From positions 1-51,962 of the forward strand of contig JAGCJI010000069.1 in NCBI GenBank assembly GCA_017648085.1: a stretch of DNA of 51,962 nt, given 5' to 3'. Below, in pieces: positions 1 through 51,962 of this stretch. The notes beneath the pieces are model-generated. The model was not told the DNA's origin, made no database searches, and was given only the letters and a program-made list of their open reading frames with translations. A program made the position numbers and the translations under genes. The DNA comes from Clostridia bacterium (lineage in GTDB: Bacteria; Bacillota; Clostridia; Oscillospirales; CAG-272). How positions within the stretch are numbered: the stretch's first letter is position 1; every line of letters starts with the position of its first letter.

Positions 1-201
1 GAAGTTCGTTTTACCGTCAACTACAAGGTCGACCTTTTTCTCGGGCTCGGGAGATTTAAGCTGCTCTTTACAGCTGTCGCATATGCCGTCACCGTCATCG
101 TCCTTATGCGTGCAGGGCTTCTCGCCGCAAGCAAAGGTAAAGAGCGTCATCGACATAACGAGCAGTATGAGCAAGAGCCTTCTAAAAGCATTTTTCTTCA
201 T
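1..201 (-). CDS. Lipoprotein, N-terminal 67 codons only (the gene runs off the left edge). The N-terminus is paralogous to that of the 359..3277 product.
   Basis: The reverse complement of 1..201 reads MKKNAFRRLLLILLVMSMTLFTFACGEKPCTHKDDDGDGICDSCKEQLKSPEPEKKVDLVVDGKTNF, open to the window edge. A GAGGTGG RBS lies at 208..214, 6 nt before the ATG at 201. It has a signal peptide with a Cys lipobox-like site. The C-x-H-x-D-x-DG-x-G-x-CD-x-C motif and the following V-x-DG-x-x-NF match residues 28-68 of the 972-aa lipoprotein. It is absent from the ORF track because it has no in-window stop. Confidence 0.6.
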   Translation of the reverse strand, partial: MKKNAFRRLLLILLVMSMTLFTFACGEKPCTHKDDDGDGICDSCKEQLKSPEPEKKVDLVVDGKTNF

Positions 202-315
202 ACCTTACCACCTCAATTTACAGTATTACGATTTTATTGTAACACACGCGCGTAATACGCGCAAGCCAATTTTTTATCCTTTTGTGCATTTGTTTTGTTT
301 TTTAGTTCTATTTTG

Positions 316-351
316 ATAATAAAAGGGATGCCTTGCACGGCAAAGCATCCC
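316..351 (-). terminator. Rho-independent terminator downstream of the 359..3277 gene
   Basis: On the minus strand, GGGATGCTTTGC-CGT-GCAAGGCATCCC forms a 12-bp stem with one G.U pair and is followed by TTTTATT. It starts 8 nt after the stop codon. Confidence 0.65.
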
Positions 352-358
352 CGAAGAT

Positions 359-3277
359 TTATCTGAAAATAAAGTCACCGACGTTCTCGCCCGCCGTGCC
401 TATAACGTATTTTTTGTCGCCGTAGCAGAATTTTGTGTCGCCGAAGAAACCGCCGTAGTTTTCTACGTCATCATAGTGAGCGCCGTCACTTATTCCCTTG
501 CCCGACGTGTCGGCAACGACGAATTTATAGCCATTGGGATTGGACCGTATTTCAATAAATTCGGGAGGAAGAATAACGTTGAAATTCTCGCGGTCCGACT
601 TATTTTTGACAACACCGCCCTCGTTTGCACTGACGCGGTCCTTGTCGTATGCAATTCCGCTATCCGGAACAAGCACACCGTCCTTATACTCTCCCGTACC
701 GTCCACCACACCGTCGTAGTTCTTGTCAAGATAAGAGTATCTCGGTGGCGTTTTGGCAGTATATTCAAGATGCATCCGCACGTCGGTGAGTGCATTTGAA
801 AGCTGAAGCTCCGTGCTGCCGTATCTCTCATCATTTTCCGCATAGATTATCTCTATTCCGTCGATTATCAAATTCGGGAAGGCACATACGTATCCGAAAT
901 CCCAGTTGGTGTAAAATTGGGAAAGGATCACGAGCGGATTTTCCTTACCGTCGCGAGTATCGAAGGCTGCGTAGCATTTAACGTTTTGCAGTGTCACGGT
1001 TCCGTCCCAGGTTGAGCCGTAGTCCGATCGAAGCTTGACTATGGCATCGGGCGAGCCCGAGCCATCGGCGTAAACCACGGAATCCTTGATCAACATATCG
1101 CCTCCGCCGGTCAGCGACATCTCACCCACGTGAGAACCGATGACCGCACCGCCTACAAGACCGGCGTGAGAATCAAATCGGGACATAGTGGAATTGATAA
1201 ACTGCATATTTTTCGTATAGTTTGCTCCGCCAAGTCCCCAGAACACCGCCGTGTTTAAGGATTTGTACGCGATCGGGTTCATACTAAGCTGTGCGCCCGG
1301 CGTGCCCTCGGGAACGCCCGTAATTTCACCCGTGGCGTAATCTATAGTGATCCAGAAATTAGACTGATAGCATTCCTCGTAAAATATGTTACACGCCTCG
1401 TGTACCGAGTAGTCGTAAGTGCCTGGTGTTCCGCTACCTACGCCTTTATATTTACGGTAGCACCTTCTGCCCGTAAGAGTGCAGCGTAAAAATCTTACGT
1501 TGTTTGCGTAGTCGGCACAGAAAAAGCCGTTATACGCACTGCCAAGTATGCCAGCCTCCTGCTCGTTAAGTGAAATCTCATTTTTAACAATATGCTTAAC
1601 GTCAATAACGTTTACGTTTGAGCGCTGTACGTCGATTCCGCGGTGAATGTACCCGCCGTATACGCCTATCGCCACGCCGTTTTCGCGTATAACGTTGTCG
1701 GCCCTGCTGGCAAGGGTAGTGAATTCACCGCCCTTTATGGTGATAGGCTCTGAATCGATCTCGTATACGGCGATATTCGCGAGAAAGTTGTAGTCGAAGA
1801 ACACGGGAGTCGACGGATCAACGTTTCCGTCCTTATCAAGCACTATCATCTCGTGCATACCGTTTCCGTCAAAGGAACTGTATCCTACGCGGCGGTACAC
1901 CCTGTGAGTTCCGTTGAAGGGTCTTATCATAACCGGTCTGTCAACGCCGGTCAGCTTAATATTCGTAGTTCCGCGGCCGAGCCCCGCCGCAAGAATTCGA
2001 TTGAGCTCCTCTGTGGAATCGATCTGCCACTCCTCTTTATCCGGAAGGACGTAAAACAAGTGAAGTCTCGCCATATCAGTACCGTCAAAGGTCGAAATAT
2101 CGGTATCGTCTATTATGAATTTTGCGCCGGTCCAATCGGTATTGGTCTTTATCGTAATAAAGGTCGGCTTGCCAAACGCGTCACGGGTATCGTGAATACG
2201 GTAGACCTTGCCGGGCGTTGCCTTGACAGTTTGACCGCACTGATTTGCAAGCTCGTGCGCGCGGTAAATAGCCCAATAATCGTCGGTCATTCCATTGCCG
2301 GTAGCACCCATGTCGTCATAATATATAACGTCAACGTCGCGCTGATAAACTCTGCCGGTCAGTTGAACGACTCCGTTTTCCGCGGATATACCGGCAAGGA
2401 AAGTGTCCACCGCCGAAGCGAGCATATTATCGTATGCACATTCAATCGTGAGCTGCTCTTTGGAATTGACGTTTATCTCAAAGCCGCCCTGCACGCTGCC
2501 CTTCGGAACTTTATTTATGATTATGGATTTATCGGCATCGTCAAGCCCGACTATATCGGGATAAAAGCCCATTTTTACGTATAGGTAATCGCGTATAGCC
2601 TCTGCCGCCGCCATATACGTGGGGTTTTGCGTGTCGGTAGCAATGCTGTAGTCACGTATTGAGGACGAGCCGATCGTAAAGGATATGACGTCGTATTTCG
2701 TCTGGATCTTCACCTCATCCATCTTATCTGTAAAGACAAACTCGTCCATAATATCGCCGTCCGCATATGGAGCGGTGACGATAGAGGTGAATTTTTTGAT
2801 TGCCTCGGAAAGAGCATCGGTTGAGCCGGCGGAAATAACCACTTTTGATCCCATCATTTTGATAGCATACCCCTCAACACCTAGGGTATGCTCGTCGATA
2901 TCGTATTCAGCTCCGCGGTTTTGCACGTTGCCTATAAGTACCTCAATATTCTGGATCATTTTCTTGGCGTCTTCTTCGACGGTTTTAACCTCAACGCCAA
3001 GCTTTTTAAAGGCGAGGGTAGCCTTGTTAAGCTCGTAGGAAACTATAGAAGGCGCATCCTTTTCCAACACGAAATGGAAGTTAGCCTCGCCGTCTATGAC
3101 AAGAACCACCTCGTCCTCTGTCGACGGCGGCTTTTTTGCCATATCCTTATCGCATTTGTCGCACACGCCGTTGCCGTCGTTATCACTATGGATACAAGGC
3201 AGATTAAGGGTTAAGGAGCAGGAGGAAAGCATGATAACGGTTATTGCTACGAGTAGTGCTGCCAGAAATCTCTTCAT
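359..3277 (-). CDS. Surface lipoprotein with two N-terminal alpha/beta modules and a C-terminal ~650-aa right-handed beta-helix (pectate-lyase-superfamily / tailspike-like) module. Labelled paralog P1.
   Basis: 972-aa ORF. It has a signal peptide and lipobox (MKRFLAALLVAITVIMLSSC). Residues ~315-972 align by eye with the four upstream ~650-aa ORFs: GATGNGMTDDY, RRCYRK, WGLGGANYTKNMQFINSTMSRFDSHAGL, SDYGSTWDGT and the C-terminal GGFFGDTKF. The G-x-G(D/N)G-x-TDD start motif is typical of Pectate_lyase_3-type beta-helix proteins. The N-terminal EGYAIKM..KVVISAGS-type modules weakly resemble GH20/GH67 N-domains. Confidence 0.85.
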   Translation of the reverse strand: MKRFLAALLVAITVIMLSSCSLTLNLPCIHSDNDGNGVCDKCDKDMAKKPPSTEDEVVLVIDGEANFHFVLEKDAPSIVSYELNKATLAFKKLGVEVKTVEEDAKKMIQNIEVLIGNVQNRGAEYDIDEHTLGVEGYAIKMMGSKVVISAGSTDALSEAIKKFTSIVTAPYADGDIMDEFVFTDKMDEVKIQTKYDVISFTIGSSSIRDYSIATDTQNPTYMAAAEAIRDYLYVKMGFYPDIVGLDDADKSIIINKVPKGSVQGGFEINVNSKEQLTIECAYDNMLASAVDTFLAGISAENGVVQLTGRVYQRDVDVIYYDDMGATGNGMTDDYWAIYRAHELANQCGQTVKATPGKVYRIHDTRDAFGKPTFITIKTNTDWTGAKFIIDDTDISTFDGTDMARLHLFYVLPDKEEWQIDSTEELNRILAAGLGRGTTNIKLTGVDRPVMIRPFNGTHRVYRRVGYSSFDGNGMHEMIVLDKDGNVDPSTPVFFDYNFLANIAVYEIDSEPITIKGGEFTTLASRADNVIRENGVAIGVYGGYIHRGIDVQRSNVNVIDVKHIVKNEISLNEQEAGILGSAYNGFFCADYANNVRFLRCTLTGRRCYRKYKGVGSGTPGTYDYSVHEACNIFYEECYQSNFWITIDYATGEITGVPEGTPGAQLSMNPIAYKSLNTAVFWGLGGANYTKNMQFINSTMSRFDSHAGLVGGAVIGSHVGEMSLTGGGDMLIKDSVVYADGSGSPDAIVKLRSDYGSTWDGTVTLQNVKCYAAFDTRDGKENPLVILSQFYTNWDFGYVCAFPNLIIDGIEIIYAENDERYGSTELQLSNALTDVRMHLEYTAKTPPRYSYLDKNYDGVVDGTGEYKDGVLVPDSGIAYDKDRVSANEGGVVKNKSDRENFNVILPPEFIEIRSNPNGYKFVVADTSGKGISDGAHYDDVENYGGFFGDTKFCYGDKKYVIGTAGENVGDFIFR

Positions 3278-3337
3278 CGGTTTCCGTTCCTCCGGCGTCG
3301 GAGGTCCTTTCTTTTGTAGAGAGCATGCGCATCCGTG

Positions 3338-5281
3338 TCAAGTTTTCACAAATTCAAACGTCGCGGTGTCACTATGGTTCGTACCGAGATAGTATTCGTC
3401 AGCGCCATTACCAAAGTAGAATTTCGTGTCGCCGAAGAAGCCGCCAAGGCTATCGAGCTCATCGTAATATTTGCCGTCGCTTATACCGCTGCCCGACGTA
3501 TCGGGAACACGGAAAATATATTTATTCTCACTCTGCAATATCTTGATAAAGAGCGGCGGGCGCACGGGGTTTTCGTTCTTGTAGCTTGTGGGATGCATAA
3601 CACCGCTATTACTCGGAACTCCGTCGTAGGGAATATCTGTGCCGTCAACAAAACCGTCACCGTCAAGGTCGACCTTGGCATAAATGGGATGCGATGCGGT
3701 GGTGGTAGGCAAGTGGATCGCCGGCTCGTCCTTAAGCGTCGGGCGGGTAAGGTTTATATTATATCCGTCGGGCAGTGGCTCGCCGGTTTCCTGGTCGTAA
3801 TACGTAAGACCTTCAACCTCCACGTTCGGGAAGCAGGACTGATATCCGGGATACCAATTTATGTACCCGTGTCGAATTAAAAAGCTCGGGCGGTCGGTCA
3901 GAATATACGCCTTTACGTTTTTGACGGTTACCGTGCCGTCCCAGGGAGAGCCGTAATCCTCGCGCATTCCGAAAAGCGCGTCGCCGTACTTTATTCCCTC
4001 TCCGACCCAAGTCGAGTTTTCAATAATCATATGTCCGCCGCCGACGATTGAAATGGTGTTGTAGGTGGAGTCGATTACTTTGCCGTTATAAAGTCCGGCG
4101 TGCGCATCAAAGCGGGACATTGTGGAGCCGATAAACTCCATATTCTTGGTGTAATTTACACCGCCAAGACCCCAATACACCGCGAAATCTATGCCGCCAA
4201 AAGAGGTCTGGCGCAGGCTGTGAACGGCGCCGGGGGTGTCCTTGGTTGCCGGCTTTACCTCGCCGGTTTCCATATCTATAGTTATCCAGAAATTGGACTG
4301 ATGGCAATTTTTAAATACAAGCTTGTTGCAGTCGTCGCCTGTGTAATCGTAGGAGCCGCTGGTGCCGCTGCCTGCGCCGGGAACGTTGTTTTTGCGGAAG
4401 CATCTTTTGCCGGTAAGCACGCAGTCCTCAATAGTTACGCCGTGCGCGCCCGAAACCTCAAAAAATCCGTTATAGGTCGGGCCGAGTATGCCGGAGGCCT
4501 GCTCCGCAAGAGTTATTTCTCCCGTGACGTAATGCTTAACGTTTTTGACGGTAGTATGGGAGCGTGTGATTTTAAGTCCACGCTGAATAAAGCCGTTGCG
4601 CGCGCGAAGCACCTTGCCGCTCTCATCGCGTTCAAGTATATCTATATGGCTTGCGCGAGTGGTAAACGTTCCGTTCTGAACAGTCAGGGGGCGTACTCTC
4701 AAATCCACCACCTTGATGTAATCGATATAGTCGTAGTTGAAGAGCACGGGGGTTTCGGGATCAATATTTCCCTCTCCGTCAAGGACTATGACCTCGTGTG
4801 TAAGGCCGCCGAGATGCGAGCCGAAGCCGATTCGGCGGTAAACGCGGTTGGTCGAGGAATACGGAATGATCATGACCGGGTAGTCAACGCCCGGCAGGTT
4901 TATCCTTTTCGTATCCGGATTAAGTCCCGACTTTGCAAGGGAGTCAAGAAGCTCTCTGTCCTCTATGAGCGTCGGCTCGCTGTCAGGCAGAATATAGAAA
5001 ATATCCTTTTTTGTAACGCCGGTGCCGTCAAAATGTATGAAATTAGTGTCCTCAATTATAAAGCTTGCACCGCACCAATCAACGTCGGTTTTGATTTCGA
5101 CCGAATGGACGAGTCCCTCCCTGTCGCGCGTGTCACCTATAAGATAGGTATCCTCGGGATGTGCAACGACGGACAGACCGTTTGCGTTTGCGTATTCGTG
5201 CGTTGCCTTTATTGCAAAAAAATCATTCGTAATTCCGTCGCCGACCGCGCCGAAATCTCTGTAACTTACCGTTGTTTTCAT
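3338..5281 (-). CDS. Leaderless beta-helix (pectate-lyase-superfamily / tailspike-like) protein, paralog P2
   Basis: 647-aa ORF with a GGAGAT RBS 7 nt upstream. It starts MKTTVSYRDFGAVGDGITNDFF with no signal peptide. It shares YWGLGGVNYTKNMEFIGSTMSRFDAHAGL, EDYGSPWDGTVT, DLDGDGFVDGTD and GGFFGDTKFYFG with its paralogs. Confidence 0.9.
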   Translation of the reverse strand: MKTTVSYRDFGAVGDGITNDFFAIKATHEYANANGLSVVAHPEDTYLIGDTRDREGLVHSVEIKTDVDWCGASFIIEDTNFIHFDGTGVTKKDIFYILPDSEPTLIEDRELLDSLAKSGLNPDTKRINLPGVDYPVMIIPYSSTNRVYRRIGFGSHLGGLTHEVIVLDGEGNIDPETPVLFNYDYIDYIKVVDLRVRPLTVQNGTFTTRASHIDILERDESGKVLRARNGFIQRGLKITRSHTTVKNVKHYVTGEITLAEQASGILGPTYNGFFEVSGAHGVTIEDCVLTGKRCFRKNNVPGAGSGTSGSYDYTGDDCNKLVFKNCHQSNFWITIDMETGEVKPATKDTPGAVHSLRQTSFGGIDFAVYWGLGGVNYTKNMEFIGSTMSRFDAHAGLYNGKVIDSTYNTISIVGGGHMIIENSTWVGEGIKYGDALFGMREDYGSPWDGTVTVKNVKAYILTDRPSFLIRHGYINWYPGYQSCFPNVEVEGLTYYDQETGEPLPDGYNINLTRPTLKDEPAIHLPTTTASHPIYAKVDLDGDGFVDGTDIPYDGVPSNSGVMHPTSYKNENPVRPPLFIKILQSENKYIFRVPDTSGSGISDGKYYDELDSLGGFFGDTKFYFGNGADEYYLGTNHSDTATFEFVKT

Positions 5282-5401
5282 AGCTGAATCTCCTTTTTTT
5301 GCCCGCGAGGGCAGTTAATCTAAGTTATACAACTCAAAGTGCCGGTGCGCAAGCACCTTGTTTGCTTTTTACGTGTCCTTGTTTGAAAGATGTCCGCGGT
5401 G

Positions 5402-7342
5402 TCAGTTAAAGACGAAGGGACCGACCTCTCCGATTTCCGTGCCAACAACGTAATCTACGGCAGAATAGTAAAATTTAGTGTCGCCGAAGAAGCCGCCCGC
5501 ATTTTCAACGTCATCGTAATAGTCGCCGTCGCTTATTCCGGCACCTGCCGTAGAGGCAAGAGTAAAGCGGCATCCGCCGTCCTGAATTATCTTAATATAT
5601 TCCGGGGGGCGTACGGGATTTTCGTTTGTGTAGCTTGTCGGGTGCATAACTCCGCCGTTGCTTGGCACTCCGTCGTAAGGAATGTCGGTGCCGTCAATCA
5701 GCCCGTCGCCGTCAAAATCGACCTTTGCATAATAGGGGTGCGATGCCGTAGTGGTGGGCAAATGCATTGCCGGCTCAAAGCCCGACGAGAATCTGAAGAG
5801 TTTTATTTCGTAGCCGTCGGGTAAGGGTAGTCCGGTTTCCTGGTCGTAGTACGTAAGGTTTTCAACCACGACGTTAGGATATGCCACGGGGTATCCGAAG
5901 TACCAGTTAGTATAACCGCAACGAATCAGATAGCTCGGGCGGCTGGTGAAAATATACGCCTTCACGTTTCTGACCGTGACGGTTCCGTCCCAAGGCGAGC
6001 CGTAGTCCTCACGCATACCGAAAAGCGAGTCGCCCGATTTTATGCCCTCGCCCACCCACGTCGAGTTTTCAACGAGCATATTTCCGCCGCCGACGATGGA
6101 AATCGTGTTGTAGGTGGAGTCGATTATTTTTCCGTTATAAAGCCCCTGGTGCGCATCGAAGCGAGACATCGTAGAGCCTATAAACTCGAGATTTTTACAG
6201 TAGTTAACTCCGCCAAGACCCCAATACACCGCAAAATCTATACCGCCGTAGGTGGTTTGGCGCAAGCTGTGTATTGCACCGGGAGTGCCTTCCGGCACGG
6301 GAGTTATCTCTCCGGTTTCCATATCAAGAGTTATCCAAAAATTAGACTGATAACAGTTCTTGAAAACGATTTTGTTGGATTCGTCTGCGCGATAATCGTA
6401 AGTACCGCTTGTGCCGCTTCCCGCGCCGGGAACGTTGTTTTTGCGGTAACATCTTCTTCCCGTCAGAACACAATCAAGCATAGTGACACCGTGAGCGCGC
6501 TCAACCGCGAAAAATCCGCTGTAAGTAGGACCGAGCATACCGCGCGCCTGCTCCGCAAGCGTTATCTCGCCCGTCACGTAATGCTTTATTCCCTGCACGG
6601 TCGTGTTCGAGCGCATTATCTTAAGTCCGCGCGCAATATAGCCGTTACGGGCCCTGATGACCTTGCCCTCTCCGTCGCGCTCCAAAATATCAATATGGCT
6701 TGCGCGAGTGGTTATGTTAGCGTTTTTGACTGTTATGGCACGCTCGGCAAGGCTTATTACGGTAATATAGTCGAGGTGGTCATAATCGAACATAAGGGGC
6801 GTTTGCTGGTCAACGTTTCCATCCTTGTCTATAACCACTACCTCGCGTGTCACTCCGCCGAGGAAGTGCGAGGAAAAGCCGATGCGGCGGTAAACTCCGC
6901 CCCCCTTCGTGTTATAAGGAATTATCATAGCGGGATAATCAACCCCGGGGATTGCTATTCTTTCGGTTTTGGAATTCAATCCCTTGAGAACTATATCCGA
7001 AAGCACGCCCTCGTCCTCAATTTTGATAGGCTCTTTGTCGGGCAGGATTTTAAAAACGTTCTCCAAGGCGACACGGGTACCGTCGAAATGGATAAAATCA
7101 GTGTCGTCTATGATTATATTTGCGCCTTGCCAATCGACGTCGGTCTTTATTGATATAAAATTAAGAGAGCCGTCCTCGCTGCGCGTGTCGTGCACAAGAT
7201 AGGTGTCCTCGGAATCGGCTACGACGGAAAGTCCATACGCATTTGCATAGTCATGCGCCGCCTTCATTGCAAAGAAGTCGTTGGTGACTCCGTCACCCTT
7301 CGCACCAAAATCCCTATAGCTGACAGTTTTCCGTGTTTGCAT
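5402..7342 (-). CDS. Leaderless beta-helix protein, paralog P3
   Basis: The ORF is open from 7360, but a GGGAGA RBS sits 7 nt before the second ATG (7342). That start gives MQTRKTVSYRDFGAKGDGVTNDFF, collinear with P2. By eye it is high (roughly 70%) aa identity to P2 over the full length. Confidence 0.9.
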   Translation of the reverse strand: MQTRKTVSYRDFGAKGDGVTNDFFAMKAAHDYANAYGLSVVADSEDTYLVHDTRSEDGSLNFISIKTDVDWQGANIIIDDTDFIHFDGTRVALENVFKILPDKEPIKIEDEGVLSDIVLKGLNSKTERIAIPGVDYPAMIIPYNTKGGGVYRRIGFSSHFLGGVTREVVVIDKDGNVDQQTPLMFDYDHLDYITVISLAERAITVKNANITTRASHIDILERDGEGKVIRARNGYIARGLKIMRSNTTVQGIKHYVTGEITLAEQARGMLGPTYSGFFAVERAHGVTMLDCVLTGRRCYRKNNVPGAGSGTSGTYDYRADESNKIVFKNCYQSNFWITLDMETGEITPVPEGTPGAIHSLRQTTYGGIDFAVYWGLGGVNYCKNLEFIGSTMSRFDAHQGLYNGKIIDSTYNTISIVGGGNMLVENSTWVGEGIKSGDSLFGMREDYGSPWDGTVTVRNVKAYIFTSRPSYLIRCGYTNWYFGYPVAYPNVVVENLTYYDQETGLPLPDGYEIKLFRFSSGFEPAMHLPTTTASHPYYAKVDFDGDGLIDGTDIPYDGVPSNGGVMHPTSYTNENPVRPPEYIKIIQDGGCRFTLASTAGAGISDGDYYDDVENAGGFFGDTKFYYSAVDYVVGTEIGEVGPFVFN

Positions 7343-7371
7343 TATATAATCTCCCACCATGCTTTTACATC

Positions 7372-7400
7372 ACTATACCGCCCGACGCGGTAAAAGTCAA
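7372..7400 (-). promoter_or_regulatory. Sigma-70-type promoter for paralog P3
   Basis: The minus strand reads TTGACT, a 17-nt spacer, then TATAGT. It lies ~30 nt upstream of the P3 start, in the P4-P3 intergenic region. Confidence 0.55.
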
Positions 7401-7449
7401 TGCAGAACCCGACTTTATCCTTAAAACGCCAAATTTCAAGGATAATGTG

Positions 7450-9387
7450 TTATATAAATTTAAATATTTCGGTATCGGTATGGTCGGTGCCGAGGTAATA
7501 GTCATCCTCGCCATCGCCATAGTAAAATTTAGTTCCGCCGAAGAAACCGCCGAAATTATCCGCAGCGTTATAATATCCGCCGTCGCTGACTCCGCATCCC
7601 GCAGTTTTAGGAACGGCAAAAGCGAAGCCCGCACCGTTGCCGCATATCTTAACGTATTCGGGTGGCTTAACGGGGTTAAGATTCTCATTGCTGCCCTCGT
7701 AAATTATACCCGTGCTGTCGGGAATACCGTCGTACAGTATATCCGTTCCGTCAACGAAACCGTCGCCATCCGCGTCGATCTTTGCAAAAATCGGGTGGCT
7801 GTTCTTCGTTTCGGGAAGGTGAAGCGCAGGCTCAAGAAGCATAGACTCTCCGGTGAGATAAATGACGTGACCGCGCGGCAACGGCTCACCCGTTTTGAAA
7901 TCGTATACAGTGAGCGAGTCGACCTCTATATTCGGGAAGCAGGACTGATATCCGCAATACCAGTTGAGATATCCGTGACCCGCAAGACGGCAGGGCTTTT
8001 CGGGGTTAACGTAGGCCTTCACGTTCTTCAGTGTGATCCTTCCATCCCAAGGAGATCCGTAGTCGGAGCGCATACCAAGCAGCGTGTCGCCCTTGTTGTG
8101 ATCAAGTCCCATAAGAGTAGAATTTTCAATAACCATATCGCCACCGCCCACGAGTGATACCGTGTTTACGGTGGAATTGATAATTTTTCCGTTCATAAGT
8201 CCTGCGTGAGCGTCAAAGCGAGAAAGGGTTGAGTCTATGAACTGCATATTTTTGGTGTAATTTGCTCCGCCAAGTCCCCAATATATCTTGAAGTTGATAT
8301 TGCCGAACGCAGTTGCCGTCATGCTTAACTGTGCCCCGGGCGTGTCCGCGGTCGCAGGCTTTATCTCTCCGGTTTCCATATCTATCGTTATCCAGAAATT
8401 AGACTGGTGGCAGTTTTTAAATATTACGAGGTTGGAATCGTTAACGGTGTAATCGTACGAGCCGCTCGTTCCGCGTCCCGCCCCGGGAACGTTGTTTTTG
8501 CGAAAGCATCTTTTTGCGGTCAGAATGCAATCCTGAAATGTGACTGCATGTGCGCCCGTTGCTCCGAAAAATCCGTTATAGGTCGGTCCGAGCATACCCT
8601 TTGCCTGCTCTGCAAGAGTAACCTCCCCCGTCACGTAATGCTTTACGTTTTTTACGGTCGTAAAGGAACGCATAACTTCAATACCGCGCTGTATGTAGCC
8701 GTTGCGAGAACGGATCGCGTTTCCCTCCGCATCCCTCTCCACTATGTCAAAGTGGCTGGCGCGTGTGGTAAAGGTCGCGTTTTCGAGCGTAATATGCGGC
8801 TCGTCAAGGCGAGTAAGCTTTACCGAGTCGAGAGCCGAATATTTAAACAGAAAGTGCGTGTCGTCCGACACGTAGCCATCCTTATCCAGCACGACGACCT
8901 CGTGCGTTACACCGCCCACGTGTGAGCCGAAGCCACGGCGGCGGTAAACTCTGTTGGAGGAATCGTAGGGCGTCATCATAACCGGATAGTCAACGCCGGG
9001 GATAACTACCCTCTCTGTTGAACGGTCAAAGCCCGAGCCGAGAATCTCTGCAAGGACGTCCTCATCGTCAACCGTTACGGGCTCGGTGTCGGGCAAAACT
9101 ATAAACAGGTCCTGTGCCGTGACACCCGTGCCGTCGAAATGCATGAAATTCGTATCGTCAATTATAAAGCTTGCGCCACGCCAATCAACGTCGGTTTTAA
9201 CCTCTACGTAATGAACGTTGCCCTCCGCATCTCGCGTATCGGATATAAGATAGGTATCCTCGGGATGCGCGATAACCGAGCATCCGTTCTGATTGGCATA
9301 TTCGTGCGCCGCCTTTATTGCAAAAAAGTCGTTCGTGATGCCATCGCCAACCACACCGAAATCCCTATAGCTTACAGTTTTTTTCAT
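7450..9387 (-). CDS. Leaderless beta-helix protein, paralog P4
   Basis: The ORF-track start at 9402 is a GTG. The ATG at 9387 gives MKKTVSYRDFGVVGDGITNDFF, collinear with P2 and P3 (AAGGTG lies upstream). The same conserved motifs are present: YWGLGGANYTKNMQFIDSTLSRFDAHAGL, DADGDGFVDGTD and GGFFGGTKFYYG. Confidence 0.88.
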   Translation of the reverse strand: MKKTVSYRDFGVVGDGITNDFFAIKAAHEYANQNGCSVIAHPEDTYLISDTRDAEGNVHYVEVKTDVDWRGASFIIDDTNFMHFDGTGVTAQDLFIVLPDTEPVTVDDEDVLAEILGSGFDRSTERVVIPGVDYPVMMTPYDSSNRVYRRRGFGSHVGGVTHEVVVLDKDGYVSDDTHFLFKYSALDSVKLTRLDEPHITLENATFTTRASHFDIVERDAEGNAIRSRNGYIQRGIEVMRSFTTVKNVKHYVTGEVTLAEQAKGMLGPTYNGFFGATGAHAVTFQDCILTAKRCFRKNNVPGAGRGTSGSYDYTVNDSNLVIFKNCHQSNFWITIDMETGEIKPATADTPGAQLSMTATAFGNINFKIYWGLGGANYTKNMQFIDSTLSRFDAHAGLMNGKIINSTVNTVSLVGGGDMVIENSTLMGLDHNKGDTLLGMRSDYGSPWDGRITLKNVKAYVNPEKPCRLAGHGYLNWYCGYQSCFPNIEVDSLTVYDFKTGEPLPRGHVIYLTGESMLLEPALHLPETKNSHPIFAKIDADGDGFVDGTDILYDGIPDSTGIIYEGSNENLNPVKPPEYVKICGNGAGFAFAVPKTAGCGVSDGGYYNAADNFGGFFGGTKFYYGDGEDDYYLGTDHTDTEIFKFI

Positions 9388-9427
9388 AATCGAAAATTTC
9401 ACCTTTGTTCTTTATATGGTATACCAC

Positions 9428-9455
9428 ATTATATCACTCACGTTTTTTCACACAA
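9428..9455 (-). promoter_or_regulatory. Sigma-70-type promoter for paralog P4
   Basis: The minus strand reads TTGTGT, a 16-nt spacer, then TATAAT, in the P5-P4 intergenic region. Confidence 0.45.
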
Positions 9456-9519
9456 GCACTCCGTTTACTTTTATTGAGTCCTTATTTGTATCTATCTCGA
9501 CTCCTCGGCTTTTTCGAAA

Positions 9520-11484
9520 TTATTCCGAATCTGCGCTTTTAATATCGCACTCCCGGAACTTAAACGCGCAGGTGTCCTTATGACCCGTGCCGAGATAATA
9601 ATCATCCTCGCCGTTACCGTAATAGAATTTCGTGTCGCCGAAGAAGCCACCGTCAGGCGTGAGTGCCGAGGTATCCCATACAACAACGTCAAAGTTGCAG
9701 TTTGCAAATCTTACCTTCTTCGGAGGAGTGATTCTGTTGATGTTTTTTCTGGAATCCGGAATACATACGCCCGCGGTTTCCACCACGTCGTCGTAATGAA
9801 CGTTCGTTCCGTCAACGAATCCGTCGCCATCGTAGTCAACGTCGCAGTAGTAGGGGGGAGAATACAGGGTATTTTCGAGGTGAATTCCGGGCTCGCTGAC
9901 CATCACGGACGTAGTGAGAGGCACTTCATGTCCGGGGTTTATAAGCTCACGGGTGTTCATATCGTAAAGCGTCATACCGTCAACGTCGATATCAGGGAAA
10001 GAAATACGGTATCCGTAGTCCCAGTTCGCATATCCGATTGACATGAATTTTGAGGGAGCATATTCGCGGTATGCGGGGGCGTTCGGAGAGGTTGACTTAT
10101 CTGTATATACGTACGCCTTGAAGTTTTTAAAGGTAATTCTGCCGTTCCATACCGAGCCGTAATCTCCGCGCAAGCCGAATATATTGTTCTGCTTATAATG
10201 GTTTTCGCTGTAAACGGTGGTGTTTTCAATATGCATATCTCCTCCGCCCGTAAGTGCAATAGCCACGAGCGTAGAGTCTATGATCTTACCGTTATAAAGT
10301 CCGTTGTGCGCGTCAAAACGAGAGAGCGTGCAACCGATATATTCCATGTTCTTACAAAGGTTAGAGCCACCGATGCCCCAGAACATTCTCGCCGATTTAC
10401 CCTCGTCGTTACATATGGGTGAAAGCGAAAGAACCGCATCGGGATCGGTGGGATTCGCGTCAACGATAACGCCATCCCTTATAGCGACCCAGAAGTTGTG
10501 CTGGGTACAGTTCTTAAACACGAGCTTGTTGACCTCCCAGCCCGAAAGGTCGTACGTGCCGGTAGCACCTCCGCGACCAACGGGTGACCAGGTCTTGTGG
10601 TAGCATCTTCTTGCCGACATCACGCAATCCTCAAAGGTAACGTAGCTTGCCTGCTTTGCGGAGAAGAAGCCGTGATATGCTGCGCCAACCTCACCCGCCT
10701 TCTGACGTGCGTAGGATATTTCGCCCTCAACGTAATGCTCCACGCCGCGCACGGTGGTATGGGAGCGCTTTACGTAAAGGTTACGCTCGAAGTAGTGTTG
10801 CTTTGCGGCGGTAGCTCTGCCGTTTTCATCAAACACCACACAGTTTATATCGCTTGCGATAGTGGTAAAGCGGCCACCCTCGATAAGCAGGGGCTCGTCG
10901 TCAAAGCGGTAAACCTCGATAAAATCAAGTCCGGGATATTCAAACATAAGCGGAGTTTCCTCGCTGATATTTCCCTCACCGTCAATAACCATAATCTCAC
11001 GCATCGCCGTGCCCTCGTGCTTATTGTAGCCGCGGCGGCGGTATATCTTATGGTTGTTGTTATATGGAACGATAAGCGCGGAGTATCCGAGCTTAAGATC
11101 TATCTTTCTGGTTTCCGGACCGAAGCCCTTTGCGATTATGCCCGAAAGCAATTCGGGATCGGTTACCTTACTTGGCTCGTAATAGGACTGAACACTGAAA
11201 ATACTTACTCCGTAAACCTCACCGTCGGTATGAACCGAAAGCTGCGAGTCATCTATAACGAAGCTTGCACCGCGCCAATCGGTGTTGGTTTTTATAACCG
11301 CGGGGCGTACCGCGCCGTTAACGTGCGTGTCGCTTATGTAATATGTTTTGCCCGCTTCGGCTTTGACGGGGAGATGGTTTTCATTAGCGTAATCGTGCGT
11401 CGCACAGATTGCCGCAAAGTCGTTGGTTTTTCCGTCGCCAACCGCTCCAAACTGCTCGTAGGTTACAAATTTAGTGTTTTTCAT
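9520..11484 (-). CDS. Leaderless beta-helix protein, paralog P5 (the most diverged of the leaderless set)
   Basis: 654-aa ORF starting MKNTKFVTYEQFGAVGDGKTNDF with no signal peptide. A GGAG RBS is present. It keeps FWGIGGSNLCKNMEYIGCTLSRFDAHNGL, GDYGSVWNGRIT, DYDGDGFVDGTN and GGFFGDTKFYYG. Confidence 0.9.
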   Translation of the reverse strand: MKNTKFVTYEQFGAVGDGKTNDFAAICATHDYANENHLPVKAEAGKTYYISDTHVNGAVRPAVIKTNTDWRGASFVIDDSQLSVHTDGEVYGVSIFSVQSYYEPSKVTDPELLSGIIAKGFGPETRKIDLKLGYSALIVPYNNNHKIYRRRGYNKHEGTAMREIMVIDGEGNISEETPLMFEYPGLDFIEVYRFDDEPLLIEGGRFTTIASDINCVVFDENGRATAAKQHYFERNLYVKRSHTTVRGVEHYVEGEISYARQKAGEVGAAYHGFFSAKQASYVTFEDCVMSARRCYHKTWSPVGRGGATGTYDLSGWEVNKLVFKNCTQHNFWVAIRDGVIVDANPTDPDAVLSLSPICNDEGKSARMFWGIGGSNLCKNMEYIGCTLSRFDAHNGLYNGKIIDSTLVAIALTGGGDMHIENTTVYSENHYKQNNIFGLRGDYGSVWNGRITFKNFKAYVYTDKSTSPNAPAYREYAPSKFMSIGYANWDYGYRISFPDIDVDGMTLYDMNTRELINPGHEVPLTTSVMVSEPGIHLENTLYSPPYYCDVDYDGDGFVDGTNVHYDDVVETAGVCIPDSRKNINRITPPKKVRFANCNFDVVVWDTSALTPDGGFFGDTKFYYGNGEDDYYLGTGHKDTCAFKFRECDIKSADSE

Positions 11485-11514
11485 ATGGAGAGCTCCGTCT
11501 TATGTGTTTTTTAC

Positions 11515-11543
11515 AGAATAACATATTTTTAAATATTATTCAA
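11515..11543 (-). promoter_or_regulatory. Candidate promoter for the beta-helix array (upstream of P5)
   Basis: The minus strand reads TTGAAT, a 17-nt spacer, then (TG-T)TATTCT. It lies between the infB terminator and the P5 start. Confidence 0.4.
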
Positions 11544-11563
11544 TACCTTTTGCTCTTTTTAAA

Positions 11564-11600
11564 TAAAAAAATGCACGAGCGCGGATATGCGCTCGTGCAT
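11564..11600 (-). terminator. Rho-independent terminator of the infB operon
   Basis: On the minus strand, ATGCACGAGCGC-ATATCC-GCGCTCGTGCAT forms a 12-bp perfect stem followed by TTTTTTT. It lies ~60 nt after the infB stop. Confidence 0.8.
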
Positions 11601-11661
11601 GAAAAATGGGAACAAGTGCCGAAACAATGAAAATTCAGATACGGAATCCGGCTTTAAGAGA

Positions 11662-14559
11662 TTATCTCTTTACCTCTTCCATGATGAATGCTTCGAGTAT
11701 ATCGCCTTCCTTGATGTCGTTGAACTTGTCAAGACCGATACCGCACTCGTATCCGTCGTTTACCTCGCGCACGTCATCCTTGAAGCGACGGAGAGAGGAG
11801 ATTTTGTCCTCAAATATAACGATACCGTCACGGACAATACGGATTTCGGACTGACGGGTGATCTTACCGTCACGGACGTACGAGCCTGCGATAGTTCCGA
11901 CGTTCGGAACTCTGATGGTCTGACGAACCTCGGCGTGACCGAGCACCACCTCTTTATAGGTGGGAGCAAGCATTCCCTTCATAGCCGCCTCAACCTCATC
12001 GATTATCTCATAAATGATACGGTGAGTACGGATATCTACGCCGTTTCTCTCTGCTGAATCGATAGCGTTCTTGTCGGGGCGTACGCTGAAGCCTACGATG
12101 ATGGCGTTAGACGCCGCTGCAAGCATAACGTCGCTTTCGGTGATACCGCCGACCGCGCTGTGAATAACGGAAACCTTTACCTCGTCGCAGGAAAGCTTGA
12201 TAAGCGATGCCTTAACAGCCTCTGCCGAACCCGCAACGTCAGCCTTAACGATAACGTTGAGAGTCTTAACGCCGTCTGCGATCTGATTAAACAGATCGTC
12301 AAGGTTAACACGCGCGTTTGCGGCAAGGATTTCCTGACGCATCTTTTCGCGGCGCTGCTCGGCAAGGCTTCTTGCCATTCTCTCGTCCTCAACTGCGTTA
12401 AGCTCGTCGCCCGCCTGCGGAACGTCGTCAAGACCTACTATCTCAACGGGAGTGGACGGACCTGCAACCTTGGTTGCTCTGCCCTTGTCGTCTATCATTG
12501 CGCGAACGCGTCCGACCGCGTTTCCAACGATTACGTAGTCACCCTGATGGAGTGTACCGTTCTGAACGAGGACGGTGGCAACGGGGCCTCTGCCTCGGTC
12601 AAGCTTGGATTCTATAACAAGACCTTTTGCACGGCGGTTGGGGTTAGCCTTAAGCTCCTTAACCTCCGCAACGAGAAGAACGTTTTCAAGAAGGTCCTCG
12701 ATGCCCACTCCGGTAAGTGCGGATACGGGAACGCATATAACGTCGCCTCCCCACGCCTCGGGAACAAGCTCGTACTGCGTAAGCTGATTCAAAACGTTAT
12801 CGGGATTAGCCTGTGGCTTATCCATCTTGTTGATTGCTACTATGATGTCAATACCTGCAGCCTTGGCGTGATTGATCGCCTCGATGGTCTGTGGCATAAC
12901 GCCGTCGTCTGCCGCAACGACGAGGATCGCAATATCGGTGGACTTTGCACCGCGCATACGCATTGCGGTAAACGCCTCGTGGCCGGGGGTATCAAGAAAT
13001 GTGATGTCTTTGCCGTTAGATTTGACACGGTATGCACCTATTGCCTGTGTAATACCGCCTGCCTCGCCCTTGGTGACGTTGGTGTGACGGATGGCGTCAA
13101 GGATCGAGGTCTTACCGTGGTCAACGTGTCCCATAACGCAAACTACGGGTGCGCGAAGTGTGAGATCCTCGTCCTTATCCTCCGCCTCGGTGAAGAGCTT
13201 TTCTTCAATCGTGACGACGACCTCCTTGGTGACCTTCGCACCGAAATCGTCAGCAATGAGCTCTGCGGTAGCGTAATCGACGACGTCGTTTACACCCTTC
13301 ATCTCGCCCATAAACATAAGCTTTTTAATGACCTCTGCCGCGCTCTTTTTAAGGCGGGTTGCAAGCTCACCGATGGTAATTTCGTCGGGCACGGTGATCT
13401 CAAGCTGCTTGTTTCTTGCTCTTTCAGCCTCAAGGCGCTTGATCTTCTCCTGCGCCGCGCGCTCCTTGTCCTTCGCACTCTTTGCATTCTGACCGCGGTT
13501 ATCCTGCTTTTTAAGCTTCTGCTTCTGCGCCTTTGAATCAGTACCGTTCGCAATAGCGTAGAACTGCTCGTTGTAACGCTCGTCATACTTTGAGAGGTTG
13601 ACGTCGGAGGTTCTCATATCTACGACACGGGTCTTGGGTGCTTCTGCCTTGTAGTCGGAATTTATGTTTACTCCGCCCTTGACGTTTGACATATCGATAG
13701 TGGGAGTAATTTTCTTGAATTGCTGCTTCTGCGCGCGTTTTTCTTCCTTCTTCGGCTGCTGTGCCTTGGGAGCCGGAGCTGCCGCCGCCTTATTCTGCTT
13801 ATCAAGCTGTGCCTGCTGTGCGGGGCGAAGGGTGTTTACGCCAGTCTTGATCTCGCTCAACGGCTTCTGCACGGGTGCTGCCTTCACCTCGGTTTTTACG
13901 GGTGCTGCACTCGGACGCGCACCGGGTTGACCCATCGGGCGCTTGCTGTCGGCATTGCGATTCATATTTTCACGGCGCTTTGCAAACGGATCGTCCTGCG
14001 GGCGCTCGGAATATTTCTGATAAGTAGAGCGGGGCTGAGATTTCGGAGCGTAATAGGTCGCGCTATTCTGACGCTGCGAGTCGTTAGCCCTCGTCTGCCC
14101 GTCGGGTCTACGGGAATCAAACGGTCTTTGTTGCCTTTCGATGCGTTGCTGCGCCGCAGGCTTTTGCTGCACATTTTCTCTTGCGTTATCATTTTTTTGT
14201 GACACGGGGGTTGCCTTAACCTCTGTCTGAGGCTTGGGTTCAGCTTTTTGTGCGGGTGTACCCTCCGCCTTCGGAGCGGCTTTCGCCTCTCCCTTTGTGT
14301 CTGCATTAGCCACCGGCTTTGCCTCCGCCGTAGGCTTTGAAGCTTTAGGTGCGGATATGGTTATCTCCCCTTTTGTATACGCCTCCAGATTCTTTATCTG
14401 GTGGGATGCGGTGAGATGGCAGAGGAATATCTCAAACTCCTCATCCTCCACTGTCGCGCCGCTTTTCTTGTCATATCCTATCGCCTTAAACGTATCGATT
14501 ACGTCCTTTTGCTTAATATCAAAATCCTTGGATATCTGCGTTATTTTCATTTGAGCCAT
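11662..14559 (-). CDS. infB: Translation initiation factor IF-2
   Basis: 965 aa. G-domain motifs [17 protein letters not shown] and NKMD are present. There is a long low-complexity K/A/P/Q-rich N-terminal region, and the gene sits in the canonical position after nusA-ylxR-ylxQ. Confidence 0.97.
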
Positions 14560-14577
14560 ATAATTTACCGGTTTTCG

Positions 14578-14907
14578 TTAAGCACGAAAACTTCCTTTCG
14601 TCATATTTTCGCCTGCCCGCTTTATCTCGTTTGAAAGTCCGCTGTCGGTTACGGCAATTGCCACCGGCGCATAGCTTTTTCCGATCAAAGCACCCAGTCT
14701 TTCCGACTCGGTCGGCACCTCAATTACGGGAACGCTGTAAAACTCGCTTTTAGTAAGCAGTCTTTTTTTAGTTGCCTCGGAGGCATCGGAACAAATCACG
14801 ACGAGCTTGACGCCGCCCTTTGCCATAGCCTTGCATACCGTGTCAAAGCCACAGAGGATTTTACCGGCGCGCATCGCCATACCTATCATTCCGAAAAATC
14901 GCCTCAT
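14578..14907 (-). CDS. ylxQ: L7Ae-family RNA-binding protein YlxQ
   Basis: Small ORF between ylxR and infB. The RAGK..G...V.KA...G..KLV..A.DAS pattern is typical of the L7Ae/YlxQ family. The track start (14922) is a TTG, so the ATG at 14907 is preferred. Confidence 0.8.
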   Translation of the reverse strand: MRRFFGMIGMAMRAGKILCGFDTVCKAMAKGGVKLVVICSDASEATKKRLLTKSEFYSVPVIEVPTESERLGALIGKSYAPVAIAVTDSGLSNEIKRAGENMTKGSFRA

Positions 14908-14911
14908 ATCA

Positions 14912-15199
14912 TTATTTTCCAACGGCGAGCTCCTCTTCCATTCTGCTATATACGGTTTCGGGTATCACACACTCAAGCGCGGATTCAAGCCTTTTTGCCT
15001 TACGCGCTTTTTTAAGACAGCTCACGCTCTTACATACGTATGCGCCTCTGCCGGATTTTTTTCCCGTGGCATCGAGCGAAATTTCCCCCTCCGGACTTCT
15101 TACCACACGGATAAGCTCGGACTTCGTAAAATGCTCGTTACAACCGATACAGCGTCTTATAGGCTGTTTTTTCGCCGCTATATTTGCCGCGCCGCCCAT
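14912..15199 (-). CDS. ylxR: YlxR/RnpM-family (DUF448) RNA-binding protein
   Basis: 95 aa. It carries the RRCIGCNE..K.ELIRVV......I..D..GK..GRGAYVC signature of DUF448, and lies immediately after nusA. Confidence 0.88.
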   Translation of the reverse strand: MGGAANIAAKKQPIRRCIGCNEHFTKSELIRVVRSPEGEISLDATGKKSGRGAYVCKSVSCLKKARKAKRLESALECVIPETVYSRMEEELAVGK

Positions 15200-15203
15200 C
15201 GTC

Positions 15204-16235
15204 TTACGCCTTTATATCTATCTTACAGCCGGTAAGTCTGGCAACAAGCTTTGCGTTCTGTCCCTCTTTACCTATTGCAAGGGAAAGCTGCTCGGGTGCT
15301 ACGGTTACTCTGCAGGAGCGCTCCTCCTCCATCTCAACCGAAATTACCTTTGCGGGCGAAAGGGCCTCTGCAACGTACTCGGGAAGATTATCGCTGTACT
15401 TAATTATATCAACCTTTTCGCGACCGAGCTCGGCGAGGATAGCGGAGATTCTCATTCCGTTCTTACCGATGCAAGAGCCTATCGCGTCAACGTTTTCATC
15501 TCTGGATTCAACCGCTATTTTGGTACGGCTACCTGCTTCACGCGCGACACCCTTGATAATGATAGTTCCGTCTGCGATCTCGGGAATCTCAAGCTCGAAA
15601 AGTCGCTTTACAAAGCTTGGATGTGTTCTCGAAAGGGTTACGAGCGGTCCTCTCATCTCACCGGACTTGACCTCGGAGATAAACACCTTGAGTCTGTCGC
15701 CAACCTCGTGCTGCTCGCCGGGGATCTGCTCCGCCTTAAGAAGCGTTGCGTAGCCCGTGCCGGTATCAAGTATAAGGTTGCCCGTGGTGGTATCCACCTT
15801 ATCCACGATAGCGGTAATTATCTCTTCCTTCTTTTCCTCGTACTCGCGAGTCTGTCTTTCACGCTCTGCATCGCGGATAGCCTGAATGATCATCTGCTTT
15901 CCGGTTGATGCGGAAATACGGCGGAAGGTTTTTGTTTTAAGCTCGTTTTCAACTACACCGCCTAGCTTATTACGACGGCTGAGTGCCTTTGCATCCGAAA
16001 GAGCTATCTGGCACTTGGGGTCTTCAACCTCGCCGTCTGCGACAACGGTGCGCTGCTGATAAACCTTGAGATCCATTTTCACAGGATCGAGATTTACTCG
16101 CACCTGTGTCGTCTGTCCTATCTCTTTTCTGCAGGAGTTGGCGAGTGCAGCCTCAATTTTTGCTATCATATACTCCTTTGATATTCCCTTTTCCTTTTCA
16201 AGAAGGTCAAGAGCTTCGAAAAATTCCTTGTTCAT
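15204..16235 (-). CDS. nusA: Transcription termination/antitermination factor NusA
   Basis: 343-346 aa with an N-terminal domain, S1 and two KH regions (G.RG.RI..I..EL.GEKIDI-type motif: GKNGMRISAILAELGREKVDII). GAGGTG is placed correctly for the second ATG (16235); the track start is 16244. Confidence 0.95.
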   Translation of the reverse strand: MNKEFFEALDLLEKEKGISKEYMIAKIEAALANSCRKEIGQTTQVRVNLDPVKMDLKVYQQRTVVADGEVEDPKCQIALSDAKALSRRNKLGGVVENELKTKTFRRISASTGKQMIIQAIRDAERERQTREYEEKKEEIITAIVDKVDTTTGNLILDTGTGYATLLKAEQIPGEQHEVGDRLKVFISEVKSGEMRGPLVTLSRTHPSFVKRLFELEIPEIADGTIIIKGVAREAGSRTKIAVESRDENVDAIGSCIGKNGMRISAILAELGREKVDIIKYSDNLPEYVAEALSPAKVISVEMEEERSCRVTVAPEQLSLAIGKEGQNAKLVARLTGCKIDIKA

Positions 16236-16275
16236 TTTTGTCATTCACCTCGTAACTTAAAATTACTTTCCTTTC

Positions 16276-16734
16276 TTATTCAAAATAAACTGTTGTGATC
16301 TTTGCCGCTTCGCTTTTTTTAACGGTAAGCCTTTCCTCACCGCTTACAAGAGTTACGTTCTCGCCGTCAAAAGACTCAAGAGTGCCTTTAAGGCTCTTTT
16401 TTCCATCCTTCGCCGAAAACAGCTTTACCTCGACCGGTTCACCGATTGAAAGATGGATATGCTCGTCGGTGCGCAGCTCACGCTCAATTCCCGGGGAGGA
16501 AACCTCAAGGTAATAGAACCCCTCTATCGGGTCGCGCTCGTCGAGTATCGGATCTATCGCACGGTGTACGCGCTCGCAATCCTCAATGTTGATTCCGCCA
16601 TCGGAATCAATGGTGATCTCAAGGTGGAAATCCGCACCTATTTTCATATAAGTAACGTCCCAAATGCGATAACCAAGCTCGACCACGGTAGGCTCAATAG
16701 CCTCTCTTACGATTTCTTTAATGCTTTTTTTCAT
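16276..16734 (-). CDS. rimP: Ribosome maturation factor RimP
   Basis: Canonical first gene of the nusA-infB operon, with typical YLEVSSPGIERELR and L..F.G..V.L motifs. The upstream in-frame extension (to 16773) overlaps a leader hairpin, so the ATG at 16734 (MKKSIKEIV) is preferred. Confidence 0.9.
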   Translation of the reverse strand: MKKSIKEIVREAIEPTVVELGYRIWDVTYMKIGADFHLEITIDSDGGINIEDCERVHRAIDPILDERDPIEGFYYLEVSSPGIERELRTDEHIHLSIGEPVEVKLFSAKDGKKSLKGTLESFDGENVTLVSGEERLTVKKSEAAKITTVYFE

Positions 16735-16771
16735 AACAACAAAATGAAGAGTGACCCGCGAGCCACTCTTC
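16735..16771 (-). terminator. Leader hairpin plus U-tract directly upstream of rimP (candidate attenuator)
   Basis: The minus strand reads GAAGAGTG-gctcgcgggt-CACTCTTC followed by ATTTTGTTGTT and then the rimP ATG. It lies between the promoter (16796..16823) and the start codon. Confidence 0.5.
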
Positions 16772-16795
16772 ACCTTTCCATATTAGTACGTTAAC

Positions 16796-16823
16796 ATTAT
16801 AGCATATTTTTCAAAAAAATCAA
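16796..16823 (-). promoter_or_regulatory. Sigma-70 promoter of the rimP-nusA-infB operon
   Basis: The minus strand reads TTGATT, a 16-nt spacer, then TG-C-TATAAT (extended -10). Confidence 0.6.
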
Positions 16824-16859
16824 TACCTTTTAAAAAATATTTTAAAAAACGGCAAAAAA

Positions 16860-17078
16860 TCAGTCCTGCCCCATAAACTCCCAGTCGTTAGGAGCACCAA
16901 ACAAGCGTCGTTTTTCCTTCAGCGCGCGGTTTCCGCTTTCCCTGGCATAGCTTTTAAGGATATTCTCGATTTCCGCGTTGACCTTCTTTCTTTCGCGTTC
17001 AAGCCGTTTTATCGCCTCGTGTCTGTCCTTGGTGCCCATCGAATCGATGCGCGCCTTATCACGTCTTCCCCAAAGCAT
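16860..17078 (-). CDS. Small charged hypothetical protein (72 aa), closely juxtaposed to the preceding gene (possibly translationally coupled)
   Basis: The ATG lies 2 nt after the stop of the 955-aa ORF. A GGGAGG RBS is embedded in the end of that ORF. No family was recognised. Confidence 0.6.
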   Translation of the reverse strand: MLWGRRDKARIDSMGTKDRHEAIKRLERERKKVNAEIENILKSYARESGNRALKEKRRLFGAPNDWEFMGQD

Positions 17079-17080
17079 AG

Positions 17081-19948
17081 CTACCTCCCACGAAATTTAT
17101 CAATAATAGGTCTTATGTATTCAAGAATTCTGTCTCCGTAAACGTAAAATACAAGCACCCCTGCAATAGCCACAACACCAAACGCTATGAGTGTAAACGT
17201 CCAGCTTCTGTCCACCTCATATCTCTCGTGCTGTCGCTTCAATTTTTTCATAATGAAGCGAAGGTCAGAATCGGCAGAGCGGATGTCCGCCTTGGCGCGC
17301 TTGACGTTTGCAAGCAGCTCTTTTTTGGCGCGGCCGGTCGGCTTCAGCTTCTTAAGCTTATAATAGGACTCCTCTATGACAGCTACGCTTCTCGTCTTTT
17401 TGTTAAGCAGCTCAAACGCCTTTTCCTTTATATCAATAGGTGCTTTGAAGCTGTCTATTTTAGCGGCGACGTTGCGCTGCTTCCTATACATATACTTGGC
17501 GTGTTTTTTGCGCACGCGTGTGGCCTTGCGGTCGATTTTAACCTTTTTGAGATTCCTGTCCGTGCCACCGTAAAGCGCGATAAGACGCTCGTTTATATCC
17601 TCTCTTTCGTTGAGGAGCACCTCAAGGCGCAATTTGAGCGCGTCAAGCTTGTCGCGACGTGCGTTTTTCTTGTTTTTTTCGCTTTCCGCATCCATAGCGA
17701 AAAGCATATAGTATCTCGCGTTGTCGTCTCGCTCAATAGCCATAGCACGCGAAGCAGAGCGCTTCAGCTTTGAAATTTTAGCCGAAACGGAAGCGAGCTC
17801 CTTTGAACGCCGTTTTCCGTCGGCAGAGTAGGAATTATTCAGTATGTCGCGCTCGCCTTCAAGATACGCTATACGGTATTCGTTGCGAAGCCCTACGAGC
17901 AAAACGTCCCTTTCCGTAGCGCGCTTGATTGCACTCATTTTAGCGGCGCGGCGCTTCTCGCGCTCAATTAATTCCGCACGGGTAAGCTCTTGCGGCTCGT
18001 TCAGAGCGGCTCGGGCAAGCTCGCCGTCTACTAGCTCTCCCTGCCTTGCAAGTCTGCGACGTCGCTCCGCATCAAGCGCGCGGCGGCTTGCAAATGCCTC
18101 CTCGTACACTTCGTCGCCAAGGTAGTAAACGTTAGGAATAGGACGCCAGGATTTGCCCTTCAGCACTTCGTCCACAACCTCGCGAGATATGCGAGTTAGC
18201 GGCTTACCGCTTATCTCCTCGTAGCTTTCACAATAATCGTTATAGATGTTGATTTCGGCGAGCAATTGCTTTTTGAATTTCGCCGTCTTGCTTCTGACCG
18301 AGGCGTAAACGCACGCCGTCAGAGCCTCCGCGGCGACCGTCGTTATTTCCTTTTGGACACCTATGCATTTAACTGTGAGAAGCAATCTTTCCTCCTCGGT
18401 ATCCTGCTTTGAGGATGCAACGAGCTTGCGCATTTTCTTGCGCAGAGCATTCTGCTCTCGCATATATCCGTTGAGACGACCGCGCAGCTGTGATTTCGCA
18501 TAAACCGCAAGCTCGCGATTCTCCTGCTCGTCCTTTTCAAGACCCTTGAGCGTGGAATCCTCCTCGTAATCGAGCGTCATCTCGTATTCCAAAAGCTCCT
18601 GCTTGTTGCGCGCAGTCGCGCCGTAGAGCAGCTCCTCGTCGGTCAAATCTCTGTCCACAGAATATCCGCGACGCTCCGCATAGGCAAGGTCGCGGCGCTC
18701 GTCGGCAGCTTTGTCTGCCAAGTACTTCTCGTACTCGGCAAGCTCGTCAGCCTCGTCTATAAGCTCCCTTGCTCGCTCCCTCTCAAGATATGCGTCGTAT
18801 TCGTCTGTACCGTGCGCAGAATCGGGCGTCAAGGGCACGTAGCTATCCCCTCTTACCAGAGCCACGGCGCGTTTTATCTCTTCAACCTGGGCTTTGTATC
18901 TTTCAAGCTCCTCTGCAAGAAGCAGTCGCTCGCGAGCAATATCTCCGCTTGCGCTCCGGATGGCGGCAATTTCACGCTCCACGTGCTCGGTTTTTGCACG
19001 GTGAAGCATTTCATCATAGGTGCGGTTACCGACCATCTCTGCCGCGCCGTAAACGTGACCGCCAATATTTATTACAAGCTCGCCGTCCTTCTTTTCCCTT
19101 CCCTCGCCTATCTCTATAACTATTTTTTCGTTCTGCTGCGCGGGGGGCGTGTCGGATTTTTTATTGTTTTTTACAGTTTCAGTGAGCGGAACGTATTCGT
19201 CTGCCCCACCCTTTTCACCGACACCGGACGGCGCGGAGCATGCCCCCGCCTTGCTTGTCCCCGATTTTTGCGTATCAGGCAGGCGCGGCTCTTCCGTTTT
19301 TACACTCTCGGGCGCGTTTTCGAGTTGCTTTTCGGACGCCGTCTGCTTTTCGGAAGCAGATTCTTTCTGCACCCGCGATGCAGCTTGTCCGTCAGGCGCG
19401 GCTTTCTGCCGGCTTCCCGACGCCGTCTGCTTTTCGCGAGCGGGCTCTTGTTGCCGCTCTGCTTCTGCCGCTCTCGCCTCTGCACGTGCCAAAATAGCCG
19501 ACCGCTCCCGCATACGAGCCTCGTTTGCCTCTTTTTCGCGGCGCAGAAACTCCTCTATTTCCTTCTTGCGCTCAAACTCGCGGCGTTCCTTTTCTGCCCG
19601 CTCCGCAGCCTCGCGCTCCGTTTTCCTCTGTTCCGCATTTTTGTTCTCGCGCTCCGCAAGGCGTTGTCTGTATGCTTCGCGATAGCTTCTCTCCGCCTCC
19701 GCGCTTTCCGCCGCCTCCCTAGCGCGCCTCGTATTTTCTTCCATAGCCGCACGCGCTCTTTCTATACGGCGCTTGGTTTGCTCCTCGCTTTCCGAAAGGA
19801 GTCGCTCCCTATGGCTCTTGCGCGCATCGGCACTGCTCTTTTGCTTTTTTACAAGCTCAATGATCTCATCTATCTGTCTATCTTCGGTCGTTTTTTCGCG
19901 TCCTGTGGAGCGCGACGTCATCTCAACGTTGCTTGGCTTTTCTGCCAT
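17081..19948 (-). CDS. Hyper-charged (E/R/K/A-rich) coiled-coil-type protein with a single C-terminal transmembrane anchor
   Basis: 955-aa ORF. The first ~240 aa are low-complexity ERAEKERREFERKKE-type sequence. Long predicted helical stretches follow. The C-terminus (WTFTLIAFGVVAIAGVLVFYVYG) is followed by only ~20 residues. No family was recognised. Confidence 0.8.
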   Translation of the reverse strand: MAEKPSNVEMTSRSTGREKTTEDRQIDEIIELVKKQKSSADARKSHRERLLSESEEQTKRRIERARAAMEENTRRAREAAESAEAERSYREAYRQRLAERENKNAEQRKTEREAAERAEKERREFERKKEIEEFLRREKEANEARMRERSAILARAEARAAEAERQQEPAREKQTASGSRQKAAPDGQAASRVQKESASEKQTASEKQLENAPESVKTEEPRLPDTQKSGTSKAGACSAPSGVGEKGGADEYVPLTETVKNNKKSDTPPAQQNEKIVIEIGEGREKKDGELVINIGGHVYGAAEMVGNRTYDEMLHRAKTEHVEREIAAIRSASGDIARERLLLAEELERYKAQVEEIKRAVALVRGDSYVPLTPDSAHGTDEYDAYLERERARELIDEADELAEYEKYLADKAADERRDLAYAERRGYSVDRDLTDEELLYGATARNKQELLEYEMTLDYEEDSTLKGLEKDEQENRELAVYAKSQLRGRLNGYMREQNALRKKMRKLVASSKQDTEEERLLLTVKCIGVQKEITTVAAEALTACVYASVRSKTAKFKKQLLAEINIYNDYCESYEEISGKPLTRISREVVDEVLKGKSWRPIPNVYYLGDEVYEEAFASRRALDAERRRRLARQGELVDGELARAALNEPQELTRAELIEREKRRAAKMSAIKRATERDVLLVGLRNEYRIAYLEGERDILNNSYSADGKRRSKELASVSAKISKLKRSASRAMAIERDDNARYYMLFAMDAESEKNKKNARRDKLDALKLRLEVLLNEREDINERLIALYGGTDRNLKKVKIDRKATRVRKKHAKYMYRKQRNVAAKIDSFKAPIDIKEKAFELLNKKTRSVAVIEESYYKLKKLKPTGRAKKELLANVKRAKADIRSADSDLRFIMKKLKRQHERYEVDRSWTFTLIAFGVVAIAGVLVFYVYGDRILEYIRPIIDKFRGR

Positions 19949-19991
19949 GGTGCACCTCCTCCCACCGAATTCTTACGGCTACGTACGAATT

Positions 19992-20411
19992 TTATTTTTC
20001 ACCGTTCTGCGACTCGTAATACTTAAGCAAATAATTAAGTATATCACGGCGCAAAACTATTCCTATGAAGCATCCGCGATCGTCCACGACGGGCACGAAG
20101 TTATGCTCCTTTACGTTTTCAATAAGCTGATTCATCGTCGCGTTATGCGTTATCGGCTTTGAATAATCCTTATCCAGAATCCGCATCACGCTGTCGCGCT
20201 CGGCGGCTCTTGCGTCAAACGCACCGCCCTTAAGAAAATATTTAAATAAATCGTCGTTTCTCAAAGTGCCAACGTACGTCCCATCCTCGTCAAGCACGGG
20301 TATAGCCACGTAATGATGGTACTGCATCTTTTCAAGTGCCTGTCTTACTGTGCTTGTCGTGTATATGTACTCAACCGAGCTTTTGGGAAGAATGAATCGT
20401 AAAACATTCAT
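19992..20411 (-). CDS. CBS-domain-pair protein
   Basis: 139 aa. Two CBS-like repeats are present (..AIPVLDEDGTYVGTL... and ..FVPVVDDRGCFIGIV.RRDIL). Confidence 0.8.
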   Translation of the reverse strand: MNVLRFILPKSSVEYIYTTSTVRQALEKMQYHHYVAIPVLDEDGTYVGTLRNDDLFKYFLKGGAFDARAAERDSVMRILDKDYSKPITHNATMNQLIENVKEHNFVPVVDDRGCFIGIVLRRDILNYLLKYYESQNGEK

Positions 20412-20441
20412 ATAAAAGCACCCCTCTTTATATTTTTAGCC

Positions 20442-21287
20442 TCATCTGAAGCCGTAAAGCGCAGTTCCTATTACCGTTGCATATTCTGCAGACTCGGGAA
20501 TAAGGAAGTTCGCCCCGTACATCTCCTTCATACGGTTAAAAAAGTCAAATTTTTCGCGACAGTATGCCAGGCGTGTCAAATTTCCGGTTAAAACTATATC
20601 GCTTACACCCACGCTTCGCGCGGCAAATATTGAAACCATACCGACGGTTTCAAGAACCATATTCATAATACCGAGAGCAAAGTCGGGCTTGTCAGCCACG
20701 TCGGACACGTTACCGAAGTTTGCCGCCGTCAATTCCCCCGCTAAAATTCCGTGTGAGCTGCCTGCGGTAATATCCTTTATGCGCAGGTCCACGTTTGCGA
20801 TATTGCCTGCCGAGGCAAAATCCTCGATATGCTCTATGCTCTCTGCCGAAAGCAGAAGCTTCGAAAGTCCCATCAGCGTGCCGCCGCCGACACCCGTACC
20901 GCCAAGATAATTCATCTCGCCGTTTGCCGATGCATGCACAAGTGCCGTACCCGTGCCCATACTGACCACGAGCGCGCTGTTAAATCCGGATATATAAAGT
21001 CCGCCAAGTCCTATAGCGTTGAACTCCGGTACGTGTAGGCACTCCAACCCGTAAAGGTCGCGCTTGACGTAGGACGAGCCGACACCGGTCATCATTATTT
21101 TGTCTATGTCTTTGATAGAAAGCCTGTTTTCGTCGGTAAATTTTCCAAACGCGCCGTAGGTGGCGGTTATCGGATCGTTAGCGCGCACGAGCTGCGGCTG
21201 TATCAGTTCTCTTTTTTCACCGTCGGTACGAAAGCCGACTATTTTCGTCGTGCTTCCGCCAACGTCAATTCCTATGACTACGCTCAT
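20442..21287 (-). CDS. coaW: Type II pantothenate kinase (CoaW-like, ASKHA fold)
   Basis: 281 aa. IGIDVGGSTTKIV, GTGTA, GGTGVGGGTLMGLSKLL and GELTAANFG closely parallel staphylococcal CoaW motifs (GIDAGGTLIKIV, GTGTS, GGIGTGGGMIQGLGYLL, GDLTAANFG). Confidence 0.75.
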   Translation of the reverse strand: MSVVIGIDVGGSTTKIVGFRTDGEKRELIQPQLVRANDPITATYGAFGKFTDENRLSIKDIDKIMMTGVGSSYVKRDLYGLECLHVPEFNAIGLGGLYISGFNSALVVSMGTGTALVHASANGEMNYLGGTGVGGGTLMGLSKLLLSAESIEHIEDFASAGNIANVDLRIKDITAGSSHGILAGELTAANFGNVSDVADKPDFALGIMNMVLETVGMVSIFAARSVGVSDIVLTGNLTRLAYCREKFDFFNRMKEMYGANFLIPESAEYATVIGTALYGFR

Positions 21288-22903
21288 CTGCTTTTATTCT
21301 CCTTGACCCTATTCATAAGGTTTTCAAACGACAACCCGTACTTATCTGCAATATCTCTTGCATACGAGCGGCCGTCAGGCTTCATTCTGTGGATCTTGAA
21401 GGAGCGCTCCCCCTCCTCCATTCCCGCAACGAGCGTGTCTATTTTGACACCGCCGTCGACAGCCGAGCGATCGTTGATCTCGGCAACGCTCGCCGCAAGG
21501 TCGTGAAGGTGAGTTGAGAATATGCCCCTGCAACGCAAAACCGCAAAGCCGGTCAGTATTTCAGATGCAATATAAGTCGCCTCATAAGCGCCGGTGGAGG
21601 AAAGCGACTCGTCAAGCAGTATCATACTGTCAGGGCTCACCGCATCGAATATTTCCTTAAGTCGCGCGCACTCCTCGCCAAGACGTCCCTTATCGATCGT
21701 GTCGTCAGCTCCCTCGGGGAAATGGGTAAATATGGCGTCTACTGGGGAAATTTTAGCTTCGGTTGCCGGCACGGGAAGCCCCAACTGCATCAGGGCCTGC
21801 GATGCACCCACGGCAACGGTAATAACCGACTTTCCACCGCGGTTAGGTCCTGTCAACACGTATATGCCCGCGTTTTCATCAAAGGAAAAGTCATTTGTGA
21901 CTATGGTTTCCTCAATAGCGAGCGCAACCCTCGGATTGTATATTCCCACGGCAGAAAACGCCTTAGCCTCGGAGGGCATTATCTCGGGCATGCATACGGT
22001 GCAGCCGGGATGGGAGCGTAACCTGCGCATAAGCTCCGCAGAGCGAAGCACGAACTCTATTTCGGGAAGCATTTTGAGAAGGAAGTCTGTGTTGTCAAGC
22101 ACGTACTCGCCGACTATAGCACGCCAGCCCTTGACGGAGGAGCGGAAAACCTCCTCTATCGCACCGTTAAACGCGCCGATAAGGGCCTCCTTTTTATTAT
22201 CGCTCTGCCCCTTTCCAAAGGGGGAAAGCTCCGCAATGCAGGTAAACGCGTCGTTTTTAAAGGAAAGGCGAAGTATCTTATCAAGCATCTTTCCCGACTT
22301 AAACGGCTCGGAATTTATGGATATAACTCCGGCGGAATCCGGGCGGAGCTGGTTGTCAAGGTTTACTCCGACGGTAATGCTCTTGACCTCGTGCACGCGC
22401 TCTGCCAACGACTGAAGCTTCTCGTTAAGCTCGCGGTAGTAATCCGATGAGCAAAGCTCAAATATAAAGTCGGAAAGATTTTTAAACGCTTCGCTCTGCA
22501 GCTTGTCGCGTATTGGCAAAAATCCCTCGTGCAACGCCTCTATGCAAGAAACGTAAAGCTCTATTTCCGTGATACTGTAAAGATACGAGTCGCCCGACGA
22601 CGCGCTCTCGCTGTCGAGCCGGCGCAATTCCTGTATATCGTCAAGTATCGGCTGTGCCTTTGAGAGCGTTGCGCGTATCTCGTCGTTTTCTATAACGTCA
22701 GCAATAGCCGCCTGTCTGTATCTTATAACCTCCTCCGACGAGGTGAAAAAGTCGGTAAGAGAGCTGTTTTTCAGGTCAAAAATTTCGCCAAGACCAAGCT
22801 CGTCGCATACATCCTCGGATATATTTGGCAAATTTTCTCTGTTTGCATGAAAATCGTGCGATGCCTCACTCGGATAAAGCAGGCTTATGAATCTTTCTTC
22901 CAT
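21284..22903 (-). CDS. MutS-related ATPase lacking the mismatch-recognition domain (MutS domains III/V only)
   Basis: 539 aa. It has Walker A GPNRGGKS, Walker B ILLDESLSSTG and the MutS-type STHLHDL motif. There is no N-terminal mismatch-binding (GxFYE) region. It overlaps coaW by 4 nt. Confidence 0.8.
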   Translation of the reverse strand: MEERFISLLYPSEASHDFHANRENLPNISEDVCDELGLGEIFDLKNSSLTDFFTSSEEVIRYRQAAIADVIENDEIRATLSKAQPILDDIQELRRLDSESASSGDSYLYSITEIELYVSCIEALHEGFLPIRDKLQSEAFKNLSDFIFELCSSDYYRELNEKLQSLAERVHEVKSITVGVNLDNQLRPDSAGVISINSEPFKSGKMLDKILRLSFKNDAFTCIAELSPFGKGQSDNKKEALIGAFNGAIEEVFRSSVKGWRAIVGEYVLDNTDFLLKMLPEIEFVLRSAELMRRLRSHPGCTVCMPEIMPSEAKAFSAVGIYNPRVALAIEETIVTNDFSFDENAGIYVLTGPNRGGKSVITVAVGASQALMQLGLPVPATEAKISPVDAIFTHFPEGADDTIDKGRLGEECARLKEIFDAVSPDSMILLDESLSSTGAYEATYIASEILTGFAVLRCRGIFSTHLHDLAASVAEINDRSAVDGGVKIDTLVAGMEEGERSFKIHRMKPDGRSYARDIADKYGLSFENLMNRVKENKSR

Positions 22904-23100
22904 TCGTATCTCCTTGCCGCCTTATGCGTTTTTTACGTTATGTCTCGGCGGCTCTCGTCCAGTATAAGTATATCATATAAACACGCGCCGCGCAAGAGAT
23001 ATTTATTAATATTTTTAAAATTTTGCACCAAGCTGCAAAGCCGCAAGACTCTTTGTGCAACAGTGCCAAAAACAACGCCATATCTTTGGGAGGGGGGTAT

Positions 23101-23130
23101 ACTTACTCGGCGCGAAAACGGTGCTAGAAT
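23101..23130 (+). promoter_or_regulatory. Candidate extended -10 promoter upstream of the phage-like cluster
   Basis: TG-C-TAGAAT lies at 23122..23130 with a weak -35 (ACTTAC/CTTACT). It would give a ~95-nt structured leader before terS. Confidence 0.3.
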
Positions 23131-23226
23131 AGAGCTGCCGCGGGAGGTTGGGTATGAGATATTCCGGATATTCTTAGACTCCCGAAAAGACGGTGCGCGA
23201 CCGTCAGGCAGAGGAGGAGGCATTTT

Positions 23227-23586
23227 GTGATGAAGAAAAAAACCAAATACAAAAGCGATATGCCGAGGCTTCTATACAGCTTTTTTATCTCACACAGCGA
23301 GGGCGGTGCGCCGAGCTTTCAGAAGTTTGCGCGGAGCATCGGAATTACTCTTGCGGAGCTTGAGGGGTACAGAACGCGAAAGGAATTTGACAGAGCGTGG
23401 CGGGAATGCAACGAAATCAGAAGGGATTACCTCATAGACGCAGCGCTGACACGCCGCCACGACCCGTCGTTCGTTAAATTTCTGCTCTCAAGCGAATACG
23501 GAATGGGCGAAAAGGATAAAGAGCCCACCGATACCGCACTTACGGTTTCCCTTGACGTGTTGACGGACGGAAAGCATGAAGCTTAA
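23227..23586 (+). CDS. terS: Phage terminase small subunit (HTH-type)
   Basis: 119 aa directly upstream of, and overlapping, terL. The pattern SF.KFARSIGITLAELEGY....EF..AW.EC.EIR.DYL.DAAL......SF.KFLL matches the common terS HTH layout. A GGAGGAGG RBS is present. The start is either the GTG at 23227 or the ATG at 23230. Confidence 0.7.
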   Translation: MMKKKTKYKSDMPRLLYSFFISHSEGGAPSFQKFARSIGITLAELEGYRTRKEFDRAWRECNEIRRDYLIDAALTRRHDPSFVKFLLSSEYGMGEKDKEPTDTALTVSLDVLTDGKHEA

Positions 23587-24940
23587 TTTATCGGTTACCG
23601 AAAAGCAGAAGCTTTTCATCGACGCAAAGGAATCGGAGGTACTGTTCGGCGGCGCGGCGGGAGGAGGCAAATCGTACGGGCAGGTGGTAGACGCACTGCT
23701 CTTTGCCCTCTTTTACCCCGCATCCAAGCAGCTTATACTTAGACGCACCTTTGCAGAGCTTGAAAAATCGCTTATCAGAGTAGCCCTGGCACTCTATCCG
23801 CGAAGTATATACACCTTCAACTCATCCTCGCACACCGGCCGATTTAAAAACGGCTCGGTCATAGACTTCGGCTACTGCGCTACCGAAAACGACGTATATC
23901 AGTATCAGAGCGCGGAATACGACGTCATTCGCTTCGACGAGCTTACCCACTTTACAGAAGCACAGTACATCTACCTTATCTCGCGAGTCAGAGGAGCAAA
24001 CAGCTACCCAAAGCAGATAAAATCCTCGACAAACCCCGGCGGCGTAGGTCACTCCTGGGTAAAGGAACGATTTATAGACCCTGAGCGGCCGGGGAAGCGG
24101 TTTATCGGCGAGGACGGAATGGACAGAATATTCATCCCCTCCCTGCTGGACGACAACCGTTTTCTCACCGCGGGCGACCCCGATTACAAAAAAAGACTGT
24201 TAGCACTTCCCGACAGGGAAAGGCGCGCTCTCCTATACGGAGATTGGAACATCTTTGACGGACAGTATTTCTCGGAATTCAGAAGGGACAAGCACGTCAT
24301 AGAGCCATTCGAGATACCTAAAGGCTGGAGAAGATACCGCACGATCGACTACGGCCTTGACCGTCTTGTATGCCTATGGATCGCGATAAGTCCAACGAGC
24401 GACGTTTACGTATACAGAGAATACTGCGAATCAAATCTTCCGATAAGCGCGTCGGCAAGGGCAATCAACGAAAGAACGCCCGTAGGCGAGGATATATACG
24501 CGACTCTCGCGCCCCCTGACCTTTGGAGCAGAAGTCAGGAAACGGGCAAAACCAAGGCGTCTATTTTTTCGGAATACGGAGTCAACTTTACGCGCACGTC
24601 CAACGAAAGAGAGGCGGGGTGGCTTGCCATAAAGGAGCTTTTATGCGACACGGGAAGGGGTGCAAGGCTGAAAATCTTTTCTACCTGCACCGAGCTTATC
24701 CGTTGCCTGCCCGCGCTTGCCATAGATAAGATCCGCCCCACCGATTGTCAAAACGAGCCTCACGAGCTCACCCACGCACCGGATGCCCTGCGCGGCTTTG
24801 CGATATTTCACACGCGACCGGCGGCGGAGCGGACGGTCAAAAAGAGGGTTTTGTGGAGCGAGGACATGTGGCAGGACTACAACTCTGCGACCGATGAGGA
24901 AAAAAATTACTTAAAACGCAAATACGGAGAACCAATTTGA
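23576..24940 (+). CDS. terL: Phage terminase large subunit
   Basis: 454 aa. It has Walker A GGAAGGGKS, Walker B-like VIRFDELTHF and a C-terminal nuclease-type region. It lies between terS and the portal gene, overlapping both. Confidence 0.9.
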   Translation: MKLNLSVTEKQKLFIDAKESEVLFGGAAGGGKSYGQVVDALLFALFYPASKQLILRRTFAELEKSLIRVALALYPRSIYTFNSSSHTGRFKNGSVIDFGYCATENDVYQYQSAEYDVIRFDELTHFTEAQYIYLISRVRGANSYPKQIKSSTNPGGVGHSWVKERFIDPERPGKRFIGEDGMDRIFIPSLLDDNRFLTAGDPDYKKRLLALPDRERRALLYGDWNIFDGQYFSEFRRDKHVIEPFEIPKGWRRYRTIDYGLDRLVCLWIAISPTSDVYVYREYCESNLPISASARAINERTPVGEDIYATLAPPDLWSRSQETGKTKASIFSEYGVNFTRTSNEREAGWLAIKELLCDTGRGARLKIFSTCTELIRCLPALAIDKIRPTDCQNEPHELTHAPDALRGFAIFHTRPAAERTVKKRVLWSEDMWQDYNSATDEEKNYLKRKYGEPI

Positions 24941-26745
24941 AAACAACAACGTTAAAAAAAGAAAGGTTAGAGTTTTTCACGGAGCTTTACGAGCATGCCA
25001 AAAACAGCTATTCCGAAGCGCTTTCGCTCTATGAGCGGCACATGAATCAATACCGCGGCTCGTCGGAAATAGACGGCTCGTCAGAGCGAGCACTAACCGT
25101 CAGAAACATAACCTACGAAATAATTGAAAGCCAGGTGTCCTCCGATATTCCGCATCCGAAGGTTGATGCGGCGTGCTACAGCGAGCGGCGAATGAGAAAC
25201 GCTCTTTCAATAGAAAGGCTGCTCTCGTCCATTAGGGACAAGCTTCCCTACGAAGCCATAAACGACGTCGACGAACGATACACCTACATATACGGCGGCA
25301 GCGTATGGTACGTTGAGTGGGACAACACCCTTCGCCTCGGGCGCGAGGTAGGGGGCGTGCGACTTTATTGCCTTTCCCCGAGCAGCTTCATACCGCAGCC
25401 TAATATAACGCAGGTAGAGGATATGGAGTATTGCTTTTTGCGCCTTTCAACTACTCGCGGCGAGCTGGCGAGAAGATATAACGTGCGCCCGGAGGACCTT
25501 TCTCTTGCCGATTTTGACGAATCGGACGGAGACGGCGGAAGCGACGGCGACACCGCCACGGTGATAACCGTGTTTTACAAGGATGAGGAGGGCGACGTTT
25601 CCAAATTCGTCTTTTCGGGCGGGCTTACCCTCTTTGATATGCCGAAGTACTACCGAAGGAAAATCAAGGTATGCAAGCGATGCGGGTTATCACCCGAGCT
25701 TTGCGGCTGCGAGAAGCCGGATTTTTACAACGAGGACGAGGTGTTTGAAAAGCTGTCGGAGGAAATTCTTCTTCGCGACGGCGGTGTTATCCCCGCGTAT
25801 TCGCCCGAGCTGGTTAGCGGACGCCTGGTTAAGTCCAAGGGGGATTTTCTGATGAAGAAAACCGAGATCCCCTATTATACCCCGAAGTCGTTCCCGATAA
25901 TTATAAGGAAGAACACCTCCTTTGGAGATTCGCTGTTTGGACAGTCCGACTGCGAATACATACGCCCTGAACAGCAGGCGATAAACAAAATAGAGTCAAG
26001 AATACTCCAAAAGCTTCTTCGTGCCGCCATAACCCCGATAGTACCGGAGGACGCGACCATCTCTCTAAACAATTCCGTGTTCGGTCAAGTCATAAAGATG
26101 AAGCCGGGAGAGAGTGCATCTCAATACGGAAAAGTCGACACGACCCCCGATATAGCCCAAGACATCGCAGAAGCAGAGCGCCTTTACGACCACTCCAAGA
26201 GAACGCTGGGAATATCCGATGCCCTCCAGGGCCTTGACGCATACACGACTGAGTCGGGATATGCGCGACAGCTGAAAATTTCCCAGGCGTCCGGCAGACT
26301 TGAATCCAAAAGGAGGATGAAGCACGCGGCATACGCCGAGATGGACAGGCTCATATTTGAGCAATACCTCGCCTTTGCCGACGAGCCGCGCTCCCTACTT
26401 TACCGCGATGCATACGGCAGAATTCACAACACCGAGTTCAACAGATACGATTTCATTGAATACGACGTTGTTACGGGCGAATATTACTACGACGACTCCT
26501 ATCTTTTCTCGGTTGATCTGAACGGGGGTGCGGAGTATCAACGGGAGGCACTTTGGGAGAGAAATCTCGAAAATCTGCAAGCAGGCACTCTCGGTGACCC
26601 CAAGGACAACGTTACCCTGCTTCGCTACTGGCAATGCCAGGAAAGAGCACACTATCCTCATGCGCGTGAAAACGTAGAATACTTCACCCGTGCAATAGAA
26701 GAGGAGAAAGGAGAGATAAGCTATGTCAACGCCACAAACGCTTGA
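24937..26745 (+). CDS. Phage portal protein
   Basis: 602 aa immediately after terL. It uses a TTG start that overlaps the terL stop (TTGA), with GGAGA 6 nt upstream. The call rests on size and position, and no fold check was possible. Confidence 0.7.
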   Translation: MKTTTLKKERLEFFTELYEHAKNSYSEALSLYERHMNQYRGSSEIDGSSERALTVRNITYEIIESQVSSDIPHPKVDAACYSERRMRNALSIERLLSSIRDKLPYEAINDVDERYTYIYGGSVWYVEWDNTLRLGREVGGVRLYCLSPSSFIPQPNITQVEDMEYCFLRLSTTRGELARRYNVRPEDLSLADFDESDGDGGSDGDTATVITVFYKDEEGDVSKFVFSGGLTLFDMPKYYRRKIKVCKRCGLSPELCGCEKPDFYNEDEVFEKLSEEILLRDGGVIPAYSPELVSGRLVKSKGDFLMKKTEIPYYTPKSFPIIIRKNTSFGDSLFGQSDCEYIRPEQQAINKIESRILQKLLRAAITPIVPEDATISLNNSVFGQVIKMKPGESASQYGKVDTTPDIAQDIAEAERLYDHSKRTLGISDALQGLDAYTTESGYARQLKISQASGRLESKRRMKHAAYAEMDRLIFEQYLAFADEPRSLLYRDAYGRIHNTEFNRYDFIEYDVVTGEYYYDDSYLFSVDLNGGAEYQREALWERNLENLQAGTLGDPKDNVTLLRYWQCQERAHYPHARENVEYFTRAIEEEKGEISYVNATNA

Positions 26746-27454
26746 GGACTTCGTCAAAAGCTATCTTAAAAACAAAGCCGTATCCGAAAGCCCTGCAGGA
26801 TACGCCGAGTGGCTTAAGGCAAACGGCGTTCCGGCGGACAAGATCTACGCCGATAGCATCAAGGAGATCAGCACGGACTACCGCCGACAGAGGAGTGAGT
26901 TCGGTTCAAACGCCGAGGCACTCGCCTCCCTTGGACTGACCTCCAGCGGCTATTCCGACTACGTCAACGGCAAGGCTTATTCGGATATGCAAAAAAGCAA
27001 ATACGCCGCGCGTAAAAGCTACGACGACGCCGCGAGACAGAACGTAGCCGACTATACCGGATACGTAAAGAGCATTAACAAGGAGGCGGCTGACAGCTTC
27101 CGCACCGCAGTCAAGGAAATAAGCGACAGAGGCATACTCAATTTTAACGTAGCCTACAACTACGCACTGGCGTCAGGGCTCTCGGATGATGCGGCAAAGG
27201 CGGCAGCATCCGCAGCAAACGAGCTTGCCAAAAGCGCAGTAAAGGAAAGCGTTACTAGATCTATTCTTACCCAAAGGCTTACGGAAAGAGAAGCTCTCGG
27301 ATACGCGATCGCCCTCGGTCTCAGCGAGGAAGAAGCAACAGAGCTTTCAAAGTACGCCGAATTTATGAACCACTATCTTGACGAAGGAAAATATTCCGAC
27401 GGATATCTCGATTATCTTAAAGATAAGATCAATTCGAGCAACAAAAACAAATAA
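26723..27454 (+). CDS. Phage-cluster hypothetical protein (helical, 243 aa)
   Basis: It has a strong RBS (AGGAGAAAGGAGAG) and overlaps the portal gene's 3' end. No family was recognised. Confidence 0.7.
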   Translation: MSTPQTLEDFVKSYLKNKAVSESPAGYAEWLKANGVPADKIYADSIKEISTDYRRQRSEFGSNAEALASLGLTSSGYSDYVNGKAYSDMQKSKYAARKSYDDAARQNVADYTGYVKSINKEAADSFRTAVKEISDRGILNFNVAYNYALASGLSDDAAKAAASAANELAKSAVKESVTRSILTQRLTEREALGYAIALGLSEEEATELSKYAEFMNHYLDEGKYSDGYLDYLKDKINSSNKNK

Positions 27455-27468
27455 GAAAGGAAAAAGAT

Positions 27469-27606
27469 ATGAAAAAGGATAACAGCATGCCCTACAGAAC
27501 CTTCTCGTTCGATAAGATCGATGCACCCGTGAAAAAGGCCAAGAGCGAGCCCCGCACGAATAAAACGGTTGCCAAAACCGATCTTCGCGTAGGAGGAAAG
27601 AAGTAA
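27469..27606 (+). CDS. Small basic hypothetical protein (45 aa), not in the ORF track
   Basis: The ATG at 27469 is preceded by AAGAAAGGAAAAAGAT, the RBS style shared by neighbouring cluster genes. The TAA at 27604..27606 overlaps the next gene's ATG (TAATG). Confidence 0.45.
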   Translation: MKKDNSMPYRTFSFDKIDAPVKKAKSEPRTNKTVAKTDLRVGGKK

Positions 27607-28067
27607 TGGAAGAAAAGAACACCGAGCTTCTTGAAGAGTCAACCGACACCGCACAACCCGAGCTTGAGGAAAGCAATACCGCCAAGGAACAAATCGTGCC
27701 GGCGGACGATGGTGCGCCTGAAGCCGAAGCTGCACCCCGTGTGGATTATGCAGACCTTGTGCGCCGCGATGTCGATGCGCTGCGCCGCGAATTTCCCGAG
27801 CTTGCCGCGCTTTCAAGTGTAACCGAGCTTGATAACCCGTTGCGCTATGCAGCTCTTCGCGATCTTGGCCTTTCCGCGAGAGAGGCGTATCTTGCAACGT
27901 CCGAAAGACCGTCGCGCACAGATAACCGCGCGCATCTTTACAGCACGCCTACGAGAGCAAGGGGAGGCGGCAGTATGCCTGAAGCAGAGCTATCTTGCGC
28001 AAGGGCGATCTTCGGAGATCTTTCCGACTCCGAAATCAGAAAATTATATAAAAAAGTTACCGTATAA
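27606..28067 (+). CDS. Candidate capsid scaffolding protein
   Basis: 153 aa with a very acidic N-terminal third. It lies between the portal and major capsid genes and has a GGAGGAAAG RBS. The call is based on position and composition only. Confidence 0.45.
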   Translation: MEEKNTELLEESTDTAQPELEESNTAKEQIVPADDGAPEAEAAPRVDYADLVRRDVDALRREFPELAALSSVTELDNPLRYAALRDLGLSAREAYLATSERPSRTDNRAHLYSTPTRARGGGSMPEAELSCARAIFGDLSDSEIRKLYKKVTV

Positions 28068-28087
28068 GAAAGGAAAAACAATAACTA

Positions 28088-28504
28088 ATGTTTAAGCTTA
28101 AGAAAATTATCGGCGCTGCAAGCAGCGTCCCCGAAATCCGTATGTGGAAAAGCGACTGTTCTTCCACAGCAAAGGCGGGTTGTCTTTTTTTCGCAGAAGA
28201 CGACAGCATCAGCAACGAGCTTGTAGATAACTTCCCCGACAAGCTCAAAGTAATCCCCATCTCGTCACCTCCCAACAAGGACCAGACGATTTTCGTCGCA
28301 GGCTTTGCGGTCACAAAGGATATGGTATTCGAGGCGGATGTCCAAGAGCATTCAGGTCCGATAACCGTCGGCGCGAGGGTGAACGTCATCTACGACGATA
28401 ACGGCGATCTCGGCGTTGTTACGGCAGAGGAAGAAGCGCACGACGCGATAGTAGTTGACGTCTCCAACATGATAAACAAAAAAGCCGATATAATCTTTTT
28501 ATAA
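28088..28504 (+). CDS. Phage-cluster hypothetical protein (possible head decoration or accessory protein)
   Basis: 138 aa with an AAGAAAGGAAAAA RBS, directly upstream of the capsid gene. Confidence 0.6.
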   Translation: MFKLKKIIGAASSVPEIRMWKSDCSSTAKAGCLFFAEDDSISNELVDNFPDKLKVIPISSPPNKDQTIFVAGFAVTKDMVFEADVQEHSGPITVGARVNVIYDDNGDLGVVTAEEEAHDAIVVDVSNMINKKADIIFL

Positions 28505-28525
28505 TAATTTGAAAGGAAGGAAATC

Positions 28526-29581
28526 ATGATAATTTATTCTAAATCGTCGGGCACGAACAACGCCGCTATCGGCAAGATCGAAACGCCCGTAAAAATGATA
28601 ATAGAGCACGAAAGTGATATGCTCACAAAGAAGGGTGGCATATGCTCCTGGCTTTTCAATGTGGAGCGCAGCAACCGCTTCGGCGAAACCGTCGTCAGCC
28701 ATAACGAGTTTGACGTATTTCAGTCTACGAGCGAGGGCGGCGGCGCAGAGATCGACTACATTGAGGAAACCGGATCAAAGTTTATCGAGCACATCCAGTT
28801 TATGAAGGAGTTTGCCATCACCGCGGAGATGATGGAGGATGCAAACTTCGGCATCGCACCCGATGCAAAGCGAAGAGCAGAAAACTTTACCCGCGCATAT
28901 TACAAAACCATCAACAAGATATGCGAGTTTGCACTCGTAAACGCCACGGTCGATTCCTCCTATTTCGCCAACGCGAAGATCGACCTTACCACAGGCGACC
29001 GTCAGCCCCTTTTCCACGCTCAGCACTATTACGGCAGAGATGGCAAGACGCAGTCAAACTTCTTCTACGGTGACGTATTCTCTACCGGAACGGGAACGGC
29101 AAGAACTCCCTCTGCGGAGGTATTTGAGGAATCGCTTGCGAAGCTTTCCGTAAAGATGCGTAATATGAAGGATGAAAACGGTGAAGCTCTCGGCTATACC
29201 GCCGACACCATCATTCTTCCCGGTAACAGACCTGTTTCCGAGATGATAGTTAAGAAGGTATGCGGAACTGCCGGAGCTCTCGGAAGTGCAAACAACGACA
29301 TCAACCTCCACTACGGAAACTGGAATATCGTAATCCTTCCCGGCTGGGAGACCAGATACGACGAGCTGATGGTCATGTCCTCGGAGGCGAACAAAAACCT
29401 CGCAGGAAATATGTTCTTCAACCGCGTTCCTCTTACCGTCACAAACTGGGTGGACAACCACACCGGAAACTACATATGGAACGGCAGATGTCGATTTGGT
29501 GTAGGCTTTGGCACTTACAAGCACATTCTCCGTGCAGTAGACGCCGAAACATACAAAGGCTATGAAATCGAAAAGCTTTAA
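28526..29581 (+). CDS. Candidate major capsid protein
   Basis: 351 aa with the strongest RBS in the cluster (GAAAGGAAGGAAATC-ATG). Its size and position after the scaffold-like gene fit an HK97-fold capsid protein. The fold was not verified. Confidence 0.6.
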   Translation: MIIYSKSSGTNNAAIGKIETPVKMIIEHESDMLTKKGGICSWLFNVERSNRFGETVVSHNEFDVFQSTSEGGGAEIDYIEETGSKFIEHIQFMKEFAITAEMMEDANFGIAPDAKRRAENFTRAYYKTINKICEFALVNATVDSSYFANAKIDLTTGDRQPLFHAQHYYGRDGKTQSNFFYGDVFSTGTGTARTPSAEVFEESLAKLSVKMRNMKDENGEALGYTADTIILPGNRPVSEMIVKKVCGTAGALGSANNDINLHYGNWNIVILPGWETRYDELMVMSSEANKNLAGNMFFNRVPLTVTNWVDNHTGNYIWNGRCRFGVGFGTYKHILRAVDAETYKGYEIEKL

Positions 29582-29637
29582 TTTTAAAAAAGAGTGCGCC
29601 GCGTGCGGCGCACTCGTATCAACAAAGGGGGTAACGT

Positions 29638-30474
29638 ATGACCTATAACGATTTATGCGCCGAGGTCGCGGCGCTTGGATTTGAAGATACCGTTGAGAAA
29701 AAGGATAACCTTCTCTTCTCTGCAAGACGCGCACTCGGTATGATTTTCACCGAGCGTCCGATTTATAAGAGCGTGGCATTTTATCAAAATCCCTTATCCC
29801 CGTGTAAAGTTTTCAAGGATTTTGCTCACGACGGAGGTGCTCCGATACGGATAAGCTTCACCGCTAAGGCGTACAGCTTTAAGACCGCAGGAATTGGCTC
29901 GTATCTTATATCCGACGAGAGCGGCGAAAGAAGATTTGATTTCACCTGCGAGGACACCGATCACCGTGGGTTTCTTTACGGCGAAGGGTATATAGAATTT
30001 TCAGGCGGATACTTTTATTCGGTTTACGGCATTGCTTTTTTTGATAAAATTTCAGGGCCGCTGGCGGCGCTAATCCCCACTCTGTCGGAAAAGCAAGAAT
30101 ATAACGCGAGGGACGTCGCTAAAGATTTCATGTCGCCCTGCTCGCTACCGCTTGGAAACGGTGGCGTTCCCATCAAGGGAGCGGAGGCTTGCGGTGGCAA
30201 GATCATTATTCCGACCGAGTACGAGGGACGTGTCGTTTTAAGCTACAAGGCCGCTCCGCAAAGACTCACGGGTGAGGCAGGCGAAGAAATAATACTGCCC
30301 GACGGCACGGAGCATCTTTTTGCTCTGTTGGTGGCGGCTTACGTATGGCTTGACGAGGATGCGGAAAAGGCGCAGTATTATATGTCGCTATACAGAGACG
30401 CACTTTCCGCCGTACGCTTTTACGACCGATCGGTTATAAATAACGCTTATCACGAAACACTTGGGTGGGCATAG
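29638..30474 (+). CDS. Phage-cluster structural protein (possible head-tail adaptor)
   Basis: 278 aa with an AAGGGGG RBS. The N-terminus (YNDLCAEVAALGFED....DNLLFSARRAL..IF) resembles the opening of gp6-like connector proteins. The call is weak. Confidence 0.55.
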   Translation: MTYNDLCAEVAALGFEDTVEKKDNLLFSARRALGMIFTERPIYKSVAFYQNPLSPCKVFKDFAHDGGAPIRISFTAKAYSFKTAGIGSYLISDESGERRFDFTCEDTDHRGFLYGEGYIEFSGGYFYSVYGIAFFDKISGPLAALIPTLSEKQEYNARDVAKDFMSPCSLPLGNGGVPIKGAEACGGKIIIPTEYEGRVVLSYKAAPQRLTGEAGEEIILPDGTEHLFALLVAAYVWLDEDAEKAQYYMSLYRDALSAVRFYDRSVINNAYHETLGWA

Positions 30475-30476
30475 CT

Positions 30477-33182
30477 ATGGCAATTAAAAGAAGCAAAATA
30501 AATCCCAAAAATGATTACACCGTGACCTATTCGGCGATGCGCGGAGTTGACTTTTCCTCAGCCGAGGGCGAGGCTCGACGCTACCGCTTCTCTTATCTTG
30601 AAAATATGTATAAGGACTACGAGGGCGGCGGCGCAGGTGTCACCGAGAGTGTCCCGGGATTTCGCAAAATTGCGTCGCTTGGAAAAAAGATCCACGCGAT
30701 CTACGTACAAAAGGGGCTTGGCGGTGAGGACCACGCCGTAATACACGCCACCGACAGCCTTTACCGCTTTAAAATATCGGAACGAGATTCACTCCAAGCC
30801 CTTTCACCTATAAAAGAGGTCCGAAACGAAAAGGGCACGGCGTTTTGTCACGGCACGGATATTTACGTCTTGGACGGAGAGAATCTCGTGAAGATAGGCG
30901 CAGACGGTGTGGCGATTACGGTAGGCGACAGTACCGACGCACCGCCCTACGTTCCGACCACCTACTACAACGGTGAAGAATACGAGCAACGAAATCTGCT
31001 GACAGATCTTTTTGTGGAAAAATACTTAATTTCGGCGGCTACCGAGCTTGCGACTGAAAGCGAGGGACTGAAGTATCAGATAATTTCCGCCGAAAACAAG
31101 ACCGCAAAGGTCGTAGGATGCGAAGCAGGTGTTGGGGGAGAGATAAATATTCCCTCTTATACGGTAATCGGCGGTGAAAAATATAAGGTAACAAGCATCG
31201 GCGAGGAGGCGTTCGCGCAGAACAGAAAAATCACACGGGTGTACATATCCACCTCGATAGAGCGCATTGAAAGGGCGGCGTTCACAGCCTGCCTGTCGCT
31301 CTCCTCCGTAATAATAGGCGACGGTGTCAAGGAAATAGGAGCAAACGCCTTTGCCGCGTGCGACAGTCTTGTCGAGGTATATATTGGCGGCGGCGTTGAA
31401 AAGATTTCCACCTCCGCTTTTGCCGCCTCTAGCGCGCTAAAGGAAATAAACTACGCACTTGACGAGGAGGCTCTCTCCAAGATAGAGGCAACCGATGCGT
31501 TTAAAAACCTGACCGTAAAATTCAACCGAAAGTATAAAAGCATAACCGTAGAAGTACCGATATTCAGCCCTATGACGCGCACCCGCTCGGTTACGGCTGA
31601 CGGTGAGGAGATCGAATACAGCGAAAAAATCAGAAACGACCTGATTTACGCCATACTGATCACGGTCAATTCAGAGGAGGAGCTTAACGGACGCGAGATA
31701 AGCGTCGCAGGTGAGATGGATGGCACGAAATTCACGAAAAACTCGCACGGGGACAACCTTATGGCAAAGCTTTCCTATATCAGCGGAGCTGACGCTATAC
31801 GTGGCTGCAAGGTTTCGGAGAGCTTCGACGGCAGGATATTTCTATCCGGCAACCCTCTTCTGCCAAACACGGTATTTTACACCTCGCGCGATAAAACGGG
31901 GGCTAACAATCCGCTTTATTTTGGTGTTTTGAATTACTTTAACGATGGCACGGCGTCCTTTCCCGTTACCTCATTGCTTGCGACGGCAGACTCCCTTGCG
32001 GTGTTCAAGTCCGGCGATGACGGCGGCGGCAGTATTTACTATCACACTCCAAGAGAAACAGGGGTGGATATTCTGCCAAAGATATACCCCGTGTCGTATA
32101 TTCATTCGGGTATCGCGGCAACCGGAGCGTCTATATCCTTCTTCGACGACCCGATCTTTCTATCATCTCTCGGCGTGTGTGCACTTTCAAAAAAGCAGAT
32201 CAACCTTGAGAGAAGCATTGCGATCCGATCGCACAACGTCAATCCCAGACTGCTTGCAGAGTGCCTTGAGGATGCAACTCTGGTCAAATGGTGCGGTTAT
32301 CTCGCCCTTATTGCAAACGGCAATATTTACCTTGCAGATTCTCGTGAAACCTTCACGCACGCCTCCGGTAACACTGAATACGAATGGTATTTTATGTCGG
32401 GCATCGGCACTTACAAAAACGAGCGAGAGATATACGAATACTCGCCGTTTGCGGTGGGAGAATTTGCCGCGCACGAGCGTGCATATGAAGAAATATCAGG
32501 GGTTGCCTTAAGCACGGTCGGAGAGGACGGAAAGAAAATGTATTACACCGTCGAGGACGGAGTGCGCTACGCCGTATACCCCACCGGCGAGGCGAGGGGA
32601 GGAATCTTTTCACCCGCCTCGGCAGCCGCCGTAGGAGAGCACGACGTCTTTATTTTCGGCACTTTAAGCGGCGATGTGTGCGTCTTTAACAACGACAAGC
32701 GAGGCGTTGCACCGCCGTACCTCTCCGCAAATACGGACTTTGACGCCGAGGAGTATGAAAAAGAGTTCGGAAGAAGCATACACCCGTATTACTATTCCTT
32801 TGCAAAGCACGCTCCGAGATATGCAATAACCACCGTGAGAGAAAACGGCGGACTTCCCCATTTTTGCAAGGCAACAGTCAAGGGTTCGCTTGCTGTAAAG
32901 CTTCGCACGCTCGGTACGGGTCGCCTGTGCTGCGAGGTGGGTACGGATCGATCGGGATACAGAGAGATTTGTGAGCTTCCCCACACCGCCCTCAATTTCG
33001 GGGAGCTTGATTTTTCTGCTCTTTCCTTTACGAACCCCGATTACGTAACGATTCCCCTTAAGGAGCGAGAAAAGGGATGGATAGAAAAGGACGTCAGCTT
33101 TTACACGGACGCCTTCTCTTCCCCGTTTGGAATATGCTCCGTAAGCTATCGATTCAACGTGAAGGGAAAGATTAAATTTTAA
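30477..33182 (+). CDS. Large phage-cluster structural protein with an internal BspA-type leucine-rich-repeat block
   Basis: 902 aa from the ATG at 30477 (the track GTG at 30465 is an alternative start). Residues ~205-330 read INIPSYTV..VTSIGEEAFAQNRKITRVYISTSIERIERAAFTACLSLSSVIIGDGVKEIGANAFAACDSLVEVYIGGGVEKISTSAFAASSALKEI. This is the I.IP..V..IG..AF..C..L pattern of BspA-like LRR_5 repeats. Confidence 0.8.
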   Translation: MAIKRSKINPKNDYTVTYSAMRGVDFSSAEGEARRYRFSYLENMYKDYEGGGAGVTESVPGFRKIASLGKKIHAIYVQKGLGGEDHAVIHATDSLYRFKISERDSLQALSPIKEVRNEKGTAFCHGTDIYVLDGENLVKIGADGVAITVGDSTDAPPYVPTTYYNGEEYEQRNLLTDLFVEKYLISAATELATESEGLKYQIISAENKTAKVVGCEAGVGGEINIPSYTVIGGEKYKVTSIGEEAFAQNRKITRVYISTSIERIERAAFTACLSLSSVIIGDGVKEIGANAFAACDSLVEVYIGGGVEKISTSAFAASSALKEINYALDEEALSKIEATDAFKNLTVKFNRKYKSITVEVPIFSPMTRTRSVTADGEEIEYSEKIRNDLIYAILITVNSEEELNGREISVAGEMDGTKFTKNSHGDNLMAKLSYISGADAIRGCKVSESFDGRIFLSGNPLLPNTVFYTSRDKTGANNPLYFGVLNYFNDGTASFPVTSLLATADSLAVFKSGDDGGGSIYYHTPRETGVDILPKIYPVSYIHSGIAATGASISFFDDPIFLSSLGVCALSKKQINLERSIAIRSHNVNPRLLAECLEDATLVKWCGYLALIANGNIYLADSRETFTHASGNTEYEWYFMSGIGTYKNEREIYEYSPFAVGEFAAHERAYEEISGVALSTVGEDGKKMYYTVEDGVRYAVYPTGEARGGIFSPASAAAVGEHDVFIFGTLSGDVCVFNNDKRGVAPPYLSANTDFDAEEYEKEFGRSIHPYYYSFAKHAPRYAITTVRENGGLPHFCKATVKGSLAVKLRTLGTGRLCCEVGTDRSGYREICELPHTALNFGELDFSALSFTNPDYVTIPLKEREKGWIEKDVSFYTDAFSSPFGICSVSYRFNVKGKIKF

Positions 33183-33195
33183 GAAAGGAACTCAA

Positions 33196-33579
33196 ATGAA
33201 GGCAACGAAAATCAACAAAGAAGAAATCAGCGATATATGCGTAAGCGCGCTGCCAAACAGACCGACCTCGCCGTTGGCTATGGGAGGTAAGGGATACAGC
33301 GCCACCGAGGTGAAAGCGGCATTCGACAAGCTGCCGCTTTACATAGTAGACAAATATAACGACCTTATAGAGGACGTATTTGCCGACGGCGACGACTCAA
33401 TTTGCGCGGCAATACCGACGGGAATTTTATCCGGTCAGTCGCTTGCCGACCTGCTCTCCGACATAAAGGGCGGAGAGATATGCTCCTATTTTCCTGCGCC
33501 GGTGGGCTCGCTTGGCGAATATCTTCTCGCCCTGCGACAGGACGTAGATAAAATCAAGGCCGCTTTGAATATCGACTGA
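33196..33579 (+). CDS. Phage-cluster hypothetical protein (127 aa)
   Basis: AAGAAAGGAACTCAA-ATG RBS. No family was recognised. Confidence 0.65.
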   Translation: MKATKINKEEISDICVSALPNRPTSPLAMGGKGYSATEVKAAFDKLPLYIVDKYNDLIEDVFADGDDSICAAIPTGILSGQSLADLLSDIKGGEICSYFPAPVGSLGEYLLALRQDVDKIKAALNID

Positions 33580-33596
33580 CGAGGTATAAAGGAAAA

Positions 33597-33992
33597 ATGA
33601 AAACAATTATTTACAAAAAGCGCCTTGGCGAGTATGAATGCACTAAAATCACCGACAGCGGCGGCGACAGATTTAAAATGGTTTTTGACGAGCCGCTTGA
33701 CGGTAAGCTGACCGTGGGTGAAGAAATTTTCACTCTCGCAGGCGGTGTGGCAACCGGTCTTGTAAGCTCGCTTGGCGAGGGCGAAATACGCCCGAAGCTT
33801 TATTGCGGCGCTCAGTCCGTTCCGATTGAATCATTTATCGTAAACGGCGGCAATATTCACCCCGCTCGCGTAGATGACGGCTACGTGCGGCGACTTGCCG
33901 AGTTTTGCAGTGCACTTTCGAACAGAGTCGGGGAGCTTGAGAAGCAAATGGAAGCCGCAAATGAAAAAATCGATCAGCCGTTAAAATTTTAA
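33597..33992 (+). CDS. Phage-cluster hypothetical protein (131 aa)
   Basis: GAGGTATAAAGGAAAA-ATG RBS. A short C-terminal coiled-coil-like segment is present. Confidence 0.65.
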   Translation: MKTIIYKKRLGEYECTKITDSGGDRFKMVFDEPLDGKLTVGEEIFTLAGGVATGLVSSLGEGEIRPKLYCGAQSVPIESFIVNGGNIHPARVDDGYVRRLAEFCSALSNRVGELEKQMEAANEKIDQPLKF

Positions 33993-34008
33993 TGAAAGGT
34001 TTAACAAA

Positions 34009-34638
34009 ATGAAGAAAATTTTATTTTTTATTCTCGTACTCACCCTTACCTTATCCGTTTTCACGTTCAGCTCGTTTGCTGAGGAGAGCGGAGAGAGTGC
34101 CACCGACGCAACGGGAGAGATCACGCTATCGGAAGGCTCGGGCGAAAACGTTTTTGCCGAGCTTTATGAAACGGTCGTGCGACACGCGGACAAGATCTTT
34201 TCCGCCCTTGCCTTTATCGGCTCTCTCATCATAGCCTTTGCTTACCGTCGCGGACTTTTGCCCGTGATAAAGGGCGCGCTTTCCACCGTAGCGGACGCGA
34301 CCGCAAGGCTTAAGGAAAAAACCGAAGCGGCAAGCAAAACGGCAACGGAAACGGTGTTGGAGGCAGCGAAGAAGCTTGAGACCGCCGAGGGTATGATGCA
34401 AATTATGACAGACCGACTTGATAAGCTTCATCACGAGCTTGACCTTGCACGTAAAGAGCAGGAAAGATGCGGTGAATTCAAGACCGTGCTTTCCTCCCAA
34501 ATAGATATGCTCTATGAGATCTTTATGTCAAGCTCGCTCCCTCAATATCAGAAGGAGGCGGTCGGAAACAAGGTAGCCGAAATGAGAAAGCGACTCGCCG
34601 CGTGTGATGTTAATACGAAGGATGAGAGCCATGACTAA
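34009..34638 (+). CDS. Secreted or membrane-associated coiled-coil protein
   Basis: 209 aa. An N-terminal signal peptide (MKKILFFILVLTLTLSVFTFSSFA) is followed by an acidic stretch, one further hydrophobic segment (IFSALAFIGSLIIAFAY) and a helical C-terminal half. Confidence 0.7.
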   Translation: MKKILFFILVLTLTLSVFTFSSFAEESGESATDATGEITLSEGSGENVFAELYETVVRHADKIFSALAFIGSLIIAFAYRRGLLPVIKGALSTVADATARLKEKTEAASKTATETVLEAAKKLETAEGMMQIMTDRLDKLHHELDLARKEQERCGEFKTVLSSQIDMLYEIFMSSSLPQYQKEAVGNKVAEMRKRLAACDVNTKDESHD

Positions 34639-35008
34639 CGCCCGTAAGAAAAAGTTTTTTCTTAATTTCATCGGTCTTTGCTTCTCGGTTTTGCCCGTGC
34701 TTATGGCAATTATCAGCTACTTTCCCGAATGGCGACAGCGCGGAGGTGGCACTCTTTTCTCCGGATTTGTCCTCTTGCTTGTTTTGCTCGCTTTGATTCC
34801 GCTTTTCAACGTAATAAAGAGCGCCCTTAAAACGCCGAGTGCAAAAACACTTTGGTTCGTGATATTCGTCGTTTTTTTCCTACTCTCAAGGATAGCGGAT
34901 GAAATGACGGTAATATCCTTCATAGGCTTCGTCGGAAACCTTATCGGTGCATTCTTTTTTAAGGCAGCGGAGCGCGCGATGAAGGACGGTGCAAAAAATG
35001 AAGGATAA
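34631..35008 (+). CDS. Small polytopic membrane protein (about 4 TM; holin-like size)
   Basis: The ATG at 34631 (MTNARKKKFF) has AAGGA 8 nt upstream and overlaps the previous gene by 8 nt. It has four hydrophobic segments and a charged C-terminus. Confidence 0.65.
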   Translation: MTNARKKKFFLNFIGLCFSVLPVLMAIISYFPEWRQRGGGTLFSGFVLLLVLLALIPLFNVIKSALKTPSAKTLWFVIFVVFFLLSRIADEMTVISFIGFVGNLIGAFFFKAAERAMKDGAKNEG

Positions 35009-35864
35009 GTTTGAGCTTTCGCTTCTTGAATCGGGCAATCTGCTCAAGCGCGGAGGTGAGATGCTCGTCAATAACGTCGGAAGGATTATCGCAATAATCA
35101 CACTCACCGTCAGCGCACTCATTCTTTTTACGGACGTCGGCTTCTCGGGCTTTGAGAGCAAAAGTTTTACCTCCACCCTTACCGTTATGCTTATCGCCTC
35201 GTATCTTATGTACTTTTCTATGGCAGACGCAGGGGAACGGCTCGGCGAGGGGAGCGATGAATACAAGCTTGCCATAGAGCGTTACCGCACCCTCTCCGAG
35301 AAAATAGACGGAGATAAAATTCCCGCCTTGCGCGAGTTTTTAAGCGAGTATGCGAGTGCGGAGAGAGATTTCCGCCGTTCCACCCTGCTTTTACGGTACG
35401 GATACGGAACGGCTGACTACGAGGCATATCAACGTGGGGAGGCGTGCGACAAAATCGCAAAAAAGATCTTCAAAAAAGCTGACCGCATCCGCCCGGTAGT
35501 ACTTACCCCGCGCGAGCTGCTTACGAAAGACGGCGCACGGGCAAAAAGCGAGCTTAAAAGCCCCGAGGGAACGAAGTTTTTGAATATGATCCTGCGCTTG
35601 ATTCCCACGACGCTTTGTATGACCGTCACGGTGTCGGTTATGCTTACCGCAAAGGAAAACCTATCCGCCGCCGCGGTTATGGAGGGCATTTTCAAGCTCG
35701 CATCTCTGCCGGTTATCGGCTTTCGCGGCTATGCCGCCGGATATCAATACACAAAACACACGCTACCGATATGGATGGCGACAAAAGCACGGCTGTTGGA
35801 CGCATTTTTGAAAAGTAGGCATAGCATCTCGCAACAGGTGGAAAAGCCTACCGGTAGTTCTTAA
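34998..35864 (+). CDS. Membrane protein (two N-terminal TM segments, a soluble helical middle, further C-terminal TM segments)
   Basis: The ATG at 34998 (MKDKFEL) overlaps the previous gene by 11 nt; the track GTG at 34989 is an alternative start. It is the last gene before the cluster terminator. Confidence 0.7.
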   Translation: MKDKFELSLLESGNLLKRGGEMLVNNVGRIIAIITLTVSALILFTDVGFSGFESKSFTSTLTVMLIASYLMYFSMADAGERLGEGSDEYKLAIERYRTLSEKIDGDKIPALREFLSEYASAERDFRRSTLLLRYGYGTADYEAYQRGEACDKIAKKIFKKADRIRPVVLTPRELLTKDGARAKSELKSPEGTKFLNMILRLIPTTLCMTVTVSVMLTAKENLSAAAVMEGIFKLASLPVIGFRGYAAGYQYTKHTLPIWMATKARLLDAFLKSRHSISQQVEKPTGSS

Positions 35865-35886
35865 ACTAAAAACTTCAAAAGAGCGG

Positions 35887-35920
35887 CACGCAGGACTACA
35901 GTCCTGCGTGTTTTCCGTTT
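35887..35920 (+). terminator. Rho-independent terminator closing the phage-like cluster
   Basis: CACGCAGGAC-TACA-GTCCTGCGTG forms a 10-bp perfect stem followed by TTTTCCGTTT. It lies 23 nt after the last stop. Confidence 0.8.
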
Positions 35921-36088
35921 ACTGCGCTAAAAAAAGCAGCACCCAACTTACGCTCCTTCTCCTTCCTGTCAAAGCATCACTTTGGCGGATTTTCTGTTTT
36001 TTTCACGCGGTACTCGGATTTTGAGGCGAATCTGAAAGCACGAAATCGATCTTTTATTCTGCAAGAATAAAAAAAGGTGAAAAAGGCA

Positions 36089-36118
36089 TTGACTTTTGTC
36101 TCGCGCGTGTGGTAATAT
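36089..36118 (+). promoter_or_regulatory. Sigma-70 promoter of the 1747-aa secreted protein gene
   Basis: TTGACT, an 18-nt spacer, then TG-G-TAATAT (extended -10). It lies 45 nt upstream of the ATG, and a GGGAGATG RBS follows. Confidence 0.6.
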
Positions 36119-36162
36119 TAAATATGTTTAAAAAATATTGAATTTATTTTGGGAGATGTAAG

Positions 36163-39100
36163 ATGAAAAAAGTAACGAAAATTTTGTTGCTTCTGCTCGT
36201 TGCTACCTTGATTTGCGCCGGTGCCGGACTTTATGCGTTCTCGGCAACCGCAAATTCAAGCATTACGGGCAAGGCGGCTGATTCCTCCTATGCCTTCAAG
36301 GTCTTTAAGCCTTCCACGGCAAACGGAACGACTGGATCGACGAACAAGTACACGGCAAACAGCCTATCAACGCTGAAAAACGCACTTAATAGCGGTATCG
36401 ACGGTACGGTAATTACGCTTTTAAGTGACGTTACGATAACCACCGATAAGGATGCGGCGTTAAACGTTTCAGGCGTAAAATACATAGACCTTAACGGTTA
36501 TTCCATAACCTTTATTGCCAAGCCGAGCGTACAGTCTGCAACGGGCTACGGATTTATGCTTAACCCGAATTCCACTCTCTACGTATATTCATCCGATGCG
36601 AGCTACACGGCTCAAATCAGAACCTACGTTGACGGAACTGTCTACGTGGCAAACGGAAGCACGCCCATGGACGACTATAAAAACCACGTAATGCCCATAT
36701 TTAATATGCGCTACGATAACAGCACTCTGTATTTCGGAACAATCGACAATGCGCCTGTGTCAAATTCTGCAGGTACTGCCGTGTCCAGACGCGCAGTAAG
36801 CGGCGACAATATCGTTACGTATGCTAACGCTCTTTTTTCCTCCCTTAAGGCGTCTTACAAGGCTAACCCCGTAGGCTCGAAGGCTTACATACGCGGAGGT
36901 ACGCACTACCAGACCGCGATAGGACACGAGCGTGTGGGCGGCGACGGCAGCAGCTTTATTACCTCATATACGGGAGTAGACATCATCCTTGAGGATGCTA
37001 CGTTTATATCGACTGTATCCAGCGGACTTATTTCCACGTGCGTAAGACTTGCCACCTCGACCGTGGATAACACGACTAACTACATTGCTCCCGCGGACGG
37101 AAATATCACCGCAAACCGTTGCAAATTTTACTCCGAGGGAACGATTATAGCACAGGCGTACGAGAGCGTACACACCGATAACACGTATCCCGGCGGCATC
37201 AAGCTCTCCTCTATTGAATTTAACAACTGTTATTTTGCAGGAACAGCTCTCAGTAACGACGCAAGCAACGGCTCTCCCGATTTCAACAACTGTTATTTTG
37301 CTTCGGCGGCAACGATCCCCGGCTCTTCCAACAAGACGGTATCCACCAACAAATCCTACACCTTTAACGTACCGACTGCAACATACACCTATGCTGCGGA
37401 CGGATCGGTCACGTTTTCCCTCTCCGCTGCAAAATCCGTGCCCGCGAATTTCTTCGTAAAGACAGCCACAGAGGGCAACTATGCAACGATAACCTGGAAC
37501 GGCTACGGAAAAACGGAGGTAACATATTGGGATAACGACAGATCGGTAGTCCCCACCCCCGCATTTGTTCCCGAATCCTCAGGTCTTTATAAGTATCAGT
37601 ACACCACGACCATCAAAGCGGTTACGGGTGATGCGACTTATAATCTTGAGCCTACCATAAACTTTCCGTTTATGACCAACCTCACGCTGTACGCGCACTT
37701 CGTATACAACGTATATATCCCCAAGGATATTGCCGATTCCCCTGAATTCATATCGGTTTTCCTTGACGGCAAAGCACAGGAGCTTAAAAATGTCGTTACC
37801 GTTTCGGGCGAAAAGTACTATGTGCTCTCACACGAGCTTCCCGCAAGCGTAGCGGATCAGAGCTTCGATCTCACTATGCGTATTGAGGGATATGAGGAAA
37901 CCTTTGACTATACGAAGGCTCTGTCGATCCCCGACTACGTATCTGCAGTAACGAACGGCAACTATTCGGCGGAGGCAAAGGCACTTGTAAGCTCCGCTGA
38001 CACTTATATAAAAGCGGCGCGCAATTACTATACCGACTCCTCGCTTTACGCGGTCCCCGAGCTTGAGAAAATAGTGGGTAAGCCCGCGTCGCAGATTCCC
38101 GCAGCCCTTTCCGATACTCTTTACGGAGTAACGCTGGAGCTTGGCGGAACTATAAAATTCAGACTCTTTATCTATAAAAATGCCCCTGATTTCACTTTCA
38201 GCTATCAGATCAACAACGTCCGCAAGGAATTTAGCTCAAGCGAAGTCACTATGACTGAAATTCCCGATTCTGACCTCTGCTACTTTGATATATCGGTTTC
38301 CGCGTTTGACCTGCGCGATACTGTAAGAATAATTTCAAGCGACGGAACGGTATACTACTACTCACTTGCAAACTATATCTACTCCGTACAAGGCGAATCC
38401 TCGCACCTTACGACTCTTATGGACGCTATTTGGGAATACTCCGTCTGCAGTGAAGAGTACGCAAGCGTATTTAACTCTCAGTCACCCACCATACAGGTTA
38501 CCATCTCCGGTTCGGAAATCGATGCTATCGTAGCAACCAACGCGGCGGAAATGAAGGCGGCAGAGATAATTCAGAACGCTCTTGCAGAGGTCACGGGTAT
38601 TACAGTACCGATCACAAGCACGGCAACCTCCGGTGCTAACGTAATAGTAACCGTCACCGCTCCGGTTGCGGCATACGACGCAAAGGCGTACGTAAAGAGT
38701 GGCGACCTGTACATAGAATGCGGATATGCATCCTTTACCTACAGTGCGGCAAGTCAGTTTGTAAACAACTACATAATTCGACTCGGCTCGTCCTACAACT
38801 TTGCCACCAGATTTACCACAAGCTTCTACACGGATGAGATCTACTACTCCGACTTCGGTGCGGTAGGCGACGGCGTTACCGACGACTTCTTCGCTATGAA
38901 GGCGGCGCACGATATGGCAAACGCAACAAAGCGTCACACGGTACGCGCCGACAGCGGAAAAACCTATCTTATAGAGGACACCCGCGATCCTTCCGGCAAG
39001 GTGCATCAAATCTCCATCACCTCAAACGTTAATTGGGGTAATGCAAACATCATAATTAAGGACACAAACTTCTCCGCCTTTGACGGAACCGGCGTAACCG

Positions 39101-41406
39101 GACGGAATATTTTCGTGGTTGCACCCGATAAGTCGGCAATCAAGATCAACGATCAAGAAACGATCGCAAGGATCCTCGCCGCCGGACTTGGTCCCGACAC
39201 CACCAAGATCGATCTCGGCATCGGCAAGAGCGCAATGCTCATCCCTTACAATACCTCTCACAAGGTATACCGTCGTATAGGCTACGGCAAGTACGAAGGT
39301 CACGATATGCACGAAATAATCCTGATTGACGAGGAAGGTAACGTCAGCTCCGAAACACCCGTAGTCTTTAACTACTCCTCTCTTGATTACATTCTGGTTT
39401 ACGACATCGACGAAACACCCATTACCGTAGAAGGCGGTATTATAACCACCCTCGCATCGCACGTTGATATCGTTCAAAGAGATGAAAACGGGAACGTGAT
39501 CGGCGCATATAACTCGTTCATCAATCGCGGACTCAAGGTCATGCGCTCAAACACCACCGTAAAGAACGTACAGCACTATGTAGAGGGCGAGATAACCCTT
39601 GCAGAGCAGGAGGAGGGAATCCTCGGTGCTCCGTATCACGGATTCTTCTGCACCGAATCCGTACATAACGTAACCTTTGATTCATGCGTTCTTACCGGTA
39701 GAAGATGCTACAGTAAATCATACCTGCCCGGTGCCGGCAGCGGCGCAACGGGAAGCTACGATTACACCGTAGACGCCTCCAATAAAGTAATCTTTAAAAA
39801 CTGCACACAGTCTAACTTCTGGATCAAGCCAATCTATGATAGCAACAGACAGATAATTGACGTAGTACCGGCGCAGGAGGGCGAAGAGGGCGCACGGCTC
39901 AGCATGACCAGAATGCAGTATAAGCCCGGCAGCCATATCAACTTCAAAAGATATTGGGGTCTTGGCGGCTCTAACCACTCAAAAAATATGTCGTTTATAG
40001 ACTCGCGCATGTCCCGATTTGACTCTCACTCCGGACTTTATAACGCGTACATTATCAACTCCGACGTTAACGGCATCTCTCTCACCGGTGGCGGCGAAAT
40101 GATTATTGAAAACTCCAGATGGTTTGCAAACGCCGACGGCGGAGCTGACTCCTTCGTGGATTTGAGAGGCGACTACGGTTCAACGTGGAACGGTACTCTT
40201 ACGCTGAAGGATTCCACGGCTTACGTCGTTCCGAATTACAGCTTTTCGATCATCGGAACTTCGTACAGCAACTGGGATTTCGGATACACGGGATGTTTCC
40301 CGAACCTCGTTATAGACAATATTACCATCCTTGACATTAACGGCAACTCGATTATTGACTCAAACGGAAATCCCCTCTCTAAGTACGTATCCTCAACCTC
40401 TGCCGGAAACAATATATTCGACATGAACGGTAAAATAAGGCTTATCGCGGCAGAAAGCGGACAAAACGTACTTGACCGCGAACCGAACGTTCACCTTTCC
40501 GAAACGCAGAACACCGCTCCCATATTCGCATACGTTGACGAGGACGGTGACGGATACGTTGACGACATCTTCGAGGTTTGCGGAATAAAGGTTCCCTACG
40601 ATAAAAAGATAGGCTTTGTTCCCGATGAAACACTTTATCCCAACGTTCAGCTTGCGGCAGACAACACCGGACTTCAGGTAACTACCTCAAATTACAACCT
40701 GAACCCGATAACTCCCCCTGAAAGCATCGTAATTAAAAACGATAAGTACAGCTACTACATTCCGTTTACCAAAAACGGAGCAAGCAGCACTTTCTTCGAT
40801 AACACCTACGTTTCTATAAACGGAACGACGGTAAACGGCACCACCCCCGAATCCCCCAAGGTCCCCGAATACGTAGCACCCGACGCGGCTGACGGTCTCG
40901 TATATAACGGCAGTGCTCAACAGCTCCTCTCACCCGGCACAGCAAATGGAGGAACCATGATGTCCAAGATTGCCGGAGGTATCTATTCGACCGAAAGACC
41001 AACCGCAACTAACGCCGGAACATACGTCGTGTTCTACAAGATCGTAGGCGACGACGGATATACGGACGTTGATGAAGCAAGTATTACGGTCATTATAGAA
41101 AAGGCAATTCCCACGGTTACACCTCCCACAGTTAAAACCGACCTTATGTACAATGCATCTATGCAGGAGCTTGTTATCCCCGGCGTTGCGGAGGGATGCA
41201 CCGTTCTTTACAGAATCGGAAACAGCGGAGAATTCTCTAATAATATCCCCACCGCTACCGAGGTAGGCACGTACGTCGTTTACTATAAGATAGTAGGTGG
41301 CACTAACTACCACGACGCCGAGGGCGGAAGCATAACCGTAACTATAAGCGTTATTCCCGAAGAATACTTCGAACCCACAGAAACCCCCGTGGTTTCCGCA
41401 AAATAA
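36163..41406 (+). CDS. Giant secreted multidomain protein. It has an N-terminal beta-helix-like region, beta-sandwich modules, one copy of the ~650-aa array-type beta-helix module and two C-terminal Ig/MBG-like repeats.
   Basis: 1747 aa with a Sec signal peptide (MKKVTKILLLLLVATLICAGAGLYAFSATA). Residues ~890-1555 (nt ~38830..40830) are collinear with P1-P5: YYSDFGAVGDGVTDDFFAMKAAHDMAN, RRCYSK, YWGLGGSNHSKNMSFIDSRMSRFDSHSGL, GDYGSTWNGT, DEDGDGYVDD. The last ~165 aa hold two ~85-aa repeats (L.YN(G/A)S.Q.L..PG.A.G......I......PTAT..GTYVV.YKIVG...Y.D.....ITV.I). There is no LPXTG or other recognisable anchor. Confidence 0.9.
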   Translation: MKKVTKILLLLLVATLICAGAGLYAFSATANSSITGKAADSSYAFKVFKPSTANGTTGSTNKYTANSLSTLKNALNSGIDGTVITLLSDVTITTDKDAALNVSGVKYIDLNGYSITFIAKPSVQSATGYGFMLNPNSTLYVYSSDASYTAQIRTYVDGTVYVANGSTPMDDYKNHVMPIFNMRYDNSTLYFGTIDNAPVSNSAGTAVSRRAVSGDNIVTYANALFSSLKASYKANPVGSKAYIRGGTHYQTAIGHERVGGDGSSFITSYTGVDIILEDATFISTVSSGLISTCVRLATSTVDNTTNYIAPADGNITANRCKFYSEGTIIAQAYESVHTDNTYPGGIKLSSIEFNNCYFAGTALSNDASNGSPDFNNCYFASAATIPGSSNKTVSTNKSYTFNVPTATYTYAADGSVTFSLSAAKSVPANFFVKTATEGNYATITWNGYGKTEVTYWDNDRSVVPTPAFVPESSGLYKYQYTTTIKAVTGDATYNLEPTINFPFMTNLTLYAHFVYNVYIPKDIADSPEFISVFLDGKAQELKNVVTVSGEKYYVLSHELPASVADQSFDLTMRIEGYEETFDYTKALSIPDYVSAVTNGNYSAEAKALVSSADTYIKAARNYYTDSSLYAVPELEKIVGKPASQIPAALSDTLYGVTLELGGTIKFRLFIYKNAPDFTFSYQINNVRKEFSSSEVTMTEIPDSDLCYFDISVSAFDLRDTVRIISSDGTVYYYSLANYIYSVQGESSHLTTLMDAIWEYSVCSEEYASVFNSQSPTIQVTISGSEIDAIVATNAAEMKAAEIIQNALAEVTGITVPITSTATSGANVIVTVTAPVAAYDAKAYVKSGDLYIECGYASFTYSAASQFVNNYIIRLGSSYNFATRFTTSFYTDEIYYSDFGAVGDGVTDDFFAMKAAHDMANATKRHTVRADSGKTYLIEDTRDPSGKVHQISITSNVNWGNANIIIKDTNFSAFDGTGVTGRNIFVVAPDKSAIKINDQETIARILAAGLGPDTTKIDLGIGKSAMLIPYNTSHKVYRRIGYGKYEGHDMHEIILIDEEGNVSSETPVVFNYSSLDYILVYDIDETPITVEGGIITTLASHVDIVQRDENGNVIGAYNSFINRGLKVMRSNTTVKNVQHYVEGEITLAEQEEGILGAPYHGFFCTESVHNVTFDSCVLTGRRCYSKSYLPGAGSGATGSYDYTVDASNKVIFKNCTQSNFWIKPIYDSNRQIIDVVPAQEGEEGARLSMTRMQYKPGSHINFKRYWGLGGSNHSKNMSFIDSRMSRFDSHSGLYNAYIINSDVNGISLTGGGEMIIENSRWFANADGGADSFVDLRGDYGSTWNGTLTLKDSTAYVVPNYSFSIIGTSYSNWDFGYTGCFPNLVIDNITILDINGNSIIDSNGNPLSKYVSSTSAGNNIFDMNGKIRLIAAESGQNVLDREPNVHLSETQNTAPIFAYVDEDGDGYVDDIFEVCGIKVPYDKKIGFVPDETLYPNVQLAADNTGLQVTTSNYNLNPITPPESIVIKNDKYSYYIPFTKNGASSTFFDNTYVSINGTTVNGTTPESPKVPEYVAPDAADGLVYNGSAQQLLSPGTANGGTMMSKIAGGIYSTERPTATNAGTYVVFYKIVGDDGYTDVDEASITVIIEKAIPTVTPPTVKTDLMYNASMQELVIPGVAEGCTVLYRIGNSGEFSNNIPTATEVGTYVVYYKIVGGTNYHDAEGGSITVTISVIPEEYFEPTETPVVSAK

Positions 41407-41414
41407 AATGAAAG

Positions 41415-41455
41415 CCGCGCGGCAGAAATCTCTGCCGCGCGGTGTTTTTATTTTG
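41415..41455. terminator. Terminator between the convergent giant-protein gene and clpB (probably bidirectional)
   Basis: CCGCGCGGCAG-aaatct-CTGCCGCGCGG forms an 11-bp stem followed by TGTTTTTATTTT on the plus strand. The minus-strand side is followed by CTTTCATTTTA. Confidence 0.75.
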
Positions 41456-41504
41456 ATAAGCTTTTAAAGTTTCTCCGCAAAATCGCGCTTGCGAGTCGAT
41501 TTTT

Positions 41505-44099
41505 CTAGCTTACCGTAGCCGTCAGCGTGCCGTTATAGTCGACCGTCAAGGTGGATTCGGGTGCTACGTCCTCTCCGATCATCTTGCGCGCAATCAGCGT
41601 TTCAAGGTTTGAGGAAAGGAATCGCTTCAGGGGGCGTGCGCCGTAAATCGGGTCGTAAGCGGAATCTGCTATATAAGAGCAAGCCGCATCGGTCACCTTC
41701 AAAACGAGCCTCTGCTCCTCAAGCCTTTCACCGAGCGCATTTATCGCGAGTCGGAGAATTTCCATAACGTCGGAGCGCGAGAGGGGTTTAAAATAAATTA
41801 TCTCGTCAAGCCGGTTTAAAAACTCGGGGCGGAAGGAACGCTTCAGAAGCTCGCCTATCATACCGCGTGCCGATTCGCTGATATCACCGTTTTCGATTCC
41901 CTCAAGAATTATATCAGAGCCAAGGTTTGAGGTCATAATTATAACGGTGTTTTTAAAATCGACCGTTCTTCCCTGGCTGTCGGTGATCCTACCGTCGTCA
42001 AGCACCTGTAAAAGCACGTTAAATACATCCGGGTGTGCCTTCTCTATTTCGTCAAAAAGCACCACTGCGTATGGCCTGCGGCGCACCGCCTCGGTAAGCT
42101 GTCCGCCCTCGTCATACCCAACGTAGCCGGGAGGCGCTCCGATAAGCCTGGATACGCTGTATTTTTCCATATATTCCGACATGTCGATTCTCACAAGATT
42201 CTTTTCGTCATCAAAAAGAGATGCCGCAAGAGCCTTTGCGAGCTCGGTTTTTCCGACGCCGGTAGGGCCGAGGAACATAAAAGAGCCTATGGGGCGCTTC
42301 GGGTCGCGTATCCCCGCCCGAGAGCGAAGAATTGCGCTGCAAACCTTGCTGACACCCTCATCCTGACCTATTACGCGCCGATGGAGAATATCTTCCATAT
42401 GGAGAAGCTTTTCGCGCTCCCCTTCCATAAGCTTCGCGACGGGAATACCCGTCCACCGTGCAACGGTTTTGGCTATTTCCTCCTCTGTCACGGCGTTGCG
42501 AAGGAGTGACGCTCCTTCTTTTTTCTGTTCCTCCGCCTCTGCCTCGGCAAGCTCATTTTTAAGCGATGGCAGCCTTCCGTACTTCAGCTCTGCTGCGAGA
42601 GTCAGGTTGTATTCATTTTCCGCCTTTTCTATCTCGGAAGAAACTCTTTCTATCTCCTCGCGCAGACGGCTCGCCCGTCCTATCGTCGCCTTCTCGTTTT
42701 CCCATCTTGCCGTCATTGCCGACAGGGTATCGCGATGCTCGGAAAGCTCGCCGCGTAATAGCTCAAGCCGCTTTAGCGAAAGCTTATCCTGTTCCTTTTT
42801 GAGTGCCGCCTCCTCAATTTCAAGCTGCATGATTTTCCGCGCTATCTCGTCCATTTCGGTAGGCATGGAATTCATTTCCGTCTTAATAAGCGCGCACGCC
42901 TCGTCGACGAGGTCGATTGCCTTGTCGGGCAAAAATCTGTCTGATATATATCTGGCAGAGAGCGTAGCGGCGGATATAAGTGCAGGGTCGTGTATCTTTA
43001 CTCCGTGATAAACCTCGTATCTTTCCTTCAGTCCGCGCAAAATCGAGATGGTATCCTCGACGCTCGGCTCGGGTACGGTGACCGGCTGGAAGCGACGCTC
43101 CAAGGCGGCGTCCTTCTCGATATACTGCCTGTATTCGTTGAGGGTGGTCGCACCGATACAATGCAATTCGCCGCGCGCAAGCATAGGCTTTAAAAGGTTT
43201 CCCGCATCCATCGCTCCGTCGGTTTTACCTGCGCCGACGATAGTGTGAAGCTCATCGATAAAAAGTATTATTTTACCCTCGGAGGACTTGACCTCGGAAA
43301 GCACCGCCTTAAGTCGCTCCTCAAATTCACCGCGGTATTTAGCACCCGCAACGAGCGCACCCATGTCAAGCGAAAAAATGCTTCTGTCCTTTAGATTTTC
43401 CGGCACGTCTCCGCGCACGATCCGCTGTGCAAGTCCCTCCGCGATAGCGGTTTTACCGACGCCCGGCTCACCGATAAGACAGGGGTTGTTCTTGGATTTT
43501 CGCGATAGGATTCTTATTACGTTTCTTATTTCGTCATCTCTGCCTATAACTGGATCAAGCTTATGCTCTCGCGCAAGCACGACGAGATCCTGGCCGTATT
43601 TTTCAAGCACATTGTACGTGCTTTCGGGATTGTCGTTAGTTACCTTCATATTACCTCTTATCTTTTTTAACGCCGAAAGAAATTCGCTTTTCTTTACTCC
43701 GAATTTTAAAAACGCGTCCCTAACTCTTTTTGAGCCCTGCTCAAATTCGGCAAGCATAATATGCTCAACCGATACGTATTCGTCGCCCATATCCCGCGAT
43801 ATTTTCTCCGAAGCGGCTATAACCCCCTCAAGCTCGCGGGAGGCGTAAACTCTGTCGGGTGAATATCCCGAGCCTGAGGCATGGGGTAAAGAATCAACGA
43901 TAGCCGAAAGATGAGAATGCAGTCCGTCTGCGTCTACTCCCGCAGCGATAAGCAGCTCCGGAATAAGTCCGCCCTCGCTTCCCACGAGTGCCAGCGCCAA
44001 GTGAACGTCGTCAACCGTCGCACAGGAAGCCGCAACGGCTGAATTCTGCGCCTCGCGAAGTGCCGCAAGGCTTTTAGCCGTGTATTTTTCGGGATTCAT
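41505..44099 (-). CDS. clpB: ATP-dependent disaggregase chaperone ClpB
   Basis: 864 aa. It has two AAA+ modules (GEPGVGKTA and GPTGVGKTE Walker A motifs) and a long middle coiled-coil between NBD1 and NBD2, typical of ClpB rather than ClpA/ClpC. An N-terminal Clp_N repeat is present. Confidence 0.95.
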
Positions 44100-44196
44100 T
44101 AAATCACCTCTTTTATCATTTGGATGTGTTGTCTGCTTATAGTTTACTATTAAATTATGAACAAATAAAGTACAAACCGTGTATATTGTGTAAATG

Positions 44197-44223
44197 TTGG
44201 CACTCCACGTACAAGAGTGCTAA
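44197..44223. promoter_or_regulatory. CIRCE operator (HrcA binding site) upstream of clpB
   Basis: TTGGCACTC-N9-GAGTGCTAA compared with the consensus TTAGCACTC-N9-GAGTGCTAA shows one mismatch. It lies 98-124 nt upstream of the clpB ATG. Confidence 0.8.
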
Positions 44224-44250
44224 TTTTGTAAAGATGCTCCGCTATGCCTA

Positions 44251-44279
44251 TTGACAAATTCGGTATTTTGATGTATTAT
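44251..44279 (+). promoter_or_regulatory. Sigma-70 promoter of the Fur-family/permease operon
   Basis: TTGACA, a 17-nt spacer, then TATTAT. Confidence 0.65.
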
Positions 44280-44285
44280 ATATCT

Positions 44286-44307
44286 AAATTGAGAGTAACT
44301 CTCATTT
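44286..44307. promoter_or_regulatory. 7-1-7 inverted repeat: candidate Fur-family operator (autoregulation)
   Basis: AAAT-TGAGAGT-A-ACTCTCA-TTTT lies between the -10 element and the RBS of the Fur-family gene. The 7-1-7 core is perfect, with A/T-rich flanks as in Fur/Zur/PerR boxes, but the core sequence is unlike their consensus sequences. Confidence 0.5.
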
Positions 44308-44325
44308 TTCAAAAAGGAATTTTAT

Positions 44326-44733
44326 ATGACCTACAATACGGAAAAACGGACTGAAATTTTAAACTTCTTCTCCGAGGCGAGGAGCGTTTCCCACTCGGCA
44401 GAGGAAATATGCCGCGCAATTCTTACCGACGGACGAGGAAAAAGCACGGTTTACCGAATTATCTCTAAGCTTGTTGACGAGGGGGTTATCAATCGCATAA
44501 CGGACCAAAAAACCCGACGCGTAACCTACCAATATATGAATAAGGGAGCTTGCCACGAGCATCTGCACCTCAAATGCAAGGAGTGCGGGAAGCTTATACA
44601 TCTTGACGACAAAATATCCGAGGTTCTGGAAAAAAGGATCAAGAGCCTTGCAGGCTTTGAGGTTGACGACGGAGCGATGCTTTATGGAAAATGCGAGGTA
44701 TGTCGATTTTCTTGCGGGGAGGTAAAGCTATGA
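44326..44733 (+). CDS. Fur-family metal-responsive transcriptional regulator (specificity unknown)
   Basis: 135 aa with an N-terminal winged-helix region (STVYRIISKLVDEGVI). Two Cys pairs are present (C..HLHLKCKECG and CEVCRF), typical of the Fur-family structural Zn site. Confidence 0.85.
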   Translation: MTYNTEKRTEILNFFSEARSVSHSAEEICRAILTDGRGKSTVYRIISKLVDEGVINRITDQKTRRVTYQYMNKGACHEHLHLKCKECGKLIHLDDKISEVLEKRIKSLAGFEVDDGAMLYGKCEVCRFSCGEVKL

Positions 44734-45638
44734 GCTTTCTCTTACACGCGCACGCCGAGGGGGGCATTTTTAAAACGCTTTTGAACGTGCTTCTTGACGG
44801 CATTCTTGACACCTTAATGATTATTCCGTTTTTATTTTTAACCTATCTTTTGATGGAATTCATCGAGCACAACGCGGCATCACGCGCGAGGCGTTTTATG
44901 GAAAAGGCGGGAGTAGCAGGCCCTGCGATCGGTGGTATTATCGGTGCGATACCGCAATGCGGATTCTCCGCGGCAGGCGCAAATCTTTACACGGGTAGAG
45001 TCATAACTGCCGGAACGTTGATTTCGGTCTTTCTCTCCACCTCCGACGAGATGCTGCCTATCCTTATAAGCGGAAGCGTATCTCCCACCGCGATTCTCAC
45101 GATAATTGCTTATAAGGCGGCGGTGGGAATTGCAGTCGGATTTGCCGTTGACATCGTATTAAGATTAGTTAGACGCGGCGAGCGCCCGATGTGCATATCT
45201 GAGATGTGTGATGATGACGGCTGTAGGTGCGAGGGGGGGATTTTCCGCTCTGCCCTCCACCACACCCTGACCGTCGGCGGCTTTGTATTTGCCGTAACGG
45301 TGCTTTCGGGTGCGCTAGTCAGCTTCGTTGGAACGGAGCGCATAAGTGCTATAATGTACGGCAAACCCGTTGTGAGTCATATTATTGCCGCTATTTTCGG
45401 TATGATACCCAACTGTGCCGCATCCGTATTACTGACGAATTTCTGTCTGTCGGGCTTTATCACGGTCGGCACTATGATGTCGGGACTCTTTTCGGGCGCA
45501 GGTGTAGGACTTTTGATGCTTTTCCGCTCTAACAAAAGGAGAATGCGCGAAAATATAGCGATCGCGCTTACCGTGCTGATCTCGGGAATTTTATTCGGTT
45601 TTCTTGCCGACGTATTAAATTTCTCCATCATACCATAA
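44730..45638 (+). CDS. Polytopic membrane permease with a Cys/Asp-rich cytoplasmic loop. It resembles the putative 10-TM heavy-metal exporter (ArsP_2-like) family.
   Basis: The ATG at 44730 overlaps the Fur-family gene stop (ATGA). About 8-10 hydrophobic segments are present, with a central loop ERPMCISEMCDDDGCRCEGG. The family assignment is from memory of the Fur-linked permease context and has not been verified. Confidence 0.6.
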   Translation: MSFLLHAHAEGGIFKTLLNVLLDGILDTLMIIPFLFLTYLLMEFIEHNAASRARRFMEKAGVAGPAIGGIIGAIPQCGFSAAGANLYTGRVITAGTLISVFLSTSDEMLPILISGSVSPTAILTIIAYKAAVGIAVGFAVDIVLRLVRRGERPMCISEMCDDDGCRCEGGIFRSALHHTLTVGGFVFAVTVLSGALVSFVGTERISAIMYGKPVVSHIIAAIFGMIPNCAASVLLTNFCLSGFITVGTMMSGLFSGAGVGLLMLFRSNKRRMRENIAIALTVLISGILFGFLADVLNFSIIP

Positions 45639-45674
45639 TATTATAAAGCTAGAGATTTTATAAAGGATTTATTT

Positions 45675-47546
45675 ATGAATAAGTGGAAGCTACGGGCAGT
45701 AGAACTTATAACCGGGCTTGCCTTCACGGGCAAGAAAAACCCATCCGTAATTCCGTATTACCCCTCCAAAACCAAGGCTTCGGGCAAAGAGGTGCGCTAT
45801 TTCAACCGCACCAGCCCCGAGCGGCGCGGCATATCCTCAAGATTGCTTTACGATATGCTCTGTTCGCTGGAGGAGGACAAACGGGCAAACATACACAACG
45901 TTATGGTCCTTAAGGACGGAGAGGTCGTTTGCGAATGCTCGCGACCGGGATACGACGTCAATGTTCGCCATCTTTCGCACTCTATGTCAAAGACATTGAC
46001 GGGTATGGCAATAGGACTCCTTGTTGATGATGGAAGACTGTCGCTCGATCGCCGACTTGTAGATATATTTCCGGAATACGATCCAACCGACAAGCGCTTC
46101 AACGCCATAACCGTAAAGCATCTTCTGATAATGTCGACCGGAGTCCCATTTTCGGAGGCGGGCTCGGTTACCGAAACCGAATGGACCCGCGCCTTTTTTG
46201 AATCACGACTTTCCTTTGCGCCGGGAAGCGCGTTTGCATACAACAGTATGAACTCCTATATTCTCGCACGCATAGTGGTGAGAATCGCCGGCATCTCCCT
46301 CACCGCCTTTCTTACCGAGCGCGTATTCCGCCCCCTCGGAATAGAAAACGTATTCTGGGAGATGGGCCCGGAGGGCGTTGAAAAGGGCGGCTGGGGTGCG
46401 TATCTTTCGCTTGAGAGCTGGGCAAAGCTCGGCGTGATGATGCAGCAGGGCGGCGTCTTTGAAGGAAAGCGCATACTTTCATCCGCCTGGGTTGCAGAAT
46501 CGACAAGCACGCAGATACAAGTTCCCGAAAACGCGGGCGATTACAACTACGGCTATCAGATATGGGTGCACAGAAGGAACGGACAGTTTCTCTTCAACGG
46601 TATGCTCGGGCAGAACGTATGGGTCTGCCCCAAAAACGGCATAGTTGTCGTAGCCAACTGTGAAAACAACGAGCTTTTCCAAAAAAGCGCGGTCCTTGAA
46701 ATAATAGAACGCTATCTTGGGGGCAAGCTTGCACCCGTTTCATACGACACGGGTACGGTCGGACGGCTTCGCGAGAAGGAAAAAAGCTTTTTTGACTCGC
46801 GCAGATGGGCACGCCCATTAAAGCCACGCCGCGGCATAATCTACAAGCTTGGATTTCGCTGTGCGCGCCCCTTCGACAAATCGTGGCGGCGCATGCTCGG
46901 CACGTTCACCTTCGCGCACAACAACCACGGAATACTTCCCCTCTTCATACGTGCAATGCAGAATAATTACTCCGGCGGAATTGAGTCGGTAACCCTTGAG
47001 CGCGAGGGAGAGAGTCTGTTTTTTACCTCTCGCGAGGGGGGCGTTGATTACAGATTTGAGGTCGGGCTCTACGACTTTAAAACTACCACACTCGTCTTTA
47101 ACGGTGAGCCGTATATAGTCCGTGCGCTCGGGTCAGCGTATGAAGACAGCGACAAGCGCGCGGTCTATAAGATAGAGCTGGTTTTGCCCGAAATGCCGAA
47201 CTCACGCAAGCTGCGCTTCACCTTTGGGGAGGATGGCAGAATGGTTATGAGAATGAACGAGGTGCCTGACGAGAAGATTGCAGAGCCGCTCGTACAATCC
47301 ATATACGCAACCAACCCCAAATTCGCCTTTGCGGTTAATATCCTTGAGCGTAGGCTGGGTGACAAATTTATCAACCGCAAGCTTGAAAGTCTGTTTTCCC
47401 CCACCCTTATCGGCGCGCACGTCGGTGCAGATAACTACTACGACATTATAGCCGACGAAAAGGCAAGGGCGGAAGAGGCGATCCGCGGCACGAAGGCAAT
47501 AAGTGCCCTGATTCTCAAGGCGGCAAGCGACGCACACGACGATTAA
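45675..47546 (+). CDS. Serine hydrolase of the beta-lactamase / PBP4*-like family, with a C-terminal extension domain
   Basis: 623 aa. An S-x-x-K motif (SHSMSKT) lies ~100 aa from the N-terminus, followed by a YNS (YAYNSMNSY) motif, typical of class-C beta-lactamase-fold esterases/peptidases. Confidence 0.75.
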   Translation: MNKWKLRAVELITGLAFTGKKNPSVIPYYPSKTKASGKEVRYFNRTSPERRGISSRLLYDMLCSLEEDKRANIHNVMVLKDGEVVCECSRPGYDVNVRHLSHSMSKTLTGMAIGLLVDDGRLSLDRRLVDIFPEYDPTDKRFNAITVKHLLIMSTGVPFSEAGSVTETEWTRAFFESRLSFAPGSAFAYNSMNSYILARIVVRIAGISLTAFLTERVFRPLGIENVFWEMGPEGVEKGGWGAYLSLESWAKLGVMMQQGGVFEGKRILSSAWVAESTSTQIQVPENAGDYNYGYQIWVHRRNGQFLFNGMLGQNVWVCPKNGIVVVANCENNELFQKSAVLEIIERYLGGKLAPVSYDTGTVGRLREKEKSFFDSRRWARPLKPRRGIIYKLGFRCARPFDKSWRRMLGTFTFAHNNHGILPLFIRAMQNNYSGGIESVTLEREGESLFFTSREGGVDYRFEVGLYDFKTTTLVFNGEPYIVRALGSAYEDSDKRAVYKIELVLPEMPNSRKLRFTFGEDGRMVMRMNEVPDEKIAEPLVQSIYATNPKFAFAVNILERRLGDKFINRKLESLFSPTLIGAHVGADNYYDIIADEKARAEEAIRGTKAISALILKAASDAHDD

Positions 47547-47642
47547 GCAATAAGAGGCATACGCCGAAGCGACCCCCGCGGCAAATCGGTATAAAATCAG
47601 GCGCGGCGGTATAACACTCGCAAAAACCTTAAAAACAAACGT

Positions 47643-47698
47643 AAAAAAACAGGAGTATGCGTGTTATCGCAAGTATAACACTCATATTCCTGCTTTTT
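47643..47698. terminator. Bidirectional terminator between the convergent serine hydrolase and MBL hydrolase genes
   Basis: AAAAAAA-CAGGAGTATGCGTGTTAT-cgcaagt-ATAACACTCATATTCCTG-CTTTTT forms an 18-bp stem with two mismatched or wobble positions. An A-tract lies upstream and a T-tract downstream. Confidence 0.7.
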
Positions 47699-47719
47699 AT
47701 TTCGCGCTATGCGCGGCAA

Positions 47720-48526
47720 TTATTCCTCAATTATGGGAAAATCCAGATTGTATCTCTCTATAAGTCCGTTTCTTTGCGCTACGAGGAAGCTCTGCCAGGT
47801 ATTTTCCTCCACAAACGGATTGTAGTCCGCGGTAAGTCGCGCCGCTTTATCGCCATGGCGATTGTTGCCGGGGTGGTTGCCAATATGCACGTCAACCCGC
47901 TCGCGCATAAGTCGCTCGGTGCTTATTATATAATCCTCCCTTAAAGAATAAGGAAGAGAAAAATGGTCGAGATATTCTTCCTTTAAAGAGTTATAGCCGG
48001 CACCGCCAAACGAGCCCGCTATATATTCCTTACCCTTGTAATGCACAGGGTAAAACATCGACAAAACGCCCTCGGTATGTCCCGGTGTTACAAGGAAACG
48101 CATTCTTCTTCCGCCGATCTCCAAAACGTCGCCGTCATTTATAAGGACGTCGGGTTCAAAATAAAATTCGTTTTCGTTTTCGGGAGGTGTGTGCAAGCAC
48201 CAGAGAATTTTGTTTTTTCCGCGATACGAATCTGCATCCTGCGCGCTGCCGTAGGTTTTAGCACCGCTTATGGCAACGATTTTATTCGTCGCGCCTACGT
48301 GGTCGTAGTGGGCGTGAGAATGTATTATGTGCTTAACGTCATGCACGTCGAAGCCCAGCGAGGTGATGTTTTCGATCAACCCGTCTATTGTGTTGGTGCT
48401 TCCGCTATCTATAAGCACAAGTCCGTCATCGGTCACTAACAGATGCGAGGGGGCGGCGGCGTTTACGCCGACCCAATAAAGATCATCAGTAATTTTAGAC
48501 GGCTCAATTCTTGGTCTTTCCTTCAT
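47720..48526 (-). CDS. Metallo-beta-lactamase-fold hydrolase
   Basis: 268 aa. It has the H-x-H-x-D-H motif (HSHAHYDH) and downstream His/Asp ligands (TPGHTEG, ..HIGNHP). Confidence 0.85.
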   Translation of the reverse strand: MKERPRIEPSKITDDLYWVGVNAAAPSHLLVTDDGLVLIDSGSTNTIDGLIENITSLGFDVHDVKHIIHSHAHYDHVGATNKIVAISGAKTYGSAQDADSYRGKNKILWCLHTPPENENEFYFEPDVLINDGDVLEIGGRRMRFLVTPGHTEGVLSMFYPVHYKGKEYIAGSFGGAGYNSLKEEYLDHFSLPYSLREDYIISTERLMRERVDVHIGNHPGNNRHGDKAARLTADYNPFVEENTWQSFLVAQRNGLIERYNLDFPIIEE

Positions 48527-48576
48527 TTAAATTCCCCGGTTTCTCTGTCCGCGTACAGCGCGGGTATAGTTTAGCA

Positions 48577-48607
48577 AGAAAAAGAACGGTGCTTGACCGT
48601 TCTTTTT
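48577..48607 (-). terminator. Terminator after the YdbC-like gene
   Basis: On the minus strand, AAGAACGGT-caagc-ACCGTTCTT is followed by TTTCTT. It lies 14 nt after the stop. Confidence 0.65.
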
Positions 48608-48617
48608 CATTACGTAA

Positions 48618-48842
48618 TTAGCCGAGGTCAAGGCTGTTGAGCATATCGCGAAGAGCTTTTGCTTCCTCTTGCGAAATAGTAACACCCTTGCCGATTTTCT
48701 CATGATCGGGGGACCAGGTACGAATATCGTACACAGGCTCTCTGTCATTCCACTTAATAAGATTAAGCTCTTTGTTCCAGCCGTTCTTTCCTTCGCTTAC
48801 GATTCCGATGGTGTTTATAACCTCATACTTAATCTCGGGCAT
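48618..48842 (-). CDS. YdbC-like PC4-fold single-stranded nucleic-acid-binding protein
   Basis: 74 aa. WNDREPVYDIRTWSPDHEKIGKGVTISQEE is almost the same as the lactococcal YdbC signature as I recall it (WND.EPKYDIRTWSPDHEKMGKGITLSEEE). Confidence 0.75.
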   Translation of the reverse strand: MPEIKYEVINTIGIVSEGKNGWNKELNLIKWNDREPVYDIRTWSPDHEKIGKGVTISQEEAKALRDMLNSLDLG

Positions 48843-48895
48843 TGCAGTTCTCCTTATATTATATAATATTATTTAAAATATTTACCACCAACCAT

Positions 48896-48924
48896 ATTTT
48901 AACATATTAGTTTCATATTGTCAA
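48896..48924 (-). promoter_or_regulatory. Sigma-70 promoter of the YdbC-like gene
   Basis: The minus strand reads TTGACA, a 17-nt spacer, then TAAAAT. Confidence 0.55.
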
Positions 48925-48988
48925 TAAATATGTAAAAATTAGTTGAATTTTTTGTTTTTTTATTTTTTCTGGTTTTTTGAAAAAGCAG

Positions 48989-49018
48989 TTGACAAGTTAA
49001 TACTATGCATTGTATAAT
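48989..49018 (+). promoter_or_regulatory. Sigma-70 promoter of the PadR operon
   Basis: TTGACA, an 18-nt spacer, then TG-TATAAT. It lies 22 nt upstream of the padR ATG region. Confidence 0.65.
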
Positions 49019-49040
49019 ATTATGTGAAAGGGGGTATTCC

Positions 49041-49355
49041 ATGGATGCACAGATGAAGAAGGGCGTGCTTGAGGTATGCGTGCTCTCTGCGGTACGCGAG
49101 GAGGAGTCATACGGATACAAAATAATTTCGGAGCTTGAGCCCTATATAAAAATTTCCGAGTCCACCCTATATCCCATATTAAGACGCCTTGAGGCGAGCG
49201 GCGCACTTACCACACACACGGCGGAATACAACGGCCGCCTTCGCAAATACTTCAAAATAACGGCGAAGGGTCGCGCCCGTATTGCAGAATTTATATCGGA
49301 TATGGAAGAATTTAAAAAAATCAGCGATTTTATTACCCGAGGAGGCAGAATATGA
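49041..49355 (+). CDS. PadR-family transcriptional regulator
   Basis: The start MDAQMKKGVLEVCVL is preceded by GAAAGGGGG. SYGYKIISEL.....ISESTLYPILRRLEASGAL.....EYNGRLRKYFKITAKGR is the canonical PadR winged-helix signature. Confidence 0.92.
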   Translation: MDAQMKKGVLEVCVLSAVREEESYGYKIISELEPYIKISESTLYPILRRLEASGALTTHTAEYNGRLRKYFKITAKGRARIAEFISDMEEFKKISDFITRGGRI

Positions 49356-49987
49356 CCTATAAAGAATGGGAAAGCGAGCTTGTCGGATACCTTAAGGGTA
49401 TGCCTGCGGGTGAGCTTGAAAAAATAAAAGAATACTATCGAGAAATGTACGGCGACAGAAGCGAAGCCGGGATGAGTGACAAGCAAATCCTTGCCGAATT
49501 CGACGATCCAAAGATATGCGCGGCAAAAATACTTATGGAAAACGGCGAGGATGACGTGCCGGAAGAAGAACCGAGGCAAGAAAAAAGCGATAAGATTACT
49601 GTAACCCTGCCGAAAATCAACCTAAAGAAAAAGCTTAAAGGGCTATCCGTGTCAAAAATTGTGGGCTGGTTTTTCCTTTTTATTCTGGTTGTAATTCCGC
49701 TCGCGGCGATTGCGGTATCCGTAGTCGCGGTGTTTGCGGCGACCTCTATCGGATGTGCGGCGGGCGTGCTTGGTAGCATTATAATCGCTGTCTGTGCTCC
49801 CTTCGTTTCGGGAATAACAATGGGCGGTGCGAATGCGGCGGCAACCGCCGGAATCGGACTTGCAACGGCAGGCGTGTGTGCGCTGCTCTCAATAGCCTTC
49901 TTCTTTATCACGAAATACTCCGTATTCGTGTGTGTCAAAATATCAAAATATGTATTCGGAGGTAAAAACGATGAAAAAGCTACTTAA
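49352..49987 (+). CDS. DUF1700-type (PadR-associated) membrane protein
   Basis: It overlaps the padR stop (ATGA). The N-terminal soluble helical domain (EL..YL..MP..E...I.EYY.EM) is followed by three to four Gly/Ala-rich TM segments. Confidence 0.75.
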   Translation: MTYKEWESELVGYLKGMPAGELEKIKEYYREMYGDRSEAGMSDKQILAEFDDPKICAAKILMENGEDDVPEEEPRQEKSDKITVTLPKINLKKKLKGLSVSKIVGWFFLFILVVIPLAAIAVSVVAVFAATSIGCAAGVLGSIIIAVCAPFVSGITMGGANAAATAGIGLATAGVCALLSIAFFFITKYSVFVCVKISKYVFGGKNDEKAT

Positions 49988-50993
49988 GCTTATAGCACTT
50001 ATAAGTTTGGGCGCGATACTGCTCGGCGGTGTTGTCTTTCTATGCGGATTTATAGCAGCGGGAGGAAGTTTTAAGGAAATGACTGCAACCACTCTTAATT
50101 ACAAAACTCACACAGCGGCAGAGCTGCCGACCGACGTAGCCGTCAAGCTTGCTGCAACCGACCTTGAGATAGTGTTTGACGAAAACGCTACCGGCGTCAC
50201 CGTCAAATATCCGGAAACCGAAACTACGGCTCGGGGAAAGATGTTGCGTAGCATAACACTCACCGAAGGTTCGGGGAAAATCACACTCACCGAGAAAACA
50301 AATTTTTTAAGCCATATCTTGTTTTTCGCTTACTCCTACGATAAAAAGGTCACGATAACCCTGCCAAAAGAATCAGACATAAACCTGAATTTAAGCACCA
50401 ATACCGGCTATATCACAATAAAGGGCGAGGGGCGTGTAAAGAATTTAACCCTCAAAACCGATACGGGTGATATCTCTGCCAAGGATGCCGTAATTACGGC
50501 TGACACCGCCGACTTTGAGGTTGATACGGGCAAGGTATCGGTCGGCACACTCAACGCCACAGCACTTAAAGCGGAAACAGACACCGGCGACTTAAGCTTC
50601 TCAAAAATTAACGTCACGTTCTTTGAAGCGGAAACAGATACCGGTGACCTGCGCTTCGGTGACGCGACCGTTTCGGGCACAATGAAGGTATCGGTAGATA
50701 CCGGCGAGATTTATCTTACCGGCAGGCTAACTGCCGCAAACGTAATAATTGACATGGACACCGGCGACGTGCGGATGAAGGACGGTGTGGTAGACGCAGA
50801 TAAGATTACCGTAGAAACCGACACGGGCGACGTCTTTATGACTCTTTCAGGCGTTGTAACCGATTATTCCGTAATCACACACAGCGACACCGGTGACTCA
50901 AATTTAAAGGGTAACTTCGGCGGCTCTCGCGAAGTCAGAGTGACGACCGACACCGGAGATATCCGAATTTATTTTGAGCAACAGAATCCATAA
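49971..50993 (+). CDS. DUF4097-type beta-helical repeat protein with an N-terminal membrane anchor
   Basis: The ATG at 49971 (MKKLLKLIALISLGAILLGGVVFLCGF) is preceded by GGAGG. At least nine (T/V/M)DTG(D/E/K) repeats occur at ~20-25-aa spacing. It is the third gene of the common PadR-DUF1700-DUF4097 arrangement. Confidence 0.8.
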   Translation: MKKLLKLIALISLGAILLGGVVFLCGFIAAGGSFKEMTATTLNYKTHTAAELPTDVAVKLAATDLEIVFDENATGVTVKYPETETTARGKMLRSITLTEGSGKITLTEKTNFLSHILFFAYSYDKKVTITLPKESDINLNLSTNTGYITIKGEGRVKNLTLKTDTGDISAKDAVITADTADFEVDTGKVSVGTLNATALKAETDTGDLSFSKINVTFFEAETDTGDLRFGDATVSGTMKVSVDTGEIYLTGRLTAANVIIDMDTGDVRMKDGVVDADKITVETDTGDVFMTLSGVVTDYSVITHSDTGDSNLKGNFGGSREVRVTTDTGDIRIYFEQQNP

Positions 50994-51002
50994 AACAATC
51001 AA

Positions 51003-51040
51003 GGGGTAGCGTGAAAACGTAACACGCTACCCCACTTTTT
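51003..51040. terminator. Bidirectional terminator between convergent genes
   Basis: GGGGTAGCGTG-aaaacgtaa-CACGCTACCCC forms an 11-bp stem followed by ACTTTTTATTT on the plus strand. The opposite strand is T-rich. Confidence 0.75.
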
Positions 51041-51770
51041 ATTTGTTTTTTCTTTTTTTGCTTTCAAGCGACGAATCTCCGCCACATCCGCTACAGTCAC
51101 ACACCTCACAGCAATCCCTGTCGCAGCATCCGTCAGGGCCGCAGTCGCAATCGCAATCTCCGCCGCCCGCCGCGGCAAGAATAATAACGCCGGCTATTAT
51201 AGCAACGACGAAAACCGAATACGTAGAAAGCGCGAGATTTCTTATAAGCTCATCAGAGTTGTTAACTTCAAGCGACATAGCGAGAATAAACGCCATCTCA
51301 ACTATCATATAGTACCCGAAGGTAGAAACGTACGTAGTTTCGGTTTTCACCATGACCGTGAAATATGCCACGACCGACAAAACCAAATACAGAGCAACCG
51401 TCAGAAAATACGCCGTCTTTGACTTATGTACAAAGGGTATCTTCGTCAATGCAAAAAACACCCAAAGGTACAGCACCGTAGAGAGCGAAATCAGCGTCAT
51501 AACCCAAAACGGATTATCAAATCCGCGGTTAATATACCACGCACGAAGCAAAAAGCCCATTGCCACCGCGCTTAAAAGTATGCAGAGAATATTTATGCTC
51601 TTGCGCTCCCGCACAGCGAAAGCGACGATGCCGCTGGCAGCAAGGATCACCACACCGATTATGAGCGACACAACGGCATCATTAATAATGCCCCGTAAAA
51701 TAATCGCCACCGCCGAGCACAAAAGAAGAAACCCGAGCGACGCCGACGAAACAATCGATATTTTTTTCAT
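51039..51770 (-). CDS. Polytopic membrane protein (about 7 TM) with a Cys/Asp-rich C-terminal tail
   Basis: 243 aa. Seven hydrophobic segments are followed by GGGDCDCDCGPDGCCDRDCCEVCDCSGCGGDSSLESKKRKNK. No family was recognised. Confidence 0.8.
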   Translation of the reverse strand: MKKISIVSSASLGFLLLCSAVAIILRGIINDAVVSLIIGVVILAASGIVAFAVRERKSINILCILLSAVAMGFLLRAWYINRGFDNPFWVMTLISLSTVLYLWVFFALTKIPFVHKSKTAYFLTVALYLVLSVVAYFTVMVKTETTYVSTFGYYMIVEMAFILAMSLEVNNSDELIRNLALSTYSVFVVAIIAGVIILAAAGGGDCDCDCGPDGCCDRDCCEVCDCSGCGGDSSLESKKRKNK

Positions 51771-51962
51771 ACTAGCCTCAAAGGTTAAAATTCAGTAGTA
51801 ATCTTATTATAACATACGATTGGCGGCATTGCAATAGCAACCCCCCCACTTGATTAGTCTTAGAACGATATATTATTTACATTTTGTACACACTTTATTA
51901 ATAAATACTTGCTATAATATATCAGTCGCAACCGCGTATAATTAAACATCCGGACCATTAGC

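Follow-up and report, generated by a model that had tools for sequence, protein, structure and literature searches.

A tandem array of diverged beta-helix genes behind infB in a rumen Clostridia bacterium: kin of phage tail fibers and probable glycan lyases

The infB locus and its array of beta-helix genes

The window (the whole 51,962-nt stretch of DNA analyzed) comes from a rumen Clostridia bacterium in which at least seven diverged copies of a gene for one beta-helix module stand in a row directly after infB. The array genes, all on the minus strand, are lettered A to F; the features on which the argument depends are as follows.

11662..14559, minus: infB (IF-2), the conserved anchor of the locus, with rimP, nusA, ylxR and an L7Ae-family gene upstream
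11571..11600, minus: intrinsic-terminator-like hairpin after infB, 12 pairs and a T run
11563-11535, minus: promoter-like site between the infB terminator and gene A
9520..11484, minus: gene A, 654 aa, module only, no signal peptide, GGAG Shine-Dalgarno upstream; motifs GAVGDGKTND (11419-11448), GTYDL (10546-10560), SRFDAHNGL (10297-10323) and RGDYGSVWNG (10141-10170)
7450..9402, minus: gene B, 650 aa from a GTG start, no signal peptide, its protein used for the AlphaFold model; candidate catalytic residues Y316 (motif 8449-8463), H399 (8197-8223) and R445 (8041-8070)
7400-7372, minus: promoter-like site TTGACT-17-TATAGT of gene C
5402..7360, minus: gene C, 652 aa, no signal peptide, 70% identity with gene D
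3338..5281, minus: gene D, 647 aa, no signal peptide, AGGAG Shine-Dalgarno
359..3277, minus: gene E, 972 aa, lipoprotein signal with lipobox LSSC, module from residue 315
324..352, minus: intrinsic-terminator-like hairpin after gene E, 13 pairs and a T run
1..201, minus: gene F, first 67 codons; complete at 978 aa (P0013, a lipoprotein form with the module) in scaffold L086
36163..41406, plus: giant secreted protein, 1747 aa, signal peptide, module at residues 889-1570 (window 38827-40872)

An internal start is likelier for two of the array genes: the ATG at 9387 for gene B, giving a protein of 645 aa that matches the database entry, and 7342 for gene C, giving 646 aa behind a GGGAG Shine-Dalgarno. 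The terminator that a sequence-only reading of this DNA had placed after infB is indeed a strong hairpin (11600-11571), and a second one follows the 972-aa gene (352-324). No tRNA genes or Rfam matches were found in the window.

The same reading had found the module in five complete array genes and in the giant protein, which stands, but its count was too low, and it had left open whether the gene cut by the window edge, correctly seen to have a lipoprotein N-terminus, carries the module at all. Specifically, i) scaffold L086 overlaps the window edge by 422 nt with 1 mismatch, and contains the complete gene F followed by the start of a seventh gene; ii) the 67 residues of gene F within the window are identical to the N-terminus of P0013, a family member of 978 aa, and by this identity gene F carries the module; and iii) the promoter and 5′ end of gene F recur after the gene F stop codon, and these are the start of the seventh gene. 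Assemblies from short reads are interrupted at this 5′ region, which recurs in the lipoprotein genes. The lipoprotein to which the cut gene had been likened (called P1) is gene E, the last complete array gene and not the neighbor of infB.

Signal peptides are absent from four of the five complete array genes and the remaining copies are lipoproteins or secreted, a split between leaderless and exported forms. Between its lipoprotein signal and two alpha/beta domains of GH20b-like fold (about residues 56-171 and 180-300), gene E encodes a Cys/Asp-rich DxDGxGxCDxC motif; the N-terminal domains of the lipoprotein forms give weak GH20b matches, and the full model also matches GH20, GH84, and GH115 enzymes. 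The signal peptide of the giant protein is followed by about 650 aa without detectable relatives, and two C-terminal repeats stand at its end; residues 655-867 are weakly similar to the gene E N-terminal domains (local alignment score 68). Sequence searches of the PDB returned nothing useful for either N-terminal part, that of the 972-aa protein or that of the giant.

Conserved blocks and divergence of the copies

The five minus-strand genes and the giant align over about 650 aa, all six in order, just as had been read from the translations, and the homology is not a matter of chance because each of the six proteins scores E 1e-213 to 1e-273 with the family HMM. Protein identity among the six modules ranges from 39 to 70%, with 39-46% in comparisons with the 972-aa protein and up to 70% between neighbors; gene A is the most basal of the window copies. 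The conserved blocks named earlier do recur, although several of them show some variation: in the 972-aa gene GDG reads GNG and DGDG reads NYDG, and "RRC" is properly (R/K)RC. As previously noted, all five array genes have the GGFFG(D/G)TKF block and the giant lacks it.

As DNA, the copies form direct repeats, 60-85% identical and with a period of 2049-2100 nt, and the longest exact strings common to copies are 14-26 nt. This agrees well with the islands of 20-25 nt reported before, except that the 25-mer then quoted for two genes occurs in three (exact at 6422, with 1 mismatch at 4373, and with 2 mismatches at 8479). The description of the copies as old, maintained paralogs holds because dS exceeds 1.7 in all pairs and is thus saturated, while dN/dS is 0.12-0.26; the window copies are accordingly ancient and under purifying selection. 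Recent amplification or gene conversion is ruled out by the lack of exact strings longer than 26 nt, the absence of high-identity tracts, and the saturated dS. Phase variation by invertible promoters was also considered and rejected, as there are no inverted repeats around the intergenic promoters.

A large family outside the curated libraries

No Pfam or NCBIfam model covers the module, as had been supposed, and scans of all six proteins against both libraries gave no match above cut-off: the sole Pfam match, PF12708, reaches 13-14.5 bits against a cut-off of 27 and touches the N-terminal cap only, and NF049898 reaches 13 bits against a cut-off of 500. The family is nevertheless large, with 2,414 clusters at 50% identity at E<=1e-3 and 920 at E<=1e-30, and it has members in Clostridia of the gut and rumen and in Bacteroidota. 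The Bacteroidota homologs are single, secreted, and about 30% identical; one, in Fibrella, sits among GH9, GH97, GH8, and esterase genes in a CAZyme cluster. Giant-type architectures (1,400-1,700 aa, with the module at about 900-1,500) are widespread in the family.

Fold and phage kinship

The AlphaFold model of the gene B protein is a right-handed beta-helix (pLDDT 92.5, pTM 0.93), and all top Foldseek matches are beta-helix proteins. The earlier assignment to the pectate-lyase-superfamily or tailspike-type class is thus upheld by the model, by Foldseek against the PDB and BFVD, and by PHROG tail-fiber matches, and we regard the pectate-lyase-like right-handed beta-helix fold predicted for the module as established at the level of the model. 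A PDB-wide profile search gives 8x8m as best match (E 4.2e-8), the K64-ORF41 capsule depolymerase of Klebsiella phage SH-KP152410; 8x8m is also the best match by fold (E 1.6e-13, TMq 0.52) and the top entry for the 972-aa model. The next tailspike lyases in the fold list are LKA1 gp49, AP22 gp54, and the K1 lyase of phage NTUH-K2044-K1-1 (PDB 7W1C/7W1D). K64-ORF41, the K1 lyase, AP22 gp54, and the module share the right-handed beta-helix, K64-ORF41 being the closest by both profile and fold.

Two PHROG tail-fiber families, 23059 and 16586, match the module with E values of 1e-19 and 5e-15, and the tail fiber of the SPO1-like phage CampHawk matches it over the whole helix (residues 125-541; 181 bits, TMq 0.63). 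The SPO1-like Bacillus subtilis tail fibers (CampHawk gp97 and SPO1 gp17.2) are about 22% identical to the module over residues 4-465 and have in common with it the GDG cap, the Tyr, the WGxGG block, and the RxDYGSTWEG block, but they are longer by some 120 residues at the N-terminus and some 480 at the C-terminus, and in CampHawk, the closest phage relative, the His of SRFDxH is out of register. The literature searched contained no enzymology of SPO1-like tail fibers.

A candidate active site

The sequence-only reading did not recognize the SRFD(A/S)H-GL block as a known catalytic signature, a view that the alignments do not support. HMMER and hhalign alignments of the family with K64-ORF41 (hhalign E 2.5e-5, probability 75%, 136 columns; identity 12-13%) place H399 of SRFD(A/S)H on the catalytic His574, and R445 of the R-DYGS block, previously written (G/E/S)DYGS, on Arg628; residue numbers were checked against the native sequence for a 20-residue tag offset. 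The Tyr, His, and Arg of K64-ORF41 are listed as catalytic in a review table (PMC11652154), and for the K1 lyase, which acts by beta-elimination, the catalytic roles of Tyr, His, and Arg (Tyr311, His373, and Arg397) were derived from mutants and structures (PMC8822698). A D-x-H motif is present in the K1 lyase as well (GFDTH373; PMC8822698, PMC11652154); this enzyme could not be detected by sequence with the family HMM. The alignment of the His and Arg with catalytic residues of K64-ORF41 is clear in both methods; because these two residues fall on His574 and Arg628, the SRFD(A/S)H block is most likely a lyase active site.

No substitution of Y316, H399, or R445 occurs among 54 Clostridia members or in Bacteroidota homologs of about 30% identity. 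The invariant Y316 lies two rungs upstream, like Tyr528 of K64-ORF41, and is a plausible candidate for its counterpart: an ungapped profile match of Y528 on Y316 is 2nd of 991 offsets and the best collinear one, but within shuffle range and outside all HMM alignments, and a forced glocal alignment did not reach Tyr528.

The window genes differ from those of the phage lyases in several respects: they are chromosomal and bacterial, lack an N-terminal particle-binding domain, and do not encode virion proteins; their products either have no export signal or combine a lipoprotein signal with GH20b-like domains; and the module adds a C-terminal domain of about 150 aa with a DxDGDG loop and the GGFFGDTKF block.

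Arrays in related genomes

The identical array was recovered from four samples. In a relative with a 91% identical IF-2, a set of copies unlike this one occupies the position after infB, and related Clostridia commonly have 3 to 11 or more copies in tandem, the infB site included; paralogs group mainly by genome. Array content thus turns over between relatives, and the suggestion of an accessory insertion after infB is right in that the locus is variable, but the arrays are not strain-specific. A 1221-aa lipoprotein after infB in the relative L002 was considered, and proved unrelated to the module family. All eleven copies in the genome L003 lack an export signal. In relatives, leaderless copies are interspersed with leaderless genes for GH36, GH106, and DUF4838 (a GH20-associated domain of unknown function), and with AraC regulators and a fucose isomerase; no transporter genes were seen beside the arrays examined.

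Expanded CAZyme paralog families are known from gut bacteria, as are cytoplasmic oligouronide lyases such as PL15, PL17, and PL22. The window genes resemble these in lineage-specific expansion and in having leaderless products that may likewise act on imported oligosaccharides, but the folds differ, and head-to-tail arrays of 11 or more by infB without transporters are an unusual organization. Five to eleven cytoplasmic lyases in a row would be unusual for oligosaccharide catabolism.

Proposed function and alternatives

We consider it somewhat better than an even chance (probability roughly 0.55) that the array consists of diverged paralogs of a large unannotated beta-helix CAZyme family, kin to tailspikes, whose members are probably metal-independent lyases of uronate-containing glycans. 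The module family shares ancestry with phage tail-fiber and tailspike depolymerases, and its chemistry is most probably metal-independent beta-elimination of a glycan containing uronic acid, as in the K64-ORF41 and K1 lyases: the Tyr of GxYD (Y316) would serve as base and the His of SRFDxH (H399) as acid, while the Arg of R-DYGS (R445) would neutralize the carboxylate; further invariant Arg and Lys residues, known from sequence, would suit an acidic substrate. Each paralog may recognize a glycan of its own. Polymers at the cell surface would be the targets of the lipoprotein and giant secreted forms, with help from the N-terminal GH20b-like domains, and oligosaccharides taken up by the cell would be processed in the cytoplasm by the leaderless forms. 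The arrays themselves probably reflect tandem duplications that recurred in separate lineages at a site downstream of infB that is prone to recombination, after which the copies diverged over a long time while purifying selection acted on them.

The rest of this picture would be the same if the module were instead a beta-helix glycoside hydrolase of the GH28, GH110, or tailspike endoglycosidase type, using conserved Asp residues and no beta-elimination. A hydrolase mechanism deserves some weight because an invariant Asp adjoins each candidate residue (D317, D397, and D447, which share their three rungs with the Tyr, His, and Arg) and because GH110 alpha-galactosidases come second in both fold searches; GH28 enzymes are also listed, and the neighbors in relatives are GH36, GH106, and DUF4838 genes. 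The GH110 alpha-1,3-galactosidases and GH28 polygalacturonases are gut-bacterial cellular carbohydrate-degrading enzymes of the same fold class. Yet TM-scores to GH110 and GH28 are 0.2-0.3, compared with 0.52 for the K64 lyase; none of the six proteins has a GH28 or GH110 match in Pfam or NCBIfam even at E<=0.1; the catalytic residues differ; and the sole significant sequence-level match over the conserved blocks is to a lyase, with catalytic His and Arg aligned. We therefore think a hydrolase unlikely, if worth bearing in mind.

Rather more doubtful, in our view, is a use of the leaderless arrays by rumen Clostridia as domesticated, diversified phage-type depolymerases against the capsules or exopolysaccharides of other microbes, in foraging or competition, with non-classical release by lysis or by a phage-like particle in place of activity in the cytoplasm, and with one target polysaccharide per paralog, much as phage depolymerases match capsule types.

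The products might also be phage-derived receptor-binding proteins that still serve a phage or phage-like particle, for example one encoded by the phage head-gene cluster at 23.2-35.9 kb, with the array as a store of alternative tail spikes. The PHROG matches and the whole-helix homology to SPO1-like fibers would fit such a role, as would the lack of signal peptides, which phage proteins share, and the position of the giant gene directly after terminase, portal, and adaptor genes. We find it improbable on several counts: the leaderless genes have no N-terminal virion-attachment domain, because they begin at the beta-helix cap; other copies have lipoprotein signals or signal peptides, unlike virion proteins; in several genomes the array lies between infB and housekeeping genes with no phage genes alongside; the Bacteroidota homologs are single and secreted, one of them in a CAZyme cluster; and giant-type architectures recur widely in the family. 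Finally, a non-catalytic beta-helix adhesin or surface-binding protein, with the array providing surface variation, is suggested by pneumococcal PfbA, which is among the fold matches for both models, and by the occurrence of some copies as lipoproteins or as large, repeat-containing surface proteins, but it is very improbable given the missing export signals in four of five complete array genes and all eleven in L003, the polar residues that stay invariant at lyase catalytic positions down to 30% identity, and a dN/dS of 0.12-0.26 with no sign of diversifying selection and no invertible promoters.

Implications

If the assignment of the module as a lyase is true, it would define a large enzyme family that has no Pfam or NCBIfam model and could readily be put forward as a new polysaccharide lyase family, because its active site can be guessed from phage depolymerases. 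It would also be a clear case of one enzyme module common to phage tail fibers and bacterial glycan catabolism. The practical use would lie in finding enzymes and in improving the annotation of rumen-genome genes now called "hypothetical"; no new biological principle is involved. For the organisms themselves, the arrays, with content that differs between close relatives and with their place at the infB site, would point to many distinct acidic glycan substrates still to be found in the rumen.

The infB locus and its tandem array

The window belongs to the metagenome-assembled genome of a ruminant-gut member of the Clostridia (locus tags J6V09; XIEF21 assemblies), in which the minus strand reads rimP, nusA, ylxR, an L7Ae-family gene, and infB, followed by the array.

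Features of the infB locus
17081-19948, minus: 955-aa ORF just upstream of rimP
11662-14559, minus: infB
11600-11571, minus: strong terminator-like hairpin after infB
9520-11484, minus: array gene A, 654 aa, complete
7450-9402, minus: array gene B, 650 aa, complete
7525-7770, with equivalents in the other array genes: C-terminal DxDGDGxVD/GGFFGDTKF region
5402-7360, minus: array gene C, 652 aa, complete
3338-5281, minus: array gene D, 647 aa, complete
359-3277, minus: array gene E, 972 aa, complete
352-324, minus: second strong hairpin, after gene E
1-201, minus: first 67 codons of a further array gene (F)

Every array gene is preceded by a Shine-Dalgarno sequence, and several have promoter-like sites of their own. 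The 955-aa ORF has an extremely high content of Glu, Arg, Lys, and Ala and is coiled-coil-like, with one C-terminal hydrophobic anchor and no match in a Pfam and PHROG comparison; within the window, GC peaks (0.55) and AT skew is strongest in its region.

The sequence-only reading that the copies share one module holds with small corrections only: the five complete array proteins and residues 889-1570 of a giant 1747-aa protein (36163-41406, plus strand) are collinear over about 650 aa. Protein identity among the six modules runs at 39-70%, dS exceeds 1.7 (saturation at synonymous sites), dN/dS for module pairs is 0.12-0.26, the longest identical nucleotide strings between copies span 14-26 nt, and no conversion tracts between copies were found.

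The array continues beyond the window edge. The 67 residues encoded at 1-201 match the beginning of the 978-aa family member P0013 without a difference, and a scaffold that overlaps the end of the window (L086; 1 mismatch over 422 nt) carries gene D, gene E, and the complete sixth gene, then a hairpin 3′ of its stop and the start of a seventh. At the start of the seventh gene stands a nearly exact copy of the sixth gene's promoter, ribosome-binding site, and opening codons (MKKNAF...) (L086 8545-8620 versus window 202-270; about 62 nt with a single C/T difference). This repeated promoter and 5′ region is a likely reason why contigs from 3 of 4 samples end inside the sixth gene (two of them at window position 1); the fourth breaks within the array.

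Array turnover after infB

The same five-gene arrangement occurs in three samples, and its first two genes lie on a contig from the fourth, so the array is stable in this population. A relative with 91% identical IF-2 (L002) has an unrelated 1221-aa lipoprotein and three different family copies after infB, then ogg; in a further relative the same ogg-DUF6062-AAA flank is preceded by at least 11 copies. Arrays of 4-5 copies lie at other genomic sites in other Clostridia, Bacteroidota have single copies, and in a neighbor-joining tree the paralogs group mostly by genome. The earlier suggestion of an accessory insertion after infB therefore survives insofar as content varies between relatives, but the array is neither strain-specific nor a fixed core operon. 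Because the same infB site holds differing sets of copies, and because paralogs group by genome, we conclude that it is a conserved hot spot for lineage-specific tandem duplication and loss.

Fold, phage relatives, and family architectures

The AlphaFold model of the 650-aa protein (pLDDT 92.5, pTM 0.93) is a right-handed beta-helix with a C-terminal domain of about 150 aa. Its best solved relative by two methods is PDB 8X8M, the Klebsiella phage capsule depolymerase K64-ORF41 (profile E 4.2e-8; Foldseek E 1.6e-13, TMq 0.52), and further fold matches include the tailspike lyases LKA1 gp49, AP22 gp54, and K1 lyase, with GH110 hydrolases interleaved among them at much lower TM-scores. The best predicted viral structure is the Bacillus phage CampHawk tail fibre (TMq 0.63), which scores 181 bits against the family HMM over the whole helix; SPO1-like Bacillus phage tail fibres match the module in sequence over residues 4-465, and two PHROG tail-fibre families match as well. 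No Pfam or NCBIfam model reaches cut-off on the module, and only its N-terminal cap weakly resembles PF12708. We conclude that the module forms a new cellular branch, so far uncharacterised, within the beta-helix group of tail-fibre/tailspike depolymerases, and we hold this homology and fold assignment with high confidence.

The family is large: among 1.84 billion cluster representatives, a profile search retrieved 2,414 at E<=1e-3 and 920 at E<=1e-30. Recurring architectures are i) module-only proteins of about 550-650 aa lacking a signal peptide, about 89 of 258 compiled family proteins by a simple hydrophobicity and motif heuristic; ii) lipoproteins of about 950-1,000 aa; and iii) secreted giants of 1,400-1,700 aa. 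In the long forms the final ~150 aa hold a DxDGDGxVD loop (EF-hand or dockerin-like) and a GGFFGDTKF block; this region is missing in 550-aa forms and Bacteroidota homologs, and only partial in the giant.

A candidate active site

Structures and mutagenesis of the K1 enzyme established metal-independent beta-elimination of a glucuronic-acid capsule, with Tyr as base, His as acid, and Arg neutralising the carboxylate (PMC8822698). K64-ORF41 likewise cleaves a glucuronic-acid-containing capsule by metal-independent Tyr/His/Arg beta-elimination; the catalytic residues are Tyr528/His574/Arg628 in K64-ORF41 and Tyr311/His373/Arg397 in K1 lyase (PMC11652154). The 20-residue tag offset of the K64-ORF41 structure was checked on the native sequence before residues were matched. 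By both HMMER and hhalign, the His of SRFD(A/S)H falls on His574 and the Arg before DYGS on Arg628, and K1 lyase shares the D-x-H motif (GFDTH373). Removing a lineage-specific insertion puts an invariant Tyr (GxYD; Y316 of the gene B product) two helix rungs upstream; its ungapped Y-x11-F-x-N match to Tyr528 is the best collinear offset, though not significant alone and outside all HMM alignments. Y316, H399, and R445 are invariant across 54 Clostridia members and Bacteroidota homologs at about 30% identity, as are R155, R239, R245, K384, and R395, which would suit an acidic substrate. Given the His/Arg alignment and this invariance, the SRFD(A/S)H block, left unplaced by the sequence-only reading, is most likely the lyase active site. 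The CampHawk tail fibre (L085, 2138-5215) keeps the Tyr, WGxGG, and RQDYGSTWEG blocks but reads NGLDIRFH where the family has SRFDAH, which shifts its His by two positions; either the alignment is locally wrong here, or the active site is arranged differently in the closest phage relatives. An Asp adjoins each of Y316, H399, and R445, so a hydrolase mechanism is a less likely alternative.

The giant protein and its phage-like neighbors

Features upstream of the giant gene
20442-21287, minus: gene matching the Fumble (pantothenate kinase) and BadF/BcrAD ATPase Pfam families
21284-22903, minus: 539-aa protein, sole match MutS domain V
23227-35864, plus: phage-like head-gene cluster, just upstream of the giant gene
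23227-23586, plus: small terminase
23576-24940, plus: large terminase
24937-26745, plus: P22/SU10-type portal
28526-29581, plus: possible major capsid protein (weak major-head-protein match)
29638-30474, plus: SU10-type adaptor
30465-33182, plus: BspA-LRR protein, 905 aa

The cluster, flanked by the MutS-domain gene and the giant gene, contains another five small ORFs, none with a match. It shows no integrase, lysis, or replication genes and no recognisable tail genes, and may represent a prophage remnant or an element resembling a gene-transfer agent. The MutS domain V and Fumble/BadF genes overlap by 4 nt immediately beside it. Despite this proximity to head genes, family copies are unlikely to serve in present-day virions, because the giant combines a signal peptide with repeats at its C-terminus in an architecture that recurs widely across the family, and the array copies have no virion-attachment domain. 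The giant's first ~650 residues after the signal peptide (36163-38100, plus) have no detected relatives in PDB or Pfam, and its two C-terminal repeats, of ~90 aa each, are of a kind seen in bacterial surface proteins.

Export signals and carbohydrate context

In four of the five complete array genes the ORF opens right at the helix cap and leaves no space for a signal peptide, as in 11/11 copies of the relative L003. The 972-aa and 978-aa proteins have lipoboxes and two N-terminal alpha/beta domains of GH20b-like fold (model pLDDT 87); the full lipoprotein-form model adds fold matches to GH20, GH84, and GH115 enzymes, and PF02838 matches weakly in 7 of 42 members. Right after the lipobox, as at the N-termini of 359-3277 and 1-201, the lipoprotein forms share a nearly invariant C-x-H-x-D-x-D-G-x-G-x-C-D-x-C motif, which resembles a small knot that binds calcium or another metal.

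DUF4838 is a GH20-associated domain of unknown function. Leaderless copies in relatives are interspersed with leaderless GH36, DUF4838, and GH106 genes and adjoin AraC-type regulators and fucose isomerase, and Fibrella has one secreted copy among GH9, GH97, GH8, and esterase genes; none of the arrays examined had a transporter gene next to it. The export-signal pattern and carbohydrate-gene context fit a division of labor in which surface forms would attack polymers and cytoplasmic leaderless forms would finish imported fragments. We put lyase chemistry and this division of labor at a confidence of roughly 0.55. The module is probably a Tyr/His/Arg polysaccharide lyase that has expanded into tandem arrays in rumen Clostridia.

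Follow-up and report, generated by a model that had tools for sequence, protein, structure and literature searches.

Phage tail fibres and tailspike depolymerases are the closest structural and sequence relatives of the beta-helix proteins described here. K64-ORF41, the tailspike lyase of Klebsiella phage SH-KP152410 (PDB 8X8M), is a right-handed beta-helix with catalytic His574, Arg628 and Tyr528, and is related to the K1 lyase NTUH-K2044-K1-1 ORF34 and to gp54 of Acinetobacter phage AP22. Phage proteins of this type are virion-borne trimers. The compared tail fibres are those of SPO1-like Bacillus phages (PHROG 16586, 23059), including CampHawk gp97 (1025 aa), which is encoded in a structural module, and that of Anoxybacillus phage A403. 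In Gram-positive glycan utilization, exported enzyme forms are usually multimodular and leaderless forms minimal; in PL2, one catalytic family is split into a periplasmic endo enzyme (YePL2A) and a cytoplasmic exo enzyme (YePL2B). The GH28 exopolygalacturonase of Thermotoga maritima (PDB 3JUR) is likewise intracellular, working in the cytoplasm. The chromosomally encoded WceF of Pantoea stewartii has a tailspike-like fold and modifies exopolysaccharide (PMC7949094). In Faecalibacterium prausnitzii, operon II of the podovirus-like gene transfer agent FpGTA encodes the fibre and receptor-binding protein, away from the ~10.5-kb head operon (PMC12946183).

The window, that is, the whole stretch of 51 962 nt that was analysed, contains four tandem minus-strand genes (P2–P5, 3338–11484) whose products have no leader (table 1). 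Neither a signal peptide nor a membrane segment was found in P2–P5, the highest 19-residue Kyte–Doolittle mean being 1.14, compared with 2.42 and 2.46 in the leaders of the exported paralogs P1 (N-terminus MKRFLAALLVAITVIMLSSC, lipobox LSSC) and the 1747-aa protein (N-terminus MKKVTKILLLLLVATLICAGAGLYAFSA, Sec-type). An in-frame stop codon lies a short way upstream of each of the four genes, and no sign of a frameshift-joined, exon-like upstream extension was seen for any of them. The first-pass annotation was right that P2–P5 are leaderless, that their paralogs are exported and that the alternative starts of P3 and P4 contribute merely MVGDYI and VKFSI; the gene calls P0002 and P0003 have the same starts as are given for P3 and P4, respectively. 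Its claim of a good ribosome-binding site at each start held for P2, P3 and P5 (GGAG-type, 8–9 nt upstream; the P3 start is preceded by GGTGGGAG), but P4 has a weaker GGTGA ~11 nt upstream. The first strand of the beta-helix begins 2–5 residues after the start in all four proteins. This start position recurs in the 144 leaderless members among 241 non-redundant relatives (a further 85 bear a leader) and is therefore not a matter of chance. P2 is separated from the downstream P1 by 60 nt with neither a promoter-like nor a terminator-like site, so the two are probably co-transcribed. Upstream of the 1747-aa gene, a GC-rich hairpin with a short T-run lies ~250 nt from the start.

Table 1. Positions of genes, candidate expression signals and motifs in the window.
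Feature	Position	Strand	Remarks
P1	359–3277	−	972-aa lipoprotein paralog; lipobox, Cys/Asp-rich motif, ~300-aa N-terminal region, beta-helix, tail
P2	3338–5281	−	647 aa; leaderless; likely start ATG 5281; right-handed beta-helix predicted by AlphaFold2
P3	5402–7342	−	646 aa from likely start ATG 7342 (MQTRK); ORF opens at ATG 7360; leaderless
P4	7450–9387	−	645 aa from likely start ATG 9387 (MKKTV); ORF opens at GTG 9402; leaderless
P5	9520–11484	−	654 aa; leaderless beta-helix protein; likely start ATG 11484
1747-aa paralog	36163–41406	+	Sec-type leader; beta-helix core, residues 893–1563
Promoter-like site, P3	7372–7400	−	sigma-A-type, TTGACT-17-TATAGT
Promoter-like site, P4	9428–9455	−	sigma-A-type, TTGTGT...TGATATAAT
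Promoter-like site, P5	11515–11543	−	after infB terminator
Promoter-like site, 1747-aa paralog	36089–36118	+	
Intrinsic terminator after infB	11571–11600	−	followed by promoter-like site of P5
Intrinsic terminator after P1	324–352	−	array end
RFDAH motif, P2	4100–4114	−	H394, putative catalytic His; aligns with His574 of K64-ORF41
RFDAH equivalents	P3 6149–6163; P4 8206–8220; P5 10306–10320; P1 1166–1180	−	
R-x-DYGS motif, P2	3947–3964	−	R440, putative catalytic Arg; aligns with Arg628 of K64-ORF41
R-x-DYGS equivalents	P3 5996–6013; P4 8053–8070; P5 10153–10170; P1 1013–1030	−	
DxDGDGxVDGT motif, P2	3638–3670	−	calcium-loop-like; fits EF-hand/dockerin loop consensus
DxDGDGxVDGT equivalents	P3 5687–5719; P4 7744–7776; P5 9805–9837	−	
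C-terminal tail, P2	3341–3559	−	PP motif to end
Equivalent tails	P3 5405–5608; P4 7453–7665; P5 9523–9726; P1 362–568	−	

The beta-helix assigned by the first-pass annotation was borne out by the AlphaFold2 model of P2 (pLDDT 92.9, pTM 0.92). Its fold resembled phage tail fibres and tailspike lyases most, followed by GH110 and GH28, and the leaderless 3JUR was among the matches. K64-ORF41 was the top PDB match (E = 4e-12), and the family profile matched it (E = 3e-7) in the region WG.GG...R.D.H...R.D(Y/F)G, at ~11% identity. The best overall structural match was with the tail fibres of the CampHawk gp97 group (TM 0.63 over 605 columns), which are 21–24% identical to P2 over 70–81% of P2 (PHROG E-values 4e-13 and 9e-11). 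P2 H394 and R440 align with chain residues 594 and 648, which correspond to His574 and Arg628 of K64-ORF41 after a 20-residue difference between chain and native lengths. These putative catalytic residues are invariant, together with D392, D442 and R240, across the 144 leaderless and 85 leader-bearing members, and Y311, a candidate equivalent of Tyr528, is invariant but for a single Phe, found in one of the leader-bearing members. Most probably, the enzymes act as polysaccharide lyases of the K1/K64 phage-tailspike type. The DxDGDG calcium-type loop is near-invariant in the family; its sole trace in Pfam was EF-hand_6 in P4 (E = 0.068), and no Pfam or NCBIfam model matched the family above threshold.

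It had been proposed that a conserved C-terminal tail, common to all array members, could serve docking, assembly or export. The pattern was indeed found in P1–P5, but only its first half is recognizable in the 1747-aa protein (PPESIVIK...), where it is internal with ~185 residues after it, and conservation is no higher than elsewhere (mean pairwise identity 0.49 in the tail, 0.51 in the rest). In P2–P4, which are recent duplicates, tail identity (0.51–0.55) is below that of the body (0.59–0.72). In P5 the tail reads PPKKVRF, and its middle part, previously called degenerate, instead carries an 11-residue deletion. The tail is not a leaderless-specific signal, because it occurs with and without leaders, including on lipoprotein P1, and is missing from 22 of 64 complete leaderless relatives. 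Nor is it taken for a targeting signal, and a docking or export role is not supported by these observations or by its evolving no slower than the body in the window paralogs. The isolated C-terminal 150 aa were modelled with a pLDDT of 86 and gave no fold match in the PDB. The tail is best explained as the end of a C-terminal subdomain that is specific to the family and also bears the DxDGDG loop.

The relatives were all from gut Clostridia that have not been cultured, most of them carrying the label Oscillospiraceae or Eubacteriales. P2–P5 are best placed with them in a large cellular family, as yet unnamed, of enzymes that cleave glycans and have a right-handed beta-helix. Surface forms combine a lipoprotein or Sec leader and a 300–1300-aa N-terminal region with the beta-helix; bare forms consist of the beta-helix only, with or without the C-terminal subdomain. 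The gene context is cellular and non-viral, housekeeping genes adjoining the array at a conserved site between infB and ogg in many species. The number of leaderless copies at this site varied between species, with counts of 1, 3, 5, 5 and at least 11.

As the best explanation of P2–P5 we propose, at about an even chance, that they stay in the cytoplasm while their paralogs work at the surface. Outside the cell, P1 and the 1747-aa protein would cut polymer; the bare paralogs would cut imported oligosaccharides inside it, and their specificity would have diversified as copies arose in tandem between infB and ogg. This location, division of labour and substrate are inferred. The PL2 pair is similarly split between an exported form that cuts polymer and a leaderless one that cuts oligosaccharides. 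Cytoplasmic work is the commonest explanation of a leaderless carbohydrate-active enzyme in Firmicutes, and it was absent from the first-pass annotation. In favour of the cytoplasm are the interleaving of leaderless members with leaderless GH36-like, GH106-like rhamnosidase and DUF4838 proteins at one locus (L085), the AraC regulator flanking another array (L088), tight leader-bearing and leaderless gene pairs recurring in six MAGs, the closeness of P2 to P1, the usual Gram-positive split of the family into multimodular exported and minimal leaderless forms, and the presence of 3JUR among the fold matches. Against it, the glycosidase co-location comes only from distant L085 and L088 members, which are merely 30–32% identical to P2 and not of the window's own clade, and no sugar ABC transporter, binding protein or regulator adjoins the infB–ogg arrays (BPD_transp_1 occurs only twice among 148 neighbouring proteins), unlike the PL2 and GH28 systems, which belong to other families and lie in sugar-utilization loci with transporters. 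The closest characterized relatives act on extracellular polymers; near-invariant DxDGDG calcium-type loops occur more often in extracellular proteins; the arrays, with as many as 11 paralogs, diverge faster than neighbouring genes (P5 orthologs 57% identical, compared with NusA 90% and ClpB 75%), as is more typical of environment-facing proteins; and core cysteine content differs only slightly (1.80% leaderless, 1.48% leader-bearing).

The first-pass annotation had regarded such leaderless proteins as typically virion-borne, which is not supported here. The anchor ahead of the start motif comprises ~127 aa in CampHawk gp97, with ~520 aa following the matched part, and ~270 aa in K64-ORF41, which also has a different C-terminal domain, whereas P2–P5 have 2–5 residues and no anchor. 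IMG/VR contained no full-length member, its matches being limited to the generic first 30–106 residues, and 20 of 50 697 phage genomes matched at 21–32% identity (~23% in long matches). A podovirus-like, GTA-like cluster does lie 12 kb from the array (23227–33992, ~10.8 kb) and is vertically conserved, several species having it in the same place. It encodes an SU10-type portal and adaptor, a 905-aa nozzle-like protein and three membrane proteins, with no recognized fibre, spike or receptor-binding protein gene, and a 127-aa cluster protein may be an anchor stub, given its similarity to the N-terminus of a fibre of 815 aa that a distant relative encodes. Given the tailspike-type fold and catalytic residues, P2–P5 might be depolymerase spikes encoded in trans and assembled in the cytoplasm onto this particle, the array being a specificity repertoire; FpGTA is a precedent for surface proteins encoded away from the head cluster, although its operon II is a single 5.5-kb unit including lysis genes and a beta-helix depolymerase is not mentioned (PMC12946183). 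We consider this improbable: the only candidate docking module, the tail, is kept by Sec-exported P1, lacking in one leaderless member out of three and conserved no better than the body; one relative (L134) has the cluster but no giant paralog; the genes have sigma-A-like promoters of their own, and no 9-mer is common to them and the sequence preceding the cluster; and more than 15 family copies over six contigs in one MAG far exceed any known spike set.

The same cluster lends itself to a second reading, in which the leaderless enzymes act outside the cell, degrading polysaccharides of plants or bacteria as shared depolymerases, and are released, signal-free, by lysis of a subpopulation (for example GTA-coupled) or by a holin-like route. 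Lysis is needed for GTA release, FpGTA having a holin and an endolysin (PMC12946183), and the polymer-acting phage lyases among the closest relatives, the calcium-type loop, the fast-evolving arrays of variable copy number, the lack of a linked transporter and the three membrane proteins of the cluster would all fit. This route, though likelier than assembly onto the particle, nevertheless appears unlikely, since no lysis or holin gene adjoins the arrays, the promoters are ordinary sigma-A-like ones without a 9-mer match to the cluster's upstream region, and exported paralogs already serve outside without a second, wasteful route. WceF offers a possible analogy as a bacterial, non-viral tailspike-type beta-helix acting on glycan, but it is a trimer with a Tat signal in an exopolysaccharide biosynthesis cluster, and P2–P5 have neither signal nor such a cluster. 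A further reading, that P2–P5 are decaying or serve as silent cassettes whose only use, if any, would come through recombination into the expressed, leader-bearing P1, is close to refuted: they do stand in tandem beside a leader-bearing copy, but each has its own start and ribosome-binding site, promoter-like sites precede P3–P5, every candidate catalytic residue is intact, the leaderless form is the commoner in the sampled family, and no long identical DNA tracts were found (copies 60–85% identical in DNA, P1 ~45% in protein). P2–P5 are under purifying selection, with dN/dS of 0.12–0.18 in P2–P4 (approximate ratios, dS >1.7), and are best explained as intact, apparently independently expressed family members. 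Overall, the evidence favours ordinary enzymes that may well work inside the cell over virus-particle spikes.

In a neighbour-joining tree, at least 17 switches between the leaderless and leader-bearing states were counted. P5 is the ortholog of the single copy retained downstream of infB in other species, its closest relatives being the genes next to infB in L002 and L059 (57–58% identity).

The first-pass annotation had described four tandem beta-helix proteins, P2–P5, as leaderless beside exported paralogs; this is confirmed and holds across the whole family. An in-frame stop lies 2–11 codons upstream of each of the four ORFs, which ruled out a hidden leader, an upstream extension or an earlier start carrying a signal peptide. 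By hydropathy and inspection, P2–P5 nowhere came near the hydrophobicity of a membrane segment and lacked the signature of charged region, hydrophobic region and cleavage site or lipobox, whereas a lipobox leader is present in P1 and a Sec-type leader in the 1747-aa paralog. P3 and P4 most probably begin at internal ATG codons (see table): these have Shine-Dalgarno sequences and are also the starts chosen in the gene calls for P0002 and P0003. P2–P4 are old in-situ duplicates under purifying selection, with 58–70% identity and dS > 1.7. Silent cassettes and gene conversion were rejected, since there are no long identical tracts (DNA identity 60–85%) and dN/dS is 0.12–0.18.

Table. Coordinates of features in the window.
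Feature	Position	Strand	Remark
Terminator after P1	324–352		
P1	359–3277	minus	lipoprotein paralog
infB|ogg site	359–11600		tandem-amplification hotspot
Cys/Asp-rich motif	3150–3220		P1 residues ~20–45
P2–P5	3338–11484	minus	order infB, P5, P4, P3, P2, P1
Start of P3 (most likely)	7342		internal ATG
Start of P4 (most likely)	9387		internal ATG
Terminator after infB	11571–11600		strong
infB	11662–14559	minus	
955-aa protein	17081–19948		
Podovirus-like head and short-tail cluster	23227–35864		
127-aa protein	33196–33579		
Promoter-like site of 1747-aa paralog	36089–36118		consensus
1747-aa paralog	36163–41406	plus	

The AlphaFold2 model of P2 (61 homologs) was a right-handed beta-helix with a pLDDT of 92.9 and a pTM of 0.92; as a monomer model it speaks neither for nor against a homotrimer. 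Phage proteins ranked top in Foldseek searches with this model, the best being a tail fibre from the Bacillus phage CampHawk, with a TM of 0.63; Klebsiella K64 depolymerases, among them PDB 8X8M (E = 4e-12), and the LKA1 and phi297 tailspikes were also matched, and GH110 and GH28 proteins ranked after them. PHROG tail-fibre families were matched with E = 4e-13 and 9e-11, and the family profile reached K64-ORF41, the phage tailspike lyase of 8X8M, at sequence level (E = 3e-7). No Pfam or NCBIfam model scored above threshold, and the weak score was confined to the generic N-terminal 'FGAxGDGxTDD' motif: PF12708 (Pect-lyase_RHGA_epim) gave 13–14.5 bits against a cut-off of 27 over the first 30–50 residues only, and the NCBIfam rhamnogalacturonidase models 12.7 bits against a cut-off of 500. 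An exhaustive profile search returned 902 cluster representatives at E ≤ 1e-30 (the ~900 family clusters being counted at 50% identity) and 2319 at E ≤ 1e-3. Among the source names seen, family members bore none but 'hypothetical protein'. Where the source was named, it was always a MAG of uncultured Clostridia recovered from the gut of ruminants, deer, rabbits or humans; most were labelled Eubacteriales, Clostridia or Oscillospiraceae, and some Acutalibacteraceae or Christensenellaceae. One MAG had more than 15 copies on six contigs. The family is a large, unnamed cellular adoption of the tailspike-type beta-helix lyase fold, a new variant occurring in exported and leaderless forms, and it ranks with the most expanded gene families of this group of uncultured herbivore- and human-gut Clostridia.

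Leaderless members begin with M-x(2-8) followed by (Y/F)VTYE(E/Q)FGA, and exported members have a lipobox and Cys/Asp-rich motif together with ~300 aa of N-terminal region, or else far longer N-termini. Leader state is mostly conserved within clades, with at least 17 switches. The Cys/Asp-rich motif, C-x-H-x-D-x-(D/N)-x-D-G-x-C-D-x-C-x-E, directly follows the lipobox in P1 and in many homologs and resembles thrombospondin-type-3 and calcium-binding motifs.

K64-ORF41 is a lyase that acts by beta-elimination, and its catalytic residues are Tyr528, His574 and Arg628 (PMC11652154). Its PDB chain exceeds the native protein by 20 residues (1037 versus 1017 aa); with an offset of 20, which presupposes that the extra residues sit wholly at the N-terminus, the histidine of RFDAH in P2 (H394) aligns with chain H594, equal to His574, and the arginine of RxDYG (R440) with chain R648, equal to Arg628. 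H394, R440, D392, D442 and R240 were invariant in 229/229 members (144 leaderless and 85 leader-bearing), as was Y311 except for one Phe. Tyr528 falls just short of the aligned stretch, on its upstream side, and faces a variable loop of the family; if a loop of ~30 residues is allowed for, Y311 is a candidate counterpart. Because the candidate catalytic residues are invariant, all copies look catalytically competent and appear to share one common chemistry, which we infer to be beta-elimination of the K1/K64 type. The same residues are apparently used on the cell surface and inside the cell, and the members may constitute a new polysaccharide-lyase-like family; the link to K1/K64 tailspike lyases makes the hypothesis directly testable.

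The proposal that P2–P5 are virion-borne tailspikes or depolymerases stood as to tailspike kinship and beta-helix fold, but neither carriage on a particle nor a tail signal was supported. An N-terminal particle-binding domain is absent from P2–P5, in which 2–5 residues precede the first strand, whereas 127 aa precede the motif in CampHawk and ~270 aa in K64-ORF41. Family matches were found in 20 of 50,697 phage genomes, the long ones at ~23% identity, and IMG/VR yielded no full-length member, its matches covering only the first 30–106 residues. The arrays lie between infB and ogg in many species, outside any phage structural module. Among 148 neighbouring proteins at ~68 loci the Pfam families met most often were RNase_T, type III glutamine synthetase, a thiamine transporter and OGG, none of these four being a phage or sugar-transport family; a sugar-utilisation or prophage setting was rejected, as the Pfam scans of these neighbours gave housekeeping families.

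In relatives the P5 ortholog is directly downstream of infB and upstream of ogg/DUF6062/AAA_23. Leaderless copies at this site number one in L002, three in L001 and L139, five in L136 and L137, at least five in L141 and at least 11 in L138; L140 has at least eight on a contig without visible flanks. The site behaves as a tandem-amplification hotspot, with flanks conserved wherever both are visible (L002, L001, L136–L139, L141), and its range from one to at least 11 copies offers a natural experiment in specificity diversification.

The podovirus-like cluster 12 kb from the array comprises, in order, TerS, TerL, an SU10/P22-type portal, three unassigned proteins (243, 153 and 138 aa) that are candidates for scaffolds, the capsid, a 278-aa protein weakly matching an SU10 adaptor, a nozzle-like protein of 905 aa bearing BspA-type LRRs, two small proteins (127 and 131 aa) and three membrane proteins. 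Neither an integrase nor a fibre gene was recognised in it. The order and the chromosomal position adjoining a mutS-like gene are the same in several species (L067, L082, L133, L134), capsids are ~72% identical between species as against 75% for ClpB, and among more than 1696 capsid relatives the top 120 are all 348–355 aa. For these reasons the cluster looks like a vertically inherited, domesticated, GTA-like element. Its size and content are like those of operon I of the recently described Faecalibacterium gene transfer agent (FpGTA). Over its first 64 residues the 127-aa protein shares 34% identity (E = 5e-10) with the N-terminus of an 815-aa fibre-like protein, whose gene comes after the nozzle-like gene in a distant IMG/VR relative (L132 9376–11823). 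The 127-aa protein may be the stub of a fibre anchor that the domesticated cluster has retained; no similarity between it and the CampHawk fibre anchor was found.

All array members had been said to keep a conserved C-terminal tail of ~70 aa, possibly a docking, assembly or export determinant. The pattern was recovered in P1–P5, although with an 11-residue deletion in P5, and in the 1747-aa protein only its first half was recognisable, at an internal position. Searched against the ORFs of 73 loci, a tail HMM matched only family members and a 63-aa fragment adjoining a family gene, which ruled out a mobile module; at the loci examined, 67 of 80 matches lay at the very C-terminus. In a set of 132 complete members, a full, partial or no tail was scored in 23, 19 and 22 leaderless and in 14, 6 and 41 leader-bearing proteins, respectively. 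Conservation in the window was 0.49 for the tail and 0.51 for the body, and among P2–P4 the tail was the less conserved, the opposite of what is expected of a shared docking module, so a docking or export signal was not borne out. The isolated C-terminal 150 aa were modelled with a pLDDT of 86 as mostly loops with five short strands, and a known fold was rejected, there being no PDB match with E < 3. We take the tail to be the closing part of a C-terminal subdomain peculiar to the family, which also contains the DxDGDGxVDGT calcium-type loop. Dockerins, which have two tandem F-hand repeats each followed by a helix, were excluded: P2–P5 have a single loop each, and neither a dockerin-model match (E ≤ 0.1) nor a fold match for the isolated C-terminal model was obtained. 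A leaderless ~710-aa sub-clade (L068, L069, L137) has an insert of ~45 aa with a second loop, DxDGDGK(I/V)GNTS, making a tandem dockerin-like pair but without the dockerin helices.

As to where the leaderless proteins act, the cytoplasm is given about an even chance. Leaderless carbohydrate-active enzymes in Firmicutes are usually cytoplasmic, and the architectural contrast between multimodular exported and minimal leaderless forms was counted for this location. Against it stand the lack of any transporter linked to the arrays, the action of the nearest characterised relatives on polymers, the fast divergence and variable copy number of the arrays, and the calcium-type loop, a feature more usual outside cells. 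Signal-independent release is a good deal less probable than action in the cytoplasm, and attachment to particles is improbable. The latter draws on the vertically inherited GTA-like cluster nearby and on FpGTA, whose fibre, receptor-binding protein and lysis genes are encoded elsewhere in the genome (PMC12946183). In its fullest form, likewise improbable, the infB|ogg arrays would supply in trans an anchor-less depolymerase spike repertoire of variable copy number, to be mounted, still in the cytoplasm, on a domesticated GTA of podovirus-like type whose cluster (23227–33992) retains just the 127-aa putative anchor stub; the GTA could then reach recipients differing in surface glycans. Attachment is, however, opposed by the missing anchor in P2–P5, by tail behaviour unlike that of a docking module, by the independent sigma-A-like promoters of the array genes and by the failure to find an upstream 9-mer common to array and cluster, on which a shared promoter motif was rejected. 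If the leaderless forms are not cytoplasmic, they would indicate that gut Firmicutes possess either a release route independent of a signal or a GTA accessory system.

Cysteine exclusion was uninformative as a localisation test, the difference being small and exported members cysteine-rich too. Also counted for the cytoplasm were tight pairs of a leader-bearing and a leaderless gene, which occur in six MAGs and to which the P2–P1 neighbours (60 nt apart) correspond here, and the setting of more distant members, where an AraC regulator borders one array and leaderless copies alternate with other leaderless proteins of GH36-like, GH106-like and DUF4838 type. At L085 3500–20412 these other proteins are GH36-like (melibiase/arabinopyranosidase-like), DUF4838 and GH106-like rhamnosidase proteins, joined by an unassigned 931-aa protein, and the stretch looks like a candidate cytoplasmic glycan-trimming locus.

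Shine-Dalgarno sequences precede each of P2–P5, that of P4 being the weakest, and sigma-A-like -35/-10 sites are present for P3, P4 and P5. P1 and P2 are probably co-transcribed, because the gap between them is 60 nt and contains neither a promoter-like nor a terminator-like site. No riboswitch or RNA leader was found in the window at the Rfam gathering score. A role in anti-phage defence was set aside, as PADLOC gave no match for P1, P2, P5 or the 278- and 905-aa proteins.

Next after the GTA-like cluster comes the 1747-aa paralog in the window as well as in L067, L082 (where there are two copies) and L133, but L134 lacks it there. The paralog probably lies outside the cluster operon, since it has its own promoter-like site and an upstream hairpin with a short T-run. 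Portal matches were found in 2 of 50,697 phage records, MT836833.1 (L142, 10.8 kb) and MT837280.1, both of them human faecal virome scaffolds recorded as 'Bacteriophage sp.' with no annotation. MT836833.1, which was analysed over its whole length, runs colinear with the cluster of the window, with identities of 39% for TerL, 32% for the portal, 26% for the capsid and 25% for the nozzle-like protein. The 955-aa protein is highly charged, with a predicted coiled coil and a C-terminal membrane segment, and is syntenic in relatives at 38–54% identity versus 74–91% for its neighbours.

Follow-up and report, generated by a model that had tools for sequence, protein, structure and literature searches.

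The window, that is, the whole stretch of 51,962 nucleotides that was analysed, carries at 23227..35864 a cluster of about 12.8 kb made up of phage head, DNA-packaging and short-tail genes. In our judgement it probably, though by no means certainly, descends from a short-tailed (P22/SU10/T7-type) phage that was domesticated into a vertically inherited operon. Most likely it would serve as a gene transfer agent (GTA), a kind of particle defined by a capsid capacity smaller than its coding requirement. A domesticated, GTA-like particle-forming element had already been proposed in an earlier note on this DNA, and that reading has gained from the colinearity of the cluster in related genomes, its co-divergence with the host, purifying selection and a dS equal to that of the flanks. 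The note's other option, an immobilised capsid-forming satellite, is not favoured, as no integrase, att site or replication gene could be traced in any locus.

Layout and control of the operon

All 15 genes are intact, tightly packed and on the + strand (as are the regulatory region and hairpins described below), just as the earlier note had them. They overlap by 11, 4, 23, 1, 35 and 20 nt; an RBS of the AAGGA/GGAGG type precedes 10 of the 15 starts, and the remaining starts are overlap-coupled. The inventory comprises terS, terL, portal, a scaffold-like protein, an HK97-fold capsid, a head-tail adaptor, a 901-aa nozzle and five small or membrane proteins, and the set for packaging, head, adaptor and nozzle is complete. 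Pfam, PHROGs and NCBIfam return no integrase, repressor, replication gene, protease, tail tube, sheath or endolysin for the cluster, in agreement with the earlier note, and neither an endolysin nor a recognised holin was found within the window. The flanks share no direct repeats of at least 14 nt, again as had been claimed, and no att-like repeats. What had been judged by eye as host-like codon usage can now be put in numbers: RSCU correlates between cluster and host genes at r = 0.89 (0.86 between halves of the host genes), with GC at 50.5% vs 50.6% and GC3 at 57.8% vs 56.4%, so that codon usage and GC are fully host-like, or ameliorated. The cluster ends in the strong terminator that had been noted, an intrinsic one whose 12-bp stem runs into a T-rich tail (35885..35912). 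The earlier view of its right flank needs correcting, since the immediate neighbour is a secreted beta-helix protein of 1747 aa (36163..41406), which has a promoter of its own, and clpB lies further out.

Upstream of terS there is a conserved, putative regulatory region (23052..23130), a point absent from the earlier note. It combines an imperfect palindrome (consensus TTGTGCA-N3-4-TGCACAA, at 23052..23070 in the window and visible in alignments), a TTTGGAAGGG-like box at about 23085..23095, the element TATACTTAC at 23098..23106, which includes the -35-like CTTACx, and, 15 nt past this, an extended -10, TGCTAGAAT, at 23122..23130. The arrangement TATACTTAC-N15-TGnTAnAAT occurs once in the window and not at all in 100 shuffles. 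If one mismatch is allowed per box, clades A, B and C contribute about 27 further loci with the motif, which lies mostly 80-190 nt and up to about 390 nt upstream of terS, regardless of the upstream host gene. Such conservation across clades with differing upstream host genes suggests that this is the element's own promoter/operator.

Head, tail and membrane proteins

The packaging genes are readily assigned. terS (23227..23586, 119 aa) matches phrog_3064 'terminase' at 1.1e-8 and GP3_package at 2.3e-5, the latter below the Pfam cutoff; a GGAGG-type RBS lies upstream, the ATG at 23230 is the likelier start, and identity is 30-69% in 47 or more loci. terL (23576..24940, 454 aa; phrog_979 2.4e-48, phrog_2 9e-29, Terminase_6N 2e-9) is 63-81% identical over 62 loci, with dN/dS of 0.04-0.09, while the portal gene (24937..26745, 602 aa; phrog_156 2.2e-26, P22_portal 6.6e-7, SU10_portal 8.5e-7) starts with a TTG that overlaps the terL stop and has a dN/dS of 0.03-0.12.

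Next comes an Ala-rich helical protein of 243 aa (26723..27454) with repeated GLS..E.A motifs, for which Pfam, PHROG, NCBIfam and profile searches gave no family match. Clades A and B carry it, as does the basal clade, and clade C lacks it; it is conserved in 37 loci (dN/dS 0.11-0.14), and its position suggests a minor head or internal protein. The 15th gene, a basic small ORF of 45 aa seen in the sequence at 27469..27606, shares its ATAAGAAAGGAAAAA RBS, as an identical 15-nt repeat, with the gene at 28088, and in one relative (L140) a 45-aa gene is called at the matching position. The 153-aa protein (g153, 27606..28067), with an acidic, variable N-terminus and a C-terminal helical module conserved in the alignment (LRDLGLS..EA..HL..VPR...ELF..LSD.EI..LY..VT), appears from its position to be scaffold-like, and in phage contig L141 the protein encoded at the scaffold position resembles it weakly by profile (E 5e-4, probability 32%). 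Directly upstream of the capsid gene, the 138-aa head accessory protein (g138, 28088..28504) is homologous by profile to the 129-aa protein in the same position in L141 (hhalign 98.9%, E 2.6e-17), and matches no protease, other family or PDB entry.

The major capsid protein (28526..29581, 351 aa) gives only a weak match in the PHROG search, and its HK97 fold emerges from AlphaFold2, Foldseek and hhalign together. The model (pLDDT 90.5, pTM 0.86) matches HK97-fold capsids including those of SU10, HK97 and RcGTA at a Foldseek probability of 1.00, and the profile aligns with a Phage_capsid_4 (PF25209) protein at 99.8% in hhalign, making this a divergent relative of that Pfam family. Clustered at 90%, its relatives number 1696, many of them on contigs of 100-450 kb; identity is 70-76% for the top 120, and the dN/dS of the capsid gene is 0.03-0.11. 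A GC-rich hairpin with a 10-bp stem directly 3' of the gene (29592..29615) could act as a partial terminator or stabilise the mRNA.

Two proteins speak for a short tail. The head-to-tail adaptor (29638..30474, 278 aa; SU10_adaptor 2.9e-5) matches by profile a phage N4 '30 kDa protein' chain (9lc0_J, 3.6e-6) and Gp83 (0.0019); a weak match, at E 0.04, is to a chain labelled 'Head to tail adaptor Gp50' (9d83_B). For the 901-aa protein (30477..33182) the guess of a large nozzle-like protein proved sound: the top PDB matches of its AlphaFold2 model (pLDDT 84.5, pTM 0.78) in Foldseek are podovirus nozzles, namely those of cyanophage A4 (4.7e-18), Kp9, LME-1 and SU10, T7 gp12 and P22 gp10 (8eap_D, 1.8e-11). 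With adaptor and nozzle present, the short-tailed half of the earlier alternative stands, and the tail-less half is not favoured. The nozzle carries a BspA-type leucine-rich-repeat insert at about aa 200-350 (LRR_5 1.7e-18, plus LRR crystal structures), a candidate receptor-binding module. Behind it lies a 127-aa protein (33196..33579) that has no PDB match and a conserved N-terminal module, LP.RPT..GG.GY.A.E.K.AFD.L; it is likely to be a fibre or needle anchor, because in other clades, in which the gene set between the nozzle gene and g209 varies, this N-terminus heads a protein of 290-415 aa. The following 131-aa protein (33597..33992), with a C-terminal coiled coil, is conserved in 26 or more loci at a dN/dS of 0.14-0.15, has no family match in Pfam or PHROG, and is by position a putative tail accessory protein.

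Three membrane proteins, recognised by hydropathy, complete the operon. g209 (34009..34638, 209 aa, conserved in 47 loci) begins with a hydrophobic, signal-like segment, passes through the membrane a second time and continues as a long coiled coil, a layout that recalls the 'TolA-like' annotation and suggests equivalence to the 'TolA' protein of FpGTA, an operon-I product that is the third most abundant protein in the particles (PMC12946183). The 134-aa protein with four transmembrane segments (34604..35008, conserved in 40 loci, probable start ATG at 34607) has no Pfam or PHROG match; it is holin-sized and may be holin-like, and the equivalent position in L141 is occupied by a 160-aa Phage_holin_4_1 holin. 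The polytopic g291 (34989..35864, 291 aa, conserved in 47 loci, dN/dS 0.06-0.22) is probably 288 aa long in fact, starting at the ATG at 34998.

Inheritance, selection and possible roles

Eighty GTDB species representatives of gut Oscillospirales-type Clostridia carry the cluster in colinear form, and the conserved host contexts around it follow its phylogeny, which answers the earlier note's call for a check on conservation. Clades of the terL+portal+capsid tree match the type of flank, be it MutS-like/coaW, ABC-F or a nucleoside-catabolism operon, and in syntenic relatives host genes adjoin the cluster directly, MutS-like on the left and clpB or a DinG-like helicase on the right. Pairwise distances of flank and cluster genes go together: r is 0.84 for deoB against terL, and the Mantel r of 0.81 for the helicase against terL+portal was attained in none of 2000 permutations. 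Among the species pairs that have usable flank genes, dS of the cluster equals that of its housekeeping neighbours, at 0.56-1.37 vs 0.46-1.03 for one pair (L020/L023) and, for most genes, 0.85-1.85 vs 0.79-1.74 for another (L048/L051). As read from these comparisons of genomes, the cluster appears to be a fixed, vertically inherited part of the chromosome of its gut Clostridia hosts. The dN/dS analysis that the note had also called for points to purifying selection, with values of 0.03-0.3 in nearly all comparisons; several pairs of species contribute independently, and their dS runs from 0.3 to above 1. The exceptions are g138, at about 0.4 in the saturated WIN/L001/L002 pairs, and g153, at 0.67 in one pair. 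Purifying selection is proof of a function, and is silent on which one.

The strongest competitor is a domesticated particle that does something other than transfer genes, be it PBSX-like killing or lysis, export of DNA or protein for the biofilm or community, or the upkeep by the host of a head and short tail for other mobile elements to exploit. All of the evidence for domestication fits this equally well, the three membrane proteins and the adhesin-type leucine-rich repeats of the nozzle would suit the targeting of cells, and the authors of the FpGTA study themselves leave DNA delivery vs PBSX-like action open (PMC12946183). However, TerS, TerL and portal are among the most conserved genes (63-81%, 48-78% identity, dN/dS <0.12), and DNA packaging itself is therefore under selection; and the sheath, tube and baseplate that a contractile killing device would need are missing. 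We regard such a role as a real possibility, and distinctly the less probable one.

Continued mobility is unlikely. Here the cluster would be the structural module of a temperate podophage or capsid-forming satellite whose modules for integration, replication, regulation and lysis lie outside the window or elsewhere, and the idea draws on a distant relative (L081, MT836833.1) with a tyrosine recombinase beside a homologous module, on the L082/L141 type, whose contigs repeatedly measure about 39.5 kb and include Rep and lysis genes, on the viral classification of cluster fragments in IMG/VR, and on the permuted module order in three loci, as if a circular genome had been cut at different points on integration. 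Yet identical host genes abut both ends in syntenic relatives, att repeats are missing, composition is fully ameliorated, dS is that of the flanks and the tree agrees with flank type. Moreover, no integrase, lysogeny or replication genes were found in the cluster or within 10 kb in relatives, a result that covers Pfam scans of recurring flank families and the Pfam-annotated neighbourhoods of two relatives, single-locus flank genes falling outside it, and tblastn with one tyrosine recombinase gave no match in any locus. Very improbable, finally, is a decaying, functionless prophage remnant left intact by chance, which the earlier note had rightly doubted: replication, lysogeny and lysis modules are indeed missing, and one sub-clade (L049, L055, L064, L066, L068, L075) keeps only the terS-to-adaptor genes at the locus, having lost those from nozzle to g291, which implies that its tail genes are elsewhere or dispensable, but all 15 ORFs are intact, dN/dS is low in independent pairs, the promoter is conserved and the cluster has been kept in 80 species.

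If the cluster is indeed a GTA, a host signal acting at the palindrome and promoter upstream of terS might turn the operon on in some cells. Capsid, scaffold-like and 138-aa accessory proteins would then build a prohead on the portal, as homology and structure suggest, and TerS/TerL would package headfuls of any DNA at hand into it, presumably host chromosome, since the element cannot replicate itself. The adaptor (by profile) and nozzle (by structure) would seal the head and make the short tail, with the leucine-rich-repeat insert and the small fibre-anchor protein as candidate receptor binders. The three 3' membrane proteins could release the particles, the four-segment one acting like a holin, or could ride in them as envelope-penetrating ejection proteins; an endolysin and any extra fibres might come from a separate locus, on the pattern of FpGTA and RcGTA. 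Counting against the GTA reading are the permuted module order of three loci, the sub-clade that keeps no tail genes at the locus, and the lack of an endolysin or recognised holin in the window.

Relation to known phages, satellites and gene transfer agents

Related podophages, all uncultivated, are known from Oscillospiraceae: L141 (39.8 kb), MT837280.1, MT836833.1 and a group in IMG/VR (L098-L133, up to 35-46 kb). They share the structural gene order, a homologous adaptor and nozzle and the 138-aa accessory protein, with portals 31-32% and capsids 26-27% identical (about 52% for the IMG/VR group). Unlike the cluster, they carry Rep, a holin, an Amidase_2 endolysin, a collagen-like fibre, a reverse transcriptase (RVT_1, which hints at a diversity-generating retroelement), a tyrosine recombinase or a 2334-aa DarB-like protein. 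L141 combines the cluster-like order with Rep, holin, Amidase_2 endolysin and reverse transcriptase, and these extra modules show what the cluster in the window has lost. The cf-PICIs are similarly compact, with terS, terL, portal, capsid and connector genes and no long tail, but they possess an integrase, att sites, regulators, a replication module and a prohead protease that the cluster lacks, they are sporadically distributed whereas the cluster tracks host phylogeny, and they take their tails from a helper phage whereas the cluster encodes its own adaptor and nozzle.

With the RcGTA-type viriforms of Alphaproteobacteria the cluster shares its general nature, that is, phage-derived head and packaging genes, vertical inheritance, purifying selection, host-like composition and the lack of integrase and replication genes (Kogay et al. 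2022, PMC9662315), and its HK97-fold capsid matches that of RcGTA structurally, among many others. RcGTA, however, belongs to another bacterial phylum and resembles a siphovirus: it has a prohead protease, a tail tube and a tape measure, none of which the cluster, with its podovirus adaptor and nozzle, possesses. Beyond common folds the two have no sequence relationship.

The closest known system, compared by description and not by sequence, is FpGTA of Faecalibacterium prausnitzii (Nat Commun 2026, PMC12946183), a publication absent from the earlier note. FpGTA consists of operon I and operon II, and has experimental support whereas the cluster is known from its genes alone: 40-nm particles contain 8.4-8.9 kb of host DNA, and the 10.5-kb operon is of like architecture (PMC12946183). 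It differs in having 10 genes against 15, a capsid annotated as N4-gp56 family and a preceding gene for a Prp-like cysteine protease; the capsid here and its relatives have no NCBIfam N4-gp56 match at E = 1 and no similarity to an N4 gp56 profile, and Pfam and NCBIfam find no Prp-like gene in the cluster. Operon II, with fibres, holin and endolysin, has no equivalent in this window, and the leucine-rich-repeat nozzle insert and two further conserved membrane proteins are extra here. The likenesses are nevertheless broad, since both systems are chromosomal operons of about 10-13 kb, without integrase or replication genes, in gut Oscillospirales (Ruminococcaceae/Oscillospiraceae), both are nearly ubiquitous in their host clade and built of podovirus-type proteins, and both have terS, terL, portal, a scaffold-position gene and the capsid gene in this order, then a nozzle, assigned in FpGTA via PDB 8eap, which our model also matches, and near the 3' end a 'TolA-like' coiled-coil protein, here followed by the two additional membrane proteins.

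The cluster and its chromosomal setting

By gene content the window is bacterial chromosome. Minus-strand genes precede the cluster, with rimP, nusA, an L7Ae-family gene and infB at 11662..16773 and CBS, coaW-like and MutS-like genes at 19992..22903, and clpB (41505..44099), Fur and other housekeeping genes come after it; no tRNA gene was found in the window. The cluster itself, at 23227..35864, consists of 14 ORFs of 119-905 aa and one of 45 aa, all on the plus strand and all intact, with six overlapping junctions, gaps of 0-56 nt at the rest, an AAGGA/GGAGG-type ribosome-binding site at ten of the starts, and a terminator with a 12-bp stem (35885..35912) closing it. In family searches terS, terL and portal are secure identifications, and the matches of the capsid protein and the adaptor are weak; the earlier note's observation of an intact, packed plus-strand head and packaging cluster is confirmed. 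On what is missing, too, Pfam-, PHROG- and NCBIfam-type searches of the window agree with it, finding no integrase, repressor, replication gene, protease, tail tube, sheath, tape measure or endolysin. Codon usage, previously judged by eye to resemble that of the neighbours, does so when computed (RSCU correlation of 0.89 between cluster and host genes, against 0.86 between two halves of the host genes; GC 50.5% against 50.6% and GC3 57.8% against 56.4%), and the flanks share no att-like direct repeat of at least 14 nt, just as no shared repeat had been seen before.

Inside the operon, a 10-bp GC-rich hairpin (29592..29615) sits directly 3' of the capsid stop codon. Further upstream, 17081..19948 on the minus strand encodes a 955-aa coiled-coil protein that is extremely charged (E/K/R-rich), has a single C-terminal transmembrane segment and no Pfam match, and accounts for the strong AT skew (-0.45) of that stretch; two syntenic relatives with Pfam-annotated genes, L139 and L140, carry a 949-979-aa gene without Pfam match beside the CBS gene, which is the same position.

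The right-hand neighbour is not clpB, as had been proposed, but a gene for a 1747-aa protein (36163..41406, plus strand) with a Sec signal peptide, its own sigma-70-type promoter, a pectin-lyase-like region and a PHROG 'tail fiber' match. We considered this protein as a missing tailspike or conserved part of the element and rejected it, given its own signal peptide and promoter, its membership of a set of six paralogues in the window, and its absence from the closest syntenic relative, where clpB directly adjoins the cluster. Indeed, precomputed Pfam annotation places the cluster directly between the MutS-like gene and clpB in L139, or a helicase in L140, so that the 1747-aa gene is a lineage-specific insertion lying outside the element. 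The six paralogues are beta-helix (pectin-lyase-like) proteins, five of them encoded in tandem on the minus strand (972, 647, 652, 650 and 654 aa; 359..11484) and the sixth corresponding to aa 893-1536, in the middle of the 1747-aa protein. Identity among the six is 36-70%, and signal peptides are confined to the 972-aa (lipoprotein-like) and 1747-aa proteins. All six are without a Pfam match, weakly resemble proteins of SPO1-like Bacillus phages described as 'putative tail fiber / pectin lyase-like', and, apart from a gene of 27% identity that follows the cluster downstream in L002, have no homologue in related loci.

The predicted particle

The genes run in the order terS, terL, portal, scaffold, capsid, adaptor, nozzle, small tail proteins and three further proteins, which is colinear with the late operon of phage P22, and they include, in the order of a short-tailed virion of the P22/SU10/T7 type, a portal, an HK97-fold capsid protein, an adaptor and a beta-propeller nozzle. 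The 901-aa protein is central here. Its AlphaFold2 model, built from 32 homologues (pLDDT 84.5, pTM 0.78), finds as its top Foldseek matches in the PDB the nozzles of short-tailed phages, namely those of cyanophage A4 (4.7e-18), Klebsiella Kp9, LME-1 and SU10 together with T7 gp12 and P22 gp10 (8eap_D, 1.8e-11); BspA-type leucine-rich-repeat crystal structures match a separate inserted domain at about aa 200-350. On this model the protein is a nozzle, which means that the encoded particle is predicted to have a short tail. The earlier suggestion of a short-tailed or tail-less architecture can thus be narrowed, with the nozzle (by AlphaFold2 and Foldseek) and the adaptor (by profile) speaking for the former and the tail-less version set aside. 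The adaptor profile matches the '30 kDa protein' chain of phage N4 (3.6e-6) and, weakly, a chain named 'head to tail adaptor Gp50' (E 0.04).

The capsid protein is modelled with a standard HK97 fold (pLDDT 90.5), and its family profile aligns with a Pfam Phage_capsid_4 protein at 99.8%; a PDB profile search returned nothing for it, nor for the small 127-aa protein. The 138-aa protein encoded just before the capsid gene has a homologue in the corresponding position of a real phage (98.9%), and a hidden protease or decoration role for it was rejected, there being no PDB or family match. The acidic 153-aa protein has a conserved C-terminal helical module and occupies the scaffold gene position, and it is by position that we call it the scaffold. 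Between the nozzle gene and that of the 209-aa protein, nine related loci (L005, L006, L011, L021, L025, L031, L032, L035 and L037) have a variable gene set in place of the window's two small genes, encoding among others proteins of 683-745 aa or of about 1120 aa, or else a 350-415-aa protein that begins like the window's 127-aa protein and, after it, a DUF6273 protein, a pattern typical of exchangeable receptor-binding modules.

At the 3' end are three membrane proteins: one of 209 aa with a signal-like segment, a transmembrane segment and a coiled coil, one of 134 aa with four transmembrane segments, and a polytopic one of 291 aa. Their position is that of the lysis cassette of related phages; short-tailed phages also encode ejection proteins after their tail genes. 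In the gene transfer agent (GTA) of Faecalibacterium prausnitzii, FpGTA, the particle protein ranking third in abundance is a 'TolA-like' one encoded in operon I (PMC12946183).

Distribution, inheritance and phage relatives

Relatives of the capsid protein number 1696 at the 90%-cluster level, many of them on contigs of 100-450 kb, and the best 120 of these 1696 are 70-76% identical to it; at the 50% level only 299 clusters match among 1.84 billion representatives, so the family is compact and evolves slowly. Scanning a single genome for each GTDB species yielded 80 loci, every one of them in a gut metagenome-assembled genome labelled Eubacteriales, Clostridia, Oscillospiraceae, Ruminococcus or Acutalibacteraceae; JAZOXI01, JAZORD01 and SVTN01 are examples of carriers. 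By tblastn the whole cluster is colinear in nearly all loci of sufficient length, with identities to the window of 63-81% for terL, 48-78% for portal, 56-75% for the capsid protein and 23-59% for the tail and membrane genes. The flanking genes are housekeeping genes and clade-specific: upstream lie MutS-like/coaW/CBS in clade A, to which the window belongs, an ABC-F gene in clade B, a nucleoside-catabolism operon in clade C, and other conserved sets in a basal clade. A DinG/XPD-like helicase of about 800 aa (DEAD_2, HBB, Helicase_C_2) follows directly downstream, co-oriented with the cluster, in 36 loci of clades A-C (L140 at 17570..19963 and 35 others). The window does not have this helicase, which could represent an ancestral neighbour or have a functional link to the element. 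No integrase occurs among the flank families that recur across loci, the set that was annotated, and tblastn with one tyrosine recombinase query found no such gene in any locus.

Despite their different upstream host genes, clades A, B and C have in common, upstream of terS, the palindrome TTGTGCA-N3-4-TGCACAA, a TTTGGAAGGG box, and the motif TATACTTAC(A)-N15-TGnTAnAAT, which occurs once in the window (23098..23130) against none in 100 shuffles. Palindrome and promoter motif occur together in about 28 loci, the window included. The motif resembles a promoter of the sigma-A type (-35 CTTACA, spacer of 17 nt, extended -10), and the palindrome is a candidate operator at activator distance from it. 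An Rfam scan of the window found no riboswitch or leader RNA.

Such an operon might be the remnant of a decaying prophage or, alternatively, an element that still moves between genomes, and both ideas can be set against the record of inheritance. When terL, portal and capsid protein are concatenated, their neighbour-joining tree sorts the loci exactly according to flank type, which together with the colinearity answers the earlier call for a check of conservation at the same locus. Pairwise distances of terL correlate with those of the flanking deoB (r = 0.84), and distances of terL plus portal with those of the helicase (Mantel r = 0.81, reached in 0 of 2000 permutations); terL evolves more slowly than the helicase (mean distance 0.27 against 0.42). 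In species pairs with usable flank genes, dS of the cluster genes equals that of the flanking housekeeping genes (for example, 0.56-1.37 against 0.46-1.03 in the pair L020/L023). The proposed dN/dS check likewise points to purifying selection, at 0.03-0.3 in nearly all comparisons, including those of small and membrane proteins of unassigned role; the exceptions are the 138-aa gene, at about 0.4 in saturated pairs among the window, L001 and L002, and the scaffold-like gene, at 0.67 in one pair. Taken together, tree, co-divergence, dS and dN/dS rule out a decaying remnant and speak strongly against movement of the element between genomes. The proposal that this is a domesticated particle-forming element and not a decaying prophage is thereby supported, and we consider it very probable that the cluster is a domesticated, host-inherited and selected particle-forming operon.

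Some loci are rearranged. In L034, L036 and L041 the halves are swapped, with scaffold through the last membrane gene preceding terS-terL, and in one sub-clade (L049, L055, L064, L066, L068 and L075) only terS through adaptor is kept at the site; in the L049/L055 short form, terL, portal and adaptor are still under purifying selection (dN/dS 0.08-0.20), and the tail half of this sub-clade may have moved to another locus. Two metagenome-assembled genomes each hold two divergent capsid gene regions, 70% and 67% identical to the window's in JAZRQS01 (L030 and L060) and 68% and 63% in JAZQVJ01 (L070 and L073), which could reflect a true second copy or a mixed bin.

GenBank phage records offer only three distant matches, with capsid proteins 25-27% identical. 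In MT836833.1, terL, portal, capsid and the nozzle's C-terminal half have homologues, an adaptor-family protein is also encoded, and a tyrosine recombinase follows; the MT837280.1 type is very common in human gut data, with many contigs of about 39.5 kb, and a search started from L082, its 64%-GC representative, ended at an Oscillospiraceae phage of 39.5 kb and did not reach FpGTA. The 39.8-kb phage contig L141, of the same type, encodes Rep, terS, a P22-type portal, scaffold, a homologue of the 138-aa protein, capsid, adaptor and nozzle, as well as a fibre of collagen-like type, DUF6273, a reverse transcriptase, a holin and an Amidase_2 endolysin. Another group, in IMG/VR, has capsid proteins about 52% identical and contigs of up to 35-46 kb, one of which encodes a 2334-aa DarB-like protein. 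Judged by the gene content of these phages, the window's cluster is the structural half of the lineage, without its replication, lysogeny and recognisable lysis genes.

In L141 the reverse transcriptase (RVT_1, 15588..16634) adjoins genes of the fibre region, an arrangement that points to a diversity-generating retroelement targeting the phage's receptor-binding protein. The IMG/VR entries L084-L097 are fragments of the chromosomal cluster stored as viral contigs, L086 including part of the host MutS-like gene and L088 the ABC-F gene; viral databases list pieces of the cluster as viruses, which inflates provirus counts.

Comparison with gene transfer agents and satellites

In the window, and in the recurring flank families and two Pfam-annotated neighbourhoods of its relatives, we find two characteristics of a GTA or viriform: a chromosomal, phage-derived structural and packaging cluster without integration, lysogeny-control or replication modules, and vertical inheritance with the host under purifying selection. 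By the general definition GTA particles would also carry essentially random host DNA, in an amount below what encodes the particle, and be produced under host regulators, for which the palindrome and promoter upstream of terS may be target sites. Going by its genes, we lean towards the view that the cluster would act specifically as a gene transfer agent. This matters because virome studies of 2026 attribute much of the bacterial DNA in gut virus-like particles to Ruminococcaceae and Oscillospiraceae, where it looks GTA-packaged, and a gene cluster for such packaging is known only for Faecalibacterium; GTA-like packaging is also reported in Gemmiger, Ruminococcus callidus, Onthomonas and Christensenellaceae, where the responsible genes were not found (PMC12946183). 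A second, widely conserved and host-inherited cluster would give this activity a genetic handle in some 80 further species of human and ruminant guts, would demonstrate repeated domestication of short-tailed phages in Gram-positive anaerobes, and would supply parts for testing: the conserved operator, the nozzle with its inbuilt domain of adhesin type, and the trio of membrane proteins. Tentatively, then, and with some way to go before we would call it probable, this could be an ancient, family-wide GTA of gut Oscillospirales, domesticated independently of FpGTA, with a different capsid family, a leucine-rich-repeat receptor-binding domain in the nozzle and its own conserved operator, and the source of the GTA-like packaging in those Ruminococcaceae, Oscillospiraceae and related taxa that lack found GTA genes.

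Other particle-forming systems fit less well. Family searches of the window found no sheath, tube, tape measure or baseplate of the PBSX or tailocin kind, and unlike capsid-forming PICI and other satellites the cluster showed no integrase, att sites or replication module in the searches of window and flanks and follows host context in its distribution instead of being sporadic. FpGTA, described in the single directly relevant study that a literature search turned up, is the closer comparison. In strain APC918/95b its operon I lies at 2536737-2546346 of CP030777, and the proteins in ATCC 27766 are RCH50844-RCH50853. Operon I, 10.5 kb long, has terS, terL, portal, a gene annotated as Prp, a capsid protein of the N4-gp56 family, a nozzle recognised through PDB 8eap and the TolA-like protein, and the 5.5-kb operon II, 125 kb away, encodes fibres, holin and endolysin, the two together producing 40-nm particles with no visible tail and 8.4-8.9 kb of host DNA inside (PMC12946183). 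A locus with fibres, holin and endolysin of this kind is not within the 52-kb window. The window's capsid protein differs in not being of the N4-gp56 family, a relationship rejected because NCBIfam gives no match for it (E <= 0.1) or for ten relatives (E <= 1) and hhalign against N4 gp56 returns a probability of 0.2%. The cluster also has additional genes, and it lacks a Prp-like cysteine protease gene between portal and capsid genes, the proteins encoded at 26723..28504 having no Pfam, NCBIfam or PHROG match to one. The two nevertheless share an Oscillospirales chromosome, the succession of terS, terL, portal, a gene in scaffold position, capsid gene, nozzle and, later, a coiled-coil protein, and the type of nozzle, FpGTA being known from particles and the window's cluster from its genes. 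Set beside the published description and the family tests, the cluster may well work like FpGTA, as an analogue whose membership of the FpGTA family itself is unproven and partly contradicted.
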